IMG/VR virus record: IMGVR_UViG_2663762992_000011
DNA: 14,898 bases
DNA from: a virus
Taxonomy: Duplodnaviria > Heunggongvirae > Uroviricota > Caudoviricetes
Strand: one strand, 5' to 3'
Part shown: piece after piece, positions 1-14,898 of the stretch
Position numbering within the stretch: position 1 is the first letter of the stretch
Layout: each line of letters begins with the position of its first letter
The notes under the pieces: model-generated
Database searches by the model: none
What the model was told of the DNA's origin: nothing
What the model saw: the letters and a program-made list of their open reading frames with translations, nothing else
Program-made: the position numbers and the translations under genes

Positions 1-480
1 GAAAACGTGCTGCTGCACAAGCTGCCGGTGAAACGCCTGCAACTGGCTGATGGCAGCACCGCCCTGGTGACCACAGCGGCTAATTCAGATATTCGCGTAT
101 CTGATGTTACGCCCCTTACAAAATCCCTTCAAGCACCAAAGCGCACACCGAAAAAGCATCGTGCCAGAGTCTATATGCTGCGTACTGGTATAGAGGGATG
201 GACAGAAAATGACATTCTTCGCTACTGCCGTCTGTCTTCTGGTCGTAACTATGCAACAGAGTTAGAACGCCAGCTTGGAATCACTCTGGAGCGTATCGAC
301 GAAAAGAATCCTGATGGTATCGGAACACACCTTCGCTACCGTTTCTCCTGCCGTGGTGATGTTCTGAAAGTGATCACTCATATTAACCATCTTGCGAACA
401 TAAATGATCACAACGGACTTTCTCAGCCGGAAATTGCCGACATTCTGAAACTCTACCCGGACGCGTTTAACGCCGCTTAA
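1..480 (+). CDS. Hypothetical protein, probably 5'-partial (reading frame is open to position 1; first in-window start is GTG at 7)
   Basis: Open frame runs from the window edge to the stop at 478-480. The next gene starts 13 bp downstream with its own RBS (GGAGA). I do not recognise a family. Confidence 0.5.
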   Translation, partial: ENVLLHKLPVKRLQLADGSTALVTTAANSDIRVSDVTPLTKSLQAPKRTPKKHRARVYMLRTGIEGWTENDILRYCRLSSGRNYATELERQLGITLERIDEKNPDGIGTHLRYRFSCRGDVLKVITHINHLANINDHNGLSQPEIADILKLYPDAFNAA

Positions 481-492
481 CGGAGACTGAAA

Positions 493-1326
493 ATGAACAT
501 CGAAAAAAGCAGATTAATTTCTGAGGCCGCCCCTCATCTGAACGCCTCTCTGAGCACAATTAACGGTAATGAATTTGCCGCAATTGTCCCGGTTATTCCT
601 GGTCATATCGGTGGGCGTGAAACCAATATTGTTAGCGCAAAAGCGTTACACAAAGCGTTGGGCGTGGGAAAAGACTTCTCTACATGGATCACTGATCGCA
701 TCTCTGAATATGACTTCACCATTGGGCACGATTACTCAGTCCATAAAACAATTTCCCCAAATTTGGGGAAAAGCCCGAATGGCGCGGCTTACAGCAAGAT
801 TAAGCAGTCTGGCAGACCCGGCAAAGACTATCTGTTAAGTGTCGGAATGGCGAAAGAACTGGCAATGATCGAACGCAATGATCAGGGTCGCGCTATCCGC
901 CGTTATTTCATCCAGTGCGAGGAAGAATTACAGCGTAGCGTGCCTGAAATCGCCGCCCGCTATCGTCGCCAGCTAAAAGCCCGTATCAGTGCCGCAAACA
1001 ACTTTAAGCCAATGTGCGATGCGCTGAATATGGCCCGTGCCGAGATGGGGAAAACGACGCAGCAACACCACTACACAAACGAGAGCAATATGATTTCTCG
1101 TATCGTTCTTGGTGGGCTAACTGCTAAGCAGTGGGCGCGGATAAATGGCTATTCTGGCGAACCTCGCGACCATATGAACGCAGAACAGCTTGAGCACCTC
1201 TCATATCTCGAAAGCACCAATATCACGTTAATTGATATGGGCATGGAATATGAGCAGCGCAAAGGAGAACTCACCCGCCTGTCGCAACGCTGGCTCGCCA
1301 AGCGTCTGGAGGCGCTCAATGTCTAA
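493..1326 (+). CDS. Phage antirepressor-like protein (AntA-type N-terminal domain)
   Basis: 277-aa ORF. The N-terminal segment VSAKALHKALGVGKDFSTWITDRISEYDFTIGHDYSV resembles the AntA/AntB antirepressor domain pattern, from memory of the family and not from a search. RBS-like GGAGA lies upstream of the ATG at 493. Confidence 0.55.
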   Translation: MNIEKSRLISEAAPHLNASLSTINGNEFAAIVPVIPGHIGGRETNIVSAKALHKALGVGKDFSTWITDRISEYDFTIGHDYSVHKTISPNLGKSPNGAAYSKIKQSGRPGKDYLLSVGMAKELAMIERNDQGRAIRRYFIQCEEELQRSVPEIAARYRRQLKARISAANNFKPMCDALNMARAEMGKTTQQHHYTNESNMISRIVLGGLTAKQWARINGYSGEPRDHMNAEQLEHLSYLESTNITLIDMGMEYEQRKGELTRLSQRWLAKRLEALNV

Positions 1327-1498
1327 GCCAACAGGAACACCACAACCACAAAAACGCTACAAAGATGCCCACGGAGCACTCGTTACTGTCGAAAGCGTGT
1401 CTCACAACCGAGTGACGTTTTATCGCGACGGGTATCAATCGCCATGCGTACAACCGCTGGCACGTTTCATGAAGGAGTTCGCGGAGGTTAACCAATGA
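1319..1498 (+). CDS. Small hypothetical protein (59 aa), possibly a conserved small prophage protein (DUF4222-like; tentative)
   Basis: ATG at 1319 overlaps the stop of the upstream gene (ATGTCTAA), suggesting translational coupling. Protein is MSKPTGTPQPQKRYKDAHGALVTVESVSHNRVTFYRDGYQSPCVQPLARFMKEFAEVNQ. Below the 60-aa cut-off as a separate ORF; appears in the track only as part of the longer frame 1232..1498. Confidence 0.4.
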   Translation: MSKPTGTPQPQKRYKDAHGALVTVESVSHNRVTFYRDGYQSPCVQPLARFMKEFAEVNQ

Positions 1499-1916
1499 TA
1501 CCCGTCCAGAAGAAGACATTTTCACTGGCTGGTATGTCGCCAAAATCCAGCAATATGACGGCAAAGTCAGGCATTAATACAGCAGATGCAAGCAAAGTTT
1601 ATCATTTGCTGGTGGTCGGAACGGATGCCTTAACCATACCAGAAATCACGGGCGATGATGTTAGCGTTGAGAAGGTCAGCGGCTGCGCCAGAGAATTTCT
1701 GGTCGTAGATGACCTGTTCTGCTCGTGTAGTGACTCCACAAAAACATTCGTCCACGCGCGTGACGTTAACGAAATGAGCGCGATGTACTGTGCTTCTGGT
1801 TCTTCCAATAGTGAGTTTTCGGAGTCCATAAAAAAGAGCTTGCCGTTATGCGGCAACACGGTTTATGGTTATAAGGCACCTCATAAAACGGGTGCCGGGA
1901 TTGGCGTCCTGGTAAA

Positions 1917-1924
1917 TCGAATGG
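1917..1924 (+). promoter_or_regulatory. seqA-like site (TCGAATGG), complementary to the seqB-like element at 2060-2067
   Basis: Exact 8-nt match to the reverse complement of CCATTCGA at 2060-2067. A second copy overlaps the downstream RBS at 2140-2147. Arrangement resembles P4 seqA-seqB-seqC. Confidence 0.35.
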
Positions 1925-1932
1925 CGACATAT

Positions 1933-1954
1933 GACGCGCCGAGCGTCTTTTTTT
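1933..1954 (+). terminator. Rho-independent terminator-like hairpin (GACGC-GCCGA-GCGTC followed by TTTTTTT)
   Basis: Perfect 5-bp GC-rich stem, 5-nt loop, 7-T run, read directly from the sequence. Sits immediately after the seqA-like site. Confidence 0.5.
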
Positions 1955-2024
1955 ATGTCGTAGGTCTGACTCACCCATTTTTTGGGCGTTGGTGTATAAT
2001 CCAGCGCCTTTGTCAATCAATGGT

Positions 2025-2130
2025 GGCTCAGGCAGGGGCTTCTTCGGAAGCGCCGGTATCCATTCGAGCCGGTTACGCCAACCCTGTCTGGGCTACCACC
2101 AGCGAAATTGGCGTTTCCGGTGGTAGCGTT
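2025..2130 (+). ncRNA. Candidate C4/CI-like antisense immunity RNA (boundaries approximate)
   Basis: GC-rich untranslated segment with a GCUUC-UUCG-GAAGC tetraloop hairpin (2038-2051), a 9-bp stem GCTACCACC/GGTGGTAGC (2092-2100 / 2119-2127), and the seqB-like CCATTCGA (2060-2067) complementary to flanking TCGAATGG copies. A TATAAT hexamer lies at 1995-2000. Frame 1 over this stretch translates to a Trp/Cys-rich implausible peptide. Confidence 0.35.
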
Positions 2131-2139
2131 ACATGCTAT

Positions 2140-2148
2140 CGAATGGAG
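2140..2148 (+). promoter_or_regulatory. seqC-like site (TCGAATGGA) overlapping the RBS of the Icd-like gene
   Basis: 9-nt complementarity to 2059-2067. GGAGG (2145-2149) is the RBS for the ATG at 2157, so pairing would occlude translation initiation, as described for P1 c4 and P4 cI targets. Confidence 0.35.
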
Positions 2149-2156
2149 GCTGCCAC

Positions 2157-2351
2157 ATGCTGGCTACTACCCCTACCCAAAAACCGCAATTTATCTGGAT
2201 TATCGCCGCAGTTCGCCGCGATTGCCCGACAATTACCGCCAAAATTCATCATATTGCTGCCGAGTCTGAACGCGATGCTCGCCGTTCTCTGGTGCGCGAT
2301 CACATCTGCTTTTTTGCTGGTCGTATCCGCATGGAGGTGGCACATGATTAA
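2157..2351 (+). CDS. Small protein, Icd-like (host cell division inhibitor-like; tentative)
   Basis: ATG at 2157 with GGAGG RBS 7 nt upstream. 64-aa product MLATTPTQKPQFIWIIAAVRRDCPTITAKIHHIAAESERDARRSLVRDHICFFAGRIRMEVAHD. Its position right after the C4/CI-like RNA matches the P1 c4-icd layout. The ESERDARR...FAGR pattern matches my recollection of Icd-like proteins; not verified. Confidence 0.5.
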   Translation: MLATTPTQKPQFIWIIAAVRRDCPTITAKIHHIAAESERDARRSLVRDHICFFAGRIRMEVAHD

Positions 2352-2562
2352 AACCTACGATGTGCATATGGATCCCCTCGAACGCACAAGCCAGATCATC
2401 ACACTGACAGAAGTGATTAACGACATTCTGGTGAGCAACTCTCCCTCACGAGACGAAAGACTAAAGGCGTTACTCGCGATATTGGATCTCGCCGTTCGTG
2501 ACGTTCATTTCCTGCTGGAAGGTGGACAAATGCCATGCAAAACGGGGGCAACCAATGAATAA
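2344..2562 (+). CDS. Small hypothetical protein (72 aa)
   Basis: ATG at 2344 overlaps the stop of the previous gene (ATGATTAA). Plausible protein-like sequence MIKTYDVHMDPLERTSQIITLTEVINDILVSNSPSRDERLKALLAILDLAVRDVHFLLEGGQ... Confidence 0.5.
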   Translation: MIKTYDVHMDPLERTSQIITLTEVINDILVSNSPSRDERLKALLAILDLAVRDVHFLLEGGQMPCKTGATNE

Positions 2563-2749
2563 CTCAATTAATACCCCTCGCCTTACGTCCGCACTTCAAT
2601 TAATCGAGCAAGCAGCGGCTGTCCTGGTTGCTGTCAGTCTTTCGGCTGAAGAAATGGACGCTGCTGATGTCGTGGATGCGATTAAAGCGTGCTCATCTTT
2701 GGTTAACGATGCCCGTGCCGAGCTGGTAATTCTTGGGGGTGAAAAATGA
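2555..2749 (+). CDS. Small hypothetical protein (64 aa)
   Basis: ATG at 2555 overlaps the previous stop (ATGAATAA). The ORF track shows the same frame from 2498; the shorter coupled start is preferred. Confidence 0.45.
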   Translation: MNNSINTPRLTSALQLIEQAAAVLVAVSLSAEEMDAADVVDAIKACSSLVNDARAELVILGGEK

Positions 2750-3009
2750 ATATCAACTTAATTTATCGTCATCCGTGTGAGCTGGAAATTGAATCATTGC
2801 TGGGGCGCGAAGAGCCATATCCAGACACATTCACTCCCGCAGATTGCGCGACTGAACGGCTTACCAGAGCGCGCACAGGTCTGGTTCATGTGATGAATGA
2901 GATTGTTCCCTCGGTGGGAGGGGAACAGGCGACAGTAATCAATAGCTGGCTACAAAAAGTTACCTCCCTGATAGATATCGGTTTAATCGATGTGGAGAGT
3001 GCGAAATGA
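2746..3009 (+). CDS. Small hypothetical protein (87 aa)
   Basis: ATGA overlap with the upstream stop. ORF from the six-frame track. Confidence 0.5.
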   Translation: MNINLIYRHPCELEIESLLGREEPYPDTFTPADCATERLTRARTGLVHVMNEIVPSVGGEQATVINSWLQKVTSLIDIGLIDVESAK

Positions 3010-3227
3010 CCAACATCCAGCTCATTGAAGCGCAATGTCGCATCGAACAGGTTCAGACTGTTTTAGGGTTCTGGCTTGAAGGGGCCAGCCCCAGCAACAG
3101 AGACAAGTTAATGATTGGCGCGGTTATGTCACTGCTCAATGGCGTACCAGAAGCTATTCAGGAAGCGGACGAATTGTTGGGCAAATATGAGTTACAGAAT
3201 CATTCAGGCGAGGCAAAACATGAATAA
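3006..3227 (+). CDS. Small hypothetical protein (73 aa)
   Basis: ATGA overlap with the upstream stop. ORF from the six-frame track. Confidence 0.5.
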   Translation: MTNIQLIEAQCRIEQVQTVLGFWLEGASPSNRDKLMIGAVMSLLNGVPEAIQEADELLGKYELQNHSGEAKHE

Positions 3228-3822
3228 TTTCTTAACTTTCCATGCAGAAGCAACGCCTGACGGCGTAAACATCATGTACCGCAGCAACGATGGCATGACA
3301 GAACGCGTTGAGACCGTCTCATATATTGATGCCGCAAATCGTCTGGATGCCGGGGATTATGACGATAAACCAGATGAAGGCATGTTTATACATCTCGCTA
3401 TTGCCAGTGGCGGCAACCAGGGATATTTCGATTACACATCACAGCATCACGTGATTATGTGGCGCTGGCTGATAGCAACAGCATTCATCAATGAAATGAG
3501 AAAGGAAAACGGCACCGTCAGCATTATTGATGACAGTGGCAATCATTCCGTGGTTTCTGTTTATTCCAATGGCATCGTCGCCATGCCGCTGTATCCAGTA
3601 GCAGAGCGCCTCGCTATGGCAAACAACATTGAGGGCGCAATGATCGAGAAATATGGTGTTGATGTCGGAACAAATAATGCCATCATTTTTTACAGCAACA
3701 TGTTCGATGTCGAACAGGGAACACTCACTTCGTTTGGGCGAGAAGTGCTTGCCGATCTTCACAACAGCTTTATTGCCGAACTAAACGAAAACGGCATCCC
3801 AGAAGCACCAGTGACGCACTAA
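3220..3822 (+). CDS. Hypothetical protein (200 aa) immediately upstream of the primase
   Basis: ATG at 3220 overlaps the stop of the previous ORF (ATGAATAA), same frame as track ORF 3115..3822. Position is analogous to the small gene preceding alpha in P4-type left operons; no domain recognised. Confidence 0.55.
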   Translation: MNNFLTFHAEATPDGVNIMYRSNDGMTERVETVSYIDAANRLDAGDYDDKPDEGMFIHLAIASGGNQGYFDYTSQHHVIMWRWLIATAFINEMRKENGTVSIIDDSGNHSVVSVYSNGIVAMPLYPVAERLAMANNIEGAMIEKYGVDVGTNNAIIFYSNMFDVEQGTLTSFGREVLADLHNSFIAELNENGIPEAPVTH

Positions 3823-3834
3823 ACGGGGGCCAGA

Positions 3835-6591
3835 ATGCGAAACATTGATCTTATCCGTCAGGTTATCAGTGCGTCTGAAAACAACTGGCCTCATGTGCTG
3901 GGCTGCCTGAACATAAATGTCCCTGACTCTCCGCGCCGTCATGCTCCCTGCCCTGCATGTGGGGGCAAAGATCGATTCCGGTTCGATGACAACGGGCGCG
4001 GTAGCTTCATCTGTAATCAGTGCGGCGCTGGTGATGGGCTGGATTTAATTAAACGCGTAAATAACTGCGACACAACAGAGGCGGCGCTGCTTGCCGCTGA
4101 TGTTCTGGGTATTGATTACCGGACAACGGAAACACCAGAAGCCACCAGCCAGAAACGGGAACAACTGGAAACCGAGCGCCAGCGACGCGAACAGGAGCGC
4201 CTGAAAAGGGCGGAGAAGGACGAACAACAAAGACGGGATACGTTTTCCCGTCAGTTTGATGACATGCGCAGAAAGGCTGTAAACGGCAAATCTGATTATC
4301 TGGTTGCGAAAGGGGTAGGTGATTTTACATTCCCCGTGTTGCCCGATGGATCTCTGTTGCTGGCGCTGGTGGATAAATCCGGCGCAGTCACAGCAGCACA
4401 GACTATTACCTCACATGGTGAAAAAAGACTCCTGACAGGTTCAGCAAAGCGGGGGGCATATCACGCCATAAACGCACCAGAAACAACACAGAGCATCTTA
4501 ATCGCAGAAGGGCTGGCAACGGCATTATCTGCCCATTTAATTCGTCCAGAGGCGCTGACAGTGGCGGCGATTGATGCCGGGAACCTGTTATATGTCGCCC
4601 AGGTACTGCGGGATAAATTTCCTTCAGCACAAATCATCATTGCTGCGGATAACGACCACAGCGAAGGAAGACAAAACACGGGGAGAATAGCAGCAGAAAA
4701 AGCAGCTTTATCTGTTTCTGGATGGGTGGCATTACCCCCGACAGGTCACAAAGCAGACTGGAATGATTACCACCAAAAACACGGCATTAAATGCGCCACA
4801 GAAGCGTTCAATAAGTCAATGTACCAACCACAGGGTAATGGCGTGAAACAGGAGCCACAGACCATTGAGGGAAGCGATTTTAAGGTTATGGATACCGACC
4901 CACTGAAACCAAGAATAGAAAGCCGCGAGGATGGTATTTATTGGGTATCTCCGAGAGCTGACAGCCAGAGTGGAGAAATCATCAATAACGAAAGCTGGTT
5001 ATGTTCTCCGTTAAGCGTTATCGGTACTGGCAGAGACGATAAAGACCAGTATCTCATTCTTCGCTGGCTGTCGTTTGGTTCTGAAACGCCGACAACCGCT
5101 GCCATTCCACTGGCTGATATTGGTGAACGTGAAGGATGGCGCACACTTAAAGCTGGTGGGGTAAATGTCACGACCAAAAGCAGCCTCAGAGCAATACTGG
5201 CAGACTGGCTACAACGCAGTGGCTCTCGTGAATTGTGGCGTGTTGCTCATGCCACTGGCTGGCAATGCGGAGCGTACATCATGCCTGATGGGGAAATCAT
5301 CGGAACACCTGAAAATCCTGTGCTGTTCAGCGGGAGAAGCTCAGCCGCAGCCGGATATACCGTCTCAGGGAGCGCGAAAAGCTGGCGTGATAACGTGGCG
5401 CGTCTGGCCTTTGGTAACTATTCAATGATGACCGGGATCGGCGCAGCACTGGCAGCGCCATTGATTGGGCTGGTGGGCGCTGACGGGTTCGGCATTCATT
5501 TCTATGAGCAGTCGAGCGCGGGTAAGACCACCACGGCAAACGTGGCGAGCAGCTTATACGGCAACCCTGATTTACTGCGGCTGACGTGGTACGGAACCGC
5601 GCTGGGGCTGGCAAATGAGGCCGCCGCCCACAATGACGGATTAATGCCGCTTGATGAAGTTGGTCAGGGCGCTGATCCTGTCAGCGTTTCACAGTCTGCC
5701 TATGCGTTATTTAACGGTGTAGGGAAACTGCAAGGCGCTAAAGATGGTGGAAACCGGGATCTAAAACGCTGGCGTACAGTGGCAATCAGCACCGGAGAAA
5801 TGGATTTAGAAACATTTATCGCTACTTCCGGGCGAAAAACCAAAGCCGGGCAACTGGTGCGACTGCTGAATATTCCGTTGAGTAAAGCAGTACGCTTTCA
5901 CGATTACCAGAACGGAAAACAGCACGCAGACGCACTGAAAGACGCTTACCAGCATCACCATGGCGCAGCCGGGCGTGAGTGGATTAAATGGCTGGCAGAC
6001 CACCAGCAACAGGCTATTAAAACTGTTCGTGATTGCGAAAGCAGATGGAGAAGCCTGATCCCATCCGATTATGGTGAGCAGGTTCACCGTGTAGCCGCGC
6101 GATTTGCCATTCTGGAGGCCGCATTGTTGTTAGGCGAGGTTGTAACAGGCTGGGATGCTCAGACATGCCGTGATGCGATACAGCACAGCTATAACGCATG
6201 GTTGCGCGAGTTCGGCACAGGTAACAAAGAGCATCAGCAGATTATTGAACAAACGGAGGCATTTCTTAATGCCTATGGGCTTAGCCGTTTTGCACCATTT
6301 CCATACACCCCGGCAGATTTGCCCATCAAAGATTTAGCCGGATACCGTCAGCGTGGAGAACATGACGAAAGTCCAATGATTTTCTACACATTCCCGGCCA
6401 CATTTGAAAAGGAGATCGCATGTGGTTTCAACGCAAAACAGTTTGCTGAAGTGTTGAAAAAAGCCGGGATGCTAACCCCACCAAACAGCGGTCGTGGATA
6501 CCAAAGAAAATCACCACGTATTCAGGGACGACAAATAAACGTTTATGTACTCAATTACCAGCCAGGAGATTACAACTCATCTGAAGAATGA
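3835..6591 (+). CDS. P4 alpha-like DNA primase-helicase (zinc-ribbon + Toprim + P-loop NTPase, 918 aa)
   Basis: N-terminal CxxC...CxxC zinc ribbon (CPACGG...CNQCG). Toprim-like motifs (ILIAEG ... IIIAADNDHSEGRQNTG with a DxD). Walker A-like SSAGKTT and Walker B-like LMPLDEVGQG in the C-terminal half. RBS-like GGGGG before the ATG at 3835. Iterons lie immediately downstream. Confidence 0.9.
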   Translation: MRNIDLIRQVISASENNWPHVLGCLNINVPDSPRRHAPCPACGGKDRFRFDDNGRGSFICNQCGAGDGLDLIKRVNNCDTTEAALLAADVLGIDYRTTETPEATSQKREQLETERQRREQERLKRAEKDEQQRRDTFSRQFDDMRRKAVNGKSDYLVAKGVGDFTFPVLPDGSLLLALVDKSGAVTAAQTITSHGEKRLLTGSAKRGAYHAINAPETTQSILIAEGLATALSAHLIRPEALTVAAIDAGNLLYVAQVLRDKFPSAQIIIAADNDHSEGRQNTGRIAAEKAALSVSGWVALPPTGHKADWNDYHQKHGIKCATEAFNKSMYQPQGNGVKQEPQTIEGSDFKVMDTDPLKPRIESREDGIYWVSPRADSQSGEIINNESWLCSPLSVIGTGRDDKDQYLILRWLSFGSETPTTAAIPLADIGEREGWRTLKAGGVNVTTKSSLRAILADWLQRSGSRELWRVAHATGWQCGAYIMPDGEIIGTPENPVLFSGRSSAAAGYTVSGSAKSWRDNVARLAFGNYSMMTGIGAALAAPLIGLVGADGFGIHFYEQSSAGKTTTANVASSLYGNPDLLRLTWYGTALGLANEAAAHNDGLMPLDEVGQGADPVSVSQSAYALFNGVGKLQGAKDGGNRDLKRWRTVAISTGEMDLETFIATSGRKTKAGQLVRLLNIPLSKAVRFHDYQNGKQHADALKDAYQHHHGAAGREWIKWLADHQQQAIKTVRDCESRWRSLIPSDYGEQVHRVAARFAILEAALLLGEVVTGWDAQTCRDAIQHSYNAWLREFGTGNKEHQQIIEQTEAFLNAYGLSRFAPFPYTPADLPIKDLAGYRQRGEHDESPMIFYTFPATFEKEIACGFNAKQFAEVLKKAGMLTPPNSGRGYQRKSPRIQGRQINVYVLNYQPGDYNSSEE

Positions 6592-6616
6592 GCTTATTCA
6601 TGTGCGTAGAAAAGGT

Positions 6617-6727
6617 GTTGGTTCAGTTGGTTCAGTTGGTTCAATTTGTAAAGAGTATTGTTTTATAAGGATTTTATTCTTTTTATTGAACCAACACTGA
6701 ACCAACAACACGGTATTTTGAACCAAC
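6617..6727. repeat. Iteron cluster 1 (candidate replication origin / crr-like site)
   Basis: Three tandem GTTGGTTCA (6617-6625, 6626-6634, 6635-6643), an AT-rich spacer (6644-6687), then three inverted copies TGAACCAAC (6688-6696, 6698-6706, 6719-6727). Located 26 bp after the primase stop. Confidence 0.75.
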
Positions 6728-7046
6728 ACAATGTGACTGAATTGATGCGCACAACACCTGGCTGGCATCAGAGAGTGTTTTACGAGACTTTCGTAAAATC
6801 CTGTGTACAAGGGCGTGACGTTTTGAAAGTGAGCAATACGAAATTTTCGTAGTTCAGAAAACAGCCCCTGAGAAGTTGTTATGCCTGTTCAGCAAACCAT
6901 CCGCATAGCTGATCGCGAATCAAATTACCAATGGAGTCAGAAGCAAGGGCAGAACTGAAAAGCGCCTGCCGTGAAGAGTAATGCGACACCATAAATATAG
7001 TTTTTAGAGTCCATAAAAAACCTGTCAAAACCTGACATACAGAACG

Positions 7047-7079
7047 ATGCCACCAGCTACTGAACGGTGGCATTTTTTT
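7047..7079 (+). terminator. Rho-independent terminator (ATGCCACC ... GGTGGCAT followed by a T-run)
   Basis: 8-bp perfect stem, 11-nt loop, six T residues (7074-7079). Confidence 0.6.
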
Positions 7080-7143
7080 GTGCTATTTGTTTCATGTTTT
7101 GCAATCATAATGATGAATGTTGCGTTTTATGAAACTATAATGA

Positions 7144-7159
7144 CTGTTGTTTTATACAG
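7144..7159. promoter_or_regulatory. LexA-box-like site CTGT-N8-ACAG (CTGTTGTTTTATACAG)
   Basis: Perfect CTGT/ACAG half-sites with an 8-nt T/A-rich spacer, 16 bp upstream of the ATG at 7175 and just downstream of a TATAAT hexamer (7136-7141). Resembles known SOS boxes such as uvrB-type; heterology index not computed. Confidence 0.35.
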
Positions 7160-7174
7160 TTCTAAGGGGGCATT

Positions 7175-7348
7175 ATGGCTATTTCAGTAAAGCCAGTATT
7201 GATAAGTGAGAAGCAAATGGAAGCGATAAAGAAAATTCAGGAGGAGCAGCGTAAAAAATCAGAGGTAGGAGTTGCGCCAACGATCCACGAAATTGCTCGG
7301 GGATTAATGGATAAGGCGCTGGCTTACACTTTAACTGGACGTGGGTAA
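7175..7348 (+). CDS. Small protein (57 aa), possibly a ribbon-helix-helix-type regulator; absent from the ORF track (below size cut-off)
   Basis: Strong RBS AAGGGGG 4 nt before the ATG at 7175, stop TAA at 7346-7348. Product MAISVKPVLISEKQMEAIKKIQEEQRKKSEVGVAPTIHEIARGLMDKALAYTLTGRG has a strand-helix-helix-like pattern. It directly precedes the large two-gene cargo operon. Confidence 0.45.
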   Translation: MAISVKPVLISEKQMEAIKKIQEEQRKKSEVGVAPTIHEIARGLMDKALAYTLTGRG

Positions 7349-7352
7349 ATTT

Positions 7353-8819
7353 ATGGCTACGTGGCAACAGGGTATTAATTCTGGTGGTTTTCTGGCTGGC
7401 ATTGGTGCGCAAAACGAGAATGCGCCAAAGGCAAGCGACATTAACACAACGCTTGGTCTGATCCGCGAAAACAATGAACTGGCTCGATCAGGTGCAAATA
7501 ACGTTGGTCTGACCGCGTTACGTGGTCTGGCTGGAGTTGCTGATATTTATAAGCAGCAGCAACAGCAGGAACGTAAAGCGGCATTCCAGAAAGGTTATGC
7601 GGATGCTTATGCGTCCGGCGACAGGGAGCAGATGCGTAATCTTATTACAGCATTCCCCGAAGAGTTTGAGGAAGTTCGTAAAGGCATGGGGTATGTCGAT
7701 GACGCCCAGCGGAATGATTTTGGCAATCTGGCGCTTAAGGCTCAGGTCGCTTCGTCGCTTGGTCCGGGTGCATTTGGCAGGTTCATGATGGATAACGAAA
7801 AGGAGATGCGTCGTTTAGGTATCCCTCCAGAAACTATTGCTGAAATGCAGGTTAATGACCCGCAGGGCTTCCAGCATTTCGCAGGTAATCTGGCGCTGTT
7901 TTCTCTCGGTCATGAGAAGTACTTCGATATCAAAGATCGAATGGAAGGTCGGGATATTGAGCGTGGCAAGTTGGCAGAAACAATCCGCAGCAATCAGGCT
8001 GGCGAAGCACTTCAGGCGAGAGGGCAGGATATTAGCCGAGCAAATGCGTTAACGTCAGCATATGCACCAACAGCAGCAATGCAGAATTACAATCAGTACG
8101 CTCAAATGTTAAAGGCGGATCCAGAGGGGGCGGCGGCATTTGCGGCAGCGGCTGGAATTAATACAAACGCCAAAAAATTAATGAGTGTTAGAGAAAACGA
8201 TGATGGCACTGTCACAAAATACTACACAGACGGAAGTGAAGAGCATGGAAAACTAAACCAGCCAATATCTGGAGATGGGTTTCGTCCAATAGCTTTGCCA
8301 ACAGCCCAAAAGATCATGGAAAAGTCGCCAGAAGGGGCTAAAAAAGCTGCTGGATTTGCATACAGAGTTAGGGATGCTCTTGATTCAATGGATACACTGA
8401 AAGGCCAGCTTAGCCCACAGCGAGTGGCGATCATTAATAATGCTTTGGGTAATGGGACGCTGGCTAACTTAACGCTCAGCCCAACAGAGCAGCAATACGT
8501 TGTTAATGCTAATGACGCAATAATGGCAATACTCCGTCAGGAAACAGGGGCAGCTATCGTACCTGCTGAAATGTCAAAATATTATCAAATGTATTTCCCT
8601 CAGCCTGGCGACTCCACAAAAACCATTGATACCAAGCGCCGGAAGATGGAAAACCAGTTCAATTCGCTGAAAGCTGCTTCTGGTCGAGCTTATGATGCTT
8701 TGCGGGTTATTTCAGCAGTTGACAGAGGGACTTCTTCTTCGTCGCAGACATTGCCGCAATCTGAGCAGGTATCACAGCCAGCAGCCAGCAGTAATTTTTC
8801 TTCACTATGGGGTGATTAA
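7353..8819 (+). CDS. Hypothetical protein (488 aa), Ala/Gln-rich, no recognised domain
   Basis: Long ORF (track 7341..8819; ATG at 7353 preferred). Its stop overlaps the start of the next gene (TAATGG). Composition is low-complexity and helical-looking with an S-rich C-terminus; no catalytic motif noticed. Confidence 0.7.
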   Translation: MATWQQGINSGGFLAGIGAQNENAPKASDINTTLGLIRENNELARSGANNVGLTALRGLAGVADIYKQQQQQERKAAFQKGYADAYASGDREQMRNLITAFPEEFEEVRKGMGYVDDAQRNDFGNLALKAQVASSLGPGAFGRFMMDNEKEMRRLGIPPETIAEMQVNDPQGFQHFAGNLALFSLGHEKYFDIKDRMEGRDIERGKLAETIRSNQAGEALQARGQDISRANALTSAYAPTAAMQNYNQYAQMLKADPEGAAAFAAAAGINTNAKKLMSVRENDDGTVTKYYTDGSEEHGKLNQPISGDGFRPIALPTAQKIMEKSPEGAKKAAGFAYRVRDALDSMDTLKGQLSPQRVAIINNALGNGTLANLTLSPTEQQYVVNANDAIMAILRQETGAAIVPAEMSKYYQMYFPQPGDSTKTIDTKRRKMENQFNSLKAASGRAYDALRVISAVDRGTSSSSQTLPQSEQVSQPAASSNFSSLWGD

Positions 8820-10924
8820 TGGCTAAAGCATGGAAAGATGTTATCGCCTCTCCACAGTATCAGGCGTTAGCACCAGAGCAAAAAGCGCAGGCTCAGGAGC
8901 AATACTTCAATGAAGTCGTGGCCCCGCAAGCCGGAGAAAGTGTAGAGCAGGCTAAGCAGGCTTTTTATGCTGCCTATCCACTACCATCAACGAATGAAAT
9001 AGACCGATCCCAATCAGCAACTCAAAATATTCAACATACATCATCTGATAATTCTCTTGCGTCAGGGTATGCAAAGTTAGCTACTCAGCAAAGAGAGGGG
9101 CTTGAGCGTTCAGCAGAACAGGGAGCCAGTCTTGGGGCTGCTATGCGCGATGCTATAACAGGCGAAAGCCGAATGACTCCAGAGATGGAGAGACTGCAAA
9201 ATGTCGACCTTGCCCCAGAGTTAACCTCACTCAGCATGGATGCTCTAAAAGCTCGATGGTCTCAACTTTTCGGCTCTGACGCATCTCAGGAAAAGATTCT
9301 TCAGAGCATGGGAGCGAAATTAAGGCAGGATGAGAAGGGTAACACTATCGTTTCCCTGCCATCCGGTGATTATGCTCTGAACAAGCCGGGTTTATCGCCG
9401 CAAGACGTGGCATCGTTTCTGGCTAATGCGCTGGCGTTTACACCAGCGGGCAGGGCTGGAACGGTGCTTGGTGCCATAGGAAAATCAGCAGCTACAGATT
9501 TAGCACTACAGGGAGCCACCAGCCTTGCTGGTGGAGAAGATATTGATCCGTTACAAACGGTAATTTCTGCTGGCATTGGTGGTATTGGTAAGGGGCTGGA
9601 AAATACAGCGAGTGCGGTTTCGAGGGCTGTTCGTGGTGATATGTCGCCTGAAGCAAAGGCTGCTGTCAACTTTGCATCGGAAAGAAATCTGCCGTTAATG
9701 ACCAGTGACATGCTGAAAGATAAAACCTTTATGCAGAGTCAGGCTCAGACATTAGGCGAAAGAGTTCCTTTTTTTGGAACCGGTAAGAATCGGCTGAATC
9801 AACAACAAGCACGAGAAAATTTAGTCAGAACATTTAGCGATGGTCTGGGTGGCATTTCTGATAAACAGCTTTATGAATCTGCGACTAAAGGGCAACAAAA
9901 ATTCATTGAGGCAGCAGGAAAGCGATATAACCGCATAATTGACGCTATGGGGGATACCCCTGTCGATCTCTCAAACACGGTAAAAGCTATCGACAATCAG
10001 ATTGCCGTGTTAAGCCGCCCGGGAAAATCTCAGGATAGAGCCGCGGTAAAAGTCTTGCAGCAATTTAAAGACGATATCACCAGCGGACCAAATGACCTGC
10101 GTCTGGCGAGGGAAAACAGAACCGATCTTCGAAAGCGATTTATGGCGTCATCTGACACTGTTGATAAAGATACGCTCCAGAAAGCCAGCGATATTATCTA
10201 CAAGGCATATACGGCGGATATGAAAAAAGCCGTAGCCAAAAATCTTGGAGCAGACGAAGCCATTAATATGGCAAGGGTTGATCGCTCATGGTCTAAATTC
10301 AATGACATGATGGGAAGAACGCGCGTTCAAAAGGCAATAGCCAGCGGCAAGGCCACGCCTGAGGATGTAACAAAACTCGTTTTTAGCCAAAGCCCATCAG
10401 AACGTTCTCAGCTTTACAGGCTTCTGGATGACAATGGTAGGCAAAACGCACGAGCAGCCATAGTTCAGAATGCTGTAGATAAGGCGACTGATCCGTCTGG
10501 AAATATCAGTGTTGAGAAGTTTATTAATGCGTTACACCGGAACAGGAAGCAATCAGCAACTTTCTTTAAAGGCGTACATGGAAAGGAACTGGACGGCGTT
10601 ATTAAATACCTCAACGATACAAGACACGCGGCAAAAGCGAACGTTCAAAACTTAAATGGTCAGCAGCTTTATGGATTGTTAGTTGGTGGTGGCATCATAA
10701 ACGCAGCAGTATTAGCGGGGATGCTAAAAACGGCTGCGTTTGTTGTTCCTGCTGCTGGTGCCGTAGGCGGAGCCGCGAAGGCATACGAAAGCCCTGTTAT
10801 ACGAAATGCCTTGTTACGTCTGGCAAATACGCCAAAAGGTAGCACAGCATATGACAGAGCGATCAGTACGGTCACACAATCACTGACCACAGCAGCACAA
10901 GCATCGCAAAAGGAAGCTCAATAA
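8819..10924 (+). CDS. Hypothetical protein (701 aa) with a C-terminal Gly/Ala-rich hydrophobic hairpin-like segment
   Basis: Long ORF coupled to the upstream gene. Near the C-terminus, LLVGGGIINAAVLAGMLKTAAFVVPAAGAVGGAA forms two hydrophobic Gly/Ala-zipper stretches split by KT. The rest is hydrophilic and Ala/Gln/Lys-rich. No family recognised. Confidence 0.75.
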   Translation: MAKAWKDVIASPQYQALAPEQKAQAQEQYFNEVVAPQAGESVEQAKQAFYAAYPLPSTNEIDRSQSATQNIQHTSSDNSLASGYAKLATQQREGLERSAEQGASLGAAMRDAITGESRMTPEMERLQNVDLAPELTSLSMDALKARWSQLFGSDASQEKILQSMGAKLRQDEKGNTIVSLPSGDYALNKPGLSPQDVASFLANALAFTPAGRAGTVLGAIGKSAATDLALQGATSLAGGEDIDPLQTVISAGIGGIGKGLENTASAVSRAVRGDMSPEAKAAVNFASERNLPLMTSDMLKDKTFMQSQAQTLGERVPFFGTGKNRLNQQQARENLVRTFSDGLGGISDKQLYESATKGQQKFIEAAGKRYNRIIDAMGDTPVDLSNTVKAIDNQIAVLSRPGKSQDRAAVKVLQQFKDDITSGPNDLRLARENRTDLRKRFMASSDTVDKDTLQKASDIIYKAYTADMKKAVAKNLGADEAINMARVDRSWSKFNDMMGRTRVQKAIASGKATPEDVTKLVFSQSPSERSQLYRLLDDNGRQNARAAIVQNAVDKATDPSGNISVEKFINALHRNRKQSATFFKGVHGKELDGVIKYLNDTRHAAKANVQNLNGQQLYGLLVGGGIINAAVLAGMLKTAAFVVPAAGAVGGAAKAYESPVIRNALLRLANTPKGSTAYDRAISTVTQSLTTAAQASQKEAQ

Positions 10925-10985
10925 CAGATGACCATGGATGGTTGGTTATAATAGTAATTAGTATTTTTTCAAATAGTTATGAACA

Positions 10986-11384
10986 TTAACACTTGCCTTT
11001 AACATTGCCGACAAATGAGCCTGTAAATGAGCCTATATCAGATCGACTAATTGTTCGTGTATGGATCACTTTTCCGTCATTTGAGATTGCCCATGTGACA
11101 AGCGTCAGTTGACCATCTCGATAGCTTCTCCCCATCATGGCATTCGGAGATAGCGGGTAATAATCAATACCTCCACCTATACCATCTTTTGCCAAGATAA
11201 GATCCGCCTTCTCTTTACTTATTACCAAATGAAATGTATCTGGTATAGATGATAACTTATAGTTATACCCATCTGAACTTGAGGCTTCTTGTCCTTTCAG
11301 ATCACCAATAATCCAGCATTCAGCGTTCGCTCCAAAAGAAGCAAATAATAAACCGGAGACAACCAATCGCTTCAATTGATTCAC
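10986..11384 (-). CDS. Small secreted (signal-peptide) protein, about 132 aa precursor, function unknown
   Basis: Minus-strand ORF (track 10986..11453). Preferred start is GTG at 11384, preceded by AAAGGGAGGG with a 5-nt spacer, giving a textbook signal peptide MNQLKRLVVSGLLFASFGANA followed by ECW. AT-rich gene, convergent with the 701-aa gene. Confidence 0.55.
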   Translation of the reverse strand: MNQLKRLVVSGLLFASFGANAECWIIGDLKGQEASSSDGYNYKLSSIPDTFHLVISKEKADLILAKDGIGGGIDYYPLSPNAMMGRSYRDGQLTLVTWAISNDGKVIHTRTISRSDIGSFTGSFVGNVKGKC

Positions 11385-11500
11385 ACCAACCCTCCCTTTA
11401 GCGTTGTTTAGAATGGCAATCATCATATATCCAAGACATGGCATTTGGTACATAGCTTGGGTCGGGATTTCAAATCCGCTCCCAGTTGATGGGGCCGTTA

Positions 11501-11935
11501 CAGTACGCGCATATCCGCTTTATGTGAAACAGGAAGATTTTTCTGATATCACTGCCACAGCAAAACACCAATTTCGTGACCAGTACGCGCGCGAGGGGTA
11601 TCAGTTGCAAAAATTTTGCAACTACGTCCGACCAGTACGCACACAATGGCGGGGAGCACCATAAAAGCGTTCTCTACATGAGACAGAGTGGTGGTGATGT
11701 GTTGATTATCGGCGTATATGCGCACAGGACGCGCTATGACAATGTTTTATGCGGGTACACCAATCACATGTATCTGGTGTGATAAATCGCGTTACATGAC
11801 ATCTCATGTTGTGCTGGTGGTTATAACGACGTTCTGAATCTGGCCTTTGCCTGATATTTTGCGACAAGTACGCGCGCGTAGCATCGACAGCATACACATT
11901 GGATATTCATTTTGTGACCAATGCGATAAGTAGCG
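11501..11935. repeat. Dispersed family of about 20-bp repeats (approx. ATTTyGyGACCArTACGCGCGCG); a further copy at 13502-13527
   Basis: Copies at about 11501-11512, 11572-11593, 11626-11642, 11857-11880 (containing the perfect palindrome TACGCGCGCGTA) and 11910-11935, plus 13502-13527. On the minus strand several copies translate to variants of the C-terminus (...LIPLxxxLVTK) of the small ORF 11907..12065. Confidence 0.4.
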
Positions 11936-12065
11936 GGATAAGAATTGATAAAATCAACAGGACGATGATCCACTTTTGATTTTCACTGGCCTTATATCTA
12001 TTTTCATCAATCTTATCAATAATTCGACGCTCTAAGCCGTGCATATCACCGCGAATGGCAATCAT
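11907..12065 (-). CDS. Small tail-anchored membrane protein candidate (52 aa); absent from the ORF track (below size cut-off)
   Basis: Minus-strand ORF MIAIRGDMHGLERRIIDKIDENRYKASENQKWIIVLLILSILIPLLIALVTK: charged N-terminal half and one C-terminal hydrophobic helix. Weak RBS; the start codon is uncertain. Confidence 0.3.
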   Translation of the reverse strand: MIAIRGDMHGLERRIIDKIDENRYKASENQKWIIVLLILSILIPLLIALVTK

Positions 12066-12207
12066 CTCATTGCGAACATCCGAGAAGTGGTTGGCTTAAT
12101 GTTCAATGTGTGGCGTTCTGCCTTTCATGCCTGATCCTCACCTATCGTCACCACCTGCTGGTGTATAAAGGTATTGGCCCAAGCAGCTTTCCAATGGGCA
12201 CTCATGT

Positions 12208-12663
12208 TTATACGCTGACCTTACAATCAATCACCGCTTTTAACTTTTCAGCATTGCTTCCCTGACGCTTCCACGCGCTGTAAATATCTTTATCCCACGC
12301 TTTACCAGCTTTTGTTTGATAGCCTGCTTCATTGATCCGTTCAGCTATCACACGCCCATTATCAAATCCCTGTCGAATGGTATCGGCAATGATCTTTATA
12401 ACTGCCGTTTCGTTATATGGTTTTGGTGGGATGTTCGGCTTTCCGGCAATAAGCGACGCAGCGGCTTTTTCCATGCGCTCCACCAGCCCAAGCATTCGTG
12501 AATCAATAGACTTTTCCGGCTGCCCCAGCTTCATGCGAATCGCATCAACAAGCCAGGAGGTTTTATCTCCTCCAGAAGCGAGAACAGACCGATTAAACTC
12601 ATCCTGCAATTCAGATGGGATGCGGAACGCGACCAGATTAGATTTGCTCATTGCAAAGACCAT
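12208..12663 (-). CDS. Ribbon-helix-helix DNA-binding protein with a C-terminal extension (about 147-151 aa)
   Basis: N-terminal SNLVAFRIPSELQDEFNRSVLASGGDKTSWLVDAIRMKL fits the RHH (Arc/CopG-like) strand-helix-helix pattern. The C-terminal IAERINEAGYQTKAGKAWDKDIYSAWKRQG resembles the DNA-binding helix motif seen in recombinase-type domains (tentative). Start is ambiguous between ATG 12663 and ATG 12651. Confidence 0.6.
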   Translation of the reverse strand: MVFAMSKSNLVAFRIPSELQDEFNRSVLASGGDKTSWLVDAIRMKLGQPEKSIDSRMLGLVERMEKAAASLIAGKPNIPPKPYNETAVIKIIADTIRQGFDNGRVIAERINEAGYQTKAGKAWDKDIYSAWKRQGSNAEKLKAVIDCKVSV

Positions 12664-12680
12664 ATCAGTGAGTAATATCC

Positions 12681-12712
12681 ATACAGTATACCACTGTATA
12701 ACACTGTTATAC
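12681..12712. promoter_or_regulatory. Operator-like repeats upstream of the RHH gene (ACAGT-N5-ACTGT inverted repeat plus direct ACTGT(T)ATA repeats)
   Basis: ACAGT (12683-12687) and ACTGT (12693-12697) are inverted; ACTGTATA (12693-12700) and ACTGTTATA (12703-12711) are direct. They sit in the leader of the minus-strand RHH gene. Confidence 0.3.
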
Positions 12713-12765
12713 GCTCAAATATCAGCCAGAAAATAACGGACCAATCACAAATCTATCGCTGTGTT

Positions 12766-12886
12766 GTTGGTTCAGAGCTGGGCTGTGTTGGTTCAAAATG
12801 AGTTGATGTTGGTTCAATATTTTAGAAAAAACACAATAAAAACAACGCTCTTTACAAATTGAACCAACTGAACCAACTGAACCAAC
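12766..12886. repeat. Iteron cluster 2 (candidate crr/ori-like site), mirror image of cluster 1
   Basis: Three spaced GTTGGTTCA (12766-12774, 12787-12795, 12808-12816), an AT-rich spacer (12817-12859), then three tandem TGAACCAAC (12860-12868, 12869-12877, 12878-12886). This is the reverse-complement arrangement of cluster 1. Confidence 0.75.
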
Positions 12887-12922
12887 ACCTTTTTGCTTAT
12901 CTATATAATCTGAGAGGCAGAA

Positions 12923-13210
12923 ATGATAAGGGACAGGAAAGCTGAAGAGCTGGAGTCAAAAGGGCTATACCGGAGAGCTGCCGCACGATGGGCAGAAGTC
13001 ATGATGCTGGCAGATGGCGATAAAGAACGTGAACATGCAGCAAACAGACGCTCTGAATGTATCCGTAAGGCGGCACGCCCACCAGCAACTACAGACAGAT
13101 TCGGAGATTTAAGACAGGCAGTTAAGCGAACTCATTCGGCTCTTGGTATGGATGAGGAAGCGAGAGGGTACTTCAGGCGTTATCGCGATAAAGATTGCCA
13201 GAGACAGTAA
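12923..13210 (+). CDS. PerC-family-like small transcriptional regulator (95 aa; tentative)
   Basis: MIRDRKAEELESKGLYRRAAARWAEVMMLADGDKEREHAANRRSECIRKAARP matches my recollection of the PerC-family N-terminal pattern (AEELE..GLYRRAA.RW). RBS-like GAGAGG precedes the ATG. Confidence 0.55.
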   Translation: MIRDRKAEELESKGLYRRAAARWAEVMMLADGDKEREHAANRRSECIRKAARPPATTDRFGDLRQAVKRTHSALGMDEEARGYFRRYRDKDCQRQ

Positions 13211-13309
13211 TGCTCTCTCTGTTTTGGCAAATTACCCCTCACTTTGAAGGGATCGGAGCTATAAAAATGGTTTTAGGTACATTCCTCAAATTGAGGATTG
13301 TGGAAAAAC

Positions 13310-13364
13310 CAATGGGTTAGGCTTTTCCCCCAATGGGGGTTTTCGAAAGTATCAATGGGTTAGG
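13310..13364. repeat. Direct repeats CAATGGGTTAGG (x2) with a partial CAATGGG copy between, at about 21-22 bp phasing
   Basis: Copies at 13310-13321 and 13353-13364, partial copy at 13331-13337. An adjacent perfect palindrome TCCTCAA-A-TTGAGGA lies at 13282-13296. Helical phasing suggests a protein-binding array. Confidence 0.35.
13327..13344 (+). terminator. Weak terminator-like hairpin CCCCC-AAT-GGGGG followed by TTTT
   Basis: 5-bp G/C stem, 3-nt loop and T-run about 115 bp after the PerC-like stop. It overlaps the CAATGGG repeat, so it may be a binding site and not a terminator. Confidence 0.3.
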
Positions 13365-13886
13365 TCATCGTGCAAATTTGCACTCTGCCAGCCAACGCAT
13401 TTTTTCGTTGGCGGGAATATCAGGTATTTACTGATTCTGCCGACTCACAAGGATGCGAGAACCTTATAAAACCTAATATCGCAGAGCTTAATTGTGTACA
13501 GCAATTTCACGAGCAATACGCGCGCACAGGACAACGAGCCTGAACATGGTTACACACCTCAATCATGAGGGATGTAGGTAATGGCTTCAGACCAAAGCAA
13601 CCAAAATAGCTTCGGCCAGCGCGTAAAACGCTCTTGGTAGAAACTCGATGAACTGGATGATGAGCACAACACAAGAAGAATTGTGATTATCACAATAGAG
13701 GCAAAATTATGCCCACACCTTCAATTGCGCGGATAACACCAGAAAAAACTGTGTACATAAGGGTGTACATAATCAAAAACCGCATTAGAAAGAAACCAGC
13801 TACAATGCGGCATTGAAGCCAATACTCTACAAACAGATCCAACATTGAATAACTCGTAACGCCAATTCTTCCTTTTCAGCCTTCAC

Positions 13887-13920
13887 AAATGCCGCCCACT
13901 CAAACAGAGCGGCATTTTTC
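13887..13920 (+). terminator. Rho-independent terminator (AAATGCCGC ... GCGGCATTTTT)
   Basis: 7-9-bp stem with a 13-nt loop and a T-run, about 150 bp upstream of dinD. No + strand ORF lies directly upstream, so it may terminate an unannotated transcript or mark a junction. Confidence 0.5.
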
Positions 13921-14010
13921 CTCCCCGCAACATTCAATTCTGTTTTGCGTGCCTGCTCCAGATTTTGCGATGTTTTTTTGCCCAGCGCAGTGAGAACGTG
14001 AGATACTTAC

Positions 14011-14030
14011 AACTGTATATAAACACAGTT
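14011..14030. promoter_or_regulatory. LexA box of dinD (AACTGTATATAAACACAGTT)
   Basis: CTGT-N8-ACAG with an AT-rich spacer, embedded in a longer palindrome (TACAACTGT...ACAGTTGTA). Near-identical to the dinD SOS box as I remember it. Sits 44 bp upstream of the dinD ATG. Confidence 0.8.
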
Positions 14031-14073
14031 GTAGACTTACTTTCCTTGCAATCGATATCACATGGAGTGGGCA

Positions 14074-14898
14074 ATGAACGAACATCATCAACCTTTTGAA
14101 GAGATAAAGCTGATTAATGCAAACGGAGCAGAACAATGGTCAGCAAGACAACTTGGAAAACTACTGGGTTATTCAGAGTATCGTCACTTTATACCTGTAT
14201 TAACGCGCGCCAAAGAAGCTTGTCTGAATAGTGGTCACACAATTGATGACCATTTCGAGGAGATCCTCGATATGGTCAAAATTGGCTCAAATGCCAAAAG
14301 AGCATTAAAAGACATCGTACTCTCCCGCTATGCCTGTTACCTGGTAGTACAAAACGGCGACCCTGCGAAACCGGTTATTGCGGCAGGACAAACTTATTTT
14401 GCTATCCAGACCCGACGGCAGGAGCTGGCTGACGATGAAGCTTTCAGGCAACTTCGTGAAGACGAAAAGCGTCTTTTTCTGAGAAATGAGTTGAAAGAAC
14501 ATAACAAACAATTAGTTGAGGCAGCGCAGCAAGCTGGGGTAGCGACAGCTATCGATTTCGCCATATTTCAGAATCATGGTTACCGGGGACTGTATGGTGG
14601 ATTAGATCAGAAAGCCATCCATCAGCGGAAGGGGCTGAAAAAGAGTCAGAAGATCCTGGATCATATGGGTTCAATAGAACTGGCGGCTAATCTCTTTCGA
14701 GCTACCCAAACAGAAGAAAAACTCAAGCGGGATGGCGTGAATTCAAAACAGCAAGCTAATACCACACACTTTGACGTGGGTAGCAAGGTGAGGCAAACCA
14801 TTCAGGAACTTGGCGGAACCATGCCTGAGGAGTTGCCGACCCCGCAGGTCAGCATCAAGCAGTTGGAAAACAGTGTAAAAATTACAGAGAAGAAATAG
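14074..14898 (+). CDS. dinD: DNA damage-inducible protein D
   Basis: ATG at 14074 with GGAG RBS gives a 274-aa product starting MNEHHQPFEEIKLINANGAEQWSARQLGKLLGYSEYRHFIPVLTRAKEACLNSGH. Length and N-terminus are consistent with enterobacterial DinD, and it is preceded by a canonical LexA box. Stop TAG is the last codon of the window. Confidence 0.85.
   Translation: MNEHHQPFEEIKLINANGAEQWSARQLGKLLGYSEYRHFIPVLTRAKEACLNSGHTIDDHFEEILDMVKIGSNAKRALKDIVLSRYACYLVVQNGDPAKPVIAAGQTYFAIQTRRQELADDEAFRQLREDEKRLFLRNELKEHNKQLVEAAQQAGVATAIDFAIFQNHGYRGLYGGLDQKAIHQRKGLKKSQKILDHMGSIELAANLFRATQTEEKLKRDGVNSKQQANTTHFDVGSKVRQTIQELGGTMPEELPTPQVSIKQLENSVKITEKK

Follow-up and report, generated by a model that had tools for sequence, protein, structure and literature searches.

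Genes and features of the locus

The window, by which we mean the whole 14,898-nt stretch of DNA analysed here, carries on one strand a long open reading frame, two RNA units that lie within it, an Icd-like gene and a packed run of genes that includes a primase. The features that concern us are listed below, all on the + strand and in window coordinates.

1495..2562, +: long frame-1 ORF, eta-like, with the Pfam 'Ash' domain (ORF list; PF10554)
1840..1869, +: candidate constitutive promoter, P4 PLE-like (putative -35 TTGCCG at 1840-1845, putative -10 TATGGT at 1864-1869, 18-nt spacer)
1876..1953, +: isrK-like small RNA of ~78 nt (two hairpins at the 5' end, then unpaired RNA, then a terminator), corresponding to the P1 a1/b1 unit and the P4 seqA region
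1901..1907, +: site a1 (UUGGCGU), loop of isrK hairpin 2, complementary to a'
1917..1924, +: site b1 (UCGAAUGG), single-stranded, complementary to the b' loop
1933..1954, +: intrinsic terminator (GACGC-GCCGA-GCGUC, then U7) that ends the short RNA
1995..2000, +: TATAAT, tentative -10 for another promoter immediately before C4; 24/34 relatives conserve it
2016..2103, +: C4/CI-type antisense RNA (Rfam RF01695)
2059..2067, +: b' (UCCAUUCGA), in the loop of C4 hairpin 2
2075..2081, +: a' (ACGCCAA), the unpaired junction from hairpin 2 to the closing stem
2108..2114, +: site a2 (UUGGCGU), in the icd leader, complementary to a'
2119..2127, +: GGUGGUAGC, partner of 2092-2100 in an alternative helix (complementarity; co-variation)
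2139..2149, +: site b2 (UCGAAUGGA at 2139-2147), overlapping the icd Shine-Dalgarno sequence GGAGG at 2145-2149
2157..2351, +: Icd/Kil-like gene of 64 aa (NF033153), the first gene under presumed C4 control
2344..6591, +: co-oriented, tightly packed genes 3' of icd, comprising small ORFs and then a DUF927/Toprim primase at 3835-6591 (ORF list, Pfam, PHROG phrog_1139, RefSeq annotation of an identical island)

A first-pass annotation had called the ORF at 2157 an Icd-like gene, and both NCBIfam NF033153 (phage_ICD_like; 70.4 bits against a cut-off of 25) and homology to P4 Kil (42% identical, E = 5e-11) agree; RefSeq, too, annotates the product of 2157-2351 as Icd-like. Variability by codon position (0.073/0.042/0.227) shows a strong third-position bias, and GGAGG sits 7 nt before the ATG. 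The genes at 2344-6591 overlap or abut one another and would form an operon that the module presumably gates.

A terminated isrK-like RNA and a C4-type antisense RNA

Co-variation was assessed in 34 distinct, aligned relatives, to which all counts out of 34 refer. At 1876-1953 the Rfam isrK model (RF01394) matches over model positions 1-77 with 67.1 bits against a gathering threshold of 50, and such a unit is likewise found 5' of C4 in P4, in the P1-like RCS47, in SfV and in Gifsy-1. Hairpin 1 shows double changes in five of its six pairs across the 34 relatives. The fold of this RNA is no more stable than that of shuffled sequence (z = -0.78), and the Rfam family RF03163 (c4-a1b1) stays below threshold in the window while exceeding it in Gifsy-1; the case for the isrK-like unit is made by the covariance model and the relatives, without help from fold energy. 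The terminator-like hairpin that had been placed after the first b site (1933-1954) stands: the hairpin at 1933-1947 and its T run are detected by a terminator scan, belong to the isrK model and are near-invariant in relatives. The first b site itself is where it had been seen, and we add that it lies inside a separate, terminated small RNA. We take this terminator to be the equivalent of P4 t1, a name said to come from the work of Briani et al. in 2000.

The candidate promoter upstream of this RNA keeps its hexamers in the 34 relatives, with a spacer of constant length and variable sequence. Transcription would start at about 1876, and it is at 1876 that the Rfam isrK model begins. A sigma-70 consensus scan reported neither this candidate (1840-1869) nor the one at 1995-2000, the former because it matches the consensus at only 8 of 12 positions; for the TATAAT at 1995-2000 the promoter scan found no good -35. 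Both promoters are suggested by conservation. The P1 literature does mention a 'P2c4' promoter (PMC8198154). Around the TATAAT, a seemingly conserved hairpin (1985-1992/2001-2008) that looks co-varying by eye was rejected, being only 59.9% paired in the alignment.

The covariance-model search suggested by the first-pass annotation gives a clear positive for the second RNA: Rfam C4 (RF01695) matches 2016-2103 over its full length (model positions 1-87) with 79.5 bits against a threshold of 45 (E = 1.4e-14). The minimum-energy fold (-47.2 kcal/mol, z = -5.8) is identical to the Rfam consensus and consists of a closing stem (2021-2037/2082-2098), hairpin 1 (2038-2051) and hairpin 2 (2052-2073), the last exposing b' in a 12-nt loop, with a' unpaired between hairpin 2 and the closing stem. 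The UUCG-tetraloop hairpin predicted at 2038-2051 is exact in folding (stem 2038-2042/2047-2051, loop 2043-2046). Pairing of the closing stem is complete (100%) across the 34 relatives, four of its pairs showing double changes and nine one-sided changes. The structured RNA proper covers about 2021-2101 and lies some 60 nt 3' of the isrK-like RNA. Directly after the stem, at 2099-2101, comes a 3' CCA whose C2099 and C2100 are present in 34/34 relatives and A2101 in most. In P1 and P4 the antisense RNA is released from a longer precursor by RNase P, and the conserved CCA is compatible with a P1-type excision, which would yield an RNA of ~77 nt.

Two pairs of target sites that co-vary with the C4 loops

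The 8-mer TCGAATGG occurs at 1917-1924 and 2139-2146, and its complement CCATTCGA at 2060-2067. The first copy and the complement lie exactly where the first-pass annotation had put them, and the second copy does overlap the GGAGG ribosome-binding site of the ORF at 2157; its position, given as 2140-2147, was one base off. The downstream pairing extends to 9 nt (2139-2147 with 2059-2067). That annotation had noticed only this b pair and overlooked a second, the a pair, formed by TTGGCGT at 1901-1907 and 2108-2114 with its complement ACGCCAA at 2075-2081, so that two pairs are present, as in P1. The layout is the full P1 order: a1-b1, a C4 RNA with a' and b', then a2-b2.

The 8-mer is found five times in the window against 0.41 expected, a count reached by 0/200 shuffles, and three of the five copies fall within 230 nt. 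The 7-mer TTGGCGT, at six occurrences against 2.35 expected in the window, is not significant by count; what makes the a sites convincing is their fixed position and their co-variation in relatives. All four intermolecular helices are maintained across the 34 relatives: a'/a1 and a'/a2 are 100% paired with double changes in three of seven pairs each, b'/b1 is 100% paired with double changes in six of eight, and b'/b2 is 98.7% paired with double changes in six of nine, as against 30-51% paired in slid controls. Family-wide, a relative's own loop is matched downstream by a complement of 8 nt or more in 106/141 cases, compared with 27/2820 when loops and flanks are mismatched. Relatives in genome contigs were sought with a stem-anchored pattern scan, which yields many chance matches in GC-rich genomes and was filtered by demanding the second hairpin. 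Chance repeats as an explanation are excluded by the 8-mer shuffles, the mismatched loop/flank control and the helix co-variation.

Within b', the 5' UCC is nearly fixed (U in 30/34 relatives, both C in 34/34) and the remaining 6 nt vary; the start codon follows b2 by 7-11 nt in relatives. From this pattern UCC appears to act as an anti-Shine-Dalgarno element, with the variable 6 nt probably setting specificity. TATCCTTCAGAG is one alternative allele for pairing specificity.

Taken with the 71% identity to P4 that the suggested comparison with the cI region returned (P4 8347-8506, over 160 nt), the Rfam C4 and isrK matches, the Icd-like ORF and the compensatory changes bear out the earlier proposal of a P4/P1-type antisense-RNA immunity module. 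Lack of a covariance hit and of conserved structure or complementarity in relatives had been named as grounds against it; instead, the matches exceed their thresholds and pairing is kept by compensatory changes. Very probably, the stretch serves a P4/PICI-like satellite island of E. coli as its RNA immunity module; it is homologous to the P4 cI region and to P1 immI (c4). The module is genuine, well supported and ordinary, being of a kind already known.

An alternative helix 3' of the C4 RNA

The 9-bp stem 2092-2100/2119-2127, which the first-pass annotation had counted among the structured features of this region, is real as complementarity: it is 97.1% paired in the 34 relatives, shows double changes in four of nine pairs, occurs in P4, RCS47 and Gifsy-1, and is enriched in the family at large. 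The C4 fold does not include it, though; it is an alternative to the closing stem, the outer part of which it excludes; it is absent from the minimum-energy fold because it competes with that stem. In the classical P1/P4 accounts consulted we found no earlier description of it.

By joining the 3' strand of the closing stem to the a2-b2 spacer, the alternative helix would display a2 in a hairpin loop, much as a1 is displayed in isrK; an inner 4-bp stem giving a 6-nt a2 loop (2104-2107/2115-2118, a register one base off) is 70.6% paired. Such a helix could switch the transcript between maturing into the C4 repressor and remaining mRNA or terminating, and together with a terminated a1/b1 decoy RNA it could make up a self-balancing three-RNA circuit. 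That the module holds one regulatory layer beyond the classical P1/P4 descriptions, comprising this switch, the three-RNA circuit and a selected translation across icd (below), is a speculative idea which we regard as rather doubtful.

The long frame-1 ORF

Starting in an ATGA overlap with a DUF4222 gene, the long ORF includes the conserved AUG at 2020 and crosses isrK, C4, a2 and b2; it then runs over icd in another frame, to end together with the small ORF 2344-2562. Its Pfam match (PF10554, Phage_ASH; 105 bits, aa 124-232, nt 1864-2190), the RefSeq label 'ash family protein' and an excess of open frames through C4 on the sense strand (75/138 relatives) over the antisense strand (32/138) could be read as signs of a functional 'Ash' protein beside which the RNA-like features would be incidental. 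We consider this very improbable. The Pfam domain span is exactly that of isrK, C4 and a2/b2; variability by codon position over the module is flat (0.160/0.179/0.164), in contrast to the strong bias in icd; and the substitutions track base-pairing instead. The frame over the module shows no protein-type constraint, which is to say no purifying selection of the kind that would mark PF10554 as a protein here. Furthermore, the P4 'ash/cI' ORF is, according to P4 annotations, a historical misreading of the CI RNA, and RefSeq itself marks the feature in the window as a partial pseudogene. The N-terminal part is without distant homologues: with the first 127 aa as query, every homologue found was a close relative with an identity of 70% or more, and in close relatives codon-position counts for 1495-1875 show very few differences.

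Translation of this ORF through the region had been offered as something that would speak against the RNA module. The objection does not hold, given the flat codon-position pattern in the frame and the precedent of P4, whose eta ORF is described as translated through the cI RNA region in PMC10111431, citing Forti et al. 1999. Because in some close relatives the 'ash' ORF is called with a length of only about 155-218 aa, the eta-like read-through is possibly not kept everywhere. Icd is in frame with the long ORF in only 8/34 relatives, and not in the window; in most enteric relatives the frame from the conserved C4-stem AUG stays open across icd, in a reading frame different from that of icd, which might point to selected 'translation for its own sake'.

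A model for silencing of the replication genes, and its rivals

By homology with P1, P4 and Gifsy-1, we infer the functional steps as follows. The constitutive promoter at ~1840-1869 would fire continuously, and the terminator at 1933-1954 would stop most transcripts. From those that read through, perhaps also from the second promoter at ~1995-2000, a stable C4-like RNA would be processed, whose a' and b' would pair with a2 and b2 on other transcripts, blocking ribosome entry at icd and causing premature termination or polarity; icd, the small ORFs and the primase would stay silent and the island quiescent. Pairing of C4 with a1/b1 beside the terminator may autoregulate C4 synthesis, as at P4 t1, and the short a1/b1 RNA could titrate C4 and so activate the operon, as for IsrK in Gifsy-1. 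On transcripts made at induction from the upstream alpA/antA promoter, translation of the long frame-1 ORF would pass through the module and make these transcripts resistant to the RNA, as with P4 eta. The specificity of immunity would be set by the variable 6 nt of b' together with the a' sequence. Precedents exist for the individual elements: without C4 RNA the P1 icd-ant operon is not fully repressed (PMC8198154), the CI/seqA/eta/kil logic of P4 and C4 and isrK matches in Gram-negative PICIs have been described (PMC10111431), and IsrK acts in trans on a read-through transcript, with mutations in the a1/a' equivalents altering its action (PMC4825925).

The weight given here to translational block at icd could instead belong to antisense-dependent termination. 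P4 termination elements comprise t1, t4 and then the Rho-dependent timm, and control in the window might run mainly through such elements, with occlusion of the icd ribosome-binding site secondary. P4 is the closest sequence relative, and its RNA controls premature termination (PMC10111431; PMC4825925); in the window an intrinsic terminator stands directly 3' of a1 and b1, and the co-varying alternative hairpin between C4 and b2 could be t4-like. That hairpin, however, is followed by no U-rich tract in the window. Moreover, b2 always overlaps the Shine-Dalgarno sequence and b' keeps its anti-Shine-Dalgarno UCC, which fits a translational block. We hold that termination dominates to be possible, if not the expectation.

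Less to be expected is a switch that mainly activates, in the manner of IsrK in Gifsy-1, in which the read-through RNA would be inactive by itself (a1 pairing with a' in cis, the ribosome-binding site sequestered) until opened in trans by the short RNA, and the processed C4-like RNA would be a by-product rather than a repressor. Gifsy-1 does share the isrK-C4 tandem, and the conserved AUG at the foot of the C4 stem is the start of its orf45; the residues tested there, G28 and G31 of IsrK and C159 and C162 of orf45, are the equivalents of a1 and a', and IsrK toxicity is not relieved by constitutive processed RNA (PMC4825925). In P1 and P4, on the other hand, genetics has identified the processed RNA as the immunity factor (PMC8198154; PMC10111431), and a2 and b2 are conserved and co-vary with the folded C4 loops, neither of which a purely cis-folding model needs. 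Such a switch is unlikely to be the main mode of control, and it is in any event compatible with repression by C4, since a decoy can titrate a repressor.

Comparison with known systems

Nearest in sequence is the P4 immunity region (PLE - seqA - t1 - cI/CI RNA - seqC - kil, nested in eta). The two share an isrK-like unit with its terminator, a C4-type RNA, equal a and b positions (isrK 26 and 42; +5 and +36 after C4), a GGAGGCUGCC-AUG context, a homologous first gene and a primase operon downstream, as well as a long ORF coupled to an upstream gene that crosses the RNAs (PMC10111431). The P4 terminator homologue, GACGCGCCACGCGUC-U6, separates the upstream target from the RNA gene. P4 and the window do not share their a and b sequences, GUGAGAA and UUCACAGG in P4 against UUGGCGU and UCGAAUGG in the window, which amounts to a different specificity. 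The spacer from terminator to C4 is 62 nt in the window versus 107 in P4, the primase of the window is of the DUF927 type with 918 aa, and the island carries P22-like ejection genes rather than P4 sid, delta and psu. Whereas P4 kil is the in-frame end of eta, icd in the window is out of frame with the long ORF (to 2562), a minor difference that does not take the module out of the family.

With P1/P7 immI the module shares the two-site architecture (a1 b1 / a' b' / a2 b2), a b2 lying over the icd ribosome-binding site, Icd as first gene and a specificity set by loop sequences; in the P1-like RCS47 the same Rfam isrK and C4 tandem lies between pacB and ant. The P1/P7 operon (icd, ant1/2) ends in an antirepressor, the one in the window in primase and replication genes. 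Unlike in P1, an AntA-type antirepressor gene lies 5' of the module, and there is no sign of a C1-type operator in the window.

The isrK-orf45-anrP region of Gifsy-1 (IsrK sRNA; STnc1160) has in common an isrK unit, a2/b2 before the ribosome-binding site of the next gene and the conserved AUG in the C4 stem. Its C4 match, 25 nt after isrK, corresponds to the 'orf45' region and the processed STnc1160 RNA (PMC4825925). It differs in controlling an antirepressor directly, without icd, in its shorter b' loop, in lying in the late region of a lambdoid prophage, and in a published mechanism of activation by a short RNA; it is only for Gifsy-1 that isrK has been shown to be an Hfq-associated sRNA activating read-through translation in trans (PMC4825925). 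The geometry of the isrK-C4 tandem is equal in P4, the P1-like RCS47 immI, SfV and Gifsy-1.

With its integration, Bro, replication and late zones, the island as a whole is of the same kind as the Gram-negative and helper-embedded PICIs of Mageeney et al. 2023 (PMC10111431). In that work Rfam C4 and isrK profiles detect CI/seqA relatives within the 'Bro network' (Phage_ASH) genes, with no site-by-site analysis; that E. coli PICI satellites match C4 and isrK was already reported in 2023.

Annotation and significance

As a discovery the module carries little weight; its use is for annotation. DNA matching it occurs in 1167 of 5426 complete E. coli genomes, roughly one in five, the RefSeq feature there being a partial 'ash family protein' pseudogene instead of two small RNAs. 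One carrier is E. coli 042 (NC_017626, 4202442-4202962), with 99.8% identity. PHROGs, for its part, labels the Icd/Kil-like protein 'transcriptional repressor', a name carried over from the former P4 cI ORF. With the module recognised, one can see how this satellite-like island would hold its replication genes silent. The many a'/b' alleles found beside near-identical Icd proteins constitute a ready set of orthogonal RNA repressor/target pairs, and their diversity offers an explanation for heteroimmunity between co-resident islands.

RNA module and icd

The P4/P1-type antisense-RNA architecture that the first-pass annotation had proposed at 1840-2160 is borne out by two Rfam families, by homology to P4 cI and by the layout of its pairing sites, in which a1 and b1 are upstream targets, a' and b' complementary stretches in the C4-like RNA, and a2 and b2 targets in the icd leader.

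Features of the module
1840-1845 and 1864-1869: -35 and -10 of a candidate promoter
1876-1953: isrK (RF01394)
1901-1907: a1, TTGGCGT
1917-1924: b1, TCGAATGG
1933-1947 plus T run: terminator
1995-2000: TATAAT
2016-2103: C4 (RF01695)
2021-2037/2082-2098: C4 closing stem
2038-2051: UUCG hairpin
2060-2067: b', CCATTCGA
2075-2081: a', ACGCCAA
2108-2114: a2, TTGGCGT
2139-2147: b2, 9-nt pairing
2145-2149: GGAGG
2157-2351 (+): icd

At the gathering threshold, the window gave exactly two Rfam matches, C4 (79.5 bits, threshold 45) and isrK (67.1 bits, threshold 50). Furthermore, P4 8347-8506, annotated in GenBank still as a 137-aa 'cI' or 'ash' ORF, aligns to the module at 71% identity. The C4 segment is predicted to fold into the family consensus (-47.2 kcal/mol, z = -5.8), with the closing stem, the UUCG hairpin picked out earlier, a second hairpin whose 12-nt loop holds b', and a' unpaired; the terminator suggested behind the first site was likewise confirmed. 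The 8-mer TCGAATGG occurs five times in the window (0.41 expected; none of 200 shuffles reaches five). Its first site and its complement CCATTCGA are where they had been placed, but its second site lies at 2139-2146 rather than 2140-2147. Pairing there does overlap the GGAGG, as proposed, and the ATG at 2157 follows after 7 nt. The a sites had been overlooked; with them, the order becomes a1-b1, an RNA bearing a' and b', and a2-b2, as in the published layout of P1 c4.

The ORF behind these sites is Icd-like (NCBIfam NF033153, 70 bits), and its product is 42% identical to P4 Kil (E = 5e-11). PHROGs labels this protein 'transcriptional repressor' (phrog_1743, phrog_6928), apparently a legacy of the old P4 'cI 137 aa' ORF, the C-terminus of which is Kil. 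A 72-aa ORF (2344-2562) has a strong GGAGG at 2333-2337 and an ATG (2344-2346) overlapping the last icd codons (stop 2349-2351); Pfam, NCBIfam and PHROG gave no match for it, and the RefSeq record examined leaves it unannotated.

Co-variation and specificity alleles

Relatives were gathered by a pattern anchored on the conserved stems with the loops left free; 141 distinct relatives, whose loops are highly diverse, were compared. Complementarity is kept among them: the loop has a downstream complement 8 nt or longer in its own flank in 106 of 141 (27 of 2820 mismatched loop/flank pairs) and an upstream complement of at least 7 nt in 85 of 141 (86 of 2820 mismatched pairs). Both a' and b' track two targets each at fixed positions, with the start codon 7-11 nt after b2. 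In an alignment of 34 fixed-geometry relatives (A1), slid controls were 30-51% paired.

Intermolecular helices in A1 (n = 34): cells paired; pairs changed on both sides
b'/b2: 98.7%; 6 of 9
a'/a2: 100%; 3 of 7
b'/b1: 100%; 6 of 8
a'/a1: 100%; 3 of 7

The b' loop carries a 5' UCC whose U is kept in 30 of 34 relatives and whose two C are kept in all 34; this triplet base-pairs with GGA in the Shine-Dalgarno sequence. The remaining six bases of the loop are variable. In some relatives, b1-b' pairing holds only via G·U pairs. A dozen or more b' alleles, and several of a', precede near-identical Icd proteins (relative loci L002-L241), and the two have recombined independently of each other: b' TTTCCGATAACG, for one, is found in combination with a' TACGCCAA or AAGACCAAC. 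Such allelic variety with near-identical Icd is a signature of diversifying immunity specificity, as in P1 versus P7.

We additionally ran Rfam over the P4 region, RCS47 immI (P1-like; between pacB and ant), SfV orf37 and the whole of Gifsy-1, and in all four an isrK match is followed 24-107 nt on by a C4 match. The geometry is equal in the window, P4 and RCS47 (a1 at isrK position 26-27, b1 at 42-44; a2, b2 and GGAGG at +5, +36 and +42 after C4), differences being confined to the a and b sequences.

Pairing sites: a site; b site
Window: UUGGCGU; UCGAAUGG
P4: GUGAGAA; UUCACAGG
RCS47: UUGAGAC; GUCAAAGG

The Gifsy-1 C4 match (34131-34214, minus strand, 69 bits) is the 'orf45' region of the isrK-orf45-anrP locus, i.e., the processed STnc1160 RNA; RF03163, the Rfam family for a1/b1 targets, overlaps isrK there. 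The residues mutated in the Gifsy-1 study (IsrK G28 and G31; orf45 C159 and C162) fall within a1 and a' of the P1 nomenclature.

The 9-bp stem noted earlier at 2092-2100/2119-2127 is indeed a co-varying helix, but it is an alternative to the outer C4 closing stem and does not form in the minimum-energy fold. Pairing reaches 97.1% in relatives, and four pairs show double changes; a C-to-U change in the C4 3' strand, which keeps a G·U in the closing stem, is matched by G-to-A in the downstream strand. P4, RCS47 and Gifsy-1 also have this helix, and it is enriched across the wider family, 21 of 73 relatives having a complement 8 nt or longer versus 41 of 1095 controls. With this helix formed, a2 would sit in a hairpin loop; we found no description of it in the accessible literature.

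The long open frame

Translation of a long frame-1 ORF through the module had been raised as an objection to the RNA. The frame is open (1495-2562, plus strand), its start overlapping the DUF4222 gene before it by ATGA, yet the RNA reading stands, because codon-position variability in this frame over the module is flat (0.160/0.179/0.164), unlike that of icd (0.073/0.042/0.227), because substitutions in the module track base-pairing (A1), because a homology search with the N-terminal, non-RNA part found close homologues only, and because P4 shows the same arrangement, its open frame 8821-8168 joining the eta start region, a conserved AUG at the C4-stem base and Kil as the last 65 aa.

A frame is open through the module in sense in 75 of 138 relatives, versus 32 of 138 in antisense. 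Whereas Kil is the in-frame end of the P4 frame, icd is out of frame in the window and 26 of 34 relatives, the long ORF staying open across it; in the other 8 of 34 icd is in frame, like kil in P4 eta. At the foot of the closing stem's 5' strand, the AUG (2020) is invariant across all 34 relatives; it opens a frame that crosses icd out of frame and stops at 2562, and the same AUG is the first one of Gifsy-1 orf45. Pfam Phage_ASH (PF10554) matches the long ORF at aa 124-232 (nt 1864-2190), which is exactly isrK, C4 and a2/b2, and in RefSeq the module carries a partial pseudogene labelled 'ash family protein'. Since this frame has no codon-position bias, conservation of the 'ash' family seems due to RNA constraints.

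Proposed regulation

From P1, P4 and Gifsy-1 we infer the functional steps that would accompany the observed anatomy and co-variation. The candidate promoter, its -35 and -10 conserved in relatives around a variable 18-nt spacer, would start transcription near 1876. An inverted repeat, TTGCCG-TTATG-CGGCAA (1840-1856), includes the putative -35 and has the score of a terminator-like site on the minus strand; since the spacer differs in relatives, the repeat is lineage-specific, and it might be an operator or mere chance. Most transcripts would stop at the terminator, giving a short a1/b1 RNA, and read-through transcripts, once processed, would yield the C4-like RNA. The TATAAT, 8-20 nt ahead of the C4 stem and kept by 24 of 34 relatives, has no recognisable -35; it may be a second promoter adding C4 precursor transcripts, since P1 papers mention a 'P2c4' promoter (PMC8198154).

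The C4-like RNA would pair with a2 and b2, occluding the icd RBS and causing premature termination or polarity, and thus switch off icd and the primase operon. Pairing at a1/b1 beside the terminator would autoregulate C4 synthesis; autoregulation of CI/C4-type RNA synthesis is reportedly the role that Briani et al. gave P4 t1 in 2000. By titrating C4, the short a1/b1 RNA could in turn activate the operon, in the manner of IsrK in Gifsy-1 (PMC4825925). Transcripts that come from the alpA/antA operon upstream and are translated across the module would evade this control, comparable to P4 eta; according to PMC10111431, with reference to Forti et al. (1999), late-promoter transcripts are the ones from which eta is translated, such translation preventing termination.

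Island context and significance

An identical locus lies in E. coli UTAK-8, in an island adjoining srkA and dsbA and ordered integrase, AlpA, AntA-type antirepressor, DUF4222, RNA module and icd, then small ORFs, a DUF927/Toprim primase and P22-type ejection proteins. This is the integration/Bro/replication/late layout of Gram-negative PICIs, a satellite island type (PMC10111431). The module stretch is matched in 1167 of 5426 complete E. coli genomes. In the window, two large P22-type DNA ejection/injection protein genes (7341-10924; phrog_917, and phrog_770 with a transglycosylase part) sit in the late zone of the primase-bearing island, with no capsid genes within the window.

Curated in Rfam, the C4 and isrK families go back to the description by Weinberg et al. 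2010 (PMC2864571), and the homology of IsrK/STnc1160 to P4 CI is discussed in PMC4825925; both profiles match Gram-negative PICIs inside Phage_ASH 'Bro' genes, in a study that also explains the eta/kil/CI logic (PMC10111431). With the families curated and the PICI matches published, the locus is thus an ordinary case of a known system, and a well-supported one; its value lies in the correction of annotation and, as a lesser point, in the co-varying alternative helix.

Follow-up and report, generated by a model that had tools for sequence, protein, structure and literature searches.

Mirrored iteron clusters around the accessory module of an EcCIMP1-like phage-inducible chromosomal island as probable arms of one replication origin

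Why should a mobile island carry two mirror-image iteron clusters some 6 kb apart, with a block of genes between them? This question is raised by a 14,898-nt stretch of viral DNA, the whole of which we call the window. A sequence-only reading had offered two answers, either a P4-like origin with a distant crr made of the same iteron or a 6-kb cassette bounded by inverted repeats. To choose among these and other explanations, we compared the clusters, the adjoining initiator gene and the enclosed cargo with those of related islands.

Two mirrored iteron units in an EcCIMP1-like island

The window contains 12 exact copies of the iteron GTTGGTTCA/TGAACCAAC, six per cluster in mirror arrangement and all where the sequence-only reading had placed them, with no exact copy elsewhere in the 14,898 nt. 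Allowing at most one mismatch, 17 matches are found, compared to 3.6 +/- 1.8 in 200 shuffles, none of which (0/200) reached 17. Both clusters share one unit design, in which three tandem iterons and three phased, inverted ones are separated by an AT-rich spacer of 43 bp. Cluster 1 begins with the left arm, three tandem copies of GTTGGTTCA on the plus strand (6617-6643; starts 6617, 6626 and 6635, a 9-bp period), followed by the spacer, presumed to be an unwinding element (6644-6686), and by the three inverted iterons on the minus strand (6687-6727; starts 6687, 6698 and 6719, spacing 11 and 21 bp). Cluster 2 runs the other way, with three spaced plus-strand iterons (12766-12816; starts 12766, 12787 and 12808, spacing 21 and 21 bp), a spacer (12817-12859) and the right arm, a tandem triplet of TGAACCAAC on the minus strand (12860-12886; starts 12860, 12869 and 12878). 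Both spacers are exactly 43 bp, with an A+T content of 84% in unit 1 and 79% in unit 2, against 52.6% for the window.

The clusters lie 6.04 kb apart in mirror orientation. Aligning cluster 1 with the reverse complement of cluster 2, a comparison that had been proposed, gives a 46-nt identical block consisting of AAAAGGT, three copies of GTTGGTTCA and then ATTTGTAAAGAG; beyond it the AT-rich spacers have diverged and the spaced copies are offset by a 10-bp indel. The flank TGTGTTGGTTCAAAAT is common to both clusters, as had been noticed earlier. On the inner side of unit 1 there is a CTGGCTGGCA motif (6758-6767, plus strand), and the right arm is bordered by a conserved flank, ACCTTTTTGCTTATCTATATAAT (12887-12922, plus strand), with TATAAT at 12904-12909.

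By its gene order, the window belongs to an EcCIMP1-like phage-inducible chromosomal island (PICI), located between yicC and dinD. We took as PICI characters an integrase, an AlpA regulator, a rightward unidirectional core without a phage structural and lysis set, a size of ~10-16 kb and helper-dependent mobilisation. The int and alpA genes are just outside the window and were found in a near-identical island at the same site in strain PKF11. The gene order int, alpA, antA, ash/icd, primase, ejection proteins, perC was also found in complete genomes of E. coli and in that of E. coli MP1, the host of EcCIMP1, a PICI whose mobilisation by the P22-like helper phage Kapi1 was demonstrated experimentally (PMC11773190); helper dependence has been shown only for this relative (PMC11773190). 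Its cluster pair (locus L083) is at 13021-13141 and 21561-21681. The family occurs in ~7-10% of the complete genomes of E. coli as well as in many further Enterobacterales. The window also carries an Ash-family ORF and C4/isrK RNAs. A P4-like element was considered and rejected, given the EcCIMP1-type gene order, a helicase that is not of the alpha type, and the lack of sid, psu, delta and epsilon families among the window ORFs.

Between the clusters lies cargo that, in nearly all relatives, has at its left edge a 57-aa ORF (7175-7348, plus strand). It continues with genes for proteins homologous to gp20 and gp16, the DNA-ejection proteins of P22 (7341-10924, plus strand; Pfam PF16928, E = 7e-85; PHROG 917 and 770; phage matches) and with variable minus-strand ORFs of 155 aa, which matches phrog_2651, and 63 aa (10986-11897). 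The conserved right anchor of the cargo encodes a 151-aa protein (12208-12663, minus strand), whose N-terminus, read by eye, is predicted to be ribbon-helix-helix-like, and palindromes occupy 12682-12712, between this gene and unit 2. The first gene beyond the right arm encodes a PerC-family regulator (12923-13210, plus strand; Pfam PF06069, E = 3e-33).

The initiator and the iteron sequence

The initiator PriRep (3835-6591, plus strand) is a 918-aa protein with a Zn-ribbon and Toprim primase, a DUF927 helicase and a C-terminal winged-helix domain. Its gene does lie just upstream of cluster 1, as had been claimed, with the stop codon 26 nt before the first iteron; in ~58 related loci mapped, this distance is 21-47 nt, and the tandem triplet keeps its place in at least 55 related loci. 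The description of the protein as an alpha-like primase-helicase holds for the primase domain, as residues 1-340 share 34% identity with P4 alpha and the rest of the protein is not aligned, but not for the helicase and DNA-binding domain, which are of the SaPI Rep family by sequence and, for the C-terminal domain, by fold. SaPI Rep recognizes its iterons via the C-terminal winged helix, and the SaPI ori is located just 3' of rep, with opposed iterons that enclose an AT-rich region (PMC9371898). Gram-negative PICIs have the same ori design, and a plasmid needs no more than the EcCICFT073 pri-ori fragment to replicate (PMC6092414).

Eight iteron classes can be told apart among the related loci, and across 77 such loci the iteron sequence covaries with a motif in the C-terminal part of PriRep. 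The motif GRG[YF]QRKSPR[IV] is present in 45/45 proteins of the TGAACCAAC class and GRGYQGRV-RE in all six of the GAGACAACA class, these being the two largest classes, and the other classes have different C-terminal motifs again, with a helicase core that is still 85-100% identical. Cognate Rep-iteron specificity, a further PICI character, is here indicated by covariation. The earlier proposal of iterons that belong to a satellite replicon and are recognised by its initiator is supported.

Compact and split origins among relatives

By sequence, each cluster is a complete canonical PICI ori unit. Several features of such an ori are found here: adjacency to the 3' end of pri-rep, an AT-rich region with two or more opposed iterons to each side, and a Rep-family winged-helix initiator. 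Autonomous replication from a pri-rep-ori segment, known from EcCICFT073 (PMC6092414), is supported indirectly in this family by a 12.15-kb circular episome in an assembly. Comparison with relatives also identifies the two clusters as the probable left arm and right arm of an origin. In many relatives this origin is contiguous; the same two arms are either together (about 260-440 bp, as in the EcCICFT073 ori) or 0.4-8.8 kb apart. Among compact origins, some are symmetric with two AT spacers (L052, L038 and L051), and others are asymmetric (L006-8, L026, L042 and L047), retaining the right tandem triplet without a second AT spacer. The same outer inverted tandem repeats are also a feature of the EcCICFT073 ori, which has been validated by experiment. 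On its outer side, cluster 2 has a flank that resembles the right-arm flank of compact origins rather than the primase 3' end, and ACCTTTTTGCTTATCTATATAAT borders the right arm of compact origins as well. The position of the CTGGCTGGCA motif is kept in most compact and several split relatives, as well as in a DUF5906-type module. A distal cluster was seen in none of the compact-origin loci.

The split layout recurs and is under selection. Each of the 43 E. coli genomes sampled that have a full cluster 1 carries a second copy of the cluster (at least two places in each), and split pairs 0.95-8.8 kb apart occur in 13 further loci from Cedecea, Leclercia, Lonsdalea, Chimaeribacter, Rosenbergiella, Pantoea, Serratia and Erwinia. 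The spacer is 43 bp long in 12 of 14 split loci, and the 21/21 spacing specific to cluster 2 is common to several genera. Both clusters are equally conserved, with an iteron information content of 1.69 bits in cluster 1 and 1.72 in cluster 2, compared to 0.33-0.35 in the inner flanks. Separate split pairs exist with other iterons, one with GGTCGGTTT and arms 430 bp apart (L044) and one with ACCTRTACC and a DUF5906 helicase (L003). Orphan copies of cluster 2 persist in L003, where the helicase module was swapped, and in L084, where it was deleted, indicating that the cluster can survive, at least temporarily, without a matching initiator. For 11 loci outside E. coli whose cluster 1 is of the half type, the 10 kb available showed no second cluster, which may reflect only longer cargo.

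The explanation that we consider probable is that the clusters are two arms of one PICI origin, split by an accessory module, with both arms bound by PriRep and working as one system. The C-terminal winged helix of PriRep would read the iterons of both arms, and the protein would, like others of its family, bind them, melt AT-rich DNA and load itself as hexamers, and would also prime through its fused primase domain. The accessory module, made up of a small ORF, P22-type ejection genes, variable genes and a putatively RHH-like regulator, would sit between the arms, and hence the mirror-image clusters 6.04 kb apart. We infer by analogy that the PriRep-bound arms pair by looping, as in P4 ori-crr, and are not two unrelated sites; cooperation in the manner of P4 ori/crr is plausible. 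Counting against this explanation are the orphan copies of cluster 2, the 11 loci with no second cluster in the available 10 kb, and the expectation that mosaic boundaries fall at any conserved stretch next to variable cargo, whatever it does. Either arm might, moreover, be sufficient alone, because each has everything that a canonical PICI ori unit contains.

The last point leads to the possibility, which we think unlikely, of two independent and redundant origins, each firing alone and kept for robustness to module exchange or simply neutral. It would account for two full canonical units with iterons on both sides of a 43-bp AT spacer, and it agrees with the sufficiency of the EcCICFT073 pri-ori fragment for plasmid replication (PMC6092414) and with a 12.15-kb circular episome of the same island family, from an assembly, that carries both units. 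However, on a circle of ~16 kb (an estimate from L002) a second origin spares almost no replication time, and the retention of the right triplet in asymmetric compact origins lacking a second AT spacer suggests a role for the right arm beyond that of a second unwinding site. The either/or pattern, in which an island has a compact origin or else a half-unit plus a distal unit, fits complementation better. Less probable still is that cluster 2 is a regulatory array, whether for initiator titration or handcuffing in the manner of P1 incA and F incC or as an operator for perC and the 151-aa gene. Iteron plasmids use extra arrays for control and so provide a precedent, cluster 2 of the window does occupy the divergent region between the 151-aa gene and perC, and the right triplet always adjoins a conserved promoter-like flank and then a gene start. 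Yet neither titration nor an operator needs a spacer that keeps its exact 43 bp and AT richness across genera, and a sigma-70 scan of the ACCTTTTTGCTTATCTATATAAT flank called no full promoter. Neither gene depends on the array, since the 151-aa gene is also present in compact-origin islands, there without upstream iterons, and perC follows cluster 1 in some islands.

We give very little credence to the idea that the clusters are chiefly linkers for, or scars of, recombination around exchangeable cargo, through which modules are shuffled or the 6-kb segment is inverted or excised. Homology with related islands does start or stop at the inner cluster edges, resuming at 6774 for L003, at 12765 for EcCIMP1 and at 12786 for L001 and L084, and E. 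coli islands with near-identical clusters have from 1.8 to 8.4 kb of cargo between them. The cassette bounded by inverted repeats is not supported, given the lack of an inversion junction in the E. coli genomes carrying these sequences (0/550), a constant orientation in all loci where the two genes were found, with the 57-aa ORF on the plus strand and the 151-aa gene on the minus strand, and Pfam and PHROG matches that include no recombinase or transposase family in or beside the 6.6-12.9 kb segment. Furthermore, selection acts specifically on the iterons and on spacer length, a sign that they are bound by protein and are more than stretches of homology.

Virulence and anti-phage genes are moved by PICIs, which are widespread satellites and whose origin has so far been treated as a single rep-adjacent locus. 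Origins of this kind are known, but we found no published description of the split two-unit layout, with a large PICI family retaining two full origin units that bracket an accessory module. The two-arm origin offers a concrete case, beyond that of P4, in which long-range origin architecture can be tested, and EcCIMP1 with its helper Kapi1 is a ready experimental system. The pairing of a C-terminal motif with a 9-mer iteron is a predicted specificity code that could be swapped experimentally, and the clusters can serve as landmarks when the limits of the cargo are annotated in such islands. A more speculative and rather doubtful extension is that the origin centre is a dedicated slot for accessory genes, with the bound arms pairing across up to 9 kb and the cargo held inside the origin loop. 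If so, initiation, copy control and perhaps cargo expression would depend on long-range arm contact, a mechanism like that of P4 ori-crr would have arisen in an unrelated Rep family, and satellites would have a previously unrecognised route for cargo capture and exchange.

Relation to known origins

The origin of the window shares with those of EcCICFT073, SaPI1, SaPIbov1 and SaPI5 a position directly 3' of pri-rep, opposed iterons enclosing an AT-rich region, a self-loading Rep helicase and an iteron specificity that depends on a C-terminal winged-helix domain, here as judged by covariation (PMC6092414, PMC9371898). It differs in having two complete units with their own AT spacers, mirrored and 6 kb apart with an accessory module between them. 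The PICI ori of the publications examined is a single locus downstream of rep (PMC6092414, PMC9371898), and we found no description there of a double or split one.

The suggested comparison with P4 proved apt in that its annotated record shows the same separated, mirrored layout, with crr immediately downstream of alpha, ori 4.7 kb away (6.0 kb in the window), and one iteron, AT-rich spacers and mirror orientation common to the two. In both elements, one of two separated same-iteron clusters adjoins the 3' end of a fused primase-helicase gene. The shared iteron and separated pair of the ori-crr proposal stand, but a different auxiliary site does not, as each cluster is a complete ori unit. P4 has an alpha-type helicase and origin-binding domain where the window has DUF927/SaPI Rep, its alpha gene is between crr and ori whereas the initiator gene of the window is outside the pair, and crr, unlike the clusters here, is a direct duplication of 120 bp. 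A cis requirement for the second cluster has been shown for P4 only, a system also characterised by initiation at a single cluster. Distant extra arrays of initiator sites that communicate by looping are also known from P1 incA, F incC and the R6K gamma iterons, which act on the alpha and beta origins. Such arrays contain no unwinding element and do not mirror the origin, whereas the second array of the window is a full unit.

The published description of EcCIMP1 does not discuss its origin (PMC11773190). EcCIMP1 differs from the island studied here in its ejection-protein alleles, cargo and integration site (thrW, compared to yicC-dinD here), and the two are alike in island family, gene order, iteron and the split pair itself, the clusters of EcCIMP1 being 8.4 kb apart.

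Mirror-image iteron clusters and origin layouts among relatives

The window holds 12 exact copies of GTTGGTTCA or its complement, all within two clusters. Cluster 1, which lies 3' of the gene for PriRep, the island's own primase-helicase, consists of a tandem triplet on the + strand (6617-6643) and, beyond a 43-bp spacer, three inverted copies on the - strand (starts 6687, 6698, and 6719). Cluster 2 begins with three spaced + strand copies (starts 12766, 12787, and 12808), with a tandem triplet on the - strand (12860-12886) beyond its own 43-bp spacer. This strand-reversed order bears out the mirror-image arrangement described in the sequence-only reading, and the alignment of cluster 1 with the reverse complement of cluster 2 proposed there reveals an identical 46-nt block. 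Beyond the block, the AT-rich spacers have diverged, and the spaced copies differ by a 10-bp indel. The two spacers are 84% and 79% A+T, compared to 52.6% window-wide. Iteron matches at up to one mismatch number 17 against 3.6 expected, a count reached in 0 of 200 shuffles.

Iteron mapping over related loci (designated by L numbers), combined with reading of the sequences, distinguishes three origin layouts. Asymmetric compact origins of ~260 bp (L006-8, L026, L042, L047, and also L004, of the GAGACAACA class) consist, from left to right, of a tandem triplet, a 43-bp AT spacer, five inverted copies and a single forward one, a conserved GC-rich element, an inverted tandem triplet, and a conserved flank, ACYWTTTNTGCTTAT..., leading to the next gene. 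Symmetric compact origins (L052, L038, and L051) span 310 to 440 bp and have two AT spacers. In the split layout, a left half-unit adjoins the primase and its mirror half-unit lies 0.95 to 8.8 kb away, as in the window, L001, L002, the Escherichia coli island EcCIMP1, and loci from Cedecea, Leclercia, Lonsdalea, Chimaeribacter, Rosenbergiella, Pantoea, Serratia, and Erwinia. Other iterons occur in mirrored pairs as well, with GGTCGGTTT in L044, where the arms are 430 bp apart with one small ORF between them, and ACCTRTACC in L003, which encodes a DUF5906-type helicase and has two mirror clusters ~1 kb apart. The experimentally validated origin of the E. coli phage-inducible chromosomal island (PICI) EcCICFT073 is compact, with outer inverted tandem repeats and a GCCGCGCC element as in the compact relatives, although its primase and iteron differ from those of the window.

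The pair bears marks of selection. Each cluster has a spacer of exactly 43 bp in 12 of the 14 split loci (A+T, 67 to 88%). At the iterons, information content per position is 1.72 bits (cluster 2) and 1.69 bits (cluster 1), compared to 0.33 to 0.35 in the inner flanks. Copy spacing is 21/21 bp in cluster 2 versus 11/21 in cluster 1 across genera; because cluster 2 thus has traits of its own that are conserved across genera, it is an old paralogue and not a recent duplication. None of the mapped compact-origin loci has a distal cluster. In an evenly spaced sample of E. coli matches, all 43 genomes with a full cluster 1 match in at least two places, and the 17 genomes with a single place are partial matches to the query; the two of these examined, L003 (helicase swapped) and L084 (primase deleted), each have an orphan cluster 2. 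In 11 loci outside E. coli, just the half-unit is seen in the available 10 kb; with their cargo anchors, a 57-aa ORF and a 151-aa gene, far downstream, this may simply reflect longer cargo. Direct att repeats did not locate the island ends of these 11 loci.

On its outer side, cluster 2 is bordered by sequence that matches the right-arm flank of compact origins and lacks any primase 3' remnant, which identifies cluster 2 as the right arm of the origin and rules out a second, inverted island as its source. Both clusters are very probably PriRep-binding arrays and the separated arms of a PICI origin.

Several small elements accompany these origins. The GC-rich element AAACCCAGTNNTGGCGCGGCCTG, with core GCCGCGCC, adjoins the right tandem triplet of asymmetric compact origins, including that of EcCICFT073, and is found in L006-L008, L042, L047, L003 (10575-10600, inverted), and L085 (7183-7215); no convincing copy of its compact-origin form TGGCGCGGCCTG was found in the window. 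At up to one mismatch, CTGGCTGGCA is found nine times in the window (expected, 1.2), a count that none of 200 shuffles attains; copies lie at 6758-6767, 5255, and 7392, with near-matches besides. The first of these lies ~30 bp to the inner side of cluster 1, a position kept in most compact and several split origins and also in the unrelated DUF5906 module of L003, and CTGGCTGGCA may serve in priming or be bound by a host factor. Between the 151-aa gene and cluster 2, the overlapping palindromes TACAGTATACCACTGTA and GTATAACACTGTTATAC (12682-12712) are replaced in relatives by TGTCTTACACTGTCTTAC repeats; these are likely operators of the 151-aa regulator. When the surroundings of both clusters were scanned for sigma-70 promoters and terminators, no promoter was called at the right-arm flank, despite a TATAAT.

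The initiator and its putative iteron code

PriRep is related to P4 alpha over the primase domain (34% identity in residues 1 to 340), with no alignment past these residues. Its helicase part matches the solved Rep of Staphylococcus PICIs (SaPIs), 8tch (E = 1e-11), and also the SCCmec Cch helicase. SaPI Rep, a hexameric helicase that loads itself, recognizes iterons through a winged helix at its C terminus; the SaPI origin lies just downstream of rep, with oppositely directed iterons bordering an AT-rich stretch, and two Rep hexamers probably load there (PMC9371898). PICIs of Gram-negative bacteria are reported to share this origin design, and a pri-ori segment of EcCICFT073 replicates a plasmid (PMC6092414).

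Covariation was analyzed in 77 loci with primase relatives, one genome per species. A repeated 9-mer begins 21 to 47 nt past the primase stop in almost all of them, and eight iteron classes can be recognized among the related loci. Between some classes the helicase core is 85 to 100% identical while a short C-terminal stretch is class specific: GRG[YF]QRKSPR[IV] in 45/45 proteins of the TGAACCAAC class, GRGYQGRV-RE in 6/6 of the GAGACAACA class, and motifs different from both in the remaining classes. A C-terminal domain that reads the iteron would be expected to covary with it in this way.

On the same PICI backbone, the helicase behind a near-identical primase domain can be of the DUF927 (SaPI Rep-like) or the DUF5906 type. 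The breakpoint of this swap is within the gene, at about window position 4841 (L003 7036-9387 compared to window 3835-6591), so that helicase, DNA-binding domain, and origin move as one module. L036, from Yersinia pekkanenii, has origin-type clusters at three positions relative to the primase stop (-4.5 kb, 0, and +1.2 kb). Its primase match exceeds the usual length by ~1.1 kb, and a match to the primase C terminus (P0078) comes from a protein annotated as an HNH endonuclease; these features point to islands that are tandem or rearranged, or else to an insertion within the gene.

The segment between the arms and its island

The alternative that the repeats bound an invertible cassette, also raised from the sequence, is rejected. 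A junction built as if by inversion between the two identical 46-nt blocks is present in 0 of 550 E. coli genomes carrying these sequences; the 57-aa ORF is always + and the 151-aa gene always - relative to the primase, in every locus where they are found; and there is no recombinase in the segment between the clusters. Homology between islands starts or stops at the inner edges of the clusters (6774 in L003, 12765 in L083, and 12786 in L001 and L084), and the cargo enclosed by near-identical clusters can be as short as 1.8 kb (in a circular episome of the family, 12.15 kb in size) and as long as 8.4 kb. The origin arms thus delimit an exchangeable module, without sign of inversion or transposition.

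The window encodes an AntA-like protein (493-1326, +), a 355-aa Ash-family ORF (1495-2562, +), the 918-aa PriRep with primase Zn-ribbon, Toprim, and DUF927 domains (3835-6591, +), the conserved 57-aa ORF (7175-7348, +), homologues of the P22 ejection proteins gp20 and gp16 (7341-10924, +), small ORFs (10986-11897, -), the 151-aa protein, whose N terminus is ribbon-helix-helix-like by eye only (12208-12663, -), and PerC (12923-13210, +). From ~13841 to 14898 it is the core chromosomal gene dinD, the source of a Pfam Bro-N match, and the island ends on the right near 13840. The same 1-kb dinD stretch is identical in two unannotated "Campylobacter phage" records, MG065686 and MG065691, and looks like contamination of those records. 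In complete E. coli genomes, the full element carries an integrase, AlpA-type regulator, AntA, DUF4222, Ash/Icd, small ORFs, the primase-helicase, ejection proteins, and PerC and is inserted in the yicC-dinD interval or at thrW beside proA. In experiments, the P22-like phage Kapi1 induced and transferred EcCIMP1, the PICI that occupies thrW in E. coli MP1 (PMC11773190). EcCIMP1 shares its primase and its iteron pair (8.4 kb apart in that island) with the window, which thus represents an EcCIMP1-like PICI.

The homologues of gp20 and gp16, which are helper-type proteins, are full length, in a satellite without capsid and terminase genes. Alleles of gp20 vary among otherwise near-identical islands (51% identity in L001 and 97% in L002), and EcCIMP1 has DUF2824 and transglycosylase versions; helper matching or helper exclusion may be their role. 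An Rfam scan detected RNAs only upstream of the clusters, the Hfq-binding isrK (67 bits, 1876-1953, +) and C4 antisense RNA (79.5 bits, 2016-2103, +), both inside the Ash-family ORF, and no RNA family in the 6.6- to 12.9-kb region; a tRNA search of the window found none. Since relatives are annotated at this position with a truncated ash and then an Icd-like gene, the 355-aa ORF may result from a fusion, or from a miscall, spanning a P1/P7-type c4-icd immunity cassette. Two circular deposits labeled small non-mobilizable plasmids, L086 (NZ_CP148430.1, 12,152 bp) and L087 (NZ_CP069874.1, 15,995 bp), are in reality PICIs in circular form. L086 represents the window's island family in a minimal version and has both origin arms. 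L087, an island from Klebsiella, carries genes for capsid, portal, and terminase; its primase is of the DUF927 type, and its 11 GTTGGTTCA iterons are arranged compactly.

Function of the arms and comparison with known origins

Among the functional options, we favor joint action of the arms as the probable one, because every layout retains the right tandem triplet, even when no AT spacer goes with it, and because compact and split forms are mutually exclusive. The two clusters may instead be independent, redundant origins or pure linkers. Cluster 2 may also serve as a copy-control array or operator; against a regulatory function, the 151-aa gene and perC are not consistently beside the array, and its spacer length and AT content are conserved.

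The PICI origin itself is already known. What we did not find described is the split, mirror-duplicated form bracketing an accessory module, no double or split PICI origin having been found in the literature searched, nor the putative readable code that would pair a protein motif with its iteron.

The sequence-only reading likened the pair to ori and crr of P4. P4 alpha loops ori to crr. We compared the layouts by means of the annotated GenBank record of P4. In that record, crr ("cis required region for replication") is directly downstream of alpha and ori is 4.7 kb away, both built of the same octamer and mirror oriented, with an AT-rich 35-bp spacer between opposed iterons in each crr repeat (69 to 71% A+T) and in ori (83%). 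The analogy holds for layout and fails for membership, as the window system has SaPI Rep-family helicase and DNA-binding domains and no P4 genes. It differs from P4 further in that both of its clusters are complete origin units.

Follow-up and report, generated by a model that had tools for sequence, protein, structure and literature searches.

Organization of the locus

The window, that is, the whole 14,898-nucleotide stretch analysed here, contains a small 57-aa leader ORF followed by two translationally coupled large ORFs of 488 and 701 aa (Table 1). The description of these ORFs in the first-pass annotation was confirmed. The ATG of the 488-aa ORF lies 4 nt past the end of the leader ORF (the mechanical ORF, from GTG 7341, is 492 aa), and the two large ORFs overlap by 1 nt within the sequence TAATG at 8817-8821.

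The operon belongs to a ~16-kb E. coli island flanked by yicC and dinD. The island encodes an integrase, AlpA, AntA, Ash, an Icd-like protein, PerC and a Zn-ribbon/Toprim/DUF927 primase. Both iteron clusters reported earlier are real, and the cassette lies between them. The earlier placement of the genes as cargo in a P4-like island also holds, in that they reside in a satellite-type island and not in a phage; the best phage record covers at most 7% of the window. No capsid, portal, terminase, tail or lysis genes were recognised in the island, leaving the two large genes as its sole virion genes. Neither a pac site nor a small terminase was recognised there, and gp7 and gp14 are absent from this two-gene variant.

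The island resembles P4 and P4-like elements in its integrase, AlpA, alpha-type Zn-ribbon/Toprim/DUF927 primase, Ash and Icd-like genes, in its size, and in its two iteron clusters, which are similar to ori and crr. In contrast to P4, psu, delta, sid and the P2/P4 cos site were not found in the island, and its virion cargo points to P22-like rather than P2-like helpers, whereas P4 itself has no ejection or tail genes. The int-alpA-primase backbone is shared with Gram-negative PICIs and cf-PICIs.

Table 1. Features of the cassette and its surroundings (positions in the window)
Feature	Position	Strand	Remarks
P4-alpha-like primase/helicase (Zn-ribbon, Toprim, DUF927)	3835-6591	+	Island replication core; defines the cassette-bearing family
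Iteron cluster 1, GTTGGTTCA units in both orientations	6615-6729		Just 3' of the primase gene; ori-like
Terminator-like hairpin and T-run	7056-7078	+	GCTACTGAACGGTGGC then ATTTTTTTGT; hairpin and T-run placed at 7056-7071
-10 hexamer TATAAT of the cassette promoter	7136-7141	+	
LexA-box-like palindrome GACTGTTGTTTTATACAGTT	7142-7161		Core CTGT-N8-ACAG = CTGTTGTTTTATACAG, 7144-7159
57-aa leader ORF	7175-7348	+	Coil-helix-helix in the predicted model, possibly RHH-like
488-aa ORF, P22 gp20 homolog (periplasmic tube of the DNA conduit)	7353-8819	+	ATG start at 7353
701-aa ORF, P22 gp16 homolog (inner-membrane part of the conduit)	8819-10924	+	
Convergent gene, 146 aa (155 aa from the first ATG), signal peptide	10986-11426	-	phrog_2651
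Iteron cluster 2, GTTGGTTCA units	12762-12888		crr-like second replication site

The two large proteins

The first-pass annotation recognised no family in the two large proteins, which does not stand. The 488-aa protein matches Pfam PF16928 (Inj_translocase) with an E value of 7e-85 and 284.6 bits (cut-off 29.7), as well as phrog_917 (E 5e-147). The 701-aa protein matches phrog_770, ‘DNA transfer protein’, over aa 19-700 (E 3e-161). The corresponding RefSeq labels are ‘phage DNA ejection protein’ and ‘injection protein / P22-gp16 family’. In the 488-aa protein, aa 1-234 are 58% identical to gp20 of phage N7, aa 1-253 are 87% identical to gp20 of the P22-like prophage L004, and aa 50-455 are 52% identical to the APSE protein. 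Its N-terminal half is phage-like and its C-terminal half is of another, APSE-like sequence type. The 701-aa protein is 68% identical to phage N7 gp16 over 634 aa, 93.5% identical to prophage L004 gp16 over aa 69-701, and ~30% identical to P22 gp16 over aa 210-683; hydropathy analysis places a hydrophobic segment rich in Gly and Ala at about aa 616-650. The C-terminal half of gp20 and the first 68 residues of gp16 are unlike the N7 and L004 alleles. The high identity (87-93%) of large segments to the prophage alleles indicates that these segments are exchangeable with working phage genes.

Judged by homology, the two proteins are ordinary P22-type DNA-ejection proteins, gp20 and gp16. Three findings speak against the earlier proposal of an undescribed system: the homology to phage ejection proteins, the RefSeq names, and a gene order (14-7-20-16 in P22) that complete P22-like phages and prophages keep, as seen in P22, phage N7 and prophage L004. 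Of the options put forward earlier, the one that fits is an element-encoded injected or structural protein. The island genes share with the Lederbergvirus late operon the order 20 then 16, tight coupling, the mosaic variability typical of E genes, 58-93% identity to alleles of E. coli P22-like phages and prophages, and a reverse-strand gene 3' of gene 16, which is sieA in P22. They differ in their setting: the island has no genes for coat, portal, terminase, gp4/10/26, tailspike, gp7 or gp14, and in place of a phage late operon it has its own promoter, LexA-box-like site and leader ORF.

Both genes are under purifying selection, with dN/dS of 0.12-0.32 for the 488-aa gene and 0.05-0.19 for the 701-aa gene, and the ORFs are intact in all five of the operon copies compared (dN/dS 0.05-0.32). 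PADLOC returned zero defence-system matches.

Promoter, LexA-box-like site and leader ORF

The hairpin at 7056, which is kept in loci L001 and L003, closes the upstream primase/iteron region and thus makes the cassette a separate transcription unit. The cassette promoter combines its TATAAT with a -35 that by inspection is weak (ATGAAT, 7113-7118, 17-nt spacer); the automated promoter scan missed the TATAAT at 7136 because of this poor -35. Most of the first 34 related loci have ‘(A)CTATAAT/TTATAAT’ at the equivalent position, and the -10 is degenerate in three of them (L015/L016, ACAACAAT, and L034).

The CTGT-N8-ACAG site noted earlier at the likely promoter does look LexA-like. The 20-nt box begins one base past TATAAT and its CTGT core three bases past. 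Two CTGT-N8-ACAG sites occur in the window against 0.21 expected (two or more in 3 of 200 shuffles), the second being the host dinD box at 14013. A LexA position weight matrix, made from known boxes (training-site range 12.7-25.8 bits) and with the dinD box as positive control, gave the site 18.0 bits, second in the window behind dinD; 1% of window shuffles attain 18 bits anywhere. The site resembles LexA regulon promoters such as those of uvrB and of dinD, at the island's right border, in its CTGT-N8-ACAG core, AT-rich spacer, position beside the -10 and score within the range of known boxes. Unlike in those promoters, the putative box stands on a mobile element before virion-protein genes, and in many relatives it is 1 nt shorter.

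LexA-box-like sites with differing spacers are found in islands of E. coli, Serratia, Erwinia, Pantoea and Lonsdalea and, again with differing spacers, in every P22-type cassette except L049. No such site was seen near the E genes of phage N7 or prophage L004. In about half of the related islands the palindrome either lacks one base (CTG-N9-CAG) or is degenerate in another way, and its LexA score is poor, so SOS control is not universal in the family. For the cassette described here, the site suggests that expression is probably controlled by LexA.

The leader ORF has 45 homologs, all of them from Enterobacterales wherever the source names the organism. Their alignment (A1) has 21 invariant columns, and dN/dS is 0.13. 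All 34 loci examined individually adjoin a primase-bearing island backbone. The AF2 model (pLDDT 74) has helices at 12-28 and 37-53. This coil-helix-helix model is compatible with the earlier description of the ORF as RHH-like, but Pfam, PDB and Foldseek searches returned no match that would support it.

Related islands

Of 5426 complete E. coli genomes, 315 (~6%) carry the operon at a coverage of 80% or more. It occupies at least two different insertion sites, and in one case two copies lie in tandem. Many island-bearing genomes have a single place matching the operon, indicating that such genomes often lack a resident P22-like prophage with similar E genes. A helper may nonetheless arrive by infection.

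The promoter and the leader ORF recur in ~90 related primase-bearing island loci of Enterobacterales. Our survey of the family covered 15 species-level genomes and 60 IMG/VR loci. All 15 species-level loci and 54 of the 60 IMG/VR loci have a primase homolog (62-99% identity) next to the cassette, 5' of the leader ORF; P22 coat, portal and TerL genes were found in none of the 60 IMG/VR loci. The cassette is swapped among helper types. Relatives carry the complete P22 set 14-7-20-16, podovirus internal-core/SLT proteins, a tape-measure protein with a 108-aa partner encoded upstream, a lytic tape-measure protein with Dit, or a baseplate hub. All the predicted products of the swapped cassettes either build the DNA-delivery end of the virion or are located there. 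Some relatives have TerS-like genes 3' of the cassette, and other cargo of related islands includes Abi_2 and RnlAB. One copy of the operon has a frameshifted gp7. Nucleotide identity to P22-like prophages is mosaic and reaches 95%, which indicates recent recombination.

Discussion

We favour, with a probability of roughly 60%, the interpretation that the operon is a satellite-encoded P22-type DNA-delivery cassette, probably LexA-controlled, whose products are loaded into helper virions. The family pattern suggests satellites that bring their own DNA-injection parts. The carrier would be a P4/PICI-type phage satellite of ~16 kb that integrates and is self-replicating. A sigma-70 promoter of its own, with a LexA box over the start region, would keep the cassette silent in the resting cell and let it be expressed under SOS. 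The SOS response also induces lambdoid and P22-like prophages. The gp20 and gp16 of an island without capsid, portal, terminase or tail genes can act only in a helper-built virion. The helper is likely a P22-like (Lederbergvirus) phage, which would supply gp7 and gp14 to the two-gene variant. The island proteins would enter the helper procapsids beside or in place of the helper's gp20 and gp16 and, after adsorption, would be expelled to form a trans-envelope channel for the packaged DNA, including that of the satellite.

The likely payoff would be an entry route with a specificity other than the helper's. Insensitivity to SieA-type superinfection exclusion, whose targets in P22 are gp20 and gp16, is a possible instance. 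The determinants of SieA escape lie in the C-terminal regions of gp16 and gp20 and not in gp7 (Leavitt et al., 2024; PMC10883804), so that work concerns exactly the two proteins encoded here. P22 can assemble and inject with very different E-proteins of foreign origin, and tape-measure and T7 core proteins, classes that also occur in the island cassette slot, are analogous conduits and likewise targets of exclusion proteins (PMC10883804). However, hybrids with quite divergent E-proteins were also excluded by SieA (PMC10883804), and divergence alone is thus no guarantee of escape. Moreover, the E-proteins are loaded before DNA packaging, so helper and satellite particles would be armed alike and the benefit to the satellite would be indirect.

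It is unlikely that the island gp20 and gp16 serve instead as dominant-negative conduit subunits that interfere with assembly, rendering virions poorly infectious and acting as a population-level weapon against phages or the helper. Satellites and prophages are known to block the assembly of helpers or invaders, as with Tai (PMC11364771) and Tab (PMC10884400). Early expression from the LexA promoter could let the island proteins out-compete those of the helper, and the divergent gp20 C-terminal half and gp16 N-terminus would suit such a role. However, neither protein is truncated, and purifying selection acts over the entire length of both. Their conserved segments match alleles of an intact-looking prophage, and sister cassettes retain gp14 and gp7, or the 108-aa ORF 5' of the tape-measure gene, as assembly partners. 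Poisoned particles would also hold the satellite's own DNA. The function of very different E-proteins in P22 and the PADLOC result argue in the same direction.

An improbable variant keeps the incorporation into virions and changes the payoff: gp16 with gp20 would protect or circularise the ends of headful-packaged satellite DNA and promote its survival after entry, as proposed for abortive transductants. P22 tdx-1, reported to affect the circularisation of generalized-transducing DNA, affects gp16 (Leavitt et al., PMC10883804), and a 16-kb element in a ~40-kb headful would depend on the handling of incoming DNA. This proposal explains neither the swaps to tape-measure, baseplate hub and Dit proteins nor why the helper's gp16 would be insufficient.

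We consider it very improbable that the operon is an inert fragment of a P22-like prophage late operon caught by recombination in a P4-like island. Mosaic identity to prophages and the frameshifted gp7 are what a leftover would show. The intact, selected reading frames and the frequency of the operon in E. coli argue against it, as do the conserved, non-phage promoter and leader ORF dedicated to the operon and a slot filled by analogous virion genes of other phage types in at least 15 species. Least probable of all is the SOS-induced defence/abortive-infection module or toxin suggested by the first-pass annotation, for instance a gp16 that kills the damaged cell by membrane insertion in the manner of LexA-controlled colicin/lysis operons: the LexA-box-like site, the hydrophobic segment of a protein whose homologs are membrane-associated (PMC10883804), and Abi_2 and RnlAB in related islands would fit, but both proteins are orthodox virion ejection proteins without a defence-family match, tape-measure, core, hub and Dit proteins at the equivalent slot make no sense as toxins, and SOS is not generally triggered by phage infection.

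As a satellite-borne delivery cassette, the operon would extend what is known of satellites that encode part of the virion and steal the remainder, as cf-PICIs do (PMC10085698). cf-PICIs build capsid and connectors themselves and steal tails, whereas the island family does the opposite and encodes only DNA-conduit or tail-tip parts. The E-proteins of the SieA work are phage-encoded; a satellite-encoded set has not been described previously. For PICI and cf-PICI, tail profiles count as ‘forbidden’ in SatelliteFinder, and relatives bearing tape-measure, hub or Dit genes would be rejected if they match any of its 80 tail profiles.

The convergent 146-aa gene always adjoins gp16 in E. coli islands and holds the place of sieA on the P22 map. 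Its product is not similar to SieA (BLASTP, E 1.7). It is ~30% identical to the product of the repressor-adjacent gene in Sf6 (gp38), 434 and HK446, and to that of a phage Emek gene at ~14.0-14.4 kb.

Results

Homology places the two large proteins in the gp20 and gp16 families

The 488-aa protein matches the Pfam family PF16928 (Inj_translocase) with an E value of 7e-85 and a score of 284.6 bits, against a cut-off of 29.7; the match spans residues 12-228 and profile positions 1-217 of 218. The Pfam entry describes this family as "DNA/protein translocase of phage P22 injectosome". The same protein matches PHROG 917 over its full length (E 5e-147), and the 701-aa protein matches PHROG 770, "DNA transfer protein", over residues 19-700 (E 3e-161). 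RefSeq names the island genes "phage DNA ejection protein" and "injection protein / P22-gp16 family". The 701-aa protein has no Pfam family at E <= 0.01, the PF26808 match is weak or faint even on the gp16 homologs of Serratia and of the related island L017, and an NCBIfam search with both proteins gave no match. The gp16 family is very divergent, with 22-26% identity between phages (PMC10883804), and the gp16 assignment therefore rests on PHROG and pairwise evidence. A sequence search for solved structures of either protein found none. These sequence matches assign the 488-aa protein to the gp20 family and the 701-aa protein to the gp16 family.

A tblastn search of 50,697 phage records returned mainly P22-like phages and relatives such as APSE, with the gp16 query also matching Vibrio phages. 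The 701-aa protein is 68% identical to gp16 of Escherichia phage N7 over 634 residues and about 30% identical to P22 gp16. Identity between the 488-aa protein and N7 gp20 is 58% over residues 1-234, with residues 1-60 nearly identical. The P22-like prophage L004, located at tRNA-Arg, looks intact over the stretch examined (terminase to tailspike, and integrase); identity to its proteins is 93.5% over gp16 residues 69-701 and 87% over gp20 residues 1-253. A different sequence type is found in the C-terminal half of gp20 and in residues 1-68 of gp16; its closest phage match is APSE (about 52%). A hydrophobic Gly/Ala-rich segment lies near gp16 residues 616-650. The P22 residues at which SieA escape occurs (gp20 T338/T341/G350, gp16 G532/P546) fall in regions of ~25% identity, where alignment to the island proteins is unreliable.

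The gp20 and gp16 genes are coupled as in P22-like phages, sharing one base (TAATG), and stand in the same order in P22, N7 and L004, where the late operon contains 14-7-20-16. The first-pass annotation had regarded the pair as uncharacterised proteins of no recognisable family and as a candidate undescribed system. Pfam, PHROG and the RefSeq names assign both to known families, and the homology to phage ejection proteins together with the synteny conserved in phages speaks against an undescribed system.

Five copies of the cassette were compared for selection (the window; L001, the E. coli genome copy of the island; L003; L019; L020), and all are intact. The dN/dS ratios are 0.12-0.32 for gp20, 0.05-0.19 for gp16 and 0.13 for the small leader ORF. 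Between the window and L003, gp16 is nearly identical (dS 0.012) whereas gp20 is not (dS 0.31), a mosaic pattern that indicates recombination inside the cassette and with P22-like prophages.

The cassette lies in an island at yicC-dinD

The best phage record covers no more than 7% of the window, indicating that the cassette is not within a phage. In complete E. coli genomes the window corresponds to a ~16-kb island flanked by yicC and dinD. The island encodes, in order, an integrase, a hypothetical protein, AlpA, a hypothetical protein, AntA, DUF4222, Ash, an Icd-like protein, small ORFs, a Zn-ribbon/Toprim/DUF927 primase, the cassette, a convergent 146-aa gene, small ORFs and PerC. The primase is inside the window; the integrase and AlpA are just to its left and were seen in L001. 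The last ORF of the window is dinD itself, which forms the right border of the island and is the source of a Bro-N match. Among the ORFs of the window and L001, none was recognised as a capsid, portal, terminase, tail or lysis gene or as psu, delta or sid, nor was a TerS or Rpp gene recognised in the island. The P2/P4 cos 19-mer is absent even allowing 3 mismatches.

At least 80% of the whole window is present in 186 of 5426 complete E. coli genomes, and at least 80% of the operon in 315 of them. The same island backbone occupies a second insertion site near pao/yagU (L003, L019). Sister islands L003, L017, L018, L020 and L021 carry a full gp14 (DUF2824)-gp7-gp20-gp16 set behind the same small ORF, unlike the window variant, which has neither gp7 nor gp14; a tblastn search with N7 gp7 found no gp7 in the window or the 57-aa ORF (best E 0.48). 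In E. coli strain HB37 (NZ_CP053080, L020), two family islands lie in tandem at yicC-dinD, one with 14-7(frameshifted)-20-16 and the other matching the whole window with about 95% coverage and 95.8% identity. In strain E67 (NZ_CP121155, L019), the same block of small ORF, gp20, gp16 and 146-aa gene accompanies a DUF5906 replicase in place of Toprim/DUF927, indicating modular movement of the cassette, independently of the replicase.

Upstream signals and the LexA-box-like site

The small ORF, the large ORFs of 488 and 701 aa, the coupling of the large pair and the two iteron clusters all agree with the first-pass annotation, which was also right to describe an unusual cargo locus with a LexA-like site. 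The gap between the 57-aa and 488-aa ORFs is 4 nt. The -35 element is weak and the promoter scan tool made no call here; the -10 that precedes the LexA-like site is conserved in most relatives. The TTGCAAT and TTTCAT motifs between the terminator-like hairpin and the -10 recur in all related loci across genera; an activator or repressor, perhaps the 57-aa protein, may use them as operators.

Positions of features in the window and in related islands
Locus	Feature	Position	Strand	Remark
Window	AntA/AntB-family antirepressor	493-1326		island early region
Window	Iteron clusters	6615-6729 and 12762-12888		GTTGGTTCA units, both orientations
Window	Terminator-like hairpin and T-run	7056-7071		upstream of cassette
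Window	TTGCAAT / TTGCG(A/T)T and (T)TTTCAT motifs	7098-7135		
Window	TATAAT (-10)	7136-7141		upstream of cassette
Window	LexA-box-like GACTGTTGTTTTATACAGTT	core CTGT-N8-ACAG 7144-7159		starts one base past TATAAT
Window	57-aa ORF	7175-7348		ORF call
Window	488-aa ORF (gp20)	ATG 7353 to 8819		ORF call
Window	LexA-like match TGCTGGATTTGCATACAGAG	8348-8367		15.0 bits, within gp20 coding region
Window	701-aa ORF (gp16)	8819 to 10924		ORF call; shares base 8819 with gp20
Window	146/155-aa protein gene	10986-11453	-	signal-peptide-like N-terminus
Window	Direct repeats around (G)ACCAGTACGCGCGC	11501-11882 and 13498-13530		six copies, 10-28 nt
Window	Second CTGT-N8-ACAG, AACTGTATATAAACACAGTT	14011-14030 (core 14013)		23.6 bits, 34 nt upstream of dinD
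Window	dinD	14062-14898		last ORF
L007	TerS-like ORF	12142-12648		
L072	TerS-like ORF	11290-11811		
L083	TerS-like ORF	11086-11700		
L050	TerS-like ORF	11827-12480		
L005	Abi_2	16650-17612		
L009	Abi_2	17777-18784		
L006	RnlA/RnlB	17949-19384		

CTGT-N8-ACAG occurs twice in the window against 0.21 expected. Scored with a non-curated weight matrix built from 20 E. coli LexA boxes, the cassette site reaches 18.0 bits, within the range of the training boxes (12.7-25.8; 7.5-26.5 leave-one-out). A score of 18 bits is reached anywhere in 1% of shuffled windows. The site is second best in the window, behind the box of dinD. As dinD is a classical host SOS gene, its box provides an internal positive control for the scan. 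The third match, inside gp20, is probably due to chance.

Related loci retain the half-sites and differ in the spacer: E. coli has TGTTTTAT and Serratia GTCTATAT. L017/18 and L046-48 show ATCGTTAT, with either CCAG or ACAG; Erwinia, Pantoea and Lonsdalea have ATAAAATA or GTAAAATA. Every P22-type cassette except that of L049 has a box of at least 14.9 bits, and no LexA box was found near the E-protein genes of phage N7 or prophage L004. SOS control of the cassette in this island is thus plausible from the sequence of the site. A good box is missing in 19 of the first 34 loci, most of which have a well-conserved palindrome one base shorter, CTGTATAAATATCAGG (CTG-N9-CAG), that scores 4-10 bits; SOS control is therefore not universal in the family. 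The short palindrome, in the form (A/G)CTGTATAAATATCAGG(G/A)G, lies ~26 nt before the small ORF and overlaps the Shine-Dalgarno sequence; its carriers are L007, L008, L011-L016, L022-L026, L029-L033 and many IMG/VR loci.

A family of related islands with varying virion-entry cassettes

Homologs of the 57-aa ORF were used to find related loci. A collection of 5.8 billion proteins contains 45, all from Enterobacterales where the organism is named, and each of the seven diverged homologs that were looked up adjoins the same int/AlpA/(AntA/Ash)/primase backbone. Scanning a single genome of each species added 15 loci, in Escherichia, Leclercia, Klebsiella, Raoultella, Chimaeribacter, Pantoea, Lonsdalea, Rahnella, Erwinia, Serratia and Pectobacterium, all with the primase 1-7 kb upstream at 62-99% identity. 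In 60 further IMG/VR loci, the primase is found in the available DNA of 54, and P22 coat, portal and TerL genes in none. The 57-aa protein itself gave nothing meaningful in Foldseek against PDB, a PDB-sequence profile search or Pfam scans of 15 members; tried as a ribbon-helix-helix candidate, its AF2 model is coil-helix-helix with a pLDDT of 74.

Different loci carry different cargo behind the small ORF, in every case a protein that makes up the DNA-delivery end of a virion or is located there. Ten IMG/VR loci that the reference set left untyped were placed in the hub/Dit class, three of them (L072, L083, L087) by PHROG scan and the others by the ORF layout of L072.

Cassette types behind the conserved small ORF
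Cassette type	Loci
P22 E-proteins	window, L001, L003, L005/6, L017-21, L036-49
Podovirus internal virion proteins (T7-gp14-like and SLT-bearing)	L015/16, L022-24, L034 and others
Tail tape-measure after a 108-aa ORF	L009/10, L013/14, L026, L027, L030, L032, L033, L035
Lytic tape-measure-like and Dit	L011/12
Baseplate-hub-like or Dit-like (annotated "tail fiber")	L029, L072, L083, L087

A TerS-like ORF often lies downstream of the hub-like or Dit-like cassettes. In Klebsiella/Raoultella-type islands it is a 170-220-aa ORF after the tail-tip cassette, whose N-terminus matches phrog_57 (small-terminase/excisionase-like HTH profiles) with an E value of about 1e-9. We regard this ORF as a candidate gene for packaging redirection; none like it was recognised in the window.

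Discussion

The gp20 and gp16 genes are singly ordinary and already named; what matters is their genomic location. The main new point is the family pattern, and the significance comes from this comparison rather than from the operon alone. The only virion genes in the family encode the parts that cross the recipient envelope, apparently swapped to match different helper morphotypes. The P22 virion carries gp7, gp20 and gp16, which exit before the DNA and build a trans-envelope conduit (Leavitt et al., 2024; PMC10883804). Analogous conduits are formed by tape-measure proteins and by T7 core proteins, the former being known targets of exclusion proteins (PMC10883804). The P22 E-proteins can be replaced by very different foreign ones in assembly and injection (PMC10883804).

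Since the only virion genes of the element encode conduit proteins, it would be able to use them only inside a helper particle. The cassette may have been excised from the late operon of a phage and placed behind a promoter of its own, probably under LexA control, allowing expression when prophages are induced. The proteins would then be loaded into helper procapsids, where gp20 and gp16 would determine how the DNA of the particle enters the next cell. We propose that a satellite family of Enterobacterales re-arms the virions of whatever helper it uses with an interchangeable entry kit (P22 ejection, podovirus internal-core, tape-measure or baseplate-hub/Dit proteins) behind a conserved promoter and leader ORF, SOS-controlled in many lineages. 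Particles with the satellite could then inject into cells that exclude the helper (for instance by SieA-type or HK97 gp15-type exclusion in helper lysogens) or into hosts closed to it. Hijacking would extend to DNA delivery, and the family may be missed by satellite finders. We put the probability of this proposal at roughly one in three. The retention of gp20 and gp16 alone and the distinct type of the gp20 C-terminal half would fit a benefit in exclusion or entry specificity, short of proof.

The strongest rival is that the island gp20 and gp16 interfere with helper assembly. Against this, purifying selection acts over the full length of both proteins, large segments are near-identical to working prophage alleles, and sister cassettes keep the assembly partners. 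Particles poisoned in this way would also carry the satellite. It is possible that gp16 (tdx-1) protects or circularises incoming DNA, a role that leaves the tape-measure, hub and Dit cassettes unexplained. Selection, prevalence and the presence of a dedicated promoter with its leader ORF contradict the idea that the cassette is an inert remnant. A role as a toxin or in defence, both raised by the first-pass annotation, has no support, and a defence system was rejected after PADLOC-DB gave 0 matches for eight proteins of the cassette and other parts of the window.

A P4-like satellite (SatelliteFinder core int, alpA, alpha, epsilon, psu, delta and sid; P2-type cos) shares with the island an integrase, AlpA and an alpha-type primase, but the island lacks the Psu-Delta-Sid capsid-hijack operon and the P2/P4 cos. 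It is therefore not a P4-like satellite in the strict sense, and a P2-dependent P4 element was rejected on the absence of cos, psu, delta and sid. The island shares with Gram-negative PICIs the int-alpA-primase backbone, a size of about 10-20 kb and site-specific insertion, but it has no recognised TerS, Rpp or capsid gene and carries virion (ejection) genes. The element appears to work like a satellite but falls outside the strict P4-like definition and outside that of the PICIs. The nearest concept is the cf-PICI, a satellite that, like members of this family, encodes part of the virion; however, cf-PICIs make their own heads and steal the tails, and the genes of this family provide nothing but the entry parts.

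In published accounts, satellites steal capsids (P4, SaPI, PLE) or tails (cf-PICI), and the rules now used to detect them presume that they carry next to no tail or structural genes. SatelliteFinder treats tail and holin profiles as 'forbidden components' for PICI and cf-PICI (PMC10085698). On that description, relatives that bear tape-measure, hub or Dit genes may be absent from published satellite censuses if they match the forbidden tail profiles. In the open-access literature we found no description of satellites encoding ejection or tape-measure cassettes; an earlier one elsewhere is possible. If the proteins do enter helper particles, satellites can alter both the entry specificity of transducing particles and their sensitivity to exclusion, with consequences for gene flow among E. 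coli, Klebsiella, Serratia and plant-associated Enterobacterales. The family would also offer a natural system for the recruitment of foreign ejection and tape-measure proteins into virions, and would mark a blind spot in satellite censuses.

Other features of the islands deserve mention. By analogy to P22 Ant and P4 epsilon, the AntA antirepressor might derepress a helper prophage, lambdoid or P22-like, that resides in the cell. The 146-aa gene is always convergent to gp16 in E. coli islands, at the position of sieA in P22. Its product was ruled out as a SieA homolog (BLASTP E 1.7); it is ~30% identical to that of a repressor-adjacent gene of Sf6 (gp38), 434 and HK446, and to that of a phage Emek gene around 14.0-14.4 kb, and is possibly a lysogen-expressed exclusion or moron gene. 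The (G)ACCAGTACGCGCGC repeats sit in a mostly non-coding stretch past the cassette and near the right end of the island; they are possible regulator sites, a pac-like signal or a remnant. Related islands also carry Abi_2 (L005, L009), RnlA/RnlB (L006) and, between primase and cassette, AAA_15/AAA_21 ATPase pairs (L007, L011). This defence-type cargo lies at other positions, indicating that defence genes and the virion-entry cassette occupy distinct variable slots in the family.

Follow-up and report, generated by a model that had tools for sequence, protein, structure and literature searches.

The satellite island and its gene content

The window, i.e. the whole analysed stretch of 14,898 nucleotides, encodes proteins with Pfam matches to AntA, Ash, a TOPRIM/DUF927 primase and PerC, together with homologues of the P22 ejection proteins gp20 and gp16 (Table 1). 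Both in the window and at related loci the primase lies upstream of these two genes, and there are no portal, coat or tail genes. Near-identical islands in the strains XDL and PKF4 have host flanks and include an integrase and an HTH/AlpA regulator. An integrase, an AlpA-type regulator, a primase, a size of about 15-18 kb, host flanks and the lack of capsid and lysis genes are the traits of EcCIMP1-like PICIs. Judged by its gene content, the element that carries the gp20-gp16 operon is a satellite island of this type, without capsid genes.

EcCIMP1 is a phage-inducible chromosomal island found in E. coli MP1, and Kapi1, a P22-like phage, mobilises it (Pick et al., 2025; PMC11773190). It shares with the window a backbone of AntA, DUF4222, Ash, the TOPRIM/DUF927 primase, a small ORF, an ejection-protein cassette and PerC. 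The two elements differ in their location, at thrW for EcCIMP1 and between yicC and dinD for the variant in the window, and in the composition of the cassette. EcCIMP1 has homologues of gp14 (DUF2824), gp7 and gp20, whereas the window's variant has no gp14 and gp7 genes. Moreover, the gp16 position of EcCIMP1 is occupied by a 906-aa gene whose annotation includes a lytic-transglycosylase domain; it is presumably another gp16 allele and takes the place of the 701-aa one found here. Induction and transfer by a helper phage have been shown only for EcCIMP1 with Kapi1 (PMC11773190).

The genes adjoining the 701-aa ORF are gp20 and a gene for a secreted 155-aa protein, which also occurs in lambdoid and P22-like phages. 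The convergent downstream ORF at 10986-11453 was considered as a SieA homologue and was rejected (BLASTP E 1.7). The absence of virion-cluster genes near the 701-aa ORF is a feature of the phage context and not of the protein family.

Table 1. Features of the ejection-protein operon and of the 701-aa protein, with positions in the window
Feature	Position	Strand	Basis
Terminator-like hairpin and T-run between primase unit and ejection-protein operon	7056..7081	+	Hairpin scan
TATAAT -10 hexamer, perfect, 2 bases upstream of LexA-box-like site	7136..7141	+	Read from sequence
LexA-box-like site (candidate), CTGTTGTTTTATACAG, CTGT-N8-ACAG	7144..7159	+	Pattern scan of window
57-aa ORF heading operon	7175..7348	+	Annotated at same place in strains XDL, PKF4 and MP1
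gp20-type ejection protein, 488 aa from ATG 7353	7353..8819	+	PF16928 Inj_translocase E 7e-85; PHROG 917 E 5e-147
gp16-type ejection protein, 701 aa	8819..10924	+	PHROG 770, tblastn, PF26808 on relatives, BFVD fold
Second, weaker Gly/Ala-rich region, aa 197-270	9407..9628	+	Family-mean hydropathy, AF2
G614, nearly invariant (at least 90%) boundary residue	10658..10660	+	Aligns with P22 gp16 G532
Arm 1, aa 617-636, LYGLLVGGGIINAAVLAGML, 20 uncharged residues	10667..10726	+	Hydropathy scales
Hydrophobic segment, aa 620-653, LLVGGGIINAAVLAGMLKTAAFVVPAAGAVGGAA	10676..10777	+	ORF translation; top peak of family-mean hydropathy
Central Lys-Thr, K637 and T638, between arms	10727..10732	+	Family polar/turn position (K, D, N-P)
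Arm 2, aa 639-653, AAFVVPAAGAVGGAA, Gly/Ala-rich, weakly hydrophobic	10733..10777	+	WW score, AF2
C-terminal flank, Y656-E-S ... R662-NALLRLANTPKGS	10784..10843	+	Y656, E657, S658 and R662 at least 90% conserved in 126 homologues

Organisation and promoter of the ejection-protein operon

The start of the gp20 gene at 7353 follows the annotation of strain PKF4 (reading frame 7341/7353-8819). Its stop and the gp16 start share base 8819, and genes 20 and 16 of P22 likewise share base 11484; the 701-aa gp16 gene is translationally coupled to the gp20 homologue, as in P22. Relaxed Pfam searches with the 57-aa ORF at the head of the operon and with the 155-aa and 151-aa ORFs gave nothing. By eye only, the 57-aa ORF product is ribbon-helix-helix-like.

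An earlier note on this DNA had raised possible SOS control upstream of the 701-aa gene. A LexA-box-like site is indeed present at the operon promoter, 16 nt upstream of the first ATG, and it is kept at the same place in two other island variants (L001 and L005). The pattern has two matches in the window as compared to 0.21 expected; the other match is the SOS box of the host dinD gene (14013-14028), which serves as an internal control. By our own count, the operon box agrees with the 20-nt LexA consensus at 14 of 20 positions. The -35 element is weak (ATGAAT, 17-nt spacer), and the consensus promoter scan therefore omitted the TATAAT at 7136. Possible control of the operon by LexA and the SOS response has support from the promoter sequence, with the box as a candidate site.

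The 701-aa ORF belongs to the P22 gp16 / Sf6 gp13 family

By homology, the 701-aa ORF belongs over its full length to the P22 gp16 / Sf6 gp13 family of DNA-ejection proteins, which are also annotated as DNA transfer or injection proteins. The match to PHROG 770 ("DNA transfer protein") has an E value of 3.3e-161 and aligns aa 19-700 with positions 3-667 of the profile, which has 668 positions. In tblastn, the ORF is 33% identical to Sf6 gp13 over its full length and 30% identical to P22 gp16 over aa 210-683 (E 2e-38). In addition, PF26808 (Phage_P22_gp16) is precomputed on cluster representatives with 96% identity, and the fold neighbours in BFVD are injection proteins (E 1e-19). Since the Pfam-A copy used predates PF26808, the ORF itself is without a Pfam match, and the NCBIfam search gave no match either. 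A search of PDB sequences returned only chance matches (E about 0.8) and Foldseek against the PDB nothing at E up to 1e-3; AhlB, AhlC and PaxB were non-significant fold matches. At an E threshold of 1e-3, the search retrieved 1394 representatives of the family from the library.

The relationship to gp16 of P22 and phage L and to Sf6 gp13 extends to gene order, the one-base overlap with gene 20 and the C-terminal motifs TGQ ... YES..RNALLRLANTP.GS, which enclose a two-arm segment of small residues. Unlike its phage counterparts, the gene analysed here is located in a satellite island instead of a virion-assembly cluster. The protein is a mosaic with an N-terminus of the Sf6/HK620 type (56 residues) and a core nearest to that of phage N7 (67%). 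Among 50,697 records of isolated phages, none has a C-terminus that is more than 55% identical to that of the 701-aa ORF. In Yersinia, a complete P22-like prophage carries a 73%-identical allele with the same 42-residue type of strongly hydrophobic hairpin; the genes on its flanks encode portal, coat, gp7 and gp20. For this reason, we rejected the idea that this type of hairpin is satellite-specific.

The family assignment also bears on the proposed function. The hydrophobic hairpin had been compared to those of pore-forming toxins and of phage channel-forming or tape-measure proteins, and a free-standing membrane-active effector had been suggested. From these analogies, that to a phage channel-forming protein was correct, as proteins of the P22 gp16 family are the part of the conduit that has been assigned to the cytoplasmic membrane. 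A tape-measure protein finds no backing: there was no such Pfam or PHROG match, and the window is without tail genes. Hairpins of colicin-type or alpha-pore-forming toxins are Ala/Gly-rich, about 35-40 residues long and nearly free of charge, and they insert post-translationally from a soluble helical protein; colicin operons also have an SOS-box-like site upstream, like the ejection operon described here. One conceivable reading is that the island has domesticated the ORF as a toxin or abortive-infection effector, which would be induced by the SOS response and act on the membrane from inside the cell, as a colicin- or holin-like pore former. Besides the LexA-box-like site in three island variants and the lack of capsid and tail genes, this would fit an intact gp16 gene within the partly degraded island of strain D2 and the unexplained superinfection immunity conferred by EcCIMP1, which has no known defence system (PMC11773190). 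Nevertheless, we regard such a domestication as very improbable. The homology to virion ejection proteins is full-length and collinear with all conserved motifs retained, and the gene is still coupled to gp20 and, in other variants, accompanied by gp14 and gp7, i.e. part of a virion-protein cassette. Matches to toxin, colicin, holin or defence families were absent from the Pfam and NCBIfam searches, PADLOC had no match for any of seven island proteins, and there is no immunity or lysis gene as a partner. Furthermore, P22 gp16 is reported to form no open channel in the absence of gp20 (in-situ cryo-EM preprint), and the same hairpin type occurs in the complete P22-like prophage mentioned above. 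The hairpin alone is an expected feature of a known virion-protein family and not a new toxin.

Hydropathy of the C-terminal segment

The protein is rich in Ala (14.3%) and Gln (7.1%), in agreement with the earlier note, and aa 620-653 is its sole part with a 19-residue Kyte-Doolittle mean (KD19) above 1.2. It lies inside the interval 10640-10780, which had been singled out as the only strongly hydrophobic one. The KD19 peak of 1.79 at aa 625 straddles both arms, and the next best value elsewhere is 0.95 at aa 200. The described division into two stretches by KT holds as well, with two uncharged arms on either side of Lys-Thr; the longest run of the protein without D, E, K or R is aa 607-636. 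Arm 1 is the only part of the segment that passes simple transmembrane thresholds (WW <0), with a WW octanol 19-mer sum of -1.44 and a Hessa sum of +2.64 kcal/mol. Arm 2, with 15-16 residues, has a WW sum of +7.55 (aa 638-655) and contains Pro644 and the only GxxxG of the segment (G647-G651).

In absolute terms, the hydrophobicity of aa 620-653 is marginal. It is comparable to that of one segment in the primase of the same window (KD 1.76, WW octanol -2.2), presumably a soluble cytoplasmic protein, and far below that of genuine inner-membrane proteins, for which P22 SieA and a membrane protein of the Yersinia prophage served as controls (KD 2.6-2.7, WW -14 to -16). For the C-terminal region of P22 gp7, which is assigned to the outer membrane in an in-situ cryo-EM preprint, the values are only 1.31 (KD) and -0.58 (WW), so that a marginal hydropathy is normal for ejection proteins.

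The proposed Gly/Ala "zipper" did not hold. The segment contains eight small-xxx-small pairs as compared to 7.9 expected by shuffling (61% of the shuffles reach eight), and family-wide the i,i+4 spacing of small residues has a z score of 1.0, whereas i,i+3 reaches 8.8. A glycine zipper was therefore rejected, with no excess over composition, in the window or in the family.

Structure prediction had been recommended as a check. The AF2 monomer, whose input alignment left out the rows from phage records (P22, Sf6, N7), has a high-confidence core at aa 271-610. It models the segment as a helix at 614-623, a coil at 624-634 and a second helix at 635-656, which includes arm 2 and along which the pLDDT rises from 47 to 91. 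The pLDDT is below 50 for the centre of the segment (625-639), and there is no clean hairpin split at K-T. The pLDDT is also below 50 over aa 201-270.

The segment is conserved as a property across the gp16 family

Whether the stretch is more than a compositional fluctuation of an Ala-rich protein can be judged from shuffling and from the family. The 19-residue peak by itself is not unusual, as 12% of 20,000 composition-preserving shuffles reach 1.79; in contrast, the mean KD of 1.63 over the 34-residue stretch is reached by only 87 of the 20,000 (0.4%). Moreover, the feature recurs at the same alignment position between motifs that are at least 90% conserved, in homologues with identities down to 24%, and two functional P22 mutations map to it (see below). 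A chance origin with no specific role is next to negligible on these grounds.

For the family comparison we used 126 diverse homologues with 24-73% identity. They have 30-40 residues between G614 and Y656-E-S, both at least 90% conserved. In this interval, the fraction of G+A+S+T is 0.53 as compared to 0.36 for the whole proteins and the mean KD is +0.98 versus -0.36, with one to three charges. When the segment is divided into tenths, the fraction of polar and turn residues is highest in the fifth (0.24; decile index 4), with values of 0.01-0.13 in the arms. The segment forms the top peak of the family-mean hydropathy profile, and the global maximum lies within the last 110 residues in 79 of 123 representatives. 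The sequence itself varies considerably, with a mean top-residue frequency of 0.31 inside the segment and of 0.56 and 0.64 in the flanks (0.64 in the C-terminal one), and indels of 10 residues are tolerated, while the hydrophobicity is kept. This low identity together with the tolerated indels fits better to a lipid- or interface-exposed element than to a buried core. Such a property, conserved in the aligned sequences of the family, is a stronger argument for a real feature than the hydropathy of a single sequence.

Within the family, the 701-aa allele is located at one end of the range. Its segment of 40 residues is the longest of the 126 homologues compared (30-31 residues in P22 and Sf6), and with a mean KD of 1.30 it is among the most hydrophobic (0.67 and 0.53 in P22 and Sf6, respectively). 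In place of its uncharged arm of 20 residues, the P22 segment carries four charges. The arms of most alleles comprise no more than 12-15 residues each, which is too short for two full transmembrane helices.

The second and third peaks of the family-mean profile, at aa 247-261 and aa 197-211, fall into the weaker Gly/Ala-rich region (aa 197-270), which competes with the C-terminal segment as a possible site of membrane contact. For P22 and Sf6, the KD profile has its highest point not in the C-terminal segment but further upstream, at aa 79 and 213 within the N-terminal third; the P22 maximum is 1.18.

A probable role at the inner membrane

For P22, the C-terminal part of gp16 has been linked to the inner membrane by genetics. 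The substitutions G532W and P546S in gp16 help the phage to escape the inner-membrane exclusion protein SieA, and the escape needs changes both in gp16 (532, 546) and in the C-terminal region of gp20 (338-350) (PMC10461980). In both of our alignments, G532 corresponds to G614, and P546 falls into arm 1 or the central turn. In addition, no component of the conduit other than gp16 has been seen to cross the cytoplasmic membrane (in-situ cryo-EM preprint of P22), so that something in gp16 must span the bilayer, and putative C-terminal transmembrane helices have been reported in all gp16-like homologues (review, PMC8954989). P22 gp16 itself has been described as being without any strongly predicted transmembrane helix.

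Based on our data, aa 617-653 represents the C-terminal hydrophobic element of the gp16 family and is probably the membrane-inserting part of the inner-membrane DNA conduit, a role that we infer together with its topology. We likewise infer that this stretch, rather than aa 197-270, sits in the bilayer. Proteins of the gp16 type travel in the virion and leave it through the tail upon infection. They then assemble below the periplasmic tube of gp7 and gp20 and form the membrane-crossing part of the conduit at the cytoplasmic membrane. Owing to its marginal hydrophobicity, the segment could be tolerably soluble in the capsid. Once ejected, it would enter the membrane from the periplasm in a post-translational step and adopt either a helix-turn-helix, whose turn is near K637/T638, or a re-entrant knee. 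The segments of neighbouring subunits (6-12 copies) may pack against each other to anchor or line the inner-membrane pore, and the 701-aa allele would carry the longest and one of the most hydrophobic versions of this element.

A similar behaviour is discussed for T7 gp16, which is a functional analogue. Within the ejectosome of this podovirus, it provides the inner-membrane part; the protein is soluble until it is ejected, and a refolding into the inner membrane has been suggested for its putative transmembrane helices near the C-terminus (TMH II) (PMC8954989). In contrast to the 701-aa protein, T7 gp16 has 1318 aa and an N-terminal transglycosylase domain, and no sequence or fold match between the two was detected. 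The relation is one of analogy and synteny.

Several observations speak against a membrane role. According to the account of Perez et al. (2009) given in PMC10461980, residues 476-609 of P22 gp16 are dispensable for membrane association in vitro. The P22 and Sf6 segments are much less hydrophobic than the one studied here, the P22 segment has its four charges, and most arms are too short for two full transmembrane helices. Even in the 701-aa protein, the hydropathy is no higher than in the primase segment, the Hessa sum of arm 1 is positive, the i,i+4 spacing is not enriched, the AF2 monomer is without a clean hairpin, and no solved homologue emerged from the PDB sequence and Foldseek searches. 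These points could be explained if the segment were a flexible, Gly/Ala-rich protein-protein interface, used for self-assembly of gp16 or for docking on the C-terminal "plinth" of gp20, and not inserted into lipid. The escape changes would then map to the segment because SieA disturbs an assembly step, and the fact that they occur in both gp16 and gp20 suggests a shared interface. The family-wide enrichment of small residues at i,i+3 is also consistent with such a contact, and aa 197-270, equally unplaced by AF2, could provide the membrane element instead. Nevertheless, we consider an interface of this kind somewhat unlikely. The segment is on average the most hydrophobic position of the family, indels of 10 residues and an identity of 0.31 are unusual for a specific interface, some part of gp16 has to span the bilayer, and the 701-aa allele offers 20 consecutive uncharged residues with a WW value below zero.

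Being among the most hydrophobic natural versions and coinciding with the SieA-escape positions, the segment of this allele is a concrete and testable candidate for the membrane-crossing element of P22 gp16-type proteins and a handle for chimeras.

An SOS-box-fronted ejection cassette in satellites

In our view, the island context matters more than the hairpin. The EcCIMP1 study names "DNA transfer" genes without analysing them as ejection proteins, and the words "ejection" and "injection" are absent from it (PMC11773190); our literature search found no analysis of SOS-box-fronted ejection-protein operons in satellites. It is conceivable, although unlikely as a whole, that satellites maintain their own mosaic P22-type ejection cassette under a LexA-controlled promoter without counterpart in true P22-like phages. 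Upon SOS induction, helper capsids would be loaded with gp20 and gp16 of the satellite, and the hypervariable hairpin at the SieA-escape positions might act as a specificity determinant, which either bypasses the inner-membrane exclusion proteins of recipient lysogens or spoils helper virions; the strongly hydrophobic allele would also identify the part of gp16 that crosses the cytoplasmic membrane. An ejection operon of this kind in a widespread satellite suggests that satellites may tamper with DNA delivery or personalise it, and the combination of operon promoter and small ORF is present in 866 of 5,426 complete genomes.

Identity of the 701-aa protein

The 701-aa ORF almost certainly encodes an ejection protein of the P22 gp16 family (here gp16). 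PHROG 770 ("DNA transfer protein") covers its whole length (E 3e-161), which bears out the analogy to phage channel-forming proteins drawn in an earlier note on this DNA. In tblastn, the protein matched Sf6 gp13 (full-length, 33%), phage L gp16 and P22 gp16 (30% over aa 210-683, E 2e-38), and PF26808 (Phage_P22_gp16) is assigned to cluster representatives that share 96% identity with it. The upstream ORF is a gp20 homologue (PF16928, E 7e-85), and its stop overlaps the gp16 start by one base, an arrangement identical to that of P22 genes 20 and 16. The protein is a mosaic with 56 N-terminal residues of Sf6/HK620 type and a core closest to phage N7 (67%); for the C-terminal 174 residues, nothing better than 55% was found among 50,697 phage records. 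Neither sequence nor fold searches returned a solved homologue; its neighbours among predicted viral structures comprise injection proteins as well as transglycosylase fusions of internal virion proteins.

Features of the island and of related loci (positions refer to the window unless another record is named)
Feature	Position	Strand	Remarks
Ash family ORF	1495-2562	+	355 aa
TATAAT and LexA-box-like site	7136-7159		perfect TATAAT; box CTGTTGTTTTATACAG two bases later
57-aa ORF	7175-7348	+	first ORF of the operon; begins MAISVKPVLISEKQMEAIKKIQ
gp16 ORF	8819-10924	+	701 residues
Second Gly/Ala-rich region	9407-9628		gp16 aa 197-270
Hydrophobic peptide	10676-10777		gp16 aa 620-653
Arm 1			gp16 aa 617-636; 20 uncharged residues, then K637-T638
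Arm 2			gp16 aa 639-653; 15 Gly/Ala-rich residues, then K654
155-aa ORF	10986-11453	-	convergent with gp16
SOS box of host dinD	14013-14028		CTGT-N8-ACAG
LexA-box-like site, island variant L001	L001 17239-17254
LexA-box-like site, island variant L005	L005 13361-13376
Slot after gene 16, Yersinia prophage L006	L006 12034-12737	-	116-aa and 108-aa proteins
Degraded island, E. coli D2 (L009)	L009 9888-14106		primase truncated

The hydrophobic segment

The peptide quoted in the earlier note lies where that note had put it and is the sole region of gp16 with a 19-residue Kyte-Doolittle (KD) mean above 1.2 (peak 1.79; second-best elsewhere 0.95 at aa 200). Its peak was equalled by 12% of composition-preserving shuffles and is therefore unremarkable for such an Ala-rich protein; a 34-residue stretch as hydrophobic as the one present is special and was reached by 0.4% of the shuffles. 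Chance as the explanation of the whole stretch is hardly credible. As to the proposed Gly/Ala zipper, the Gly/Ala richness is real and the zipper spacing is not: small-xxx-small pairs are no commoner than in shuffled segments (8 vs. 7.9 in the window; z = 1.0 family-wide), so the feature is compositional only.

Simple hydropathy scales were calibrated on proteins at hand. The segment scored KD 1.79, Wimley-White octanol (WW) -1.4 and a Hessa sum of +2.6 kcal/mol, and the presumably soluble primase of the same window scored 1.76, -2.2 and +2.9. Two clear membrane proteins, the P22 inner-membrane exclusion protein SieA and a Yersinia prophage membrane protein, reached KD 2.6-2.7 and WW -14 to -16. 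P22 gp7 gave KD 1.31 and WW -0.6, both extremes in its C-terminal region, where a 2026 in-situ structure places helices in the outer membrane. With the primase resembling the segment and gp7 scoring low, hydropathy alone cannot decide, and marginal hydropathy is normal among ejection proteins.

In an alignment of 126 sequences (the query, 122 diverse homologues, N7, Sf6 and P22; identity 24-73%), G614 directly before the segment and Y656-E657-S658-R662 directly after it are at least 90% conserved, and 30-40 residues separate both motifs in every aligned homologue. Across these homologues, the inter-motif segment is rich in G+A+S+T (fraction 0.53 vs. 0.36 in the whole proteins), hydrophobic (mean hydropathy +0.98 vs. 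-0.36) and carries one to three charges, with polar or turn residues (K, D, N-P) peaking in the middle and an apolar arm on either side. Aa 617-631 form the highest peak of the family-mean hydropathy profile, and the global maximum falls within the last 110 residues in 79 of 123 representatives. Since identity is low inside the segment (0.31 vs. 0.56 and 0.64 in the flanks) and its length varies by 10 residues while hydropathy is kept, it is a physico-chemical property that is conserved and not the sequence. The allele described here has the longest segment of those compared and one of the most hydrophobic (mean KD 1.30), whereas the P22 version carries four charges and is not P22's own hydropathy maximum. 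The same type of hairpin is found in a 73%-identical allele of a complete P22-like Yersinia enterocolitica prophage; satellite islands are therefore not its only setting. We see in the hairpin a new and unusually hydrophobic example of a feature already known in a known family, by itself of modest interest; its value lies in indicating where gp16 may cross the membrane and what may determine SieA sensitivity.

Link to the inner membrane

P22 gp16 is required for DNA entry, and escape from SieA needs gp16 G532W and P546S plus changes in the C-terminal region of gp20 (PMC10461980). Both our alignments pair G532 with the conserved G614, on the N-terminal border of the segment, and P546 maps inside the segment, to arm 1 (four-sequence alignment) or to the central turn (126-sequence alignment). 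According to a review, putative TM helices are found at the C-terminus of all gp16-like proteins (PMC8954989). We favour, with some reservation as to the mechanism as a whole, that the inner-membrane part of the ejection conduit uses the segment as its membrane-inserting element. Its marginal hydrophobicity would allow the protein to be stored in soluble form inside the capsid; after ejection, the segment would enter the membrane from the periplasm, forming a helix-turn-helix or a re-entrant knee, and would oligomerise.

In the AF2 model (123 sequences; mean pLDDT 82, pTM 0.63), aa 271-610 are modelled confidently, and pLDDT is below 50 at aa 625-639 and aa 201-270. The structure prediction suggested in the earlier note therefore does not place the segment as a well-packed core element, and the monomer model contains no clean hairpin. 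The second Gly/Ala-rich region is weakly hydrophobic and likewise mostly below pLDDT 50; the gp16 proteins of P22 and Sf6 also reach their highest hydropathy before the C-terminal segment, within the N-terminal third (aa 79 and 213). Residues 476-609 of P22 gp16 are reportedly dispensable for membrane association in vitro (as cited in PMC10461980), and the second region may be the element behind this association of the truncated protein. In the main rival explanation, which we consider possible and yet rather unlikely, this region would make the membrane contact and the C-terminal segment, flexible and Gly/Ala-rich, would serve as an interface for assembly with gp20 or itself.

Operon promoter and putative SOS control

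The LexA-box-like site (CTGT-N8-ACAG) precedes the operon (57-aa ORF, gp20, gp16), 16 nt ahead of its first ATG, and is kept in three island variants (window, L001, L005); elsewhere in the window, this motif occurs only at host dinD. In the three hits to genuine P22-like prophages, the match begins only at gene 20 and this promoter is absent. Judged by its sequence, the box beside the operon promoter is a plausible SOS box, in line with the SOS control suspected earlier. An SOS-induced toxin would fit such control; the protein is an ejection protein and not a toxin, and we regard this reading as very improbable. Pfam, PHROGs and PADLOC gave no match to the 57-aa ORF, whose resemblance to ribbon-helix-helix proteins was judged by eye only; together with the promoter it has matches in 866 of 5,426 complete E. 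coli genomes.

A satellite-borne ejection-protein operon

The window is a phage-inducible chromosomal island like EcCIMP1 of E. coli MP1, and not a phage. Its order is AntA, DUF4222, Ash, TOPRIM/DUF927 primase, terminator, promoter, 57-aa ORF, gp20 and gp16, followed by convergent small ORFs and then PerC and host dinD; no capsid or tail genes were found in the island despite the P22-type ejection-protein genes. Among the island variants (window, L001, L005, L008, L009), some are inserted at thrW and others between yicC and dinD; the cassette may or may not include gp14 and gp7, and the gp16 allele, 701 aa here, is not the same in all. The related islands at thrW additionally have homologues of gp14 (DUF2824) and gp7, and at the gp16 position EcCIMP1 has a 906-aa gene whose annotation includes a lytic-transglycosylase domain; this gene is presumably another allele of gp16. 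The P22-like phage Kapi1 mobilises EcCIMP1, and the authors who described this island mentioned "DNA transfer" genes but did not analyse them (PMC11773190); our literature searches revealed no further treatment. This satellite-borne operon with its putative SOS box is the more novel lead.

Among 5,426 complete E. coli genomes, 728 carry this gp16 allele, and in 398 of these the match covers at least 80% of the gene. Compared with the allele of strain PKF4, 61 synonymous and 41 non-synonymous codon differences are clustered in patches, consistent with mosaic exchange and purifying selection. In the partly degraded island of E. coli D2, the 701-aa gp16 gene is intact (99.8% identity), preceded by a remnant annotated as partial "acyltransferase".

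The 155-aa ORF downstream of gp16 occupies the position of sieA in P22. It shows no similarity to SieA (E 1.7), has a signal-peptide-like N-terminus (LKRLVVSGLLFASFGANA/E) and shares ~30% identity with Sf6 gene 38 and with repressor-adjacent genes of phages 434 and HK446. In two P22-like phages, Emek and ST-35, it is located at ~12-14 kb, which agrees with the sieA slot. We consider it a candidate envelope-located exclusion or conversion factor. In L006, the P22-like prophage from Yersinia that shares the hairpin type, two proteins are encoded in this slot, a polytopic membrane protein of 116 aa (KD19 2.67) and a secreted one of 108 aa; downstream of gene 16 there seems to be a hotspot for envelope proteins.

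A strongly hydrophobic C-terminal stretch of the Ash family ORF, FIILLPSLNAMLAVLWCAITSAFLLVVSAW (aa ~251-282; KD19 2.29, WW -11.6), resembles a TM segment far more closely than the gp16 hairpin does. In strains PKF4 and MP1, a truncated ash gene is followed by an Icd-like gene instead.

Follow-up and report, generated by a model that had tools for sequence, protein, structure and literature searches.

We predict that the small AT-rich gene that is convergent with the ejection genes of the window (the whole stretch of 14,898 nucleotides analysed here) encodes a periplasmic superinfection-exclusion protein directed against incoming P22-like phages, a reading to which we give slightly better than even chances. 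Exclusion of P22-like phages is the most likely function because of the relationship of the product to Hex and the position of the gene, which is that of sieA, in a satellite island. Our confidence is moderate for the exclusion function and weak for the ejection conduit as the target. With this prediction, a so far anonymous "hypothetical protein" of 126 of the 5426 complete Escherichia coli genomes becomes a candidate for exclusion that can be tested, at a locus that belongs to an experimentally verified class of satellites, the EcCIMP1-like phage-inducible chromosomal islands (PICIs), protecting against a P22-like helper phage. The features of the region are collected in Table 1.

Table 1. 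Positions of the small gene, its parts and its neighbours in the window
Feature	Position	Strand	Remarks
P22 gp20-type ejection protein (by homology), 488 aa	7353..8819	+	ATG 7353 (MATWQQ...)
P22 gp16-type DNA-ejection protein (by homology), 701 aa	8819..10924	+	convergent with the small gene
Convergent spacer	10925..10985	.	61 bp, 28% GC, between the two stop codons
Hex-family pre-protein, coding sequence	10986..11384	-	132 codons and TAA 10986-10988; GTG start 11384-11382
Predicted mature protein, E22-C132	10989..11321	-	111 aa, 12.0 kDa, pI about 7
Predicted signal peptide, codons 1-21, MNQLKRLVVSGLLFASFGANA	11322..11384	-	rule-based features; architecture conserved in homologues
Shine-Dalgarno sequence GGGAGGG	11390..11396	-	conserved in sister islands
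Upstream leader	11385..11887	-	shared with sister islands L001 and L005 (BLAST against L001, L005 and L020)

Gene structure and start codon

The gene lies in an open reading frame of 155 open codons (10986..11453, minus strand), and reading from the GTG at 11384 gives a product of 132 aa that begins with MNQLKRLVVSGLLFASFGANA↓ECW and ends with KGKC. The preliminary description had the coordinates and the reading frame right, as well as the strong ribosome-binding site in front of a GTG start: the Shine-Dalgarno core GGAGG (11395-11391) lies 6 nt 5' of this codon. The sister islands fix the GTG as the start, since their DNA agrees with that of the window at every position through the Shine-Dalgarno sequence and the GTG, and all similarity ends directly after this codon. 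None of the four in-frame upstream ATG codons (11453, 11444, 11426 and 11423) has a Shine-Dalgarno sequence. On this ground we rejected both ATG 11453, offered earlier as the alternative start, which also disagrees with the sister-island alignment, and ATG 11423, the start of the 145-aa version called by PGAP, which lies upstream of the shared GTG junction. The PGAP version is probably overlong, as the frame in island L019, the sister-island junction and the starts of homologues all point to the GTG: in L019 a deletion of 2 nt in the Shine-Dalgarno region puts the upstream ATG codons out of frame and the annotated start is the GTG, and homologues of the 132-aa protein use the equivalent start position. 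The locally AT-rich composition noted before is there, though modest (GC content of 40.4% against 47.4% for the window, 5th percentile among 399-nt windows).

The upstream leader contains three GCGTACTG repeats and a 17-nt palindrome TTGCAAAATTTTTGCAA (11621-11605) and probably holds the promoter. A promoter scan upstream of the gene found no minus-strand promoter, and a looser scan returned weak sigma-70-like sequences with 8-of-12 matches only, e.g. GTACCA-18-TATGAT at 11451-11422.

Predicted export and fold of the product

Rule-based sequence features assign to the N-terminus a signal peptide with the n-region MNQLKR (charge +2), a 12-residue hydrophobic core and A-N-A at positions -3 to -1, with a predicted signal peptidase I site after A21 (ANA↓ECW). 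The mature part was found to contain no hydrophobic segment (maximal KD19 of 0.57). The same architecture recurs among the 191 full-length family members, with A, S, G or T at position -1 in 178, a hydrophobic core in 185, a basic n-region in 182 and a C-terminal Cys in 184. The canonical Sec signal peptide with this very cleavage site, proposed from the single sequence, is thus borne out both by the rules and by 178 to 185 of the 191 homologues. Equally well founded was the remark on Cys residues near both ends of the mature protein: C23 is mature residue 2 and C132 is the final residue, and in an alignment of 34 sequences both are invariant, together with W98, while W24 is nearly so.

The AlphaFold2 model of the protein (pLDDT 89.4, pTM 0.76) is all-beta, with a predicted 9-stranded beta-barrel in which three of the strands are just 5 residues long. 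In this model the first strand begins at the invariant C23 and the last one ends at the equally invariant C132. We strongly infer that the protein is exported and that C23 and C132 form a disulfide. The best neighbours in the fold search were fatty-acid-binding-protein-like proteins, lipocalins and the barrels of NHBA and TbpB; the match to PhiA ranks 55 among generic barrels and does not stand above porins or lipocalins. Neither an informative structural relative nor a pointer to function emerges from this small beta-barrel, whose modelled fold is generic, and a sequence-profile search of the PDB with the protein returned only noise (E-values of at least 1). The structure prediction and fold search suggested in the preliminary description have yielded a barrel model with only generic relatives.

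A lipoprotein of the Cor/Llp type was considered and rejected. The lipobox pattern is [LVI][ASTVI][GAS]C with its Cys at +1, and the island sequence reads G-A-N-A-E-C, which is no lipobox because a Glu immediately precedes the Cys and moves it to +2 in A-N-A↓EC. The residue before this Cys is E, D, N, S or Q in 151 of the 191 family members.

Relationship to the Hex/Sf6 gp38 family

Profile and sequence comparisons place the protein as a new member of the named, poorly understood Hex/Sf6 gp38 family. It matches phrog_2651 with an E-value of 1.3e-22 over profile positions 1-116 of 117, and tblastn identified Sf6 gp38, 434 Hex, HK446, HK633, Sf101 and Emek orf129 as homologues with 29-33% identity (coverage 95-98%, E-values from 3e-13 to 5e-15). 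A word-indexed search with the single sequence returned near-identical copies only and a four-sequence profile was needed to retrieve the family; the exhaustive profile search then reported 206 clusters at E-values of at most 1e-3, the listed matches being mostly of 120-140 aa. The phrog_2651 match and these clusters show that we are dealing with a genuine gene, not with an open frame that arose by chance. Scans of the protein against Pfam and NCBIfam gave no match, the family being without a Pfam model, and a PADLOC scan reported no family at E-values of 0.1 or below. With 434 Hex and Sf6 gp38 the island protein shares homology over the full length, the size, a signal peptide followed by x-C-W, and the invariant C-terminal Cys and Trp.

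Genomic contexts of family members were sampled by exact-protein look-ups. The family gene of lambdoid prophages either overlaps the end of cI or directly adjoins it, and so belongs to the PRM maintenance operon; many members immediately follow a cI whose product has an S24 peptidase domain. Convergence with gene 16 is the arrangement in P22-like phages and prophages (Emek, the P0017 subfamily and P0022); the copy of the P0017 subfamily stands behind mnt, and in P22-like prophages the gene directly follows, and is co-oriented with, a gene of the Rap1a family (PF18602, T6SS amidase immunity). Both would be positions of accessory genes expressed in the lysogen ("morons"). Homologues from Aeromonas are found in chromosomal contexts without obvious phage origin, which suggests that the family may have a broader periplasmic role.

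Hex owes its name to the "heterologous exclusion" of P22 (PMC3564112). Susskind & Botstein 1980 (cited in PMC3564112) saw exclusion of P22 from Salmonella cells with a lambda-imm434 prophage, but not when the prophage was hex-. Within the family an exclusion phenotype is on record only for this 434 Hex, which is about 30% identical to the island protein. Both genes belong to temperate mobile elements and to accessory positions expressed in the lysogen (predicted in the case of the island gene); however, the 434 gene follows cI in the PRM operon, whereas the island gene stands after gene 16, in the position of sieA, in a PICI.

Genomic neighborhood and cassette exchange

The small gene and its neighbours lie in an EcCIMP1-like PICI with a P22-type module of ejection genes, and the island lacks a tailspike gene. 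Copies of the sister islands are flanked by pao genes and yagU. The two genes that converge on the small gene encode homologues of the P22 ejection proteins gp20 and gp16. The 701-aa protein shows 30% identity to P22 gp16 over 482 aa (E-value 2e-52) and matches phrog_770 ("DNA transfer protein"), and its orthologue is matched by PF26808 (Phage_P22_gp16). The 488-aa protein, for which a longer reading of the ORF begins at GTG 7341, matches the Pfam family Inj_translocase (E-value 7e-85) and is 55% identical to the N-terminal half of P22 gp20. The Pfam and PHROG matches and the identity to gp20 and gp16 rule out a toxin or defence "cargo". The preliminary description was accurate as to the convergent arrangement across the spacer, but its label of a cargo operon has to be replaced, and its suggestion of immunity against a membrane-active partner has no basis, the partner genes being of the ejection type. 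A scan of the convergent spacer revealed no terminator-like hairpin.

In the sister islands three alternative cassettes follow the identical DNA at the GTG: the Hex-like gene (126 genomes), a gene for a 204-aa SieA-like protein with a RYPGEA motif (103 genomes; in L019 BLASTP to P22 SieA, E-value 8e-8, and phrog_7745, E-value 4e-4) and a gene for a 116-aa multi-pass membrane protein (229 genomes). All three cassette types have exactly the same last ~135 nt 5' of the GTG, the leader match in MP1 ends at 11459, and on the downstream side the cassettes join the backbone at about 10940-10945. We regard the junction as a hot spot of exclusion genes, where a precise exchange at the start codon, next to ejection genes, leaves some islands with a predicted periplasmic barrel and others with a SieA-like or a further membrane protein.

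A specific partnership of the small gene with the 488/701-aa pair is refuted by its independent occurrence, which the preliminary description had itself named as a refuting outcome: the flanks, including the 3' end of the 701-aa gene, are present in about 605 E. coli genomes and the Hex-like gene in only 126 of the E. coli genomes, and in 434 and other lambdoid phages the family adjoins cI, with no gp16 or gp20 genes seen at the locus. The idea of exclusion is not thereby refuted. The option of an unrelated acquired gene, also raised earlier, is half right, in that the gene is a swappable cassette, but one that sits in an exclusion hot spot.

Comparison with SieA and EcCIMP1

SieA blocks DNA injection through gp16 and gp20 (Leavitt et al. 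2024, PMC10883804). The P22 sieA gene is convergent with gene 16 and lies between genes 16 and 9. The island gene shares this position and orientation, exactly the same junction is occupied by a SieA-like gene in sister islands, and the proposed role of the island protein, blocking of the entry of P22-like phage DNA, is the same. However, it does not encode a SieA homologue, which we rejected because there is no sequence similarity (BLASTP E-value of 1.6), the FxRYPxEAxxFNK motif is absent and the topology is not multi-pass. SieA crosses the inner membrane several times and carries a cytoplasmic RYPxEA motif, whereas the island protein is predicted to be a soluble exported all-beta barrel with no membrane segment past the signal peptide. 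Among 41 phage records with a P22-type SieA and 16 with a Hex-like gene there was no overlap.

Other phages or prophages also encode small proteins of the envelope by which the entry of DNA is stopped or a receptor masked, namely Imm and Sp of T4, Llp of T5 and Cor of phi80 and HK022, all of them membrane proteins or lipoproteins. The PHROG, Pfam and PADLOC scans detected no homology of the island protein to any of them.

EcCIMP1 is a PICI of E. coli MP1 that is mobilised by the P22-like phage Kapi1 and adds to superinfection immunity against this helper by a mechanism that was not identified (Pick et al. 2025, PMC11773190). Its backbone comprises AntA, ash, a DUF927 primase, an ejection-protein module and PerC, as in the window, with 93-98% nucleotide identity over positions 76-7323, and it is located between proA and yagU. 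In EcCIMP1, however, the ejection module consists of a 439-aa protein of the gp20 type and a 906-aa protein of the transglycosylase type, and a 232-aa lipoprotein is encoded in place of the Hex-like gene. Because EcCIMP1 lacks this gene, its immunity phenotype is not directly transferable to the window.

Functional prediction and alternatives

We propose that the Hex-family protein would be expressed from a resident EcCIMP1-like PICI as a pre-protein and exported by Sec, the 21-residue signal peptide being cut off after ANA. Once in the periplasm, the 111-aa mature protein would adopt the fold of a small, soluble beta-barrel, closed by the C23-C132 disulfide, and would exclude incoming P22-like phages, possibly also others. 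Its likeliest action would be interference with gp7, gp20 and gp16 as they build the trans-envelope DNA conduit, so that it would be a periplasmic counterpart of SieA, which acts in the inner membrane. Of the options listed in the preliminary description, an exclusion factor against an incoming phage fits best with the homology to 434 Hex, the sieA position and the replacement by a SieA-like gene. A wider proposal, which we put forward tentatively and find doubtful as it stands, is that the Hex family as a whole consists of soluble periplasmic exclusion factors that jam the gp7/gp20/gp16 conduit of P22-like phages from its periplasmic side, not of cytoplasmic guardians of repressors, and that temperate phages and their PICI satellites exchange Hex-like, SieA-like and further envelope cassettes at a single fixed junction beside the ejection genes. 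If this were true, periplasmic Hex would be a second, non-homologous solution to the task of SieA, the only published mechanism of Hex would be overturned, and Hex-like genes would be a candidate type for the superinfection immunity of EcCIMP1-type satellites. If the periplasmic conduit is the target, the protein would also be useful for studying the assembly of this conduit by short-tailed phages.

Two other periplasmic roles are rather improbable, though they deserve consideration. The protein could be an orphan immunity protein or inhibitor against a T6SS peptidoglycan effector, a colicin or a lysozyme, protecting its carrier in competition or in the host. Small disulfide-stapled barrels are a common format among periplasmic inhibitors such as PliC/MliC, and the island protein, with its inferred disulfide, would be of this kind; the Rap1a-family neighbour in P22-like prophages would fit an anti-toxin reading too, and so would the Aeromonas homologues in non-phage contexts. 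However, the low rank of PhiA in the fold search, the lack of any match to an immunity or inhibitor family in sequence and family scans, the fact that phage exclusion is the sole phenotype attached to the family, and the identity of the gene that replaces it in sister islands, which is SieA-like and no immunity gene, all argue against this function. With similarly low probability, the gene may serve another kind of lysogenic conversion of the envelope, its product being, for example, a calycin-like binder of a small hydrophobic ligand or a modulator of an outer-membrane or periplasmic protein of the host, with an effect on phages that is indirect (masking of a receptor) or absent. The ligand-binding or surface barrels among the top structural neighbours agree with this, as do the accessory positions expressed in the lysogen, which carry fitness genes of many kinds.

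Protection of a repressor in the cytoplasm, where the protein would bind a LexA-like phage repressor, block its RecA-stimulated autocleavage and stabilise lysogeny, is very unlikely in our judgment, even though it is the mechanism published in 2013 for a family named in 1980. A hex deletion increased spontaneous induction 30-fold, an effect confined to recA+ cells; a fragment expressed from a plasmid (sHex, E43-N103) gave about 7-fold complementation, and in vitro the refolded sHex inhibited RecA-stimulated cleavage of both the 434 and the P22 repressor (PMC3564112). The many family members directly after an S24-type cI are consistent with such a role, and GenBank record OL657227 annotates a Hex-family protein as "repressor protection protein". 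However, a cytoplasmic function fits poorly with what appears to be a family-wide signal peptide and an invariant Cys pair. The export signal was never considered in that work (signal, periplasm and membrane have no mention in PMC3564112), and since this conserved feature was overlooked, the mechanism needs re-examination; a search of the literature on Sf6 gp38 exclusion or a periplasmic Hex returned nothing beyond the same paper. Full-length Hex is toxic when overexpressed, and the stable fragment of 434 Hex begins at E43 (PMC3564112), which is the exact equivalent of the predicted signal-peptidase site, and sHex, which was refolded from guanidine (PMC3564112), corresponds to an incomplete barrel that, when aligned to the predicted model, spans about strands 1-5 of 9 and is without the C-terminal Cys. 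Moreover, the copies in the window, Emek, P0017 and P0022 have no adjoining S24-type repressor, and because the hex deletion lies on the cI transcript, altered expression of cI could have contributed to its phenotype.

The usual C-terminus of an outer-membrane protein is an aromatic beta-signal. An integral 8-stranded outer-membrane barrel of the Lom/Ail/PagP type (including OmpX), to which the label PagP given to a homologue in one phage record would point, is highly improbable, considering that Pfam gives no match to an outer-membrane protein family, that three of the nine predicted strands are so short, that the family ends in the invariant Cys followed by variable polar tails with no aromatic terminal residue, and that the mature protein comprises just 111 aa.

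A divergent Hex-family gene

The gene that is convergent with the 701-aa gene (Table) had been described as AT-rich, with a strong ribosome-binding site, a GTG start, a signal peptide and cysteines near both ends of the mature product, and our sequence analysis bore out all these elements. The AT-richness is real but modest, since the GC content of 40.4% (window: 47.4%) corresponds to the 5th percentile among equal-sized windows; the 61-bp convergent spacer has 28% GC, and no terminator was found in it. The GTG start is well supported, because a GGAGG core lies 6 nt upstream and none of the four in-frame ATG codons further upstream is preceded by a Shine-Dalgarno sequence.

Table. Coordinates of the features discussed (window, unless a related locus is named)
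Feature	Position	Strand	Remark
Open frame	10986..11453	-	ORF listing of window
Hex-like gene	10986-11384	-	GTG 11384; 132 aa, MNQLKRLVVSGLLFASFGANA ECW ... KGKC
GGAGG core	11395-11391		
GCGTACTG, three copies	11640-11633, 11588-11581, 11508-11501		in the leader, spanning 11501-11640
TTGCAAAATTTTTGCAA	11621-11605		perfect 17-nt palindrome, leader
EcCIMP1-like stretch	76-7323		93-98% identical to EcCIMP1
gp20-type gene, true start	ATG 7353		488 aa, MATWQQ
Variable start of gp20 gene	7341-7565		
Isolated copy, L005	8453-8677		
Isolated copy, L001	8495-8720		
Inverted repeat (~120 bp)	6610-6730 / 12784-12893		arms of 55 nt (96%) and 38 nt (82% complementary)
Second variable segment	11888-12764		adjoins Hex-like gene
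151-aa ORF	12208-12663	-	within second variable segment
Tandem 40-nt direct repeats	13282-13364		two, 73% identical, each ending CAATGGGTTAGG
434 hex, L003	2938-3414		
Rap1a-family gene, L006-L008	4650-4985		111 aa, PF18602
EcCIMP1 lipoprotein gene, L020	11749-12447		232 aa, MIKNLLLILSLSLLAGC...

The product has no match in Pfam, NCBIfam or PADLOC; it matches the PHROG family phrog_2651 ("unknown function", E-value 1.3e-22). A translated search of 50,697 phage records identified homologues in 16 of them (29-33% identity over at least 95% of the length), the carriers including Sf6 (gene 38), 434, lambda-imm434, HK446, HK633, Sf101, Huey, Chlobot and the P22-like Salmonella phages Emek and ST-35. 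The 434 homologue is hex; it and its lambda-imm434 counterpart are annotated as "repressor protection protein", a GenBank product name that stems from the work in PMC3564112. Exhaustive profile searches yielded 206 clusters at 50% identity, the matches listed being mostly single-domain proteins of ~120-140 aa. The gene is a new, divergent member of a named, barely characterised family, at a new position in a satellite.

Among 191 full-length family members, a basic n-region is present in 182, a hydrophobic core in 185 and A, S, G or T at position -1 in 178, with a median signal length of 19. In the 34-sequence family alignment, two Cys residues are invariant, the second residue of the mature protein and the C-terminal one (the latter kept in 184 of the 191 members); W98 is also invariant, and W24 nearly so. 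Since the first Cys is found at +2 after an A-x-A-type site, preceded usually by E, D, N, S or Q, the pre-proteins are predicted to be substrates of signal peptidase I, and the lipoprotein reading was rejected.

The mature protein (E22-C132; 111 aa, 12.0 kDa, near-neutral) contains no hydrophobic segment. The AlphaFold2 model based on the 34-sequence alignment is confident (pLDDT 89.4, pTM 0.76) and comprises a signal helix followed by nine β-strands, of which the first, with C23 at its start, and the last, with C132 at its end, are the two longest; closure of an antiparallel barrel would place the two cysteines side by side. Of the structural approaches suggested in the preliminary description, prediction thus delivered a confident nine-strand model, and the fold searches gave no specific relative (Foldseek: no PDB match at E<=1e-3, one weak match in the viral database BFVD), only generic small barrels. 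The model suggests a small soluble exported barrel and nothing more specific. Very probably, the pre-protein would be exported by Sec and cleaved after A21, and the mature form would be a periplasmic barrel stapled by a disulfide.

Neighbouring ejection genes and the island backbone

The 488-aa and 701-aa neighbours, earlier labelled "cargo", are in fact ejection proteins of the P22 gp20 and gp16 type: the former matches Pfam Inj_translocase (E-value 7e-85) and shares 55% identity with the N-terminal half of P22 gp20, the latter exhibits 30% identity to P22 gp16 over 482 residues (E-value 2e-52), and PF26808 (Phage_P22_gp16) was identified on its orthologue. P22-like phages release such proteins, which assemble into a conduit for DNA through the envelope (PMC10883804). 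Otherwise the window consists of an integrative-island backbone (AntA antirepressor, ash, DUF927/Toprim primase-helicase, PerC) closely similar to EcCIMP1 of E. coli MP1. EcCIMP1 is a phage-inducible chromosomal island (PICI) that has been verified experimentally; it is mobilised by Kapi1, a P22-like phage (PMC11773190), and located between proA and yagU. The whole window is an EcCIMP1-like PICI; neither it nor the stretches seen of five related islands (L005, L018, L019, L020 and L024) contain capsid, tail or lysis genes. The primase is followed by gp14 (DUF2824)-gp7-gp20-gp16 in sister islands, and by gp20 and gp16 only in the window and its closest relative, L024.

It is unusual for a satellite to bring its own ejection proteins for the helper's virion; the authors of the EcCIMP1 study guessed that these genes serve DNA packaging (PMC11773190). 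The first ~220 nt of the window's gp20 gene differ from sister islands, and the first ~60 aa that they encode are almost identical to P22 gp20; as BLAST located an isolated copy of this stretch elsewhere in L005 and in L001 (strain D2), different gp20 alleles appear to have recombined. The primase of strain D2 is fused to gp20 by a deletion, the remnant being named "acyltransferase" by PGAP.

Genomic positions and alternative cassettes

In 434, Sf6 and prophages of Yersinia, Enterobacter and others, the Hex-family gene directly follows a cI-type repressor (HTH and S24 peptidase), overlapping or abutting its stop codon, and hence falls within the PRM maintenance operon. P22-like phages and prophages have it convergent with gene 16 (Emek orf129; P0022; the P0017 subfamily, where it closes a co-oriented series of mnt, Rap1a-like and Hex-like genes). 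This is the position of sieA in P22, and sieA genes are always found between gene 16 and gene 9 homologues (Leavitt et al., PMC10883804). Two Aeromonas members have chromosomal contexts that are not obviously phage-derived. Rap1a is a periplasmic immunity protein against a T6SS amidase in Serratia. The P0017-subfamily Rap1a-family gene lies just after mnt and on the same strand as the Hex-like gene, so these prophages have genes for two exported accessory proteins in their mnt operon.

The flanks of the target gene (3' end of gene 16 and upstream leader) are common to ~605 complete E. coli genomes, only 126 of which carry the gene itself, contrary to the suggested tie with the 488/701-aa pair. 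Other genomes encode different proteins there: a 204-aa protein with the SieA signature RYPGEA (103 genomes; BLASTP to P22 SieA, E-value 8e-8; phrog_7745 "SieA-like", E-value 4e-4) or a 116-aa multi-pass membrane protein (229 genomes). The three variants are identical through the Shine-Dalgarno sequence and the GTG, then diverge completely, and identity resumes ~20 nt past the gene 16 stop codon. In the SieA-like variant, whose annotated start is GTG, a 2-nt deletion in the Shine-Dalgarno region throws the upstream ATGs out of frame, which confirms GTG as the start codon in use here. In EcCIMP1 the ejection module is a different one, and a 232-aa lipoprotein comes after it. The site behind the ejection genes is therefore a hot spot for envelope proteins, one occupant being a recognisable exclusion gene, and this replacement is the strongest local evidence in our analysis. 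Among the phage records, 41 carry a P22-type SieA and 16 a Hex-like gene, with none in common; this is weak support since the SieA set consists of near-clones of P22.

Proposed function

A lambda-imm434 prophage excludes P22 in Salmonella and a hex- prophage does not (Susskind and Botstein, as cited in PMC3564112), hence the name "heterologous exclusion". From this phenotype and the sieA position we infer that the target protein may well exclude superinfecting P22-like phages; an exclusion factor against an incoming phage, as envisaged in the preliminary description, is the best-supported reading. Mutations that escape SieA map to gp16 and gp20 (PMC10883804); by analogy, the target of the Hex-like protein might conceivably be the gp7/gp20/gp16 conduit during assembly across the periplasm. 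EcCIMP1 contributes to immunity against superinfection by Kapi1 (PMC11773190), so islands of this type do influence superinfection; the link to the target gene is only suggestive, because EcCIMP1, unlike the window, has no Hex-like gene. The exchange with sieA, precise to the start codon, amounts to a clean natural experiment, and both it and the export signal are open to simple plating and fractionation assays.

The Rap1a-like neighbour in the P0017 subfamily and the Aeromonas contexts suggest instead an orphan periplasmic protein that confers immunity to, or inhibits, lysozymes, T6SS effectors or colicins, which we regard as unlikely given the Hex phenotype and the SieA-like alternative cassette; another envelope conversion function, or ligand binding, appears equally improbable.

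Cytoplasmic repressor protection is a very improbable role for the target protein, and the conserved export signal contradicts this sole published mechanism for the family. Shkilnyj et al. (2013) proposed that Hex shields the 434 repressor from RecA-stimulated autocleavage: hex- lysogens show a 30-fold increase in spontaneous induction, which was partially complemented, and a refolded 6-kDa fragment, sHex (E43-N103 of the 158-aa reading), inhibits repressor cleavage in vitro (PMC3564112). The text of PMC3564112 never mentions a signal peptide, and export is not considered at all. Translation of the 434 locus puts E43 directly behind the predicted cleavage site (ANS followed by ECW), and N103 falls between strands 5 and 6 according to the alignment and the model, so sHex would be roughly half a barrel, devoid of the C-terminal Cys partner. 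For these reasons a cytoplasmic mechanism is doubtful for native Hex, and it is irrelevant for the target gene, which is not next to an S24 repressor. Toxicity is common for overproduced secretory proteins. Overexpressed full-length Hex is toxic (PMC3564112). Finally, an integral outer-membrane barrel is scarcely credible, as the model includes three strands of only 5 residues and the chain ends in a Cys with variable polar tails.

Leader and flanking DNA

The conserved 500-bp leader yielded no convincing sigma-70 promoter; its repeats and palindrome could be operator-like sites for a putative regulator. In L024, two small genes (147 aa and 73 aa) precede the target gene on the same strand, the larger product having an N-terminus that by eye resembles ribbon-helix-helix proteins; together they might form an operon reminiscent of mnt-...-hex in P22-like prophages.

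The second variable segment is absent from L001, L005 and MP1 and occurs in 166 genomes at >=80% coverage. Its 151-aa product has a ribbon-helix-helix-like N-terminus by eye, no Pfam match and a sole match to phrog_30270 (E-value 3e-4). L018 and L019 carry an Abi-family gene and a 146-aa gene between the conserved leader and PerC. The inverted repeat, rich in TTGGTTCA iterons, brackets the gp20-gp16-Hex-like gene-151-aa ORF block, one arm following closely on the primase gene and the other lying close upstream of PerC. EcCIMP1 has both arms as well, and the repeat might serve as a common operator or promoter, or as a site of recombination. The tandem repeats lie just downstream of PerC. The EcCIMP1 lipoprotein gene is co-oriented with the ejection genes, and its product, with a sub-threshold TraT hint only (E-value 0.09), is a candidate to explain the reported superinfection immunity of EcCIMP1.

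Follow-up and report, generated by a model that had tools for sequence, protein, structure and literature searches.

Non-coding copies of a small-terminase gene segment in a satellite-type island of Escherichia coli as candidate mimics of a phage packaging signal

The window (the whole stretch of 14,898 nucleotides analysed here) corresponds to an integrative island of ~16.5 kb sited between yicC and dinD in E. coli, with the integrase gene located just beyond the window edge. The att core of the island is the 3′ end of yicC, and the match to the empty site begins at ~13834-13844. The main genes and features of the window are the following:

3835..6591, + strand: gene for a Zn-ribbon/Toprim/DUF927 primase-helicase (Pfam), hallmark of the class of elements bearing the motif described below and co-oriented with all its copies
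7341..10924, + strand: two genes for P22-type ejection (injection) proteins (Pfam Inj_translocase, 7e-85; PHROG DNA transfer protein and transglycosylase)
11379..11887, no strand assigned: conserved non-coding block with motif 1 copies F, A, B and C and a palindrome, 95-97% identical in ~20 related loci
11604..11622, no strand assigned: perfect palindrome GTTGCAAAA-A-TTTTGCAAC between copies A and B, with a conserved stem and a variable centre
11907..12128, − strand: gene for a 73-aa tail-anchored membrane protein, the cargo gene of hotspot 1, interrupted by a TAA at 12096-12098 (codon 11)
12760..12890, no strand assigned: iterons TGTTGGTTCA and TGAACCAAC flanking an AT-rich stretch, a likely replication origin distinct from the motif

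RefSeq product names in related loci also designate P22-type ejection proteins, and these genes provide a clue to a P22-like helper phage. Pfam, PHROG and a TerS HMM detected no terminase or capsid domain or gene in the window (the HMM matches being motif fragments only), and the annotation of a near-identical relative shows none at its left end. With an integrase, a Toprim/DUF927 primase and neither terminase nor capsid genes, the island has the hallmarks of satellites and is a satellite-type (phage-satellite-like) element devoid of TerS. Integration into helper late genes, an idea borrowed from work on helper-embedded satellites, is inapplicable to it.

A search of the window with GACCARTACGCGCGC at ≤3 mismatches returned five matches against 0.54 expected. 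We also used a 21-nt PWM built exclusively from real terS genes, the null being the maximum score per shuffled window (95th percentile 14.0 bits, highest 20.7 bits). The copies of this motif (motif 1), all on the + strand, are the following:

11501..11512, + strand: copy F, marginal and partial, CAGTACGCGCAT; only the 10-mer CAGTACGCGC (11501-11510) in common with the core
11572..11592, + strand: copy A, TTTCGTGACCAGTACGCGCGC; PWM 31.0 bits, exact core TTTNNNGACNANTACGCG, TerS HMM match at 11563-11592
11624..11644, + strand: copy B, degenerate, ACGTCCGACCAGTACGCACAC; PWM 6.6 bits, fifth best in the window, 52 nt downstream of A
11857..11877, + strand: copy C, TTTTGCGACAAGTACGCGCGC; PWM 27.3 bits, exact core TTTNNNGACNANTACGCG, contains the palindrome TACGCGCGCGTA
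11910..11930, + strand: copy D, degenerate, TTTTGTGACCAATGCGATAAG; PWM 5.7 bits, 53 nt downstream of C
13505..13525, + strand: copy E, TTTCACGAGCAATACGCGCGC; PWM 29.3 bits, TerS HMM match at 13490-13537, ~310 bp inside attR

Three copies (A, C and E) are far above chance, and a chance origin is ruled out both by the shuffles and by the derivation of the PWM from independent terS genes. Copies B and D are individually non-significant, yet they rank next among the + strand PWM matches, each follows a strong copy (A at 52 nt, C at 53 nt), and they are thus probably degenerate partners of these two. Since B and D are weak and F is marginal, the "at least five" copies counted in the initial annotation reduce to three solid ones, two degenerate ones and a doubtful one; the perfect palindrome in one copy and the further copy near 13502-13527 were both recovered, in C and as E, respectively. 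Copies A, B, C and E are positionally conserved in 10 related E. coli loci, B keeping its place while varying among relatives at 11635-11645. The first 14 nt of D match ATTTYRNGASMART exactly, and this copy is confined to islands with the 73-aa cargo ORF.

The block 11379..11887 gave no Pfam match, no Rfam match and no fold, and it shows single-base indels among relatives (11479, 11555, 11612, 11650, 11762 and 11806). Coding on either strand can be discarded, given these frameshifting indels and the lack of a Pfam match for the ORFs tested, in agreement with the earlier remark that no long intact ORF accounts for the region. A structured RNA was likewise rejected: Rfam yielded no match with E<0.9 over 10900-13900, and fold z-scores ranged from −0.95 to +0.42, none of them significant. 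Of the suggestion that the repeats form a DNA or RNA element we thus retain the DNA element, and neither a generic regulator site, a Z-DNA tract nor an RNA element. The motif is no att site or tandem-integration scar either, the att core being unrelated to it and the motif being absent from attL. The genome-wide search proposed at the outset was performed with a 40-nt probe around copy A, which matches in 546 of 5426 complete E. coli genomes (~10%); it finds only 1-3 places per genome and, among the matches listed at full length, all are unannotated or hypothetical-protein sites consistent with the island family, which excludes a REP-like dispersed repeat. BLAST searches of deposited phages gave no match for 11379-12200 and chance-level matches only for 13380-13840, both searches being too insensitive for a 20-nt element.

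Read on the + strand, motif 1 spells F-R-D-Q/K-Y-A-R. The motif 22-mer occurs in frame within 130-200-aa ORFs of unrelated viral contigs, a representative of which matches annotated terminase small subunits of deposited phages, including the product of HK620 gene 3. Judging from these alignments, FRDQYAR is the conserved peptide that ends the DNA-binding domain of Sf6/HK620-type TerS, and motif 1 is a ~20-50-nt fragment homologous to codons ~52-67 of the corresponding genes. Around copy A, an extended terS-like stretch (11560-11601) reads A-K-H-Q-F-R-D-Q-Y-A-R-E-G, of which AKH and FRDxYA are in common with HK620 gene 3, with synonymous differences; the polymorphic sites of this copy, 11577 (T/A/G) and 11581 (C/A), both fall at positions that are free in terS. 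Copy C shares the identical 14-mer GCGACAAGTACGCG with HK620 terS, and its upstream flank (~11834-11856) resembles the "…W-L-A…" codons of this gene. The invariant core can be written TTT-nnn-GAC-nAn-TAC-GCG(CGCG), and TTTNNNGACNANTACGCG is exact in A, in C and in the terS of HK620 and Gally. The island copies read …TACGCGCGCG versus …TACGCGAAGGC in HK620 and Gally, so that known E. coli phages are matched only in part.

The copies are non-coding and are not terS pseudogenes. In the six frames of the island, the TerS HMM recovers only 10-16 residues, at A and E, and tblastn with TerS only 7-11 residues; the similarity covers HMM positions ~52-67 only and does not extend over the oligomerisation and C-terminal regions (…RKW…KYGDK…). 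This bears on the proposal that the repeats are decayed paralogues of a small toxin-like membrane protein, or alternatively debris of a terS pseudogene. The minus-strand readings do end in …LVTK-like peptides, and those announced in the initial annotation (…LIALVTK* at D and …ARVLVTK at A) are correct as translations; they simply result from reading in reverse complement a motif that is meaningful on the + strand. Copy D does overlap the 3′ end of an ORF, its antisense encoding the C-terminal end and stop codon of the 52-aa ORF (11907-12065). This ORF is a truncated form of the 73-aa ORF, which is intact in the related locus L001 and whose product matches phrog_6324 (1.5e-10) and, weakly, a holin. 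D is the only copy to overlap an ORF, and this ORF is swappable cargo (Abi, ImmA/IrrE or HTH genes replace it at hotspot 1 in other islands), the block is frameshifted, and no repeated small hydrophobic ORF accompanies each copy. Moreover, similarity to the 73-aa ORF or to TerS never exceeds 10-16 residues, the fragment recurs in elements that have no small ORF, and fragments outnumber full-length terS by more than 10 to 1 among genome pattern matches, the opposite of what decay would produce. The toxin-paralogue proposal was therefore abandoned, and decay in either form strikes us as barely credible.

Real terS genes exhibit a strong synonymous-site constraint located exactly on the motif core. 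In a set of 56 diverse terS genes (<80% nucleotide identity, GC 39-70%), Tyr60 is encoded by TAC in 54 of 56 cases versus 66 of 97 at other Tyr columns (p=1e-5), Ala61 by GCG in 36 of 53 versus 27 of 244 at other Ala columns (p=8e-17) and Ala63 by GCG in 28 of 56 versus the same 27 of 244 (p=7e-10). In the HK620-like terS genes, Asp58 is encoded by GAC in all cases (22/22). Two independent signals, the constraint in terS and the non-coding copies in satellites, thus converge on one core.

The same terS fragment recurs in non-coding DNA of unrelated elements with int, primase and DUF927 genes, from Neisseria to Bradyrhizobium, always co-oriented with the primase gene. When one genome per species was considered, 55 loci matched the pattern, only four of them in full-length terS, most of the others being motif-only fragments (HMM positions ~52-67). 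The neighbours of these fragments are genes for DUF927, Toprim and P4-type integrase proteins; of the 96 families found near them, the 25 commonest include no terminase or capsid family. For an unbiased test, the terS-only PWM was run over 80 DUF927 loci fetched regardless of the motif; 33 of these exceed the 99th percentile of the null versus 0.8 expected (p~1e-44), counts that are not independent since many of the 80 loci are related. The 45 PWM matches in the DUF927 loci all share the strand of the primase gene, and no TerS ORF contains any of them.

In 14 loci, the motif is situated 175-320 bp downstream of the DUF927 gene and co-oriented with it, and in Neisseria and Rodentibacter elements it adjoins origins made of iterons and AT-rich DNA; in Neisseria, TTGTTACC iterons and AT-rich DNA follow it immediately. 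Such positions, together with the location of PICI origins downstream of pri (PMC10111431), would fit accessory sites of the replication origin, bound by the satellite primase-helicase or by a host factor. This explanation gives no reason for the identity with terS coding DNA or for the constraint in phage terS. In the window, the copies lie 0.6-1.2 kb from the iterons at 12760-12890, many enterobacterial satellites have theirs 1.5-4.6 kb upstream of the primase gene, and the packaging start measured in the phage Gally (see below) adjoins the motif. The copies cannot be the origin iterons themselves, because the true iterons are at 12760-12890 and the copies, which are G+C-rich, are scattered at spacings of 52, 233 and 1648 nt. 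An origin function as the whole explanation seems to us rather improbable; an accessory role at the origin may exist, given the adjacency observed in Neisseria.

A second motif (motif 2) is present in two copies in the window:

1816..1836, + strand: copy a, TTTTCGGAGTCCATAAAAAAG; 40 nt upstream of isrK, corresponds to a K-F-S-E-S-I-K-K-G segment of TerS
7001..7021, + strand: copy b, TTTTTAGAGTCCATAAAAAAC; non-coding, between the primase and ejection-protein modules

Copy a is identical at 21 of 21 positions to a terS segment (L271, 1293-1313) from a P22-like prophage in E. coli strain M172-1, where this prophage co-resides with a member of the same island family. In this one co-resident genome examined, the prophage TerS has another DNA-binding domain, without motif 1 and with motif 2. 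Motif 2 is a copy of the homologous segment from a second type of TerS DNA-binding domain. More than 300 viral contigs, many of them ~40 kb long, have the second TerS type; the 80 genes of this type that we retrieved are at least 99% identical to each other. Satellites of enterobacteria and of Neisseria have motifs 1 and 2 next to each other.

In many satellites, the motifs are located just upstream of isrK/C4, the position that seqA-type targets occupy in P4 immunity. The copies, strictly sense relative to the satellite genes, could then act at the RNA level, as mimics of a terS mRNA segment that titrate, or are targeted by, a regulator of helper late genes such as the C4 or IsrK sRNA. The duplex energies of C4/IsrK with the copies are ordinary (21st-98th percentile of window segments), which led us to reject them as C4/IsrK targets, significant folding and Rfam matches are lacking here too, and the A-D region is flanked by minus-strand genes in the window. 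We regard an RNA-level role as very improbable.

In P22-like phages, pac lies inside gene 3 (PMC9611059, PMC8022706), genetic evidence placing it within terS, and sequence-specific DNA binding by pac-type TerS has been hard to show in vitro and rarely reproduced (PMC9611059). According to virion sequencing of E. coli LF82 (bioRxiv 10.1101/2022.10.28.514194), the packaging-start peak of the prophage Gally is at 1,019,224 within termS, and coverage falls off to its right. HK620 gene 3 and the terS of Gally share 98% identity. In the LF82 genome, motif 1 occupies 1,019,177-1,019,200, which is 24-47 bp left of this peak. For Sf6, Leavitt et al., in 2013, are said to have placed pac in the part of the gene that encodes the TerS DNA-binding domain. 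We are not aware of a published pac of the Sf6/HK620 type defined to the base pair, and we propose the core as a prediction of this element.

We consider it on balance probable, from the sequence comparisons above, that the motif copies are cis-acting pac mimics that would let a helper phage package the island. The likeness to a helper packaging site expected of a pac/cos mimic is apparent in the core TTTNNNGACNANTACGCG, in the proximity of the Gally peak and in the 21/21 identity of motif 2, and clues to the helper are the P22-type ejection genes of the island and the co-resident P22-like prophage with motif 2 in M172-1. P22-like helpers of the Sf6/HK620/Gally type would start headful packaging at a pac inside their own terS, formed by the DNA that encodes the end of the TerS DNA-binding domain. 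The island would offer to them several same-orientation, non-coding copies of this ~20-50-bp segment, in addition to the two copies of the homologous segment from the second TerS type. After excision and replication of the island, we infer that the helper TerS ring would bind these sites, TerL would cut nearby, and island concatemers would be packaged rightward (in the + direction) into helper capsids. Multiple or paired sites (a strong and a weak one, 52-53 bp apart) could raise affinity, and the two motif types could broaden the helper range. In other satellites, tandem copies show no clear phasing (spacings of 26, 26, 45, 57, 79 and 110 nt).

A different role is conceivable for some of the copies, since cargo exchange occurs close to them. 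The left boundary of cargo hotspot 1, where island homology breaks (11887), is 10 nt 3′ of copy C, and copy E forms the right boundary of hotspot 2, the homology of the relatives L006 and L010 to the window restarting at 13502, 2 nt before this copy. In L008 and L011, a C-like copy follows PerC closely and precedes another cargo, and accessory genes lie directly upstream of terS in P22-like phages. The terS-derived fragments might accordingly be recombination patches, that is, homology anchors or scars of cargo exchange with no terminase role. Most other breakpoints (10941, 11379, 12187-12241, 12765, 13006 and 13201) are away from the copies, though, and A and B are internal to the conserved block. 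Recombination also leaves unexplained the synonymous constraint in terS, the strict co-orientation, the second motif type and the fact that elements with invariant cargo conserve the motif across phyla, so that we hold it to be unlikely.

Mimicry of a helper pac, the explanation that best fits the copies, would be a new form of a strategy that satellites are known to use. In PICI Rpp systems (EcCICFT073) and in SaPIs or PLE with their own TerS, a satellite protein gives preferential packaging by the helper motor; no TerS, Rpp-like or capsid gene was recognised in the window by Pfam, PHROG or the TerS HMM. Mimicry of pac or cos sites is itself established among satellites, with the pac of ICP1 in PLE, the cos sites of P4 and SaPIbov5 and the pac of EfCIV583 as examples (PMC11417361). 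Like these elements, the island lacks the matching terminase specificity and carries a short sequence resembling a helper packaging site; the identical core is 14 bp within 89 bp in PLE (PMC11417361) and 18-21 bp within ~50 bp in the island. Unlike in PLE-type mimics, the copied site is intragenic, inside the terS coding sequence of the helper, it is present in 3-5 dispersed copies of one orientation, it is accompanied by a second motif copying another TerS type, and elements with primase/DUF927 genes in numerous bacterial families have it as well. Transduction of PLE was shown to depend on its site (PMC11417361); for the island motif, such a role is predicted.

As in P22-like phages, where the recognition site is inside terS so that domain and site travel together, motif 1 is at the end of the part of HK620/Sf6/Gally-type terS that encodes the DNA-binding domain. 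The 22-bp pac of P22 itself, AGAGAAGATTTATCTGAAGTCG, in gene 3 (Wu 2002, in the form in which it is cited in PMC9611059 and PMC8022706), and the P22 TerS type are both unrelated to motif 1. The strong/weak pairs of the island, 52-53 bp apart, would have a parallel in phage SPP1. There, pac consists of several short repeated boxes (pacL/pacR) that are bound by the TerS ring, the cut being made nearby. Unlike in SPP1, multiplicity belongs here to the satellites, as only one copy is detectable in the helper-type gene of HK620.

For work on how pac-type small terminases recognise viral DNA, the shared core offers a concrete sequence to mutate, bind and transplant. A broader proposal, to which we give slightly less than an even chance, is that the 18-21-bp element TTT-nnn-GAC-nAn-TAC-GCG(CGC) could be the pac of the whole Sf6/HK620-type TerS family, set in the codons that end its own DNA-binding domain and conserved from enterobacterial phages to those of Neisseria, Pseudomonas-type and other phages, and that a large, unrecognised population of TerS-less int/primase/DUF927 satellites in several phyla may spread via arrays of this site, often together with a site of the second TerS type. 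If so, the motif repertoire of a satellite would predict its helper range. Pac mimicry as such would allow helper specificity to be predicted from sequence only for similar elements of Neisseria, Pasteurellaceae, Burkholderiales, Rhizobiales and others. It would also account for a possible transfer of the common E. coli islands of this family, which have no packaging genes and whose swappable cargo includes Abi and ImmA/IrrE. Full-length HK620-type terS genes are present in 232 of the 5426 E. coli genomes.

The CG-rich repeat (motif 1), whose + strand spells F-R-D-Q/K-Y-A-R, forms a real family, as the initial annotation had noticed: GACCARTACGCGCGC occurs five times in the window at ≤3 mismatches, against 0.54 expected, and a repeat search places 11578, 11630, 11863 and 13511 in one family. 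The copies are direct repeats, all on the + strand. They were scored with a 21-nt weight matrix built from real terminase genes only, for which the 95th percentile of the maximum per shuffled window is 14.0 bits:

Copy A, 11572, + strand, 31.0 bits
Copy E, 13505, + strand, 29.3 bits
Copy C, 11857, + strand, 27.3 bits
Copy B, 11624, + strand, 6.6 bits, 52 nt 3′ of A
Copy D, 11910, + strand, 5.7 bits, 53 nt 3′ of C
Copy F, 11501, + strand, only a 10-mer in common with the motif

Copies A, C and E lie far above the shuffled value. Since B and D are the next-best + strand matches in the window and stand at nearly equal distances from A and C, we accept them as putative degenerate partners of these copies. 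The earlier count of at least five copies thus comprises three strong and two degenerate ones, with F as a doubtful sixth. Positions of A, B, C and E are kept in all ten fetched relatives. The block that holds F, A, B and C (11379-11887) is 95-97% conserved and carries single-base indels at six places among related islands, so that it is non-coding, in line with the earlier remark that no long intact ORF accounts for this 700-bp region. A perfect 9+9 palindrome, GTTGCAAAA-A-TTTTGCAAC, lies between A and B (11604-11622); its stem is conserved and its centre differs in length and sequence across islands.

Scanned for exact matches to ATTTYRNGASMARTACGCGCGC, IMG/VR yielded 42 loci, about half of them island relatives. 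About 15 unrelated contigs have the motif in frame within ORFs of 130-200 aa (…RWL…FRDQYARARE.QAD…), a representative of which matches annotated terminase small subunits (TerS) of deposited phages, among them HK620, a P22-like phage of E. coli, with its gene 3. This gene reads GCAAAGCATGAGGATTTTCGCGACAAGTACGCGAAGGCA (A-K-H-E-D-F-R-D-K-Y-A-K-A); copy A corresponds to A-K-H-Q-F-R-D-Q-Y-A-R, with synonymous differences from HK620, and copy C has the 14-mer GCGACAAGTACGCG in common with it. The island copies are fragments of terS: a TerS HMM run on the six frames matches nothing but 10-16 residues at A and at E. The initial annotation was largely right in its observation: the minus-strand peptides had been read correctly, being merely the reverse complement of the + strand motif, and a DNA element had been proposed in general terms, without its identity as a terS segment. 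Its reading as decayed paralogues of a toxin-like gene is wrong, contradicted by the indels in the block and by TerS similarity limited to short fragments.

Codon usage was compared in 56 terS genes sharing <80% nucleotide identity (GC 39-70%). Tyr60 is TAC in 54/56, versus 27/41 and 39/56 at other conserved Tyr columns (Fisher p=1e-5). GCG encodes Ala61 in 36/53 and Ala63 in 28/56 (Fisher p=8e-17 and p=7e-10 versus other conserved Ala columns), while it is the rarest Ala codon (27/244) at six other conserved Ala columns. The HK620-like subset has GAC for Asp58 in 22/22 and TTT for Phe56 in 24/28. These TTT, GAC, TAC and GCG, constrained in terS, are also invariant in the non-coding copies, and the sites of copy A that vary across E. 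coli islands, 11577 (T/A/G) and 11581 (C/A), correspond to positions free in terS. Because of this agreement, we conclude that a function reading DNA, or RNA, is superimposed on these codons. The sense orientation of the copies would agree with a mimic acting at the RNA level, a reading that we consider very improbable, as it found no support in folding, Rfam or complementarity to C4/IsrK. Separately, in about 400 E. coli genomes the match to HK620 terS is confined to its last ~90 nt, joined to a different 5′ part, a pattern that fits phages swapping the TerS DNA-binding domain along with its site.

Work of Leavitt et al. from 2013 reportedly placed the pac site of Sf6 in the part of the gene encoding the TerS DNA-binding domain. 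Headful packaging of P22-like phages begins at pac within gene 3 (PMC9611059, PMC8022706). In E. coli LF82, virion reads form a sharp peak at position 1,019,224, decaying rightward, in the small-terminase gene of the P22-like prophage Gally (10.1101/2022.10.28.514194). In the LF82 locus that we fetched, this gene shares 98% identity with HK620 gene 3; its motif (1,019,177-1,019,200) lies 24-47 bp left of the reported peak. Mimicry of a pac site is our best explanation for the repeats, held with moderate confidence because TerS binding and island packaging are steps that we infer. The island would present helper TerS rings with several copies of the segment recognised in the helper's own gene, and this recognition would lead the helper motor to cut island concatemers and package them. 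The satellites P4, SaPIbov5, EfCIV583 and PLE are established mimics of helper packaging signals (PMC11417361); in contrast to these, the site mimicked here would be intragenic, copies are multiple, co-oriented and of two motif types, and the motif is very widely spread phylogenetically, all of which is new. From the repeats, the pac core of the Sf6/HK620 TerS family can also be predicted at base-pair level, which is likewise new. They have unusually direct experimental consequences.

The second motif type, at 1816-1836 (TTTTCGGAGTCCATAAAAAAG) and 7001-7021, is at its first copy identical in 21/21 positions to the codons K-F-S-E-S-I-K-K-G of a TerS with a different DNA-binding-domain type, encoded by a P22-like prophage of strain M172-1, whose genome also carries the island. 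In HK620, the homologous position is taken by FRDKYAKA. TerS genes of this second type are very common, occurring in >300 viral contigs, many of them ~40 kb long. Many DUF927 satellites of enterobacteria show the order motif 1 (one to three copies), then, after 37-90 nt, motif 2, and finally isrK/C4. Adjacent motifs 1 and 2 cannot both derive from one terS gene; recognition segments of two terminase types would be expected of a satellite relying on several helpers.

Among genomes taken one per species (GTDB), the motif 1 pattern matches 55 loci, from Neisseria, Rodentibacter, Hydrogenophaga, Bordetella, Bradyrhizobium, Rhodobacterales, Acidobacteria and others. Only four correspond to full-length terS; most of the remainder match only HMM positions ~52-67, several with a second degenerate copy 60-190 nt off. 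The fragments neighbour DUF927 helicases, Toprim primases and P4-type integrases, and in 14 loci the motif lies 175-320 bp downstream of a DUF927 helicase gene on the same strand. The 25 most frequent of 96 neighbour families include no terminase or capsid. The bias of our own pattern was removed by fetching 80 loci through DUF927 protein similarity alone and scanning them with a matrix of terS genes retrieved only by protein similarity. Matches above the 99th percentile of the null were present in 33/80, counts that overstate independence as many loci are interrelated (at least six distinct sequence contexts). All 45 matches are on the primase strand, none lies in a TerS ORF, and groups of two or three copies are common. 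In Neisseria elements, TTGTTACC iterons and an AT-rich stretch follow shortly after motif 1, and the pair of motifs 1 and 2 precedes the origin. This arrangement would suit a site associated with the origin, which we nevertheless judge rather improbable, since such a site has no reason to be identical with terS.

The island (~16.5 kb, most of it in the window) lies between yicC and dinD of E. coli. Island-free genomes align to the window only from ~13834-13844 on, and a near-identical relative has a tyrosine integrase just left of the window. The attR core (about 13835-13860) mimics the yicC 3′ end, and GTGTACATA repeats near both island ends (window 13745-13775; 17090-17160 in the fetched locus L003) resemble integrase arm-type sites. 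The island encodes an AntA/AntB protein, an 'Ash' ORF, a Zn-ribbon/Toprim/DUF927 primase, two P22-type ejection proteins, ORF155, ORF151 and PerC, besides iterons with an AT-rich core; annotation and domain searches found no terminase or capsid gene in it. With a 2.7-kb probe, related islands were detected in 672/5426 complete E. coli genomes, often at a different integration site.

Islands diverge directly 3′ of copy C, from 11888, where other islands carry an Abi gene, ImmA/IrrE plus a partner, or an HTH gene in place of a 73-aa ORF; they vary again over a second segment, 13202-13501, which stops 2 nt short of E. These breakpoints, at 11887 and 13502, could indicate that the repeats are recombination anchors or scars. 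We find this unlikely: it leaves unexplained both the constraint within terS and the co-orientation of the copies, and many breakpoints lie away from every copy.

Mosaic hotspots with differing genes are three: 10941-11379 (ORF155 alleles), 11888-12240 (the 73-aa membrane ORF or its substitutes) and 13202-13501 (either empty or occupied by a 254-aa ORF or a gene of the pRiA4b ORF-3 family). The 52-aa ORF of the window is a truncated copy of the 73-aa ORF intact in relatives: codon 11 (12096-12098) is TAA here and CAA in relatives, a nonsense codon cutting short a tail-anchored cargo protein that matches phrog_6324 and, weakly, a holin family. The 'ash family protein' ORF (1495-2562) matches Pfam Phage_ASH at aa 124-232 (nt ~1864-2190), a stretch coinciding with Rfam isrK and C4 antisense RNA (1876-1953, 2016-2103); an RNA locus may here have been translated into a protein prediction, and the same may hold for part of the Pfam family. 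The ejection (injection) protein genes (7341-10924) encode an Inj_translocase and a DNA transfer protein with a transglycosylase region, in a satellite-like island; to our knowledge, such P22-type genes are not known in described satellite families. An iteron/AT-rich origin-like region (12760-12890) adjoins the 151-aa minus-strand ORF (12208-12663), whose N-terminus, judged by eye, resembles a ribbon-helix-helix and which is replaced by a small HTH regulator in some islands. Finally, two 40-nt repeats (13282-13364) hold the palindromes CCTCAAATTGAGG and CCCCCAATGGGGG, and similar CCTCAAATTTGAGG palindromes surround an AT-rich stretch directly after motif 1 in a Rodentibacter element (L074, ~1600-1800).

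Follow-up and report, generated by a model that had tools for sequence, protein, structure and literature searches.

The small reading frame at the centre of this analysis was found, by alignment with its relatives, to be what is left of a longer gene. It reads as the C-terminal remnant of a 73-codon gene which was inactivated by a CAA to TAA nonsense change in codon 11. The window, i.e., the whole stretch of 14,898 nucleotides of viral DNA that was analysed, was identified by sequence comparison as an EcCIMP1-like phage-inducible chromosomal island, and this island has taken up, from a P22-like phage, the segment with the ejection genes and the slot. Taken as a whole, the explanation we regard as likely is that of a broken copy of a PHROG 6324 phage gene in a captured P22-like segment, the intact form of which would interfere with infecting phages. 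The more specific role of the intact protein, exclusion at the inner membrane with expression from the prophage or satellite, is proposed with low confidence; it would be lost in this copy. A sequence-only reading of the same DNA had located the 52-codon frame correctly, as the open-reading-frame scan of the window returned it from ATG to TGA, and had taken it for a stand-alone gene, whereas it is the tail of the nonsense-interrupted one. The features of the gene are given below.

11907–12065, minus strand: the reported 52-aa reading frame, which opens with internal Met22 and comprises codons 22–73 of the ancestral gene with its stop.
11907–12128, minus strand: the full 73-codon gene of a tail-anchored coiled-coil membrane protein family (PHROG 6324; WP_001378274.1, phrog_6324), with the in-frame stop inside.
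12096–12098 (coordinates of the plus strand), minus strand: the premature stop, codon 11, which is TAA in the window and CAA (Gln) in the aligned relative.
12135–12139, minus strand: Shine-Dalgarno motif GAGGA, 6 nt upstream of the true ATG at 12126–12128, in the sequence AGGTGAGGATCAGGC ATG.
11979–11999, minus strand: a 21-nt segment (seven residues, one heptad), present in 73-aa alleles and not in 66-aa alleles or most phage homologues.
11913–11972, minus strand: the transmembrane tail anchor, codons 53–72 (W-IIVLLILSILIPLLIALVT), followed by K and the stop; hydropathy 2.95–3.19.

In E. coli K56-43-un (NZ_CP053079.1) the coding sequence annotated by PGAP at the homologous place encodes a protein of 73 aa, WP_001378274.1, and is equivalent to window positions 11907–12128. 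The longer gene begins 63 nt upstream of the 52-aa frame at the same locus in 168 complete E. coli genomes, and a 73-aa hypothetical protein was the product named there where annotation was read. Compared with the aligned relative, a single C to T change creates the TAA in codon 11; the window is thus left without an intact frame from the family start codon, and the 52-aa frame is the stretch after internal Met22. A 61-nt query across codon 11 matched the 168 complete E. coli genomes, none of them (0/168) with 100% identity, the best being 98.4%. The TAA allele with the exact 52-aa product was recorded on seven draft or metagenome contigs, and the stop in the window is therefore an allele and no sequencing error. 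Public records hold this exact 52-aa sequence as a 'hypothetical protein' in NCBI/UniRef (P0018), so the earlier description of the frame as unannotated had to be dropped. The sequence preceding the Met22 ATG (...CGCAATGAG ATG) was without a good Shine-Dalgarno motif. Weak re-initiation at this codon would, at most, yield a shortened anchor, and the copy in the window is most likely non-functional, i.e., probably dead. The window allele also carries D45Y, which among the alleles compared was restricted to it and fits relaxed constraint. Several other island alleles (P0005, P0017, P0019, P0024) were frameshifted or truncated, which fits slow decay, and the island copy is intact in most genomes carrying the gene. 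The 21-nt segment at 11979–11999 is flanked by GAAAAT direct repeats, as read from the DNA.

Members of PHROG 6324 form one long helix. Its amphipathic, coiled-coil-like part terminates in DK.DEN.KW, and a C-terminal membrane anchor with the ending ...PL(L/F)IALVTK follows. Both elements are common to the window gene, which belongs to this family by direct sequence relationship; the window copy differs in the absence of the variable N-terminal segment, the Gly linker and the PHROG 4293 partner, and in its premature stop. The C-terminus, IIVLLILSILIPLLIALVT, has a mean Kyte-Doolittle value of 3.19 over 19 residues and is followed by a single residue, K, and the protein is therefore truly tail-anchored. 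In the AlphaFold2 model, the intact 73-aa form is one helix over residues 6–72 with a mean pLDDT of 81, and of about 90 in the tail-anchor helix (codons 53–72); PL[LF]IALVTK is conserved among phage and island homologues. The architecture proposed by the sequence-only reading was right, judged by hydropathy, AlphaFold2 and the identity of the island: the N-terminal part is charged and helical, a single membrane helix stands at the C-terminus, and the setting is a mobile element. The phrog_6324 profile matched the 73-aa form with E=3.2e-11, residues 12–73 aligning to profile positions 39–90 of 94, and the full-length phage forms with E=1e-30 to 1e-37. Searches of Pfam, NCBIfam and PADLOC with the 52-aa and 73-aa forms returned nothing usable, the one SLATT match in the domain search of these forms scoring 14.5 bits against a cut-off of 41, and the family profile matched no sequence in PDB.

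Homologues were found on 69 viral contigs, and 46 clusters were matched by HMM search among 1.84 billion representatives. Just two loci, from Citrobacter and Pseudocitrobacter, came from the genome-contig scan, which was pattern-based and may under-sample. Native alleles are of 66, 73, 77–78 and 100–117 aa. Members include gp25 of Salmonella phage SPN3UB (YP_007010995.1), E. coli WP_001378274.1 and the hypothetical protein QBP28408.1 of Klebsiella phage ST101-KPC2phi6.1. Conservation of the reading frame had been named earlier as a check, and the frame is kept in relatives with dN/dS of 0.03–0.25, dS being saturated; the family is thus judged to be under purifying selection.

The setting of the gene was established by comparison with EcCIMP1 (L088). 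In blastn, the segments common to the window and EcCIMP1 were 76–7323 (94–98% identical), 11459–11887 (96% identical) and 12765–13006. The window contains the EcCIMP1-like backbone of integrase, AlpA-type regulator, DUF927 primase and PerC, and several backbone proteins are identical between EcCIMP1 and a relative of the window (L001). The helper of EcCIMP1 is phage vB_EcoP_Kapi1, with helper-driven induction and transfer shown for EcCIMP1 only; superinfection immunity was also shown for this island, and no lysis genes were reported (PMC11773190). The segments that surround the small gene are the following.

11888–12764: a cassette of about 880 bp with the small gene and a 151-aa gene, absent from EcCIMP1, with conserved flanks.
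12208–12663, minus strand: the upstream gene, 151 aa, a putative DNA-binding protein, 79 nt from the small gene.
10986–11453, minus strand: the downstream gene for an exported 129–155-aa protein (phrog_2651), convergent on the gp16-like gene.
7341–8819 (gp20-like) and 8819–10924 (gp16-like), plus strand: P22-type ejection-protein genes (PF16928, PF26808, phrog_770).

The small gene lies downstream of the gp16-like gene, the 701-aa product of which matched PF16928 (Inj_translocase) and PF26808 (Phage_P22_gp16) as well as phrog_770, DNA transfer protein. Since P22-type ejection-protein genes adjoin it, the region is the counterpart of the slot which lies between genes 16 and 9 in phages. According to tblastn, the product of 10986–11453 is related to Sf6 gp38, to the 'repressor protection protein' of phage 434 and to Emek orf129; in Emek, a P22-like phage, orf129 stands immediately after the gene-16 homologue. 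No homologue of the small protein or of the 151-aa protein was found in EcCIMP1 by tblastn. The small gene was considered as the superinfection-immunity factor of EcCIMP1 and rejected, because EcCIMP1 is immune yet without the gene.

The 151-aa gene, with its conserved start probably at MSKSN at 12651, and the small gene are probably co-transcribed; the promoter scan gave no promoter-like site between them. The 151-aa family is widespread, with 357 clusters across Enterobacterales, and is found in Salmonella and Klebsiella with no small gene beside it; a conserved toxin-antitoxin-like pair of the two genes was rejected on this basis. Weak matches to HTH_62 (Recombinase-like) in 11 of 16 members, together with the name 'Arc-like DNA binding domain protein' given by one source, suggest putative DNA binding. 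A BLASTP comparison with an Arc-domain protein gave no match for a Mnt/Arc-like assignment, the AlphaFold2 model was confident for the C-terminal half only, and Foldseek against PDB returned nothing significant.

The full form of the small gene is found in enterobacterial prophages. It encodes 100–117 aa, adding a variable N-terminal segment and a poly-glycine linker, and usually overlaps an upstream gene of about 120 aa, PHROG 4293, which was located directly upstream in 47 of 67 phage-type loci. Neither the window nor the other island-type loci have this partner; the gene upstream there is the 151-aa one. In temperate enterobacterial phages, the PHROG 6324 gene is placed in slots used by accessory genes. 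In siphophages this slot separates the tail chaperone gene from the tape measure gene; in P22-like phages it separates gene 16 from the tailspike gene and corresponds to the site of sieA in P22. At L010 and L013, both P22-like, an Arc/Mnt-like RHH gene, PHROG 4293 and the homologue make up the operon, which is convergent on gene 16 and beside Ant; at L009 the middle position is taken by an unrelated 135-aa gene (PHROG 5893), and no P22-like neighbours were seen there. The scan for an internal ATG covered 10 phage-type genes, one of which, L016, reported a different Met; GGAGG was placed 6–9 nt before the conserved internal ATG in all nine phage-type genes where this ATG was located. Upstream of the island gene we found in-frame linker remnants, 'GGDDR*GSG-M', and its GAGGA site goes back to codons for the Gly linker in the longer phage gene. 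The island gene would therefore be a 5'-truncated derivative starting exactly at the conserved internal Met; with this Met conserved and a ribosome-binding site made from glycine codons, it would correspond to a short isoform that the phage protein probably has.

For the function of the intact protein, exclusion is the best guess, since, in prophages, full-length homologues are found in the slots where P22 carries sieA and HK97 carries gene 15. The protein would insert N-in into the inner membrane, would be expressed from a repressed prophage or island, and would interfere with infecting phages, either by blocking genome entry or through membrane-level abortive infection. Expression in the prophage state is suggested by position only, downstream of a Mnt-like gene. 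In P22, sieA lies between gene 16 and the tailspike gene, downstream of the mnt-like gene, and it is carried by only 22 of 66 P22-like phages (PMC10883804). The homologues at L010 and L013 are in this same position, between the gene-16 homologue and Ant/tailspike; they share with SieA a predicted inner-membrane location and stand next to the ejection-protein genes, which are the genetic target of SieA. SieA itself is described with 162–164 aa, three predicted membrane helices and a conserved FxRYPxEAxxFNK motif, and its family with about 160–200 aa and three or four predicted membrane helices (PMC10883804). That description sets it apart from PHROG 6324 proteins, which have one helix and 66–117 aa, and the motif, read directly, was in none of the listed family sequences. 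In siphophages, the homologues of PHROG 6324 occupy the same slot as HK97 gene 15, a likeness of position. YebO-type proteins are anchored by an N-terminal helix, a polarity opposite to that of PHROG 6324. HK97 gp15 is a moron-encoded superinfection exclusion protein in the siphophage slot and resembles YebO in its N-terminal region (PMC3594210). The exclusion role suggested by the sequence-only reading thus keeps its place through the slots, while two results weigh against it: PADLOC had no match for the small gene, and EcCIMP1 is immune in its absence. The N-in cytoplasmic coiled coil is not an obvious geometry for blocking periplasmic ejection proteins. Since the island version has neither the N-terminal segment nor its PHROG 4293 partner, it may never have been functional by itself.

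As a tentative extension, which we hold to be possible though doubtful, PHROG 4293 and PHROG 6324 together may form an unrecognised two-protein exclusion or abortive-infection module that uses the sieA slot in sieA-less P22-like phages and the HK97 gene-15 slot in siphophages, while satellites of P22-like phages would have taken a minimal 'short isoform' of it together with the ejection genes. Such a module would pair a Zn-ribbon-like protein with a tail-anchored coiled-coil protein having a built-in second start site. That the candidate 'hidden small toxin' is a broken copy of a gene already catalogued as hypothetical is a small point alone. The useful output is the context. A conserved two-gene phage module was defined, which lies at the very sites of known superinfection-exclusion genes. 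The window was assigned to an EcCIMP1-like island, a satellite type for which mobilisation by a P22-like helper (vB_EcoP_Kapi1) has been shown, and this island brings P22-type ejection-protein genes of its own. Should the module exclude phages, it would count among the alternatives filling the sieA slot in P22-like phages without sieA, and this is easily testable.

The same gene pair admits a regulatory reading, which we consider unlikely. Here the small protein would be a membrane tether for its Zn-ribbon-like PHROG 4293 partner and part of an antirepressor (immI-like) circuit, sequestering or releasing a regulator at the membrane rather than acting on incoming phages. Podophages and siphophages alike have the pair repeatedly surrounded by genes for Arc/Mnt-like repressors and for Ant or KilA-N antirepressors; the overlap of the two genes suggests translational coupling and a stoichiometric complex, and the anchor module is also found behind other upstream genes, e.g., the phrog_1726 anti-repressor. 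However, co-location may mean nothing more, since these regions are general accessory-gene hot spots (PMC10883804, PMC3594210). A search for a DNA-binding domain in the PHROG 4293 partner detected none, and the island copy, which has neither partner nor N-terminal segment, is nevertheless intact in most genomes carrying it.

Rather improbable is a lysis function, in which the protein would be an XhlA-like accessory or holin-like protein that helps to make the membrane permeable when the lytic cycle ends. XhlA of Bacillus PBSX (PF10779) is likewise short, with a coiled coil and a membrane helix at its C-terminus; it is predicted to act with the holin XhlB, and the assay needed xhlA, xhlB and xlyA (PMC5589764). 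This shared architecture is accompanied by matches of the full-length homologues to phrog_689 'holin' (E 5e-8 to 1e-5) and phrog_1193 'hemolysin' (E 1e-4 to 1e-5), by weak or sub-threshold Pfam XhlA matches in 16 of 30 family members (best E=1e-5), and by the probable dual start, which recalls holin/antiholin pairs. Scores of this kind are, however, inflated by coiled-coil plus transmembrane composition, and the window family reached 13.3 bits against the Pfam XhlA cut-off of 34.7. In SPN3UB some 29 kb separate the homologue, at 15.0–15.3 kb, from the annotated lysis cassette with holin, lysozyme and Rz/Rz1 genes at 44.4–46.2 kb. The neighbours in the inspected loci were tail, antirepressor, Arc/Mnt-like and lipoprotein genes with no endolysins seen, and the island is without annotated lysis genes. 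In contrast to XhlA, PHROG 6324 is thus found outside the lysis cassette in these loci, its setting being Gram-negative temperate phages, and the holin-like role put forward earlier finds little place for itself.

Very unlikely is that the 52-aa frame itself is functional, as the toxin of a type I toxin-antitoxin system or as a stand-alone small membrane peptide made from Met22. The frame resembles type I toxins (Hok, Ldr, Ibs, TisB) in being small, strongly hydrophobic at one end and part of a mobile element; in addition, the exact allele persists on the seven contigs, and with the codon-11 stop just 30 nt upstream of Met22 some re-initiation is conceivable. Against this stand the missing Shine-Dalgarno motif at Met22, the difference in the 61-mer across codon 11 in all 168 complete genomes with the locus, the greater length of the annotated relatives, and D45Y with its fit to relaxed constraint. 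The family differs from type I toxins in its 66–117 aa, with a long soluble helix and the anchor at the C-terminus; the 52-aa form arose from a nonsense mutation, and the phage versions overlap the upstream gene, unlike type I loci. An antisense small RNA, named earlier as a check, was not found: Rfam gave no family at E<=1 over 10900–13300, and the promoter scan gave no promoter-like site on the antisense (plus) strand within or next to the frame. The few consensus sites in the promoter and terminator scan around the frame were all elsewhere, and no separate promoter signal was seen. The toxin proposal of the sequence-only reading finds no support on these grounds. That the frame is a chance one in non-coding DNA, as its shortness and the several overlapping frames of similar length on both strands might suggest, is refuted by the matched PHROG profile and by conservation across 69 viral loci at the saturated synonymous divergence and low dN/dS given above.

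A minor observation concerns the DNA downstream of the gene, where degenerate copies of its 3' end had been noted earlier.

11501–11882, minus strand: a non-coding stretch with four degenerate motif copies; the motif also overlaps the last codons of the gene.
11501–11511, 11578–11597, 11630–11649 and 11863–11882, minus strand: core copies from the motif scan.

The motif ATTTYGYGACMAGTACGCGCGCG is found at 11571–11593 and 11856–11878, the copies at 11501–11511 and 11630–11649 being further copies of the core. The core, GACCAGTACGCGCG, had six matches in the window against 0.7 expected, and was found in its exact form only at loci with island-type alleles, with none at phage loci. One large duplication of the 3' region of the gene together with the downstream relics was rejected, as the alignment is weak outside the core motif; only short relics are therefore supported, and the earlier observation stands to that extent. 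The last 17 nt of the frame agree with the motif at 14 of 17 positions by manual count, and copy R2, read in the direction of the gene, gives QLIPLARVLVTKL, compared with ILIPLLIALVTK and the stop in the gene. The copies within 11501–11882 are probably what remains of earlier 3' ends belonging to this gene family.

An ORF of 52 codons with an ATG start is located at 11907-12065 on the minus strand, and its product is MIAIRGDMHGLERRIIDKIDENRYKASENQKWIIVLLILSILIPLLIALVTK. The sequence-only reading had described a charged N-terminal half and one C-terminal helix. This description is correct, because the anchor is the sole hydrophobic part of the peptide: the Kyte-Doolittle mean is 3.19 over the 19 residues preceding the terminal Lys, and no second hydrophobic segment appears on this scale in the rest of the 52 residues. 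With a single residue past the membrane helix, the product is predicted to be strictly tail-anchored. The feature exists, though its limits were set wrongly: what was noted is a nonsense allele of a 73-codon phage-derived gene already annotated as "hypothetical protein".

The 1.3 kb around the ORF matched 552 records in the complete E. coli genome collection, nearly all of them chromosomal. In E. coli K56-43-un, PGAP places a 73-aa CDS (WP_001378274.1) at the homologous site, corresponding to window 11907-12128; the two sequences align there at 99% identity. Codon 11, CAA in K56-43-un, has become TAA in the window through a single C to T change. Directly before the upstream ATG (12126-12128) stands AGGTGAGGATCAGGC, which makes a good Shine-Dalgarno; no good one is present in CGCAATGAG, which precedes the internal ATG of the 52-aa ORF. 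Of the 5426 complete genomes, 168 had a match to a 61-nt query with codon 11 at its centre, none of them at 100% (best 98.4%, one mismatch in 61), and a "hypothetical protein" was annotated under the match in all 30 hits listed. The exact 52-aa product is nevertheless public (protein cluster P0018) on seven contigs from draft genomes or metagenomes, where its neighbours are the same, and a read error was therefore rejected as the source of the TAA. The window allele also carries D45Y, absent from every other allele compared. Since the stop severs the first 21 codons with their conserved helix positions, and Met22 lacks a ribosome-binding site, the small gene is most likely inactive in the window.

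A word-indexed protein search returned 24 clusters of this family, with E. coli as the source in all names shown. Intact alleles come in lengths of 66, 73 and 77-78 aa, the 73-aa ones making up the largest clusters (152 and 32 member sequences). Frameshift, truncation or fusion to an integrase arm domain has disrupted a minority, and two clusters hold longer proteins (104 and 117 aa). The family is narrow, because just 46 clusters at E<=1e-3 came out when 1.84 billion cluster representatives were searched with its profile. A scan of IMG/VR found 69 loci, mostly on contigs of 25-57 kb, and extension of the frame there gave in most cases proteins of ~100-111 aa, built of four parts:
Part 1: variable N-terminal segment, 25-40 residues
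Part 2: poly-glycine linker (GGGGGGGD, GGGNGGGSD and similar)
Part 3: conserved Met, then a heptad-patterned helix, R.TRIE...ENQ..L...R.......E.R..DK.DEN.KW
Part 4: anchor, L.GLL.SAILVPLFIALVTK

AlphaFold2 with the family alignment predicted residues 6-72 as one unbroken helix (pLDDT 81). Exactly one heptad, seven residues, separates the 73-aa alleles from the 66-aa ones, and the 21 nt concerned have GAAAAT direct repeats on both sides. Frame conservation, put forward earlier as a check on the ORF, was found, because pairwise Nei-Gojobori dN/dS in the shared region lies at 0.03-0.25, synonymous sites being saturated in comparisons between groups; by this measure the family evidently consists of real proteins under selection. 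In the P0024 allele MKGRTPHIEHQANHFSDVRNEMIAIRGDM is followed by an integrase arm DNA-binding domain (PF13356), an integrase-bearing element being joined or inserted in the small gene near codon 29 on that contig.

The island ORF starts at the Met that comes after the glycine linker in phage proteins. In frame upstream of it the window reads ...PAGGDDR*GSG-M, which we regard as a decayed linker; some alleles are without the stop in this remnant and are called as 84-aa proteins. In 9 of 10 phage-type genes examined (L009, L010, L013, L020, L033, L044, L046, L004 and L074) a conserved internal ATG after the linker has GGAGG at 6-9 nt before it, the tenth, L016, being uninformative as the script returned a different, downstream Met. 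The GGAGG consists of a GGA-GGN glycine codon pair, and in several genes its GGA is the sole one among the linker glycine codons. The GGAGG and the conserved ATG suggest that one phage gene gives two protein isoforms. Our inference is a second start inside the phage gene, yielding a product of ~65-70 aa; the island gene would be this product made free-standing, probably a 5'-truncated derivative equal to a short isoform.

The island segment contains the following features:
Encoded in the window: AntA/AntB antirepressor and Ash-family protein
3835-6591: TOPRIM-DUF927 primase
7341-8819: P22-type ejection protein, gp20-like
8819-10924: P22-type ejection protein, gp16-like
10986-11453, minus strand: 155-aa protein (129 aa according to PGAP)
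11907-12128, minus strand: small gene
12208-12663, minus strand: 151-aa protein
12923-13210: PerC
Encoded in the window: Bro-N protein

Over 76-7323 the window shares 94-98% identity with EcCIMP1 of E. coli MP1, several of whose backbone proteins recur unchanged in L001, a relative of the window. The phage vB_EcoP_Kapi1 is presumably P22-like. EcCIMP1 is a phage-inducible chromosomal island whose induction and transduction by Kapi1 were shown experimentally, and its DNA-transfer genes resemble Kapi1 genes (PMC11773190). Two further stretches match EcCIMP1, 11459-11887 (96%) and 12765-13006 (88%), and no homologue of the small gene, the 151-aa gene or the 155-aa gene was found in EcCIMP1. As EcCIMP1 is without the first two and homology resumes on either side, these form a cassette of ~880 bp (11888-12764) in a variable slot. 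At this position the EcCIMP1 annotation has one gene only, for a 52-aa helix-turn-helix regulator, by position probably alpA_1 of PMC11773190.

The 155-aa protein has a signal-like N-terminal segment by reading, belongs to phrog_2651, and has relatives at 29-34% identity in Sf6 gp38, the phage 434 "repressor protection protein", a hypothetical protein of HK446 and Emek orf129. Genes of these relatives adjoin the cI repressor or directly follow gene 16, and the window gene is one more accessory gene of prophages. Because its relative in P22-like Emek directly follows the gene 16 homologue, as in the window, ~7341-12700 looks like a captured piece of a P22-like phage, with ejection genes and accessory slot. 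As an object the small gene is ordinary, and its modest interest comes from the module and slot it indicates.

The window is an EcCIMP1-like satellite island with its own copies of P22-type ejection genes, gp20-like and gp16-like (window 7341-10924; L001 11511-13326; island relative L006 ~7378-11005), and no other virion genes are among the island annotations. The alleles of window and EcCIMP1 differ at nucleotide level. Damage to these genes is common in island relatives: K56-43-un has a gp16-like pseudogene, and in L006 ORFs resembling IS1 InsA/InsB (by reading) lie between the two homologues. A packaging role was suggested for them in the EcCIMP1 paper (PMC11773190).

Degenerate copies of the gene's 3' end had been noted earlier. 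A recurring motif resembling the gene end stands, the last 17 nt of the gene agreeing at 14 of 17 positions (manual count), while a single larger duplication of the 3' region was unsupported by alignment. The copies lie 3' of the stop codon in the EcCIMP1-conserved segment (11501, 11571/11578, 11630, 11856/11863), the core occurring six times in the window against 0.7 expected; the exact core is seen only in loci with island-type alleles. Translated in the gene's orientation they read QLIPLARVLVTKL, VLPAIVCVLVGR and YARVLVAK, the gene itself ending in ILIPLLIALVTK*. Most simply, they would be what remains of former 3' ends in this family, left behind when cassettes were repeatedly replaced with breaks inside the conserved anchor-coding end. 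Alternatively, they may be a functional DNA site overlapping the gene end by chance. The 430-bp non-coding segment 11459-11887 is 96% identical to EcCIMP1 despite different genes on either side; besides relics, it could hold a conserved cis-acting island site (origin, packaging or regulatory). It contains GACCAGTACGCGCG repeats, with related copies forming a near-palindrome at 13511-13532, and one more copy at 2868-2881. An exact 14-nt repeat, GAATGGCAATCATC, occurs at 11411-11424 and 12053-12066 (~0.01 expected in 2.4 kb), both copies encoding M-I-A-I on the minus strand, near the 155-aa ORF start and at internal Met22 of the small gene, respectively.

In siphophages the homologue sits between the tail chaperone and the tape measure and is neighboured by KilA-N/Ant antirepressors, Arc-like regulators and small lipoproteins, with the same setting in Klebsiella phage ST101-KPC2phi6.1 and Salmonella phage SPN3UB (homologue gp25, preceded by gp24). 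The order in the P22-like contigs L010 and L013 is:
First: tailspike
Second: P22-type antirepressor (PF10547/PF10548)
Third, divergent: Arc/Mnt-like RHH (PF03869), PHROG 4293 (121 aa), homologue, 107-aa protein

The operon runs convergently towards the homologues of genes 16, 20 and 7. In L009 an Arc-like gene and an unrelated 135-aa gene (PHROG 5893) precede the homologue; no P22-like neighbours were found at this locus, which may be a siphophage. The PHROG 4293 gene (~120 aa, CxxC...CxxC) is immediately upstream in 47 of 67 phage-type loci, mostly overlapping by a few codons, even where partners share just 24-33% identity. In the other loci the 5' part is replaced, and only the C-terminal 35-60 residues are kept behind other genes. 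In P22-like prophages sieA lies between genes 16 and 9; it occurs in just 22 of 66 such phages, and a plasmid with sieA, orf59a and mnt makes cells resistant to P22 (Leavitt et al., PMC10883804). Exclusion gene 15 of HK97 is flanked by the genes for tail chaperone and tape measure (PMC3594210). Because these positions match its own, the family occupies, in two phage architectures, slots of prophage-expressed inner-membrane exclusion proteins.

From slot position and co-transcription with the Mnt-like repressor gene in P22-like phages, we tentatively favour an inner-membrane protein, expressed from prophages or satellites, which may interfere with incoming phages. PADLOC gave no match. A tethering or regulatory role with the partner in the antirepressor circuit ranks next, and is unlikely. 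Less probable again is an XhlA-like lysis accessory: the weak matches to phrog_689 "holin", phrog_1193 and XhlA probably reflect a common coiled-coil-plus-anchor build, the Pfam XhlA score of the island form is 13.3 bits, far below the threshold of 34.7, and the SPN3UB lysis cassette is ~29 kb from the homologue, the last two points also speaking against the holin-like role proposed from sequence. The type I toxin, proposed likewise, is not supported, with no Rfam family or antisense promoter-like site around the ORF, native sizes of 66-117 aa and, in the phage versions, coupling to the gene upstream. Pairing with the 151-aa gene as a toxin-antitoxin-like unit was rejected, the 151-aa gene being widespread and also found without the small gene.

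The 151-aa protein is 64-80% identical to proteins in Escherichia, Salmonella, Klebsiella, Enterobacter, Serratia, Pantoea and Erwinia (L082-L087), and alignment suggests MSKSN (12651) as its true start. Its C-terminal domain has a confident helical prediction and weak Recombinase-like HTH_62 matches. In Salmonella the gene is near the ligB-yicG region, the island's chromosomal region in K56-43-un. Just upstream of it, nested CTGT/ACAG-rich repeats, ACAGTATACCACTGTATAACACTGTTATAC (12664-12730), may be an operator; their spacing does not match that of a LexA box, CTGT-N8-ACAG. At 12762-12888, in the divergent interval between the 151-aa gene and perC, ~7 direct and inverted copies of TGTTGGTTCA / TGAACCAACA, including three tandem 9-nt repeats, look like an operator array, the region being 88% conserved in EcCIMP1.

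Follow-up and report, generated by a model that had tools for sequence, protein, structure and literature searches.

Right attachment site of a probable EcCIMP1-family phage satellite at the 3′ end of yicC, upstream of dinD in Escherichia coli

The stretch of DNA analysed here (14,898 nucleotides, hereafter the window) carries, over most of its length, part of an island of about 18 kb, and beyond it the chromosomal gene dinD, which starts at 14074. The island's genes encode AntA, Ash, a primase with Zn-ribbon, Toprim and DUF927 domains, homologues of P22 ejection proteins and PerC; iteron blocks follow the primase gene, and the set is completed by an antisense RNA of the C4 type and, adjoining int, a gene of the AlpA type. 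This is the composition of a Gram-negative PICI, namely int, alpA, a replication module with its ori and accessory genes, and the size lies within the 12–20 kb expected of one. Capsid, tail and lysis genes are missing, leaving the P22 ejection-protein homologues as the sole phage-like structural content. We focused on 13211–14073, the interval between perC, which every related island has under the annotation PerC family regulator, and dinD. Its features, with the basis for each call, are as follows.

12923–13210, + strand: final island gene, perC family (Pfam PerC, E 2.6e-33)
13235–13364, + strand: tandem fragments of a phage Rha/Roi-type gene (repeat structure and phage-gene homology)
13365–13437, + strand: conserved island-end element (84–98% conserved in 24 copies)
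13433–13483, + strand: phage small-terminase gene fragment, in frame, ..DSA.SQGCENLIKPNIA.. (terS homology)
13504–13530, + strand: copy of a dispersed repeat, ATTTCRCGAsmARTACGCGCGC (other copies at 11571, 11630 and 11856)
13607–13736, no strand assigned: variable filler with the second palindrome (similarity in L022, L029, L003 and L038 resumes at 13737)
13737–13833, + strand: conserved P arm (the unit recurs in other yicC islands with different cargo)
13751–13772, + strand: putative doubled arm-type integrase site, GTGTACATAA twice with a 12-bp period (motif distribution and co-variation with the integrase)
13834–13852, + strand: attR core, the yicC 3′ end CAGATCC--AACATTGAATAA with a 2-bp deletion (alignment with K-12 and PK8275)
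13853–14073, + strand: native yicC–dinD intergenic region (collinear with island-free genomes)

The first-pass annotation had described this interval as non-coding, and no open reading frame longer than 57 codons occurs in 13211–14061. Nor is there a tRNA in the window or an integrase domain in its ten largest open reading frames, as it had also stated. The repeats and palindromes that it listed are all in the sequence, some with coordinates 1–3 bases off (one base for the palindromes; the dispersed repeat runs from 13504 to 13530). The spacer that holds them is modular: 13211–13434 goes with perC across islands with different integrases, 13737–13833 goes with the yicC integrase, and the middle varies.

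The island–chromosome junction

A genome search matched the dinD side of the interval in 4774 of 5426 complete E. coli genomes at 96–99% identity, and 75 of the 5426 covered at least 80% of a 2-kb query running from perC to dinD. In island-free strains, K-12 included, the alignment begins abruptly at window position 13834–13844, with none further left. What K-12 has at that point is the final 12–21 bases of yicC, after which comes its native yicC–dinD spacer of 220 bp. Strains that carry the island have the gene order intact yicC, tyrosine integrase, ~18 kb of island ending in perC, spacer, dinD. The position of the yicC tail in K-12 and the gene order in carriers together indicate that the island sits in the 3′ end of yicC and that 13853–14073 is native DNA. 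It had been proposed that dinD and its upstream sequence are chromosomal core, which their collinearity with island-free genomes bears out, and that the right attachment site and island–chromosome junction lie in the region, which we can now place at 13834–13852. Alignment to island-free strains was the suggested means of locating the junction; since these strains hold only 13834/13841–14073, the interval is not collinear as a whole in them; full collinearity would have moved the junction elsewhere.

The copy of the yicC tail that recombines is 21 bp long, comprising six codons and the stop, and two of its bases are missing from the attR in the window. attB reads GAG-CAGATYCAGAAYATYGARTAA-CTCGTAACG; attL is the 21-mer CAGATYCAGAAYATYGARTAA followed by island sequence GCCATCAGTAAAAATC...; and the window's attR is island sequence followed by CAGATCC--AACATTGAATAA-CTCGTAACG. 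The identity block CAGATYCAGAAYATYGARTAA is therefore found in attB, attL and attP, with 2 bp fewer in this attR. The island-free strain PK8275 has synonymous variants and downstream polymorphisms exactly as in the window, from which it follows that the attR copy is the displaced native yicC tail minus two bases. At attL the yicC tail is supplied by the island, along with a new hairpin terminator. Mosaics of yicC tail alleles suggest that the crossover falls at about 13840–13842, positions 7–11 of the 21-mer. For example, L003 has CAGATTC..GAATATC at attL and CAGATCC at attR, and attP has CAGATCC. The native terminator of yicC stands downstream of the core as a hairpin at 13887–13917 followed by a T run (dG -12.4, fold z -5.2). 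A promoter and terminator scan of the region, whose counts were at chance level, overlooked it because of its 13-nt loop. Further on, in the promoter region of dinD, a LexA-box dyad, CTG-N10-CAG, lies inside a hairpin-like stretch at 14008–14033.

The left end of the island and its integrase gene are outside the window (in related genomes int lies just beyond the window's left edge), and for the window's copy we take both the attL direct repeat and the integrase from relatives that are 96–99% identical. A search of the far end in these relatives, as had been recommended, found the repeat of the 21-mer at attL and, beside yicC, a gene for a 419-aa integrase, a tyrosine recombinase whose reading frame begins 189 bp past the yicC stop. 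This int/attL module is carried by 321 of the 5426 complete E. coli genomes (~6%).

Read in this way, 13211–14073 is very probably the right end of an integrated EcCIMP1-family PICI together with native DNA that the island displaced. On these alignments the site would be the attR of a ~18-kb phage satellite inserted in the final 21 bases of E. coli yicC. The first-pass annotation had regarded insertion next to dinD as an unusual target, but the target is yicC, which is not unusual because it is already documented. It is an integration target of reference PICIs with shifting identity blocks (Williams-lab preprint); a 15,957-bp yicC element, packaged and of 16 kb in round figures, was recovered from phage DNA of ciprofloxacin-induced O157:H7 cultures (PMC4587872); and SGI1-like elements and MGIs insert at the yicC 3′ end, with yicC integrases that are treated as a separate grouping (PMC8409611). 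By description only, the reference yicC PICIs and the O157:H7 element have the target gene in common with the window. The likeness to SGI1-like elements and MGIs, again by description only, is confined to the chromosomal target, as these are conjugatively mobilised and carry unrelated genes in place of phage-satellite content. Two smaller PICI-like islands at the yicC site, L038 and L039, have the att architecture of the window but only 0–11% of island DNA in common with it.

The closest relation of the island body occupies a different chromosomal target. Window 73–13434 matches the tRNA-Thr (thrW-type) island L010 at 98% identity across 93% of the window's island portion, with the homology ending at 13434. 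Because it ends there, 13435–13833, the core, the P′ arm and int can be seen as one exchangeable cassette in the circular form, and the integration module (P arm, core, P′ arm and int) as having been swapped as a single unit between the yicC and tRNA-Thr versions of the island. The context of L010 (proA, tRNA-Thr, island, MarR/Vat islet, yagU) matches the published EcCIMP1 locus, and that of L009 does likewise. We take L010 to be EcCIMP1 from the published description of the locus rather than from a comparison of sequences. The backbone is also alike: int, alpA, an antA antirepressor gene, Ash, primase, P22-type ‘DNA transfer’ genes and perC last. The window's island differs in having the 419-aa integrase, which is 29% identical to that of the EcCIMP1 type, the yicC 3′ end as target and the motif GTGTACATAA, where the EcCIMP1 type has tRNA-Thr and TGGGGGTA. 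EcCIMP1 is excised and circularised in an Int- and AlpA-dependent manner on induction of the P22-like phage Kapi1, which transduces it (PMC11773190).

Arm-type sites and the excised form

In attP sites of the lambda and P4 type, a heterobivalent tyrosine integrase uses a separate arm-binding domain to contact arm sites on both sides of the core. Candidates for such sites stand out in the islands at yicC. The GTGTACATAA copies lie at 13751–13760 and 13763–13772, and within the 42-kb locus the exact motif GTGTACATA occurs five times, each time at an island end (5/5). Chance would give 0.30 copies in 42 kb, and a count of five did not arise in any of 300 shuffles. At each end there are two direct copies 12 bp apart, which in the window start at 13751 and 13763, and one inverted copy stands just upstream of the int ATG. 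Counted from the start of the core, the sites are at -83 and -71 on one side and at +129 and +141 on the other, with the inverted copy at +172 and the int ATG at +209. This puts the centre of one doubled motif ~80.5 bp upstream of the predicted crossover and that of the other ~131.5 bp downstream.

The motif changes with the integrase. In the thrW-type islands, which have the backbone in common with the window's island and an integrase only 29% identical, the motif is TGGGGGTA, keeping the offsets 0, +12 and +43 beside int, and near attR there is again a pair with 12-bp spacing. In a further two yicC islands the DNA of the integrase region is 81% and 75% identical to the query, and such diverged yicC integrases go with variants of the GTGTACACAA/GTGTACCCAA type that are concordant between both ends of each island. 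Altogether, four integrase types have four versions of the motif at unchanged offsets, and the P arms of three integrase variants align without indels from the doubled motif to the core. The yicC- and thrW-type integrases are both composed of Arm-DNA-bind_3, Phage_int_M and Phage_integrase domains, the arm-binding domain being recognised at E 9e-20 by Pfam Arm-DNA-bind_3. We suggest on this basis that the arm domain of Int binds the doubled GTGTACATAA (GTGTACATAAGGGTGTACATAA). AlpA or another protein could also be the binder of doubled motifs of this kind (PMC10111431). In species-representative genomes the doubled motif gave three matches only, in Colwellia and Psychrobacter, which we attribute to chance.

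The geometry is close to that reported for helper-embedded PICIs, in which a co-oriented tandem motif with a 12-bp period lies 81 ± 2 bp upstream and 132 ± 2 bp downstream of the crossover (PMC10111431). Period and distances (~80.5 and ~131.5 bp) are alike in the window-type islands, but the motif is TGTATTGC there and GTGTACATA here. The motif of the helper-embedded PICIs was reported as not found in other PICIs (PMC10111431). The layout described here extends a geometry known so far from one PICI integrase clade. Features of the lambda/P4-type attP are likewise present, namely an arm domain, repeated arm sites flanking the core, replacement of the target's 3′ end and a small HTH protein of the AlpA/Vis type encoded nearby; on the other hand, the window-type attP is without an exact IHF consensus, and the roles of its sites are assigned by sequence.

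A scan of metagenomes with the junction-proximal island sequence as query returned 19 loci. Two contigs among them, L022 and L029, are joined attP sites in which the right end of the island, the P arm, the full 21-mer CAGATCCAGAATATCGAATAA, the P′ arm and int follow one another; they have no chromosomal flank, and their homology to the chromosome is exactly 21 bp. These contigs show that real samples contain the island in a circular, concatemeric or tandem state, and they could derive from tandem or concatemeric copies instead of monomer circles. A search of attP for the exact IHF consensus found none.

The joined contigs also bear on which features of the spacer serve the integrase. The first-pass annotation had assigned the phased CAATGGG(TTAGG) repeats (CAATGGGTTAGG) to arm sites, a palindrome to the core and the region upstream of dinD to the target. 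The repeats and palindromes do exist, are non-random as a cluster and are placed after the island's final gene but before the chromosome, as such a reading would have it. The CAATGGG repeats, however, are 470–520 bp away from the junction, match the coding sequence of a phage gene and are missing from two yicC islands that retain the P arm (L003 and L038); their conservation, on the other hand, extends to islands at thrW, fis and bioD whose integrases are unrelated. The first palindrome belongs with them to the backbone found at yicC, thrW, fis and bioD and to the stretch of phage Rha/Roi coding homology, and since both are common to islands with different integrases we conclude that they are not integrase sites. 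As for a palindromic core, the attP contigs lack the second palindrome, and homology to island-free strains begins in the yicC tail, which is the real core, not at a palindrome. We consider this assignment very improbable. The feature that did hold up as a likely integrase site is the tandem GTGTACATAA, which had been listed without being singled out; the CAATGGG repeats and both palindromes did not.

With the yicC tail as core and the doubled GTGTACATAA as arm sites, integration probably proceeds as follows. A P4-type tyrosine integrase would recombine the 21-bp attP block with the last six codons and stop of yicC. The left junction, attL, would gain the island-borne yicC tail and new terminator, and the native tail and terminator would be moved to attR, upstream of dinD. 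The N-terminal arm domains of the integrase would bind the doubled GTGTACATAA at 13751–13772 in the P arm, as well as the matching doubled site and inverted copies beside int in the P′ arm. Its catalytic domains would act on the core, with strand exchange around positions 7–11 of the 21-mer (window ~13840), the exact cleavage points being predictions. By analogy with EcCIMP1, excision would need Int and an AlpA-type protein and be triggered by a P22-like helper phage. The element is, in sum, a yicC-integrating PICI with a textbook-style attP, and earlier descriptions exist of its family as well as of its target. The finding is real but ordinary, because elements of this kind, and this site of insertion, were known before, and it leaves the general picture of how such islands work unchanged. 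What it fixes, for the annotation of a PICI family in ~6% of complete E. coli genomes, is the exact right boundary, the core and the arm sites.

The remainder of the spacer

The interval 13211–13736 is outside the recombination site and consists of the fragments of rha/roi and terS, the island-end element, the dispersed repeat and the variable filler. The rha/roi part has two clear 43-bp units, 13282–13321 and 13325–13364, each a short palindrome followed by ATCAATGGGTTAGG. Its first palindrome, TCCTCAA-A-TTGAGGA, is at 13283–13297 (fold z -3.1). CAATGGG is found at 13310, 13331 and 13353, with spacings of 21 and 22 bp and all three inside the 43-bp units, and its four copies in the window against 2.7 expected are not significant by count alone. 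Window 13262–13324 has 85–88% identity to codons ~36–56 of roi/antirepressor genes of Stx-type phages, and 13325–13365 has 90% identity to a ‘DNA-binding protein’ gene of Stx2 phages. In blastx the units gave KNG..PQIEDCG.xNGLG and PPMG..INGLG, to be compared with the Rha/Roi pattern ..KNGVIR-x9-INGLG... These fragments are common to the yicC-type and thrW-type islands. We rejected the CAATGGG units as iterons or terminase sites, as they matched phage coding sequence.

The island-end element contains the palindrome GTGCAAATTTGCAC (13370–13383) and the hairpin CCAGCCAACG-N8-CGTTGGCGGG (13388–13415, fold z -3.1), and its copies include those of capsid-forming PICIs at fis and near bioD. On this distribution it is backbone and not integrase-linked. 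That one island-end element is common to different PICI families is a side observation of this work; the element, with its co-varying hairpin set in Rha-like sequence, may be a functional cis-element of several such families. The terS fragment has 94% identity over 51 nt to nt 97–147 of a lambdoid prophage terS and is present in the window, L002 and L008 only. Further along, RTACGCGCGC, part of the dispersed repeat, has three exact matches on one strand against 0.01 expected, and the repeat is also in L029 and L004. The second palindrome, ATTGTGAT-T-ATCACAAT, is at 13680–13696 (fold z -3.7) within the filler 13607–13736, which is missing from L022 and L029 (the attP contigs) and from L003 and L038. 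Like the rha/roi and terS fragments, this segment shows no link to the integrase.

Part of the spacer might serve as a packaging signal for a helper terminase, with the terS fragment (13433–13483) or an island-end element taken as 13325–13437 as candidates. The pac site of P22-type phages lies inside the small-terminase gene, from within which the 51-nt fragment stems; PICIs have packaging sites near one end; and the island-end element is conserved across otherwise differing PICI families. The fragment, however, is confined to three island copies and missing from the excised L022 and L029, which makes it an unlikely pac site, and P22-like helpers are indicated both by the phage-like genes of the island and by its characterised relative, while the head module of the prophage that donated terS (DUF1073 portal, DUF2213, DUF2184) is unlike the P22-type module, which counts against packaging as well. 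In capsid-forming PICIs with their own terminase, the island-end element is in the opposite orientation to the neighbouring operon, and lambda cosN and P4 cos have no match in the spacer. We regard a packaging role as unlikely.

Somewhat less unlikely, though still improbable, is that the spacer encodes a small RNA, or else a structure that regulates or terminates perC, formed by a variable-stem hairpin followed by UUUUCG and by downstream hairpins. Three versions of the stem at the same columns stay complementary, one of them pairing only via G.U; the hairpins fold better than shuffles; and the location is directly 3′ of perC. Yet the same stem versions are found inside phage protein-coding genes, capsid-forming PICIs have the opposite orientation with respect to nearby transcription, the CCCCC hairpin is no better than shuffles (z -0.8), and promoter and terminator calls were not above chance. 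Rfam gave the spacer no meaningful score, its best hit in E-value mode being to an unrelated snRNA (18.9 bits, E 0.45). In gathering mode over the whole window, it placed C4 and isrK elsewhere and left the spacer empty.

A ‘BRO family protein’ annotated beside perC in strain PK5 is in fact the 5′ portion of a dinD gene that an IS3 has interrupted.

Deletions at attR

A second side observation is a deletion series at attR in a protein-coding target. The attR set comprised 21 sequences (counting L038 and L039 makes 22 complete ones: 21 that have the window-type P arm, the two just named, and a subtraction of one for L017, which is truncated). In 20 of the 21 attR alleles there are deletions, some 2 to 16 bp long, that start right after CAGATYCA(G) (or CAGATTCAG) and run to the host side only; the full 21-mer is kept only in L025 and L039. 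About 18 distinct attR alleles, at the least, can be told apart, and the 2-bp deletion class is recurrent, being present on several host alleles as well as in another type of island. The deletions start at positions 7–11 of the 21-mer, where strand exchange was mapped. In the sister islands at tRNA-Thr (thrW), the displaced acceptor stem/tRNA fragment has one base missing.

Deletions of attR gene fragments with a fixed start and variable length have been described in PICIs and not in prophages, and were proposed to act like an addiction module (PMC10111431). The 2-bp gap in the window matches this PICI-typical attR ‘damage’, with the difference that the published targets are tRNA genes and the target of the yicC islands is a protein-coding tail; how the deletion arose we consider below. 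Being 2 bp short at the predicted crossover, the window's copy may be incapable of precise excision. A search of island-free genomes for the 2-bp scar found none that carries it, so there is no sign of damaged copies of the 2-bp allele excising and persisting.

The deletions could be ordinary neutral decay of a useless gene fragment, neither made by the integrase nor selected. The displaced tail is without function, and mutations in it would therefore be tolerated. Neutral decay does not, however, readily account for at least 18 alleles among 21 attR sequences that have a single deletion start point and extend to the host side only, for a 2-bp deletion that arose on several host alleles and in another island type, for flanks that are still 96–99% identical, or for a pattern published as PICI-specific (PMC10111431), and we think it a poor candidate.

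It is possible, though we propose it only tentatively, that the integrase itself produces the fixed-start, one-sided deletions, either as the island integrates or later. One route would be religation of the 3′-phosphotyrosyl intermediate to a recessed host-side 5′ end; alternatively, the second strand exchange might fail when the overlap is heterologous. If the integrase does make them, precise excision would leave a frameshifted yicC end (scar ..CAGATCCAACATTGA), PICI ‘addiction by attR damage’ would extend from tRNA genes to a protein-coding gene, and the cleavage site would be pinpointed. The attR allele series offers a sequence-level map of strand exchange and a clean, testable case of such damage in a protein-coding target.

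Repeats and the conserved island end

Iterons, a dispersed repeat and a conserved element at the island end lie at the following window positions (the last of them also in two further loci, L040 and L041):

6610-6730 and 12761-12893, GTTGGTTCA iterons, two blocks in inverted orientation
11571-11593, 11630-11649, 11856-11878 and 13504-13530, dispersed repeat ATTTCGTGACCAGTACGCGCGCG, all copies on one strand
13325-13437 (L040 7001-7080; L041 7001-7096), conserved island-end element

The inverted iteron blocks match over 55 nt at 96%, with shorter arms besides. One block begins 19 bp past the primase-helicase gene and the other lies immediately upstream of perC, a layout that resembles the paired ori and crr sites in satellite P4. 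Copies of the ATTTCGTGACCAGTACGCGCGCG repeat adjoin breakpoints of differing cargo between islands, as where an Abi gene is inserted between 11887 and 12241 in loci L002 and L008, and the repeat could mark sites of cassette exchange or represent shared promoters.

The island-end element is common to islands resembling EcCIMP1, a characterised Escherichia coli PICI, and to capsid-forming PICIs located at fis or close to bioD, in which it lies at the chromosome-proximal end. Its first hairpin occurs in three stem versions that keep complementarity (CCCC/GGGG, CCTGC/GCAGG and CCTCAA/TTGAGG), and the identical three versions are found internally, at the homologous position, in phage rha/roi-type genes.

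Probable immunity RNAs and ejection-protein homologues

Two RNA matches and homologues of phage ejection proteins are also present in the window:

1876-1953, + strand, isrK (Rfam, 67 bits, above the gathering score)
2016-2103, + strand, C4 antisense RNA (Rfam, 79.5 bits, above the gathering score)
7341-10924, homologues of gp20 (Pfam Inj_translocase) and gp16, ejection proteins of phage P22

The isrK and C4 matches both fall within the annotated Ash ORF region and point to RNA-based immunity of the P1/P4 type in the EcCIMP1-like PICI family. Over 7343-8981, nucleotide identity to P22-group phages is 84-87%, and in related islands DUF2824 and one more small gene are also present upstream of the ejection-protein homologues, which the EcCIMP1 authors termed ‘DNA transfer’ genes (PMC11773190).

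Integration loci among carriers

At tRNA-Thr, islands are arranged in tandem at one att site. There, the EcCIMP1-like island is followed by the MarR/Vat islet and by what is left of a second integrase:

L009 20567-20905 and L010 20513-20848, second-integrase remnant, arm-binding domain only

Around attR and dinD, carriers vary. In one host lineage (strain U12A, L004 16001-18457; L019, L020 and L025), dinD is absent, a different sequence (GCGACATATCTCC...) lies to the right of the yicC tail, and between perC and attR the island has two genes, one for a Doc-family toxin and one hypothetical. Other carriers bear insertion sequences within or adjoining the native yicC-dinD spacer (L008 20875-22095; L037 2930-4143). 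Strain MSB1_8G has ISKox3 between attR and dinD, and in strain PK5 dinD is split by an IS3.
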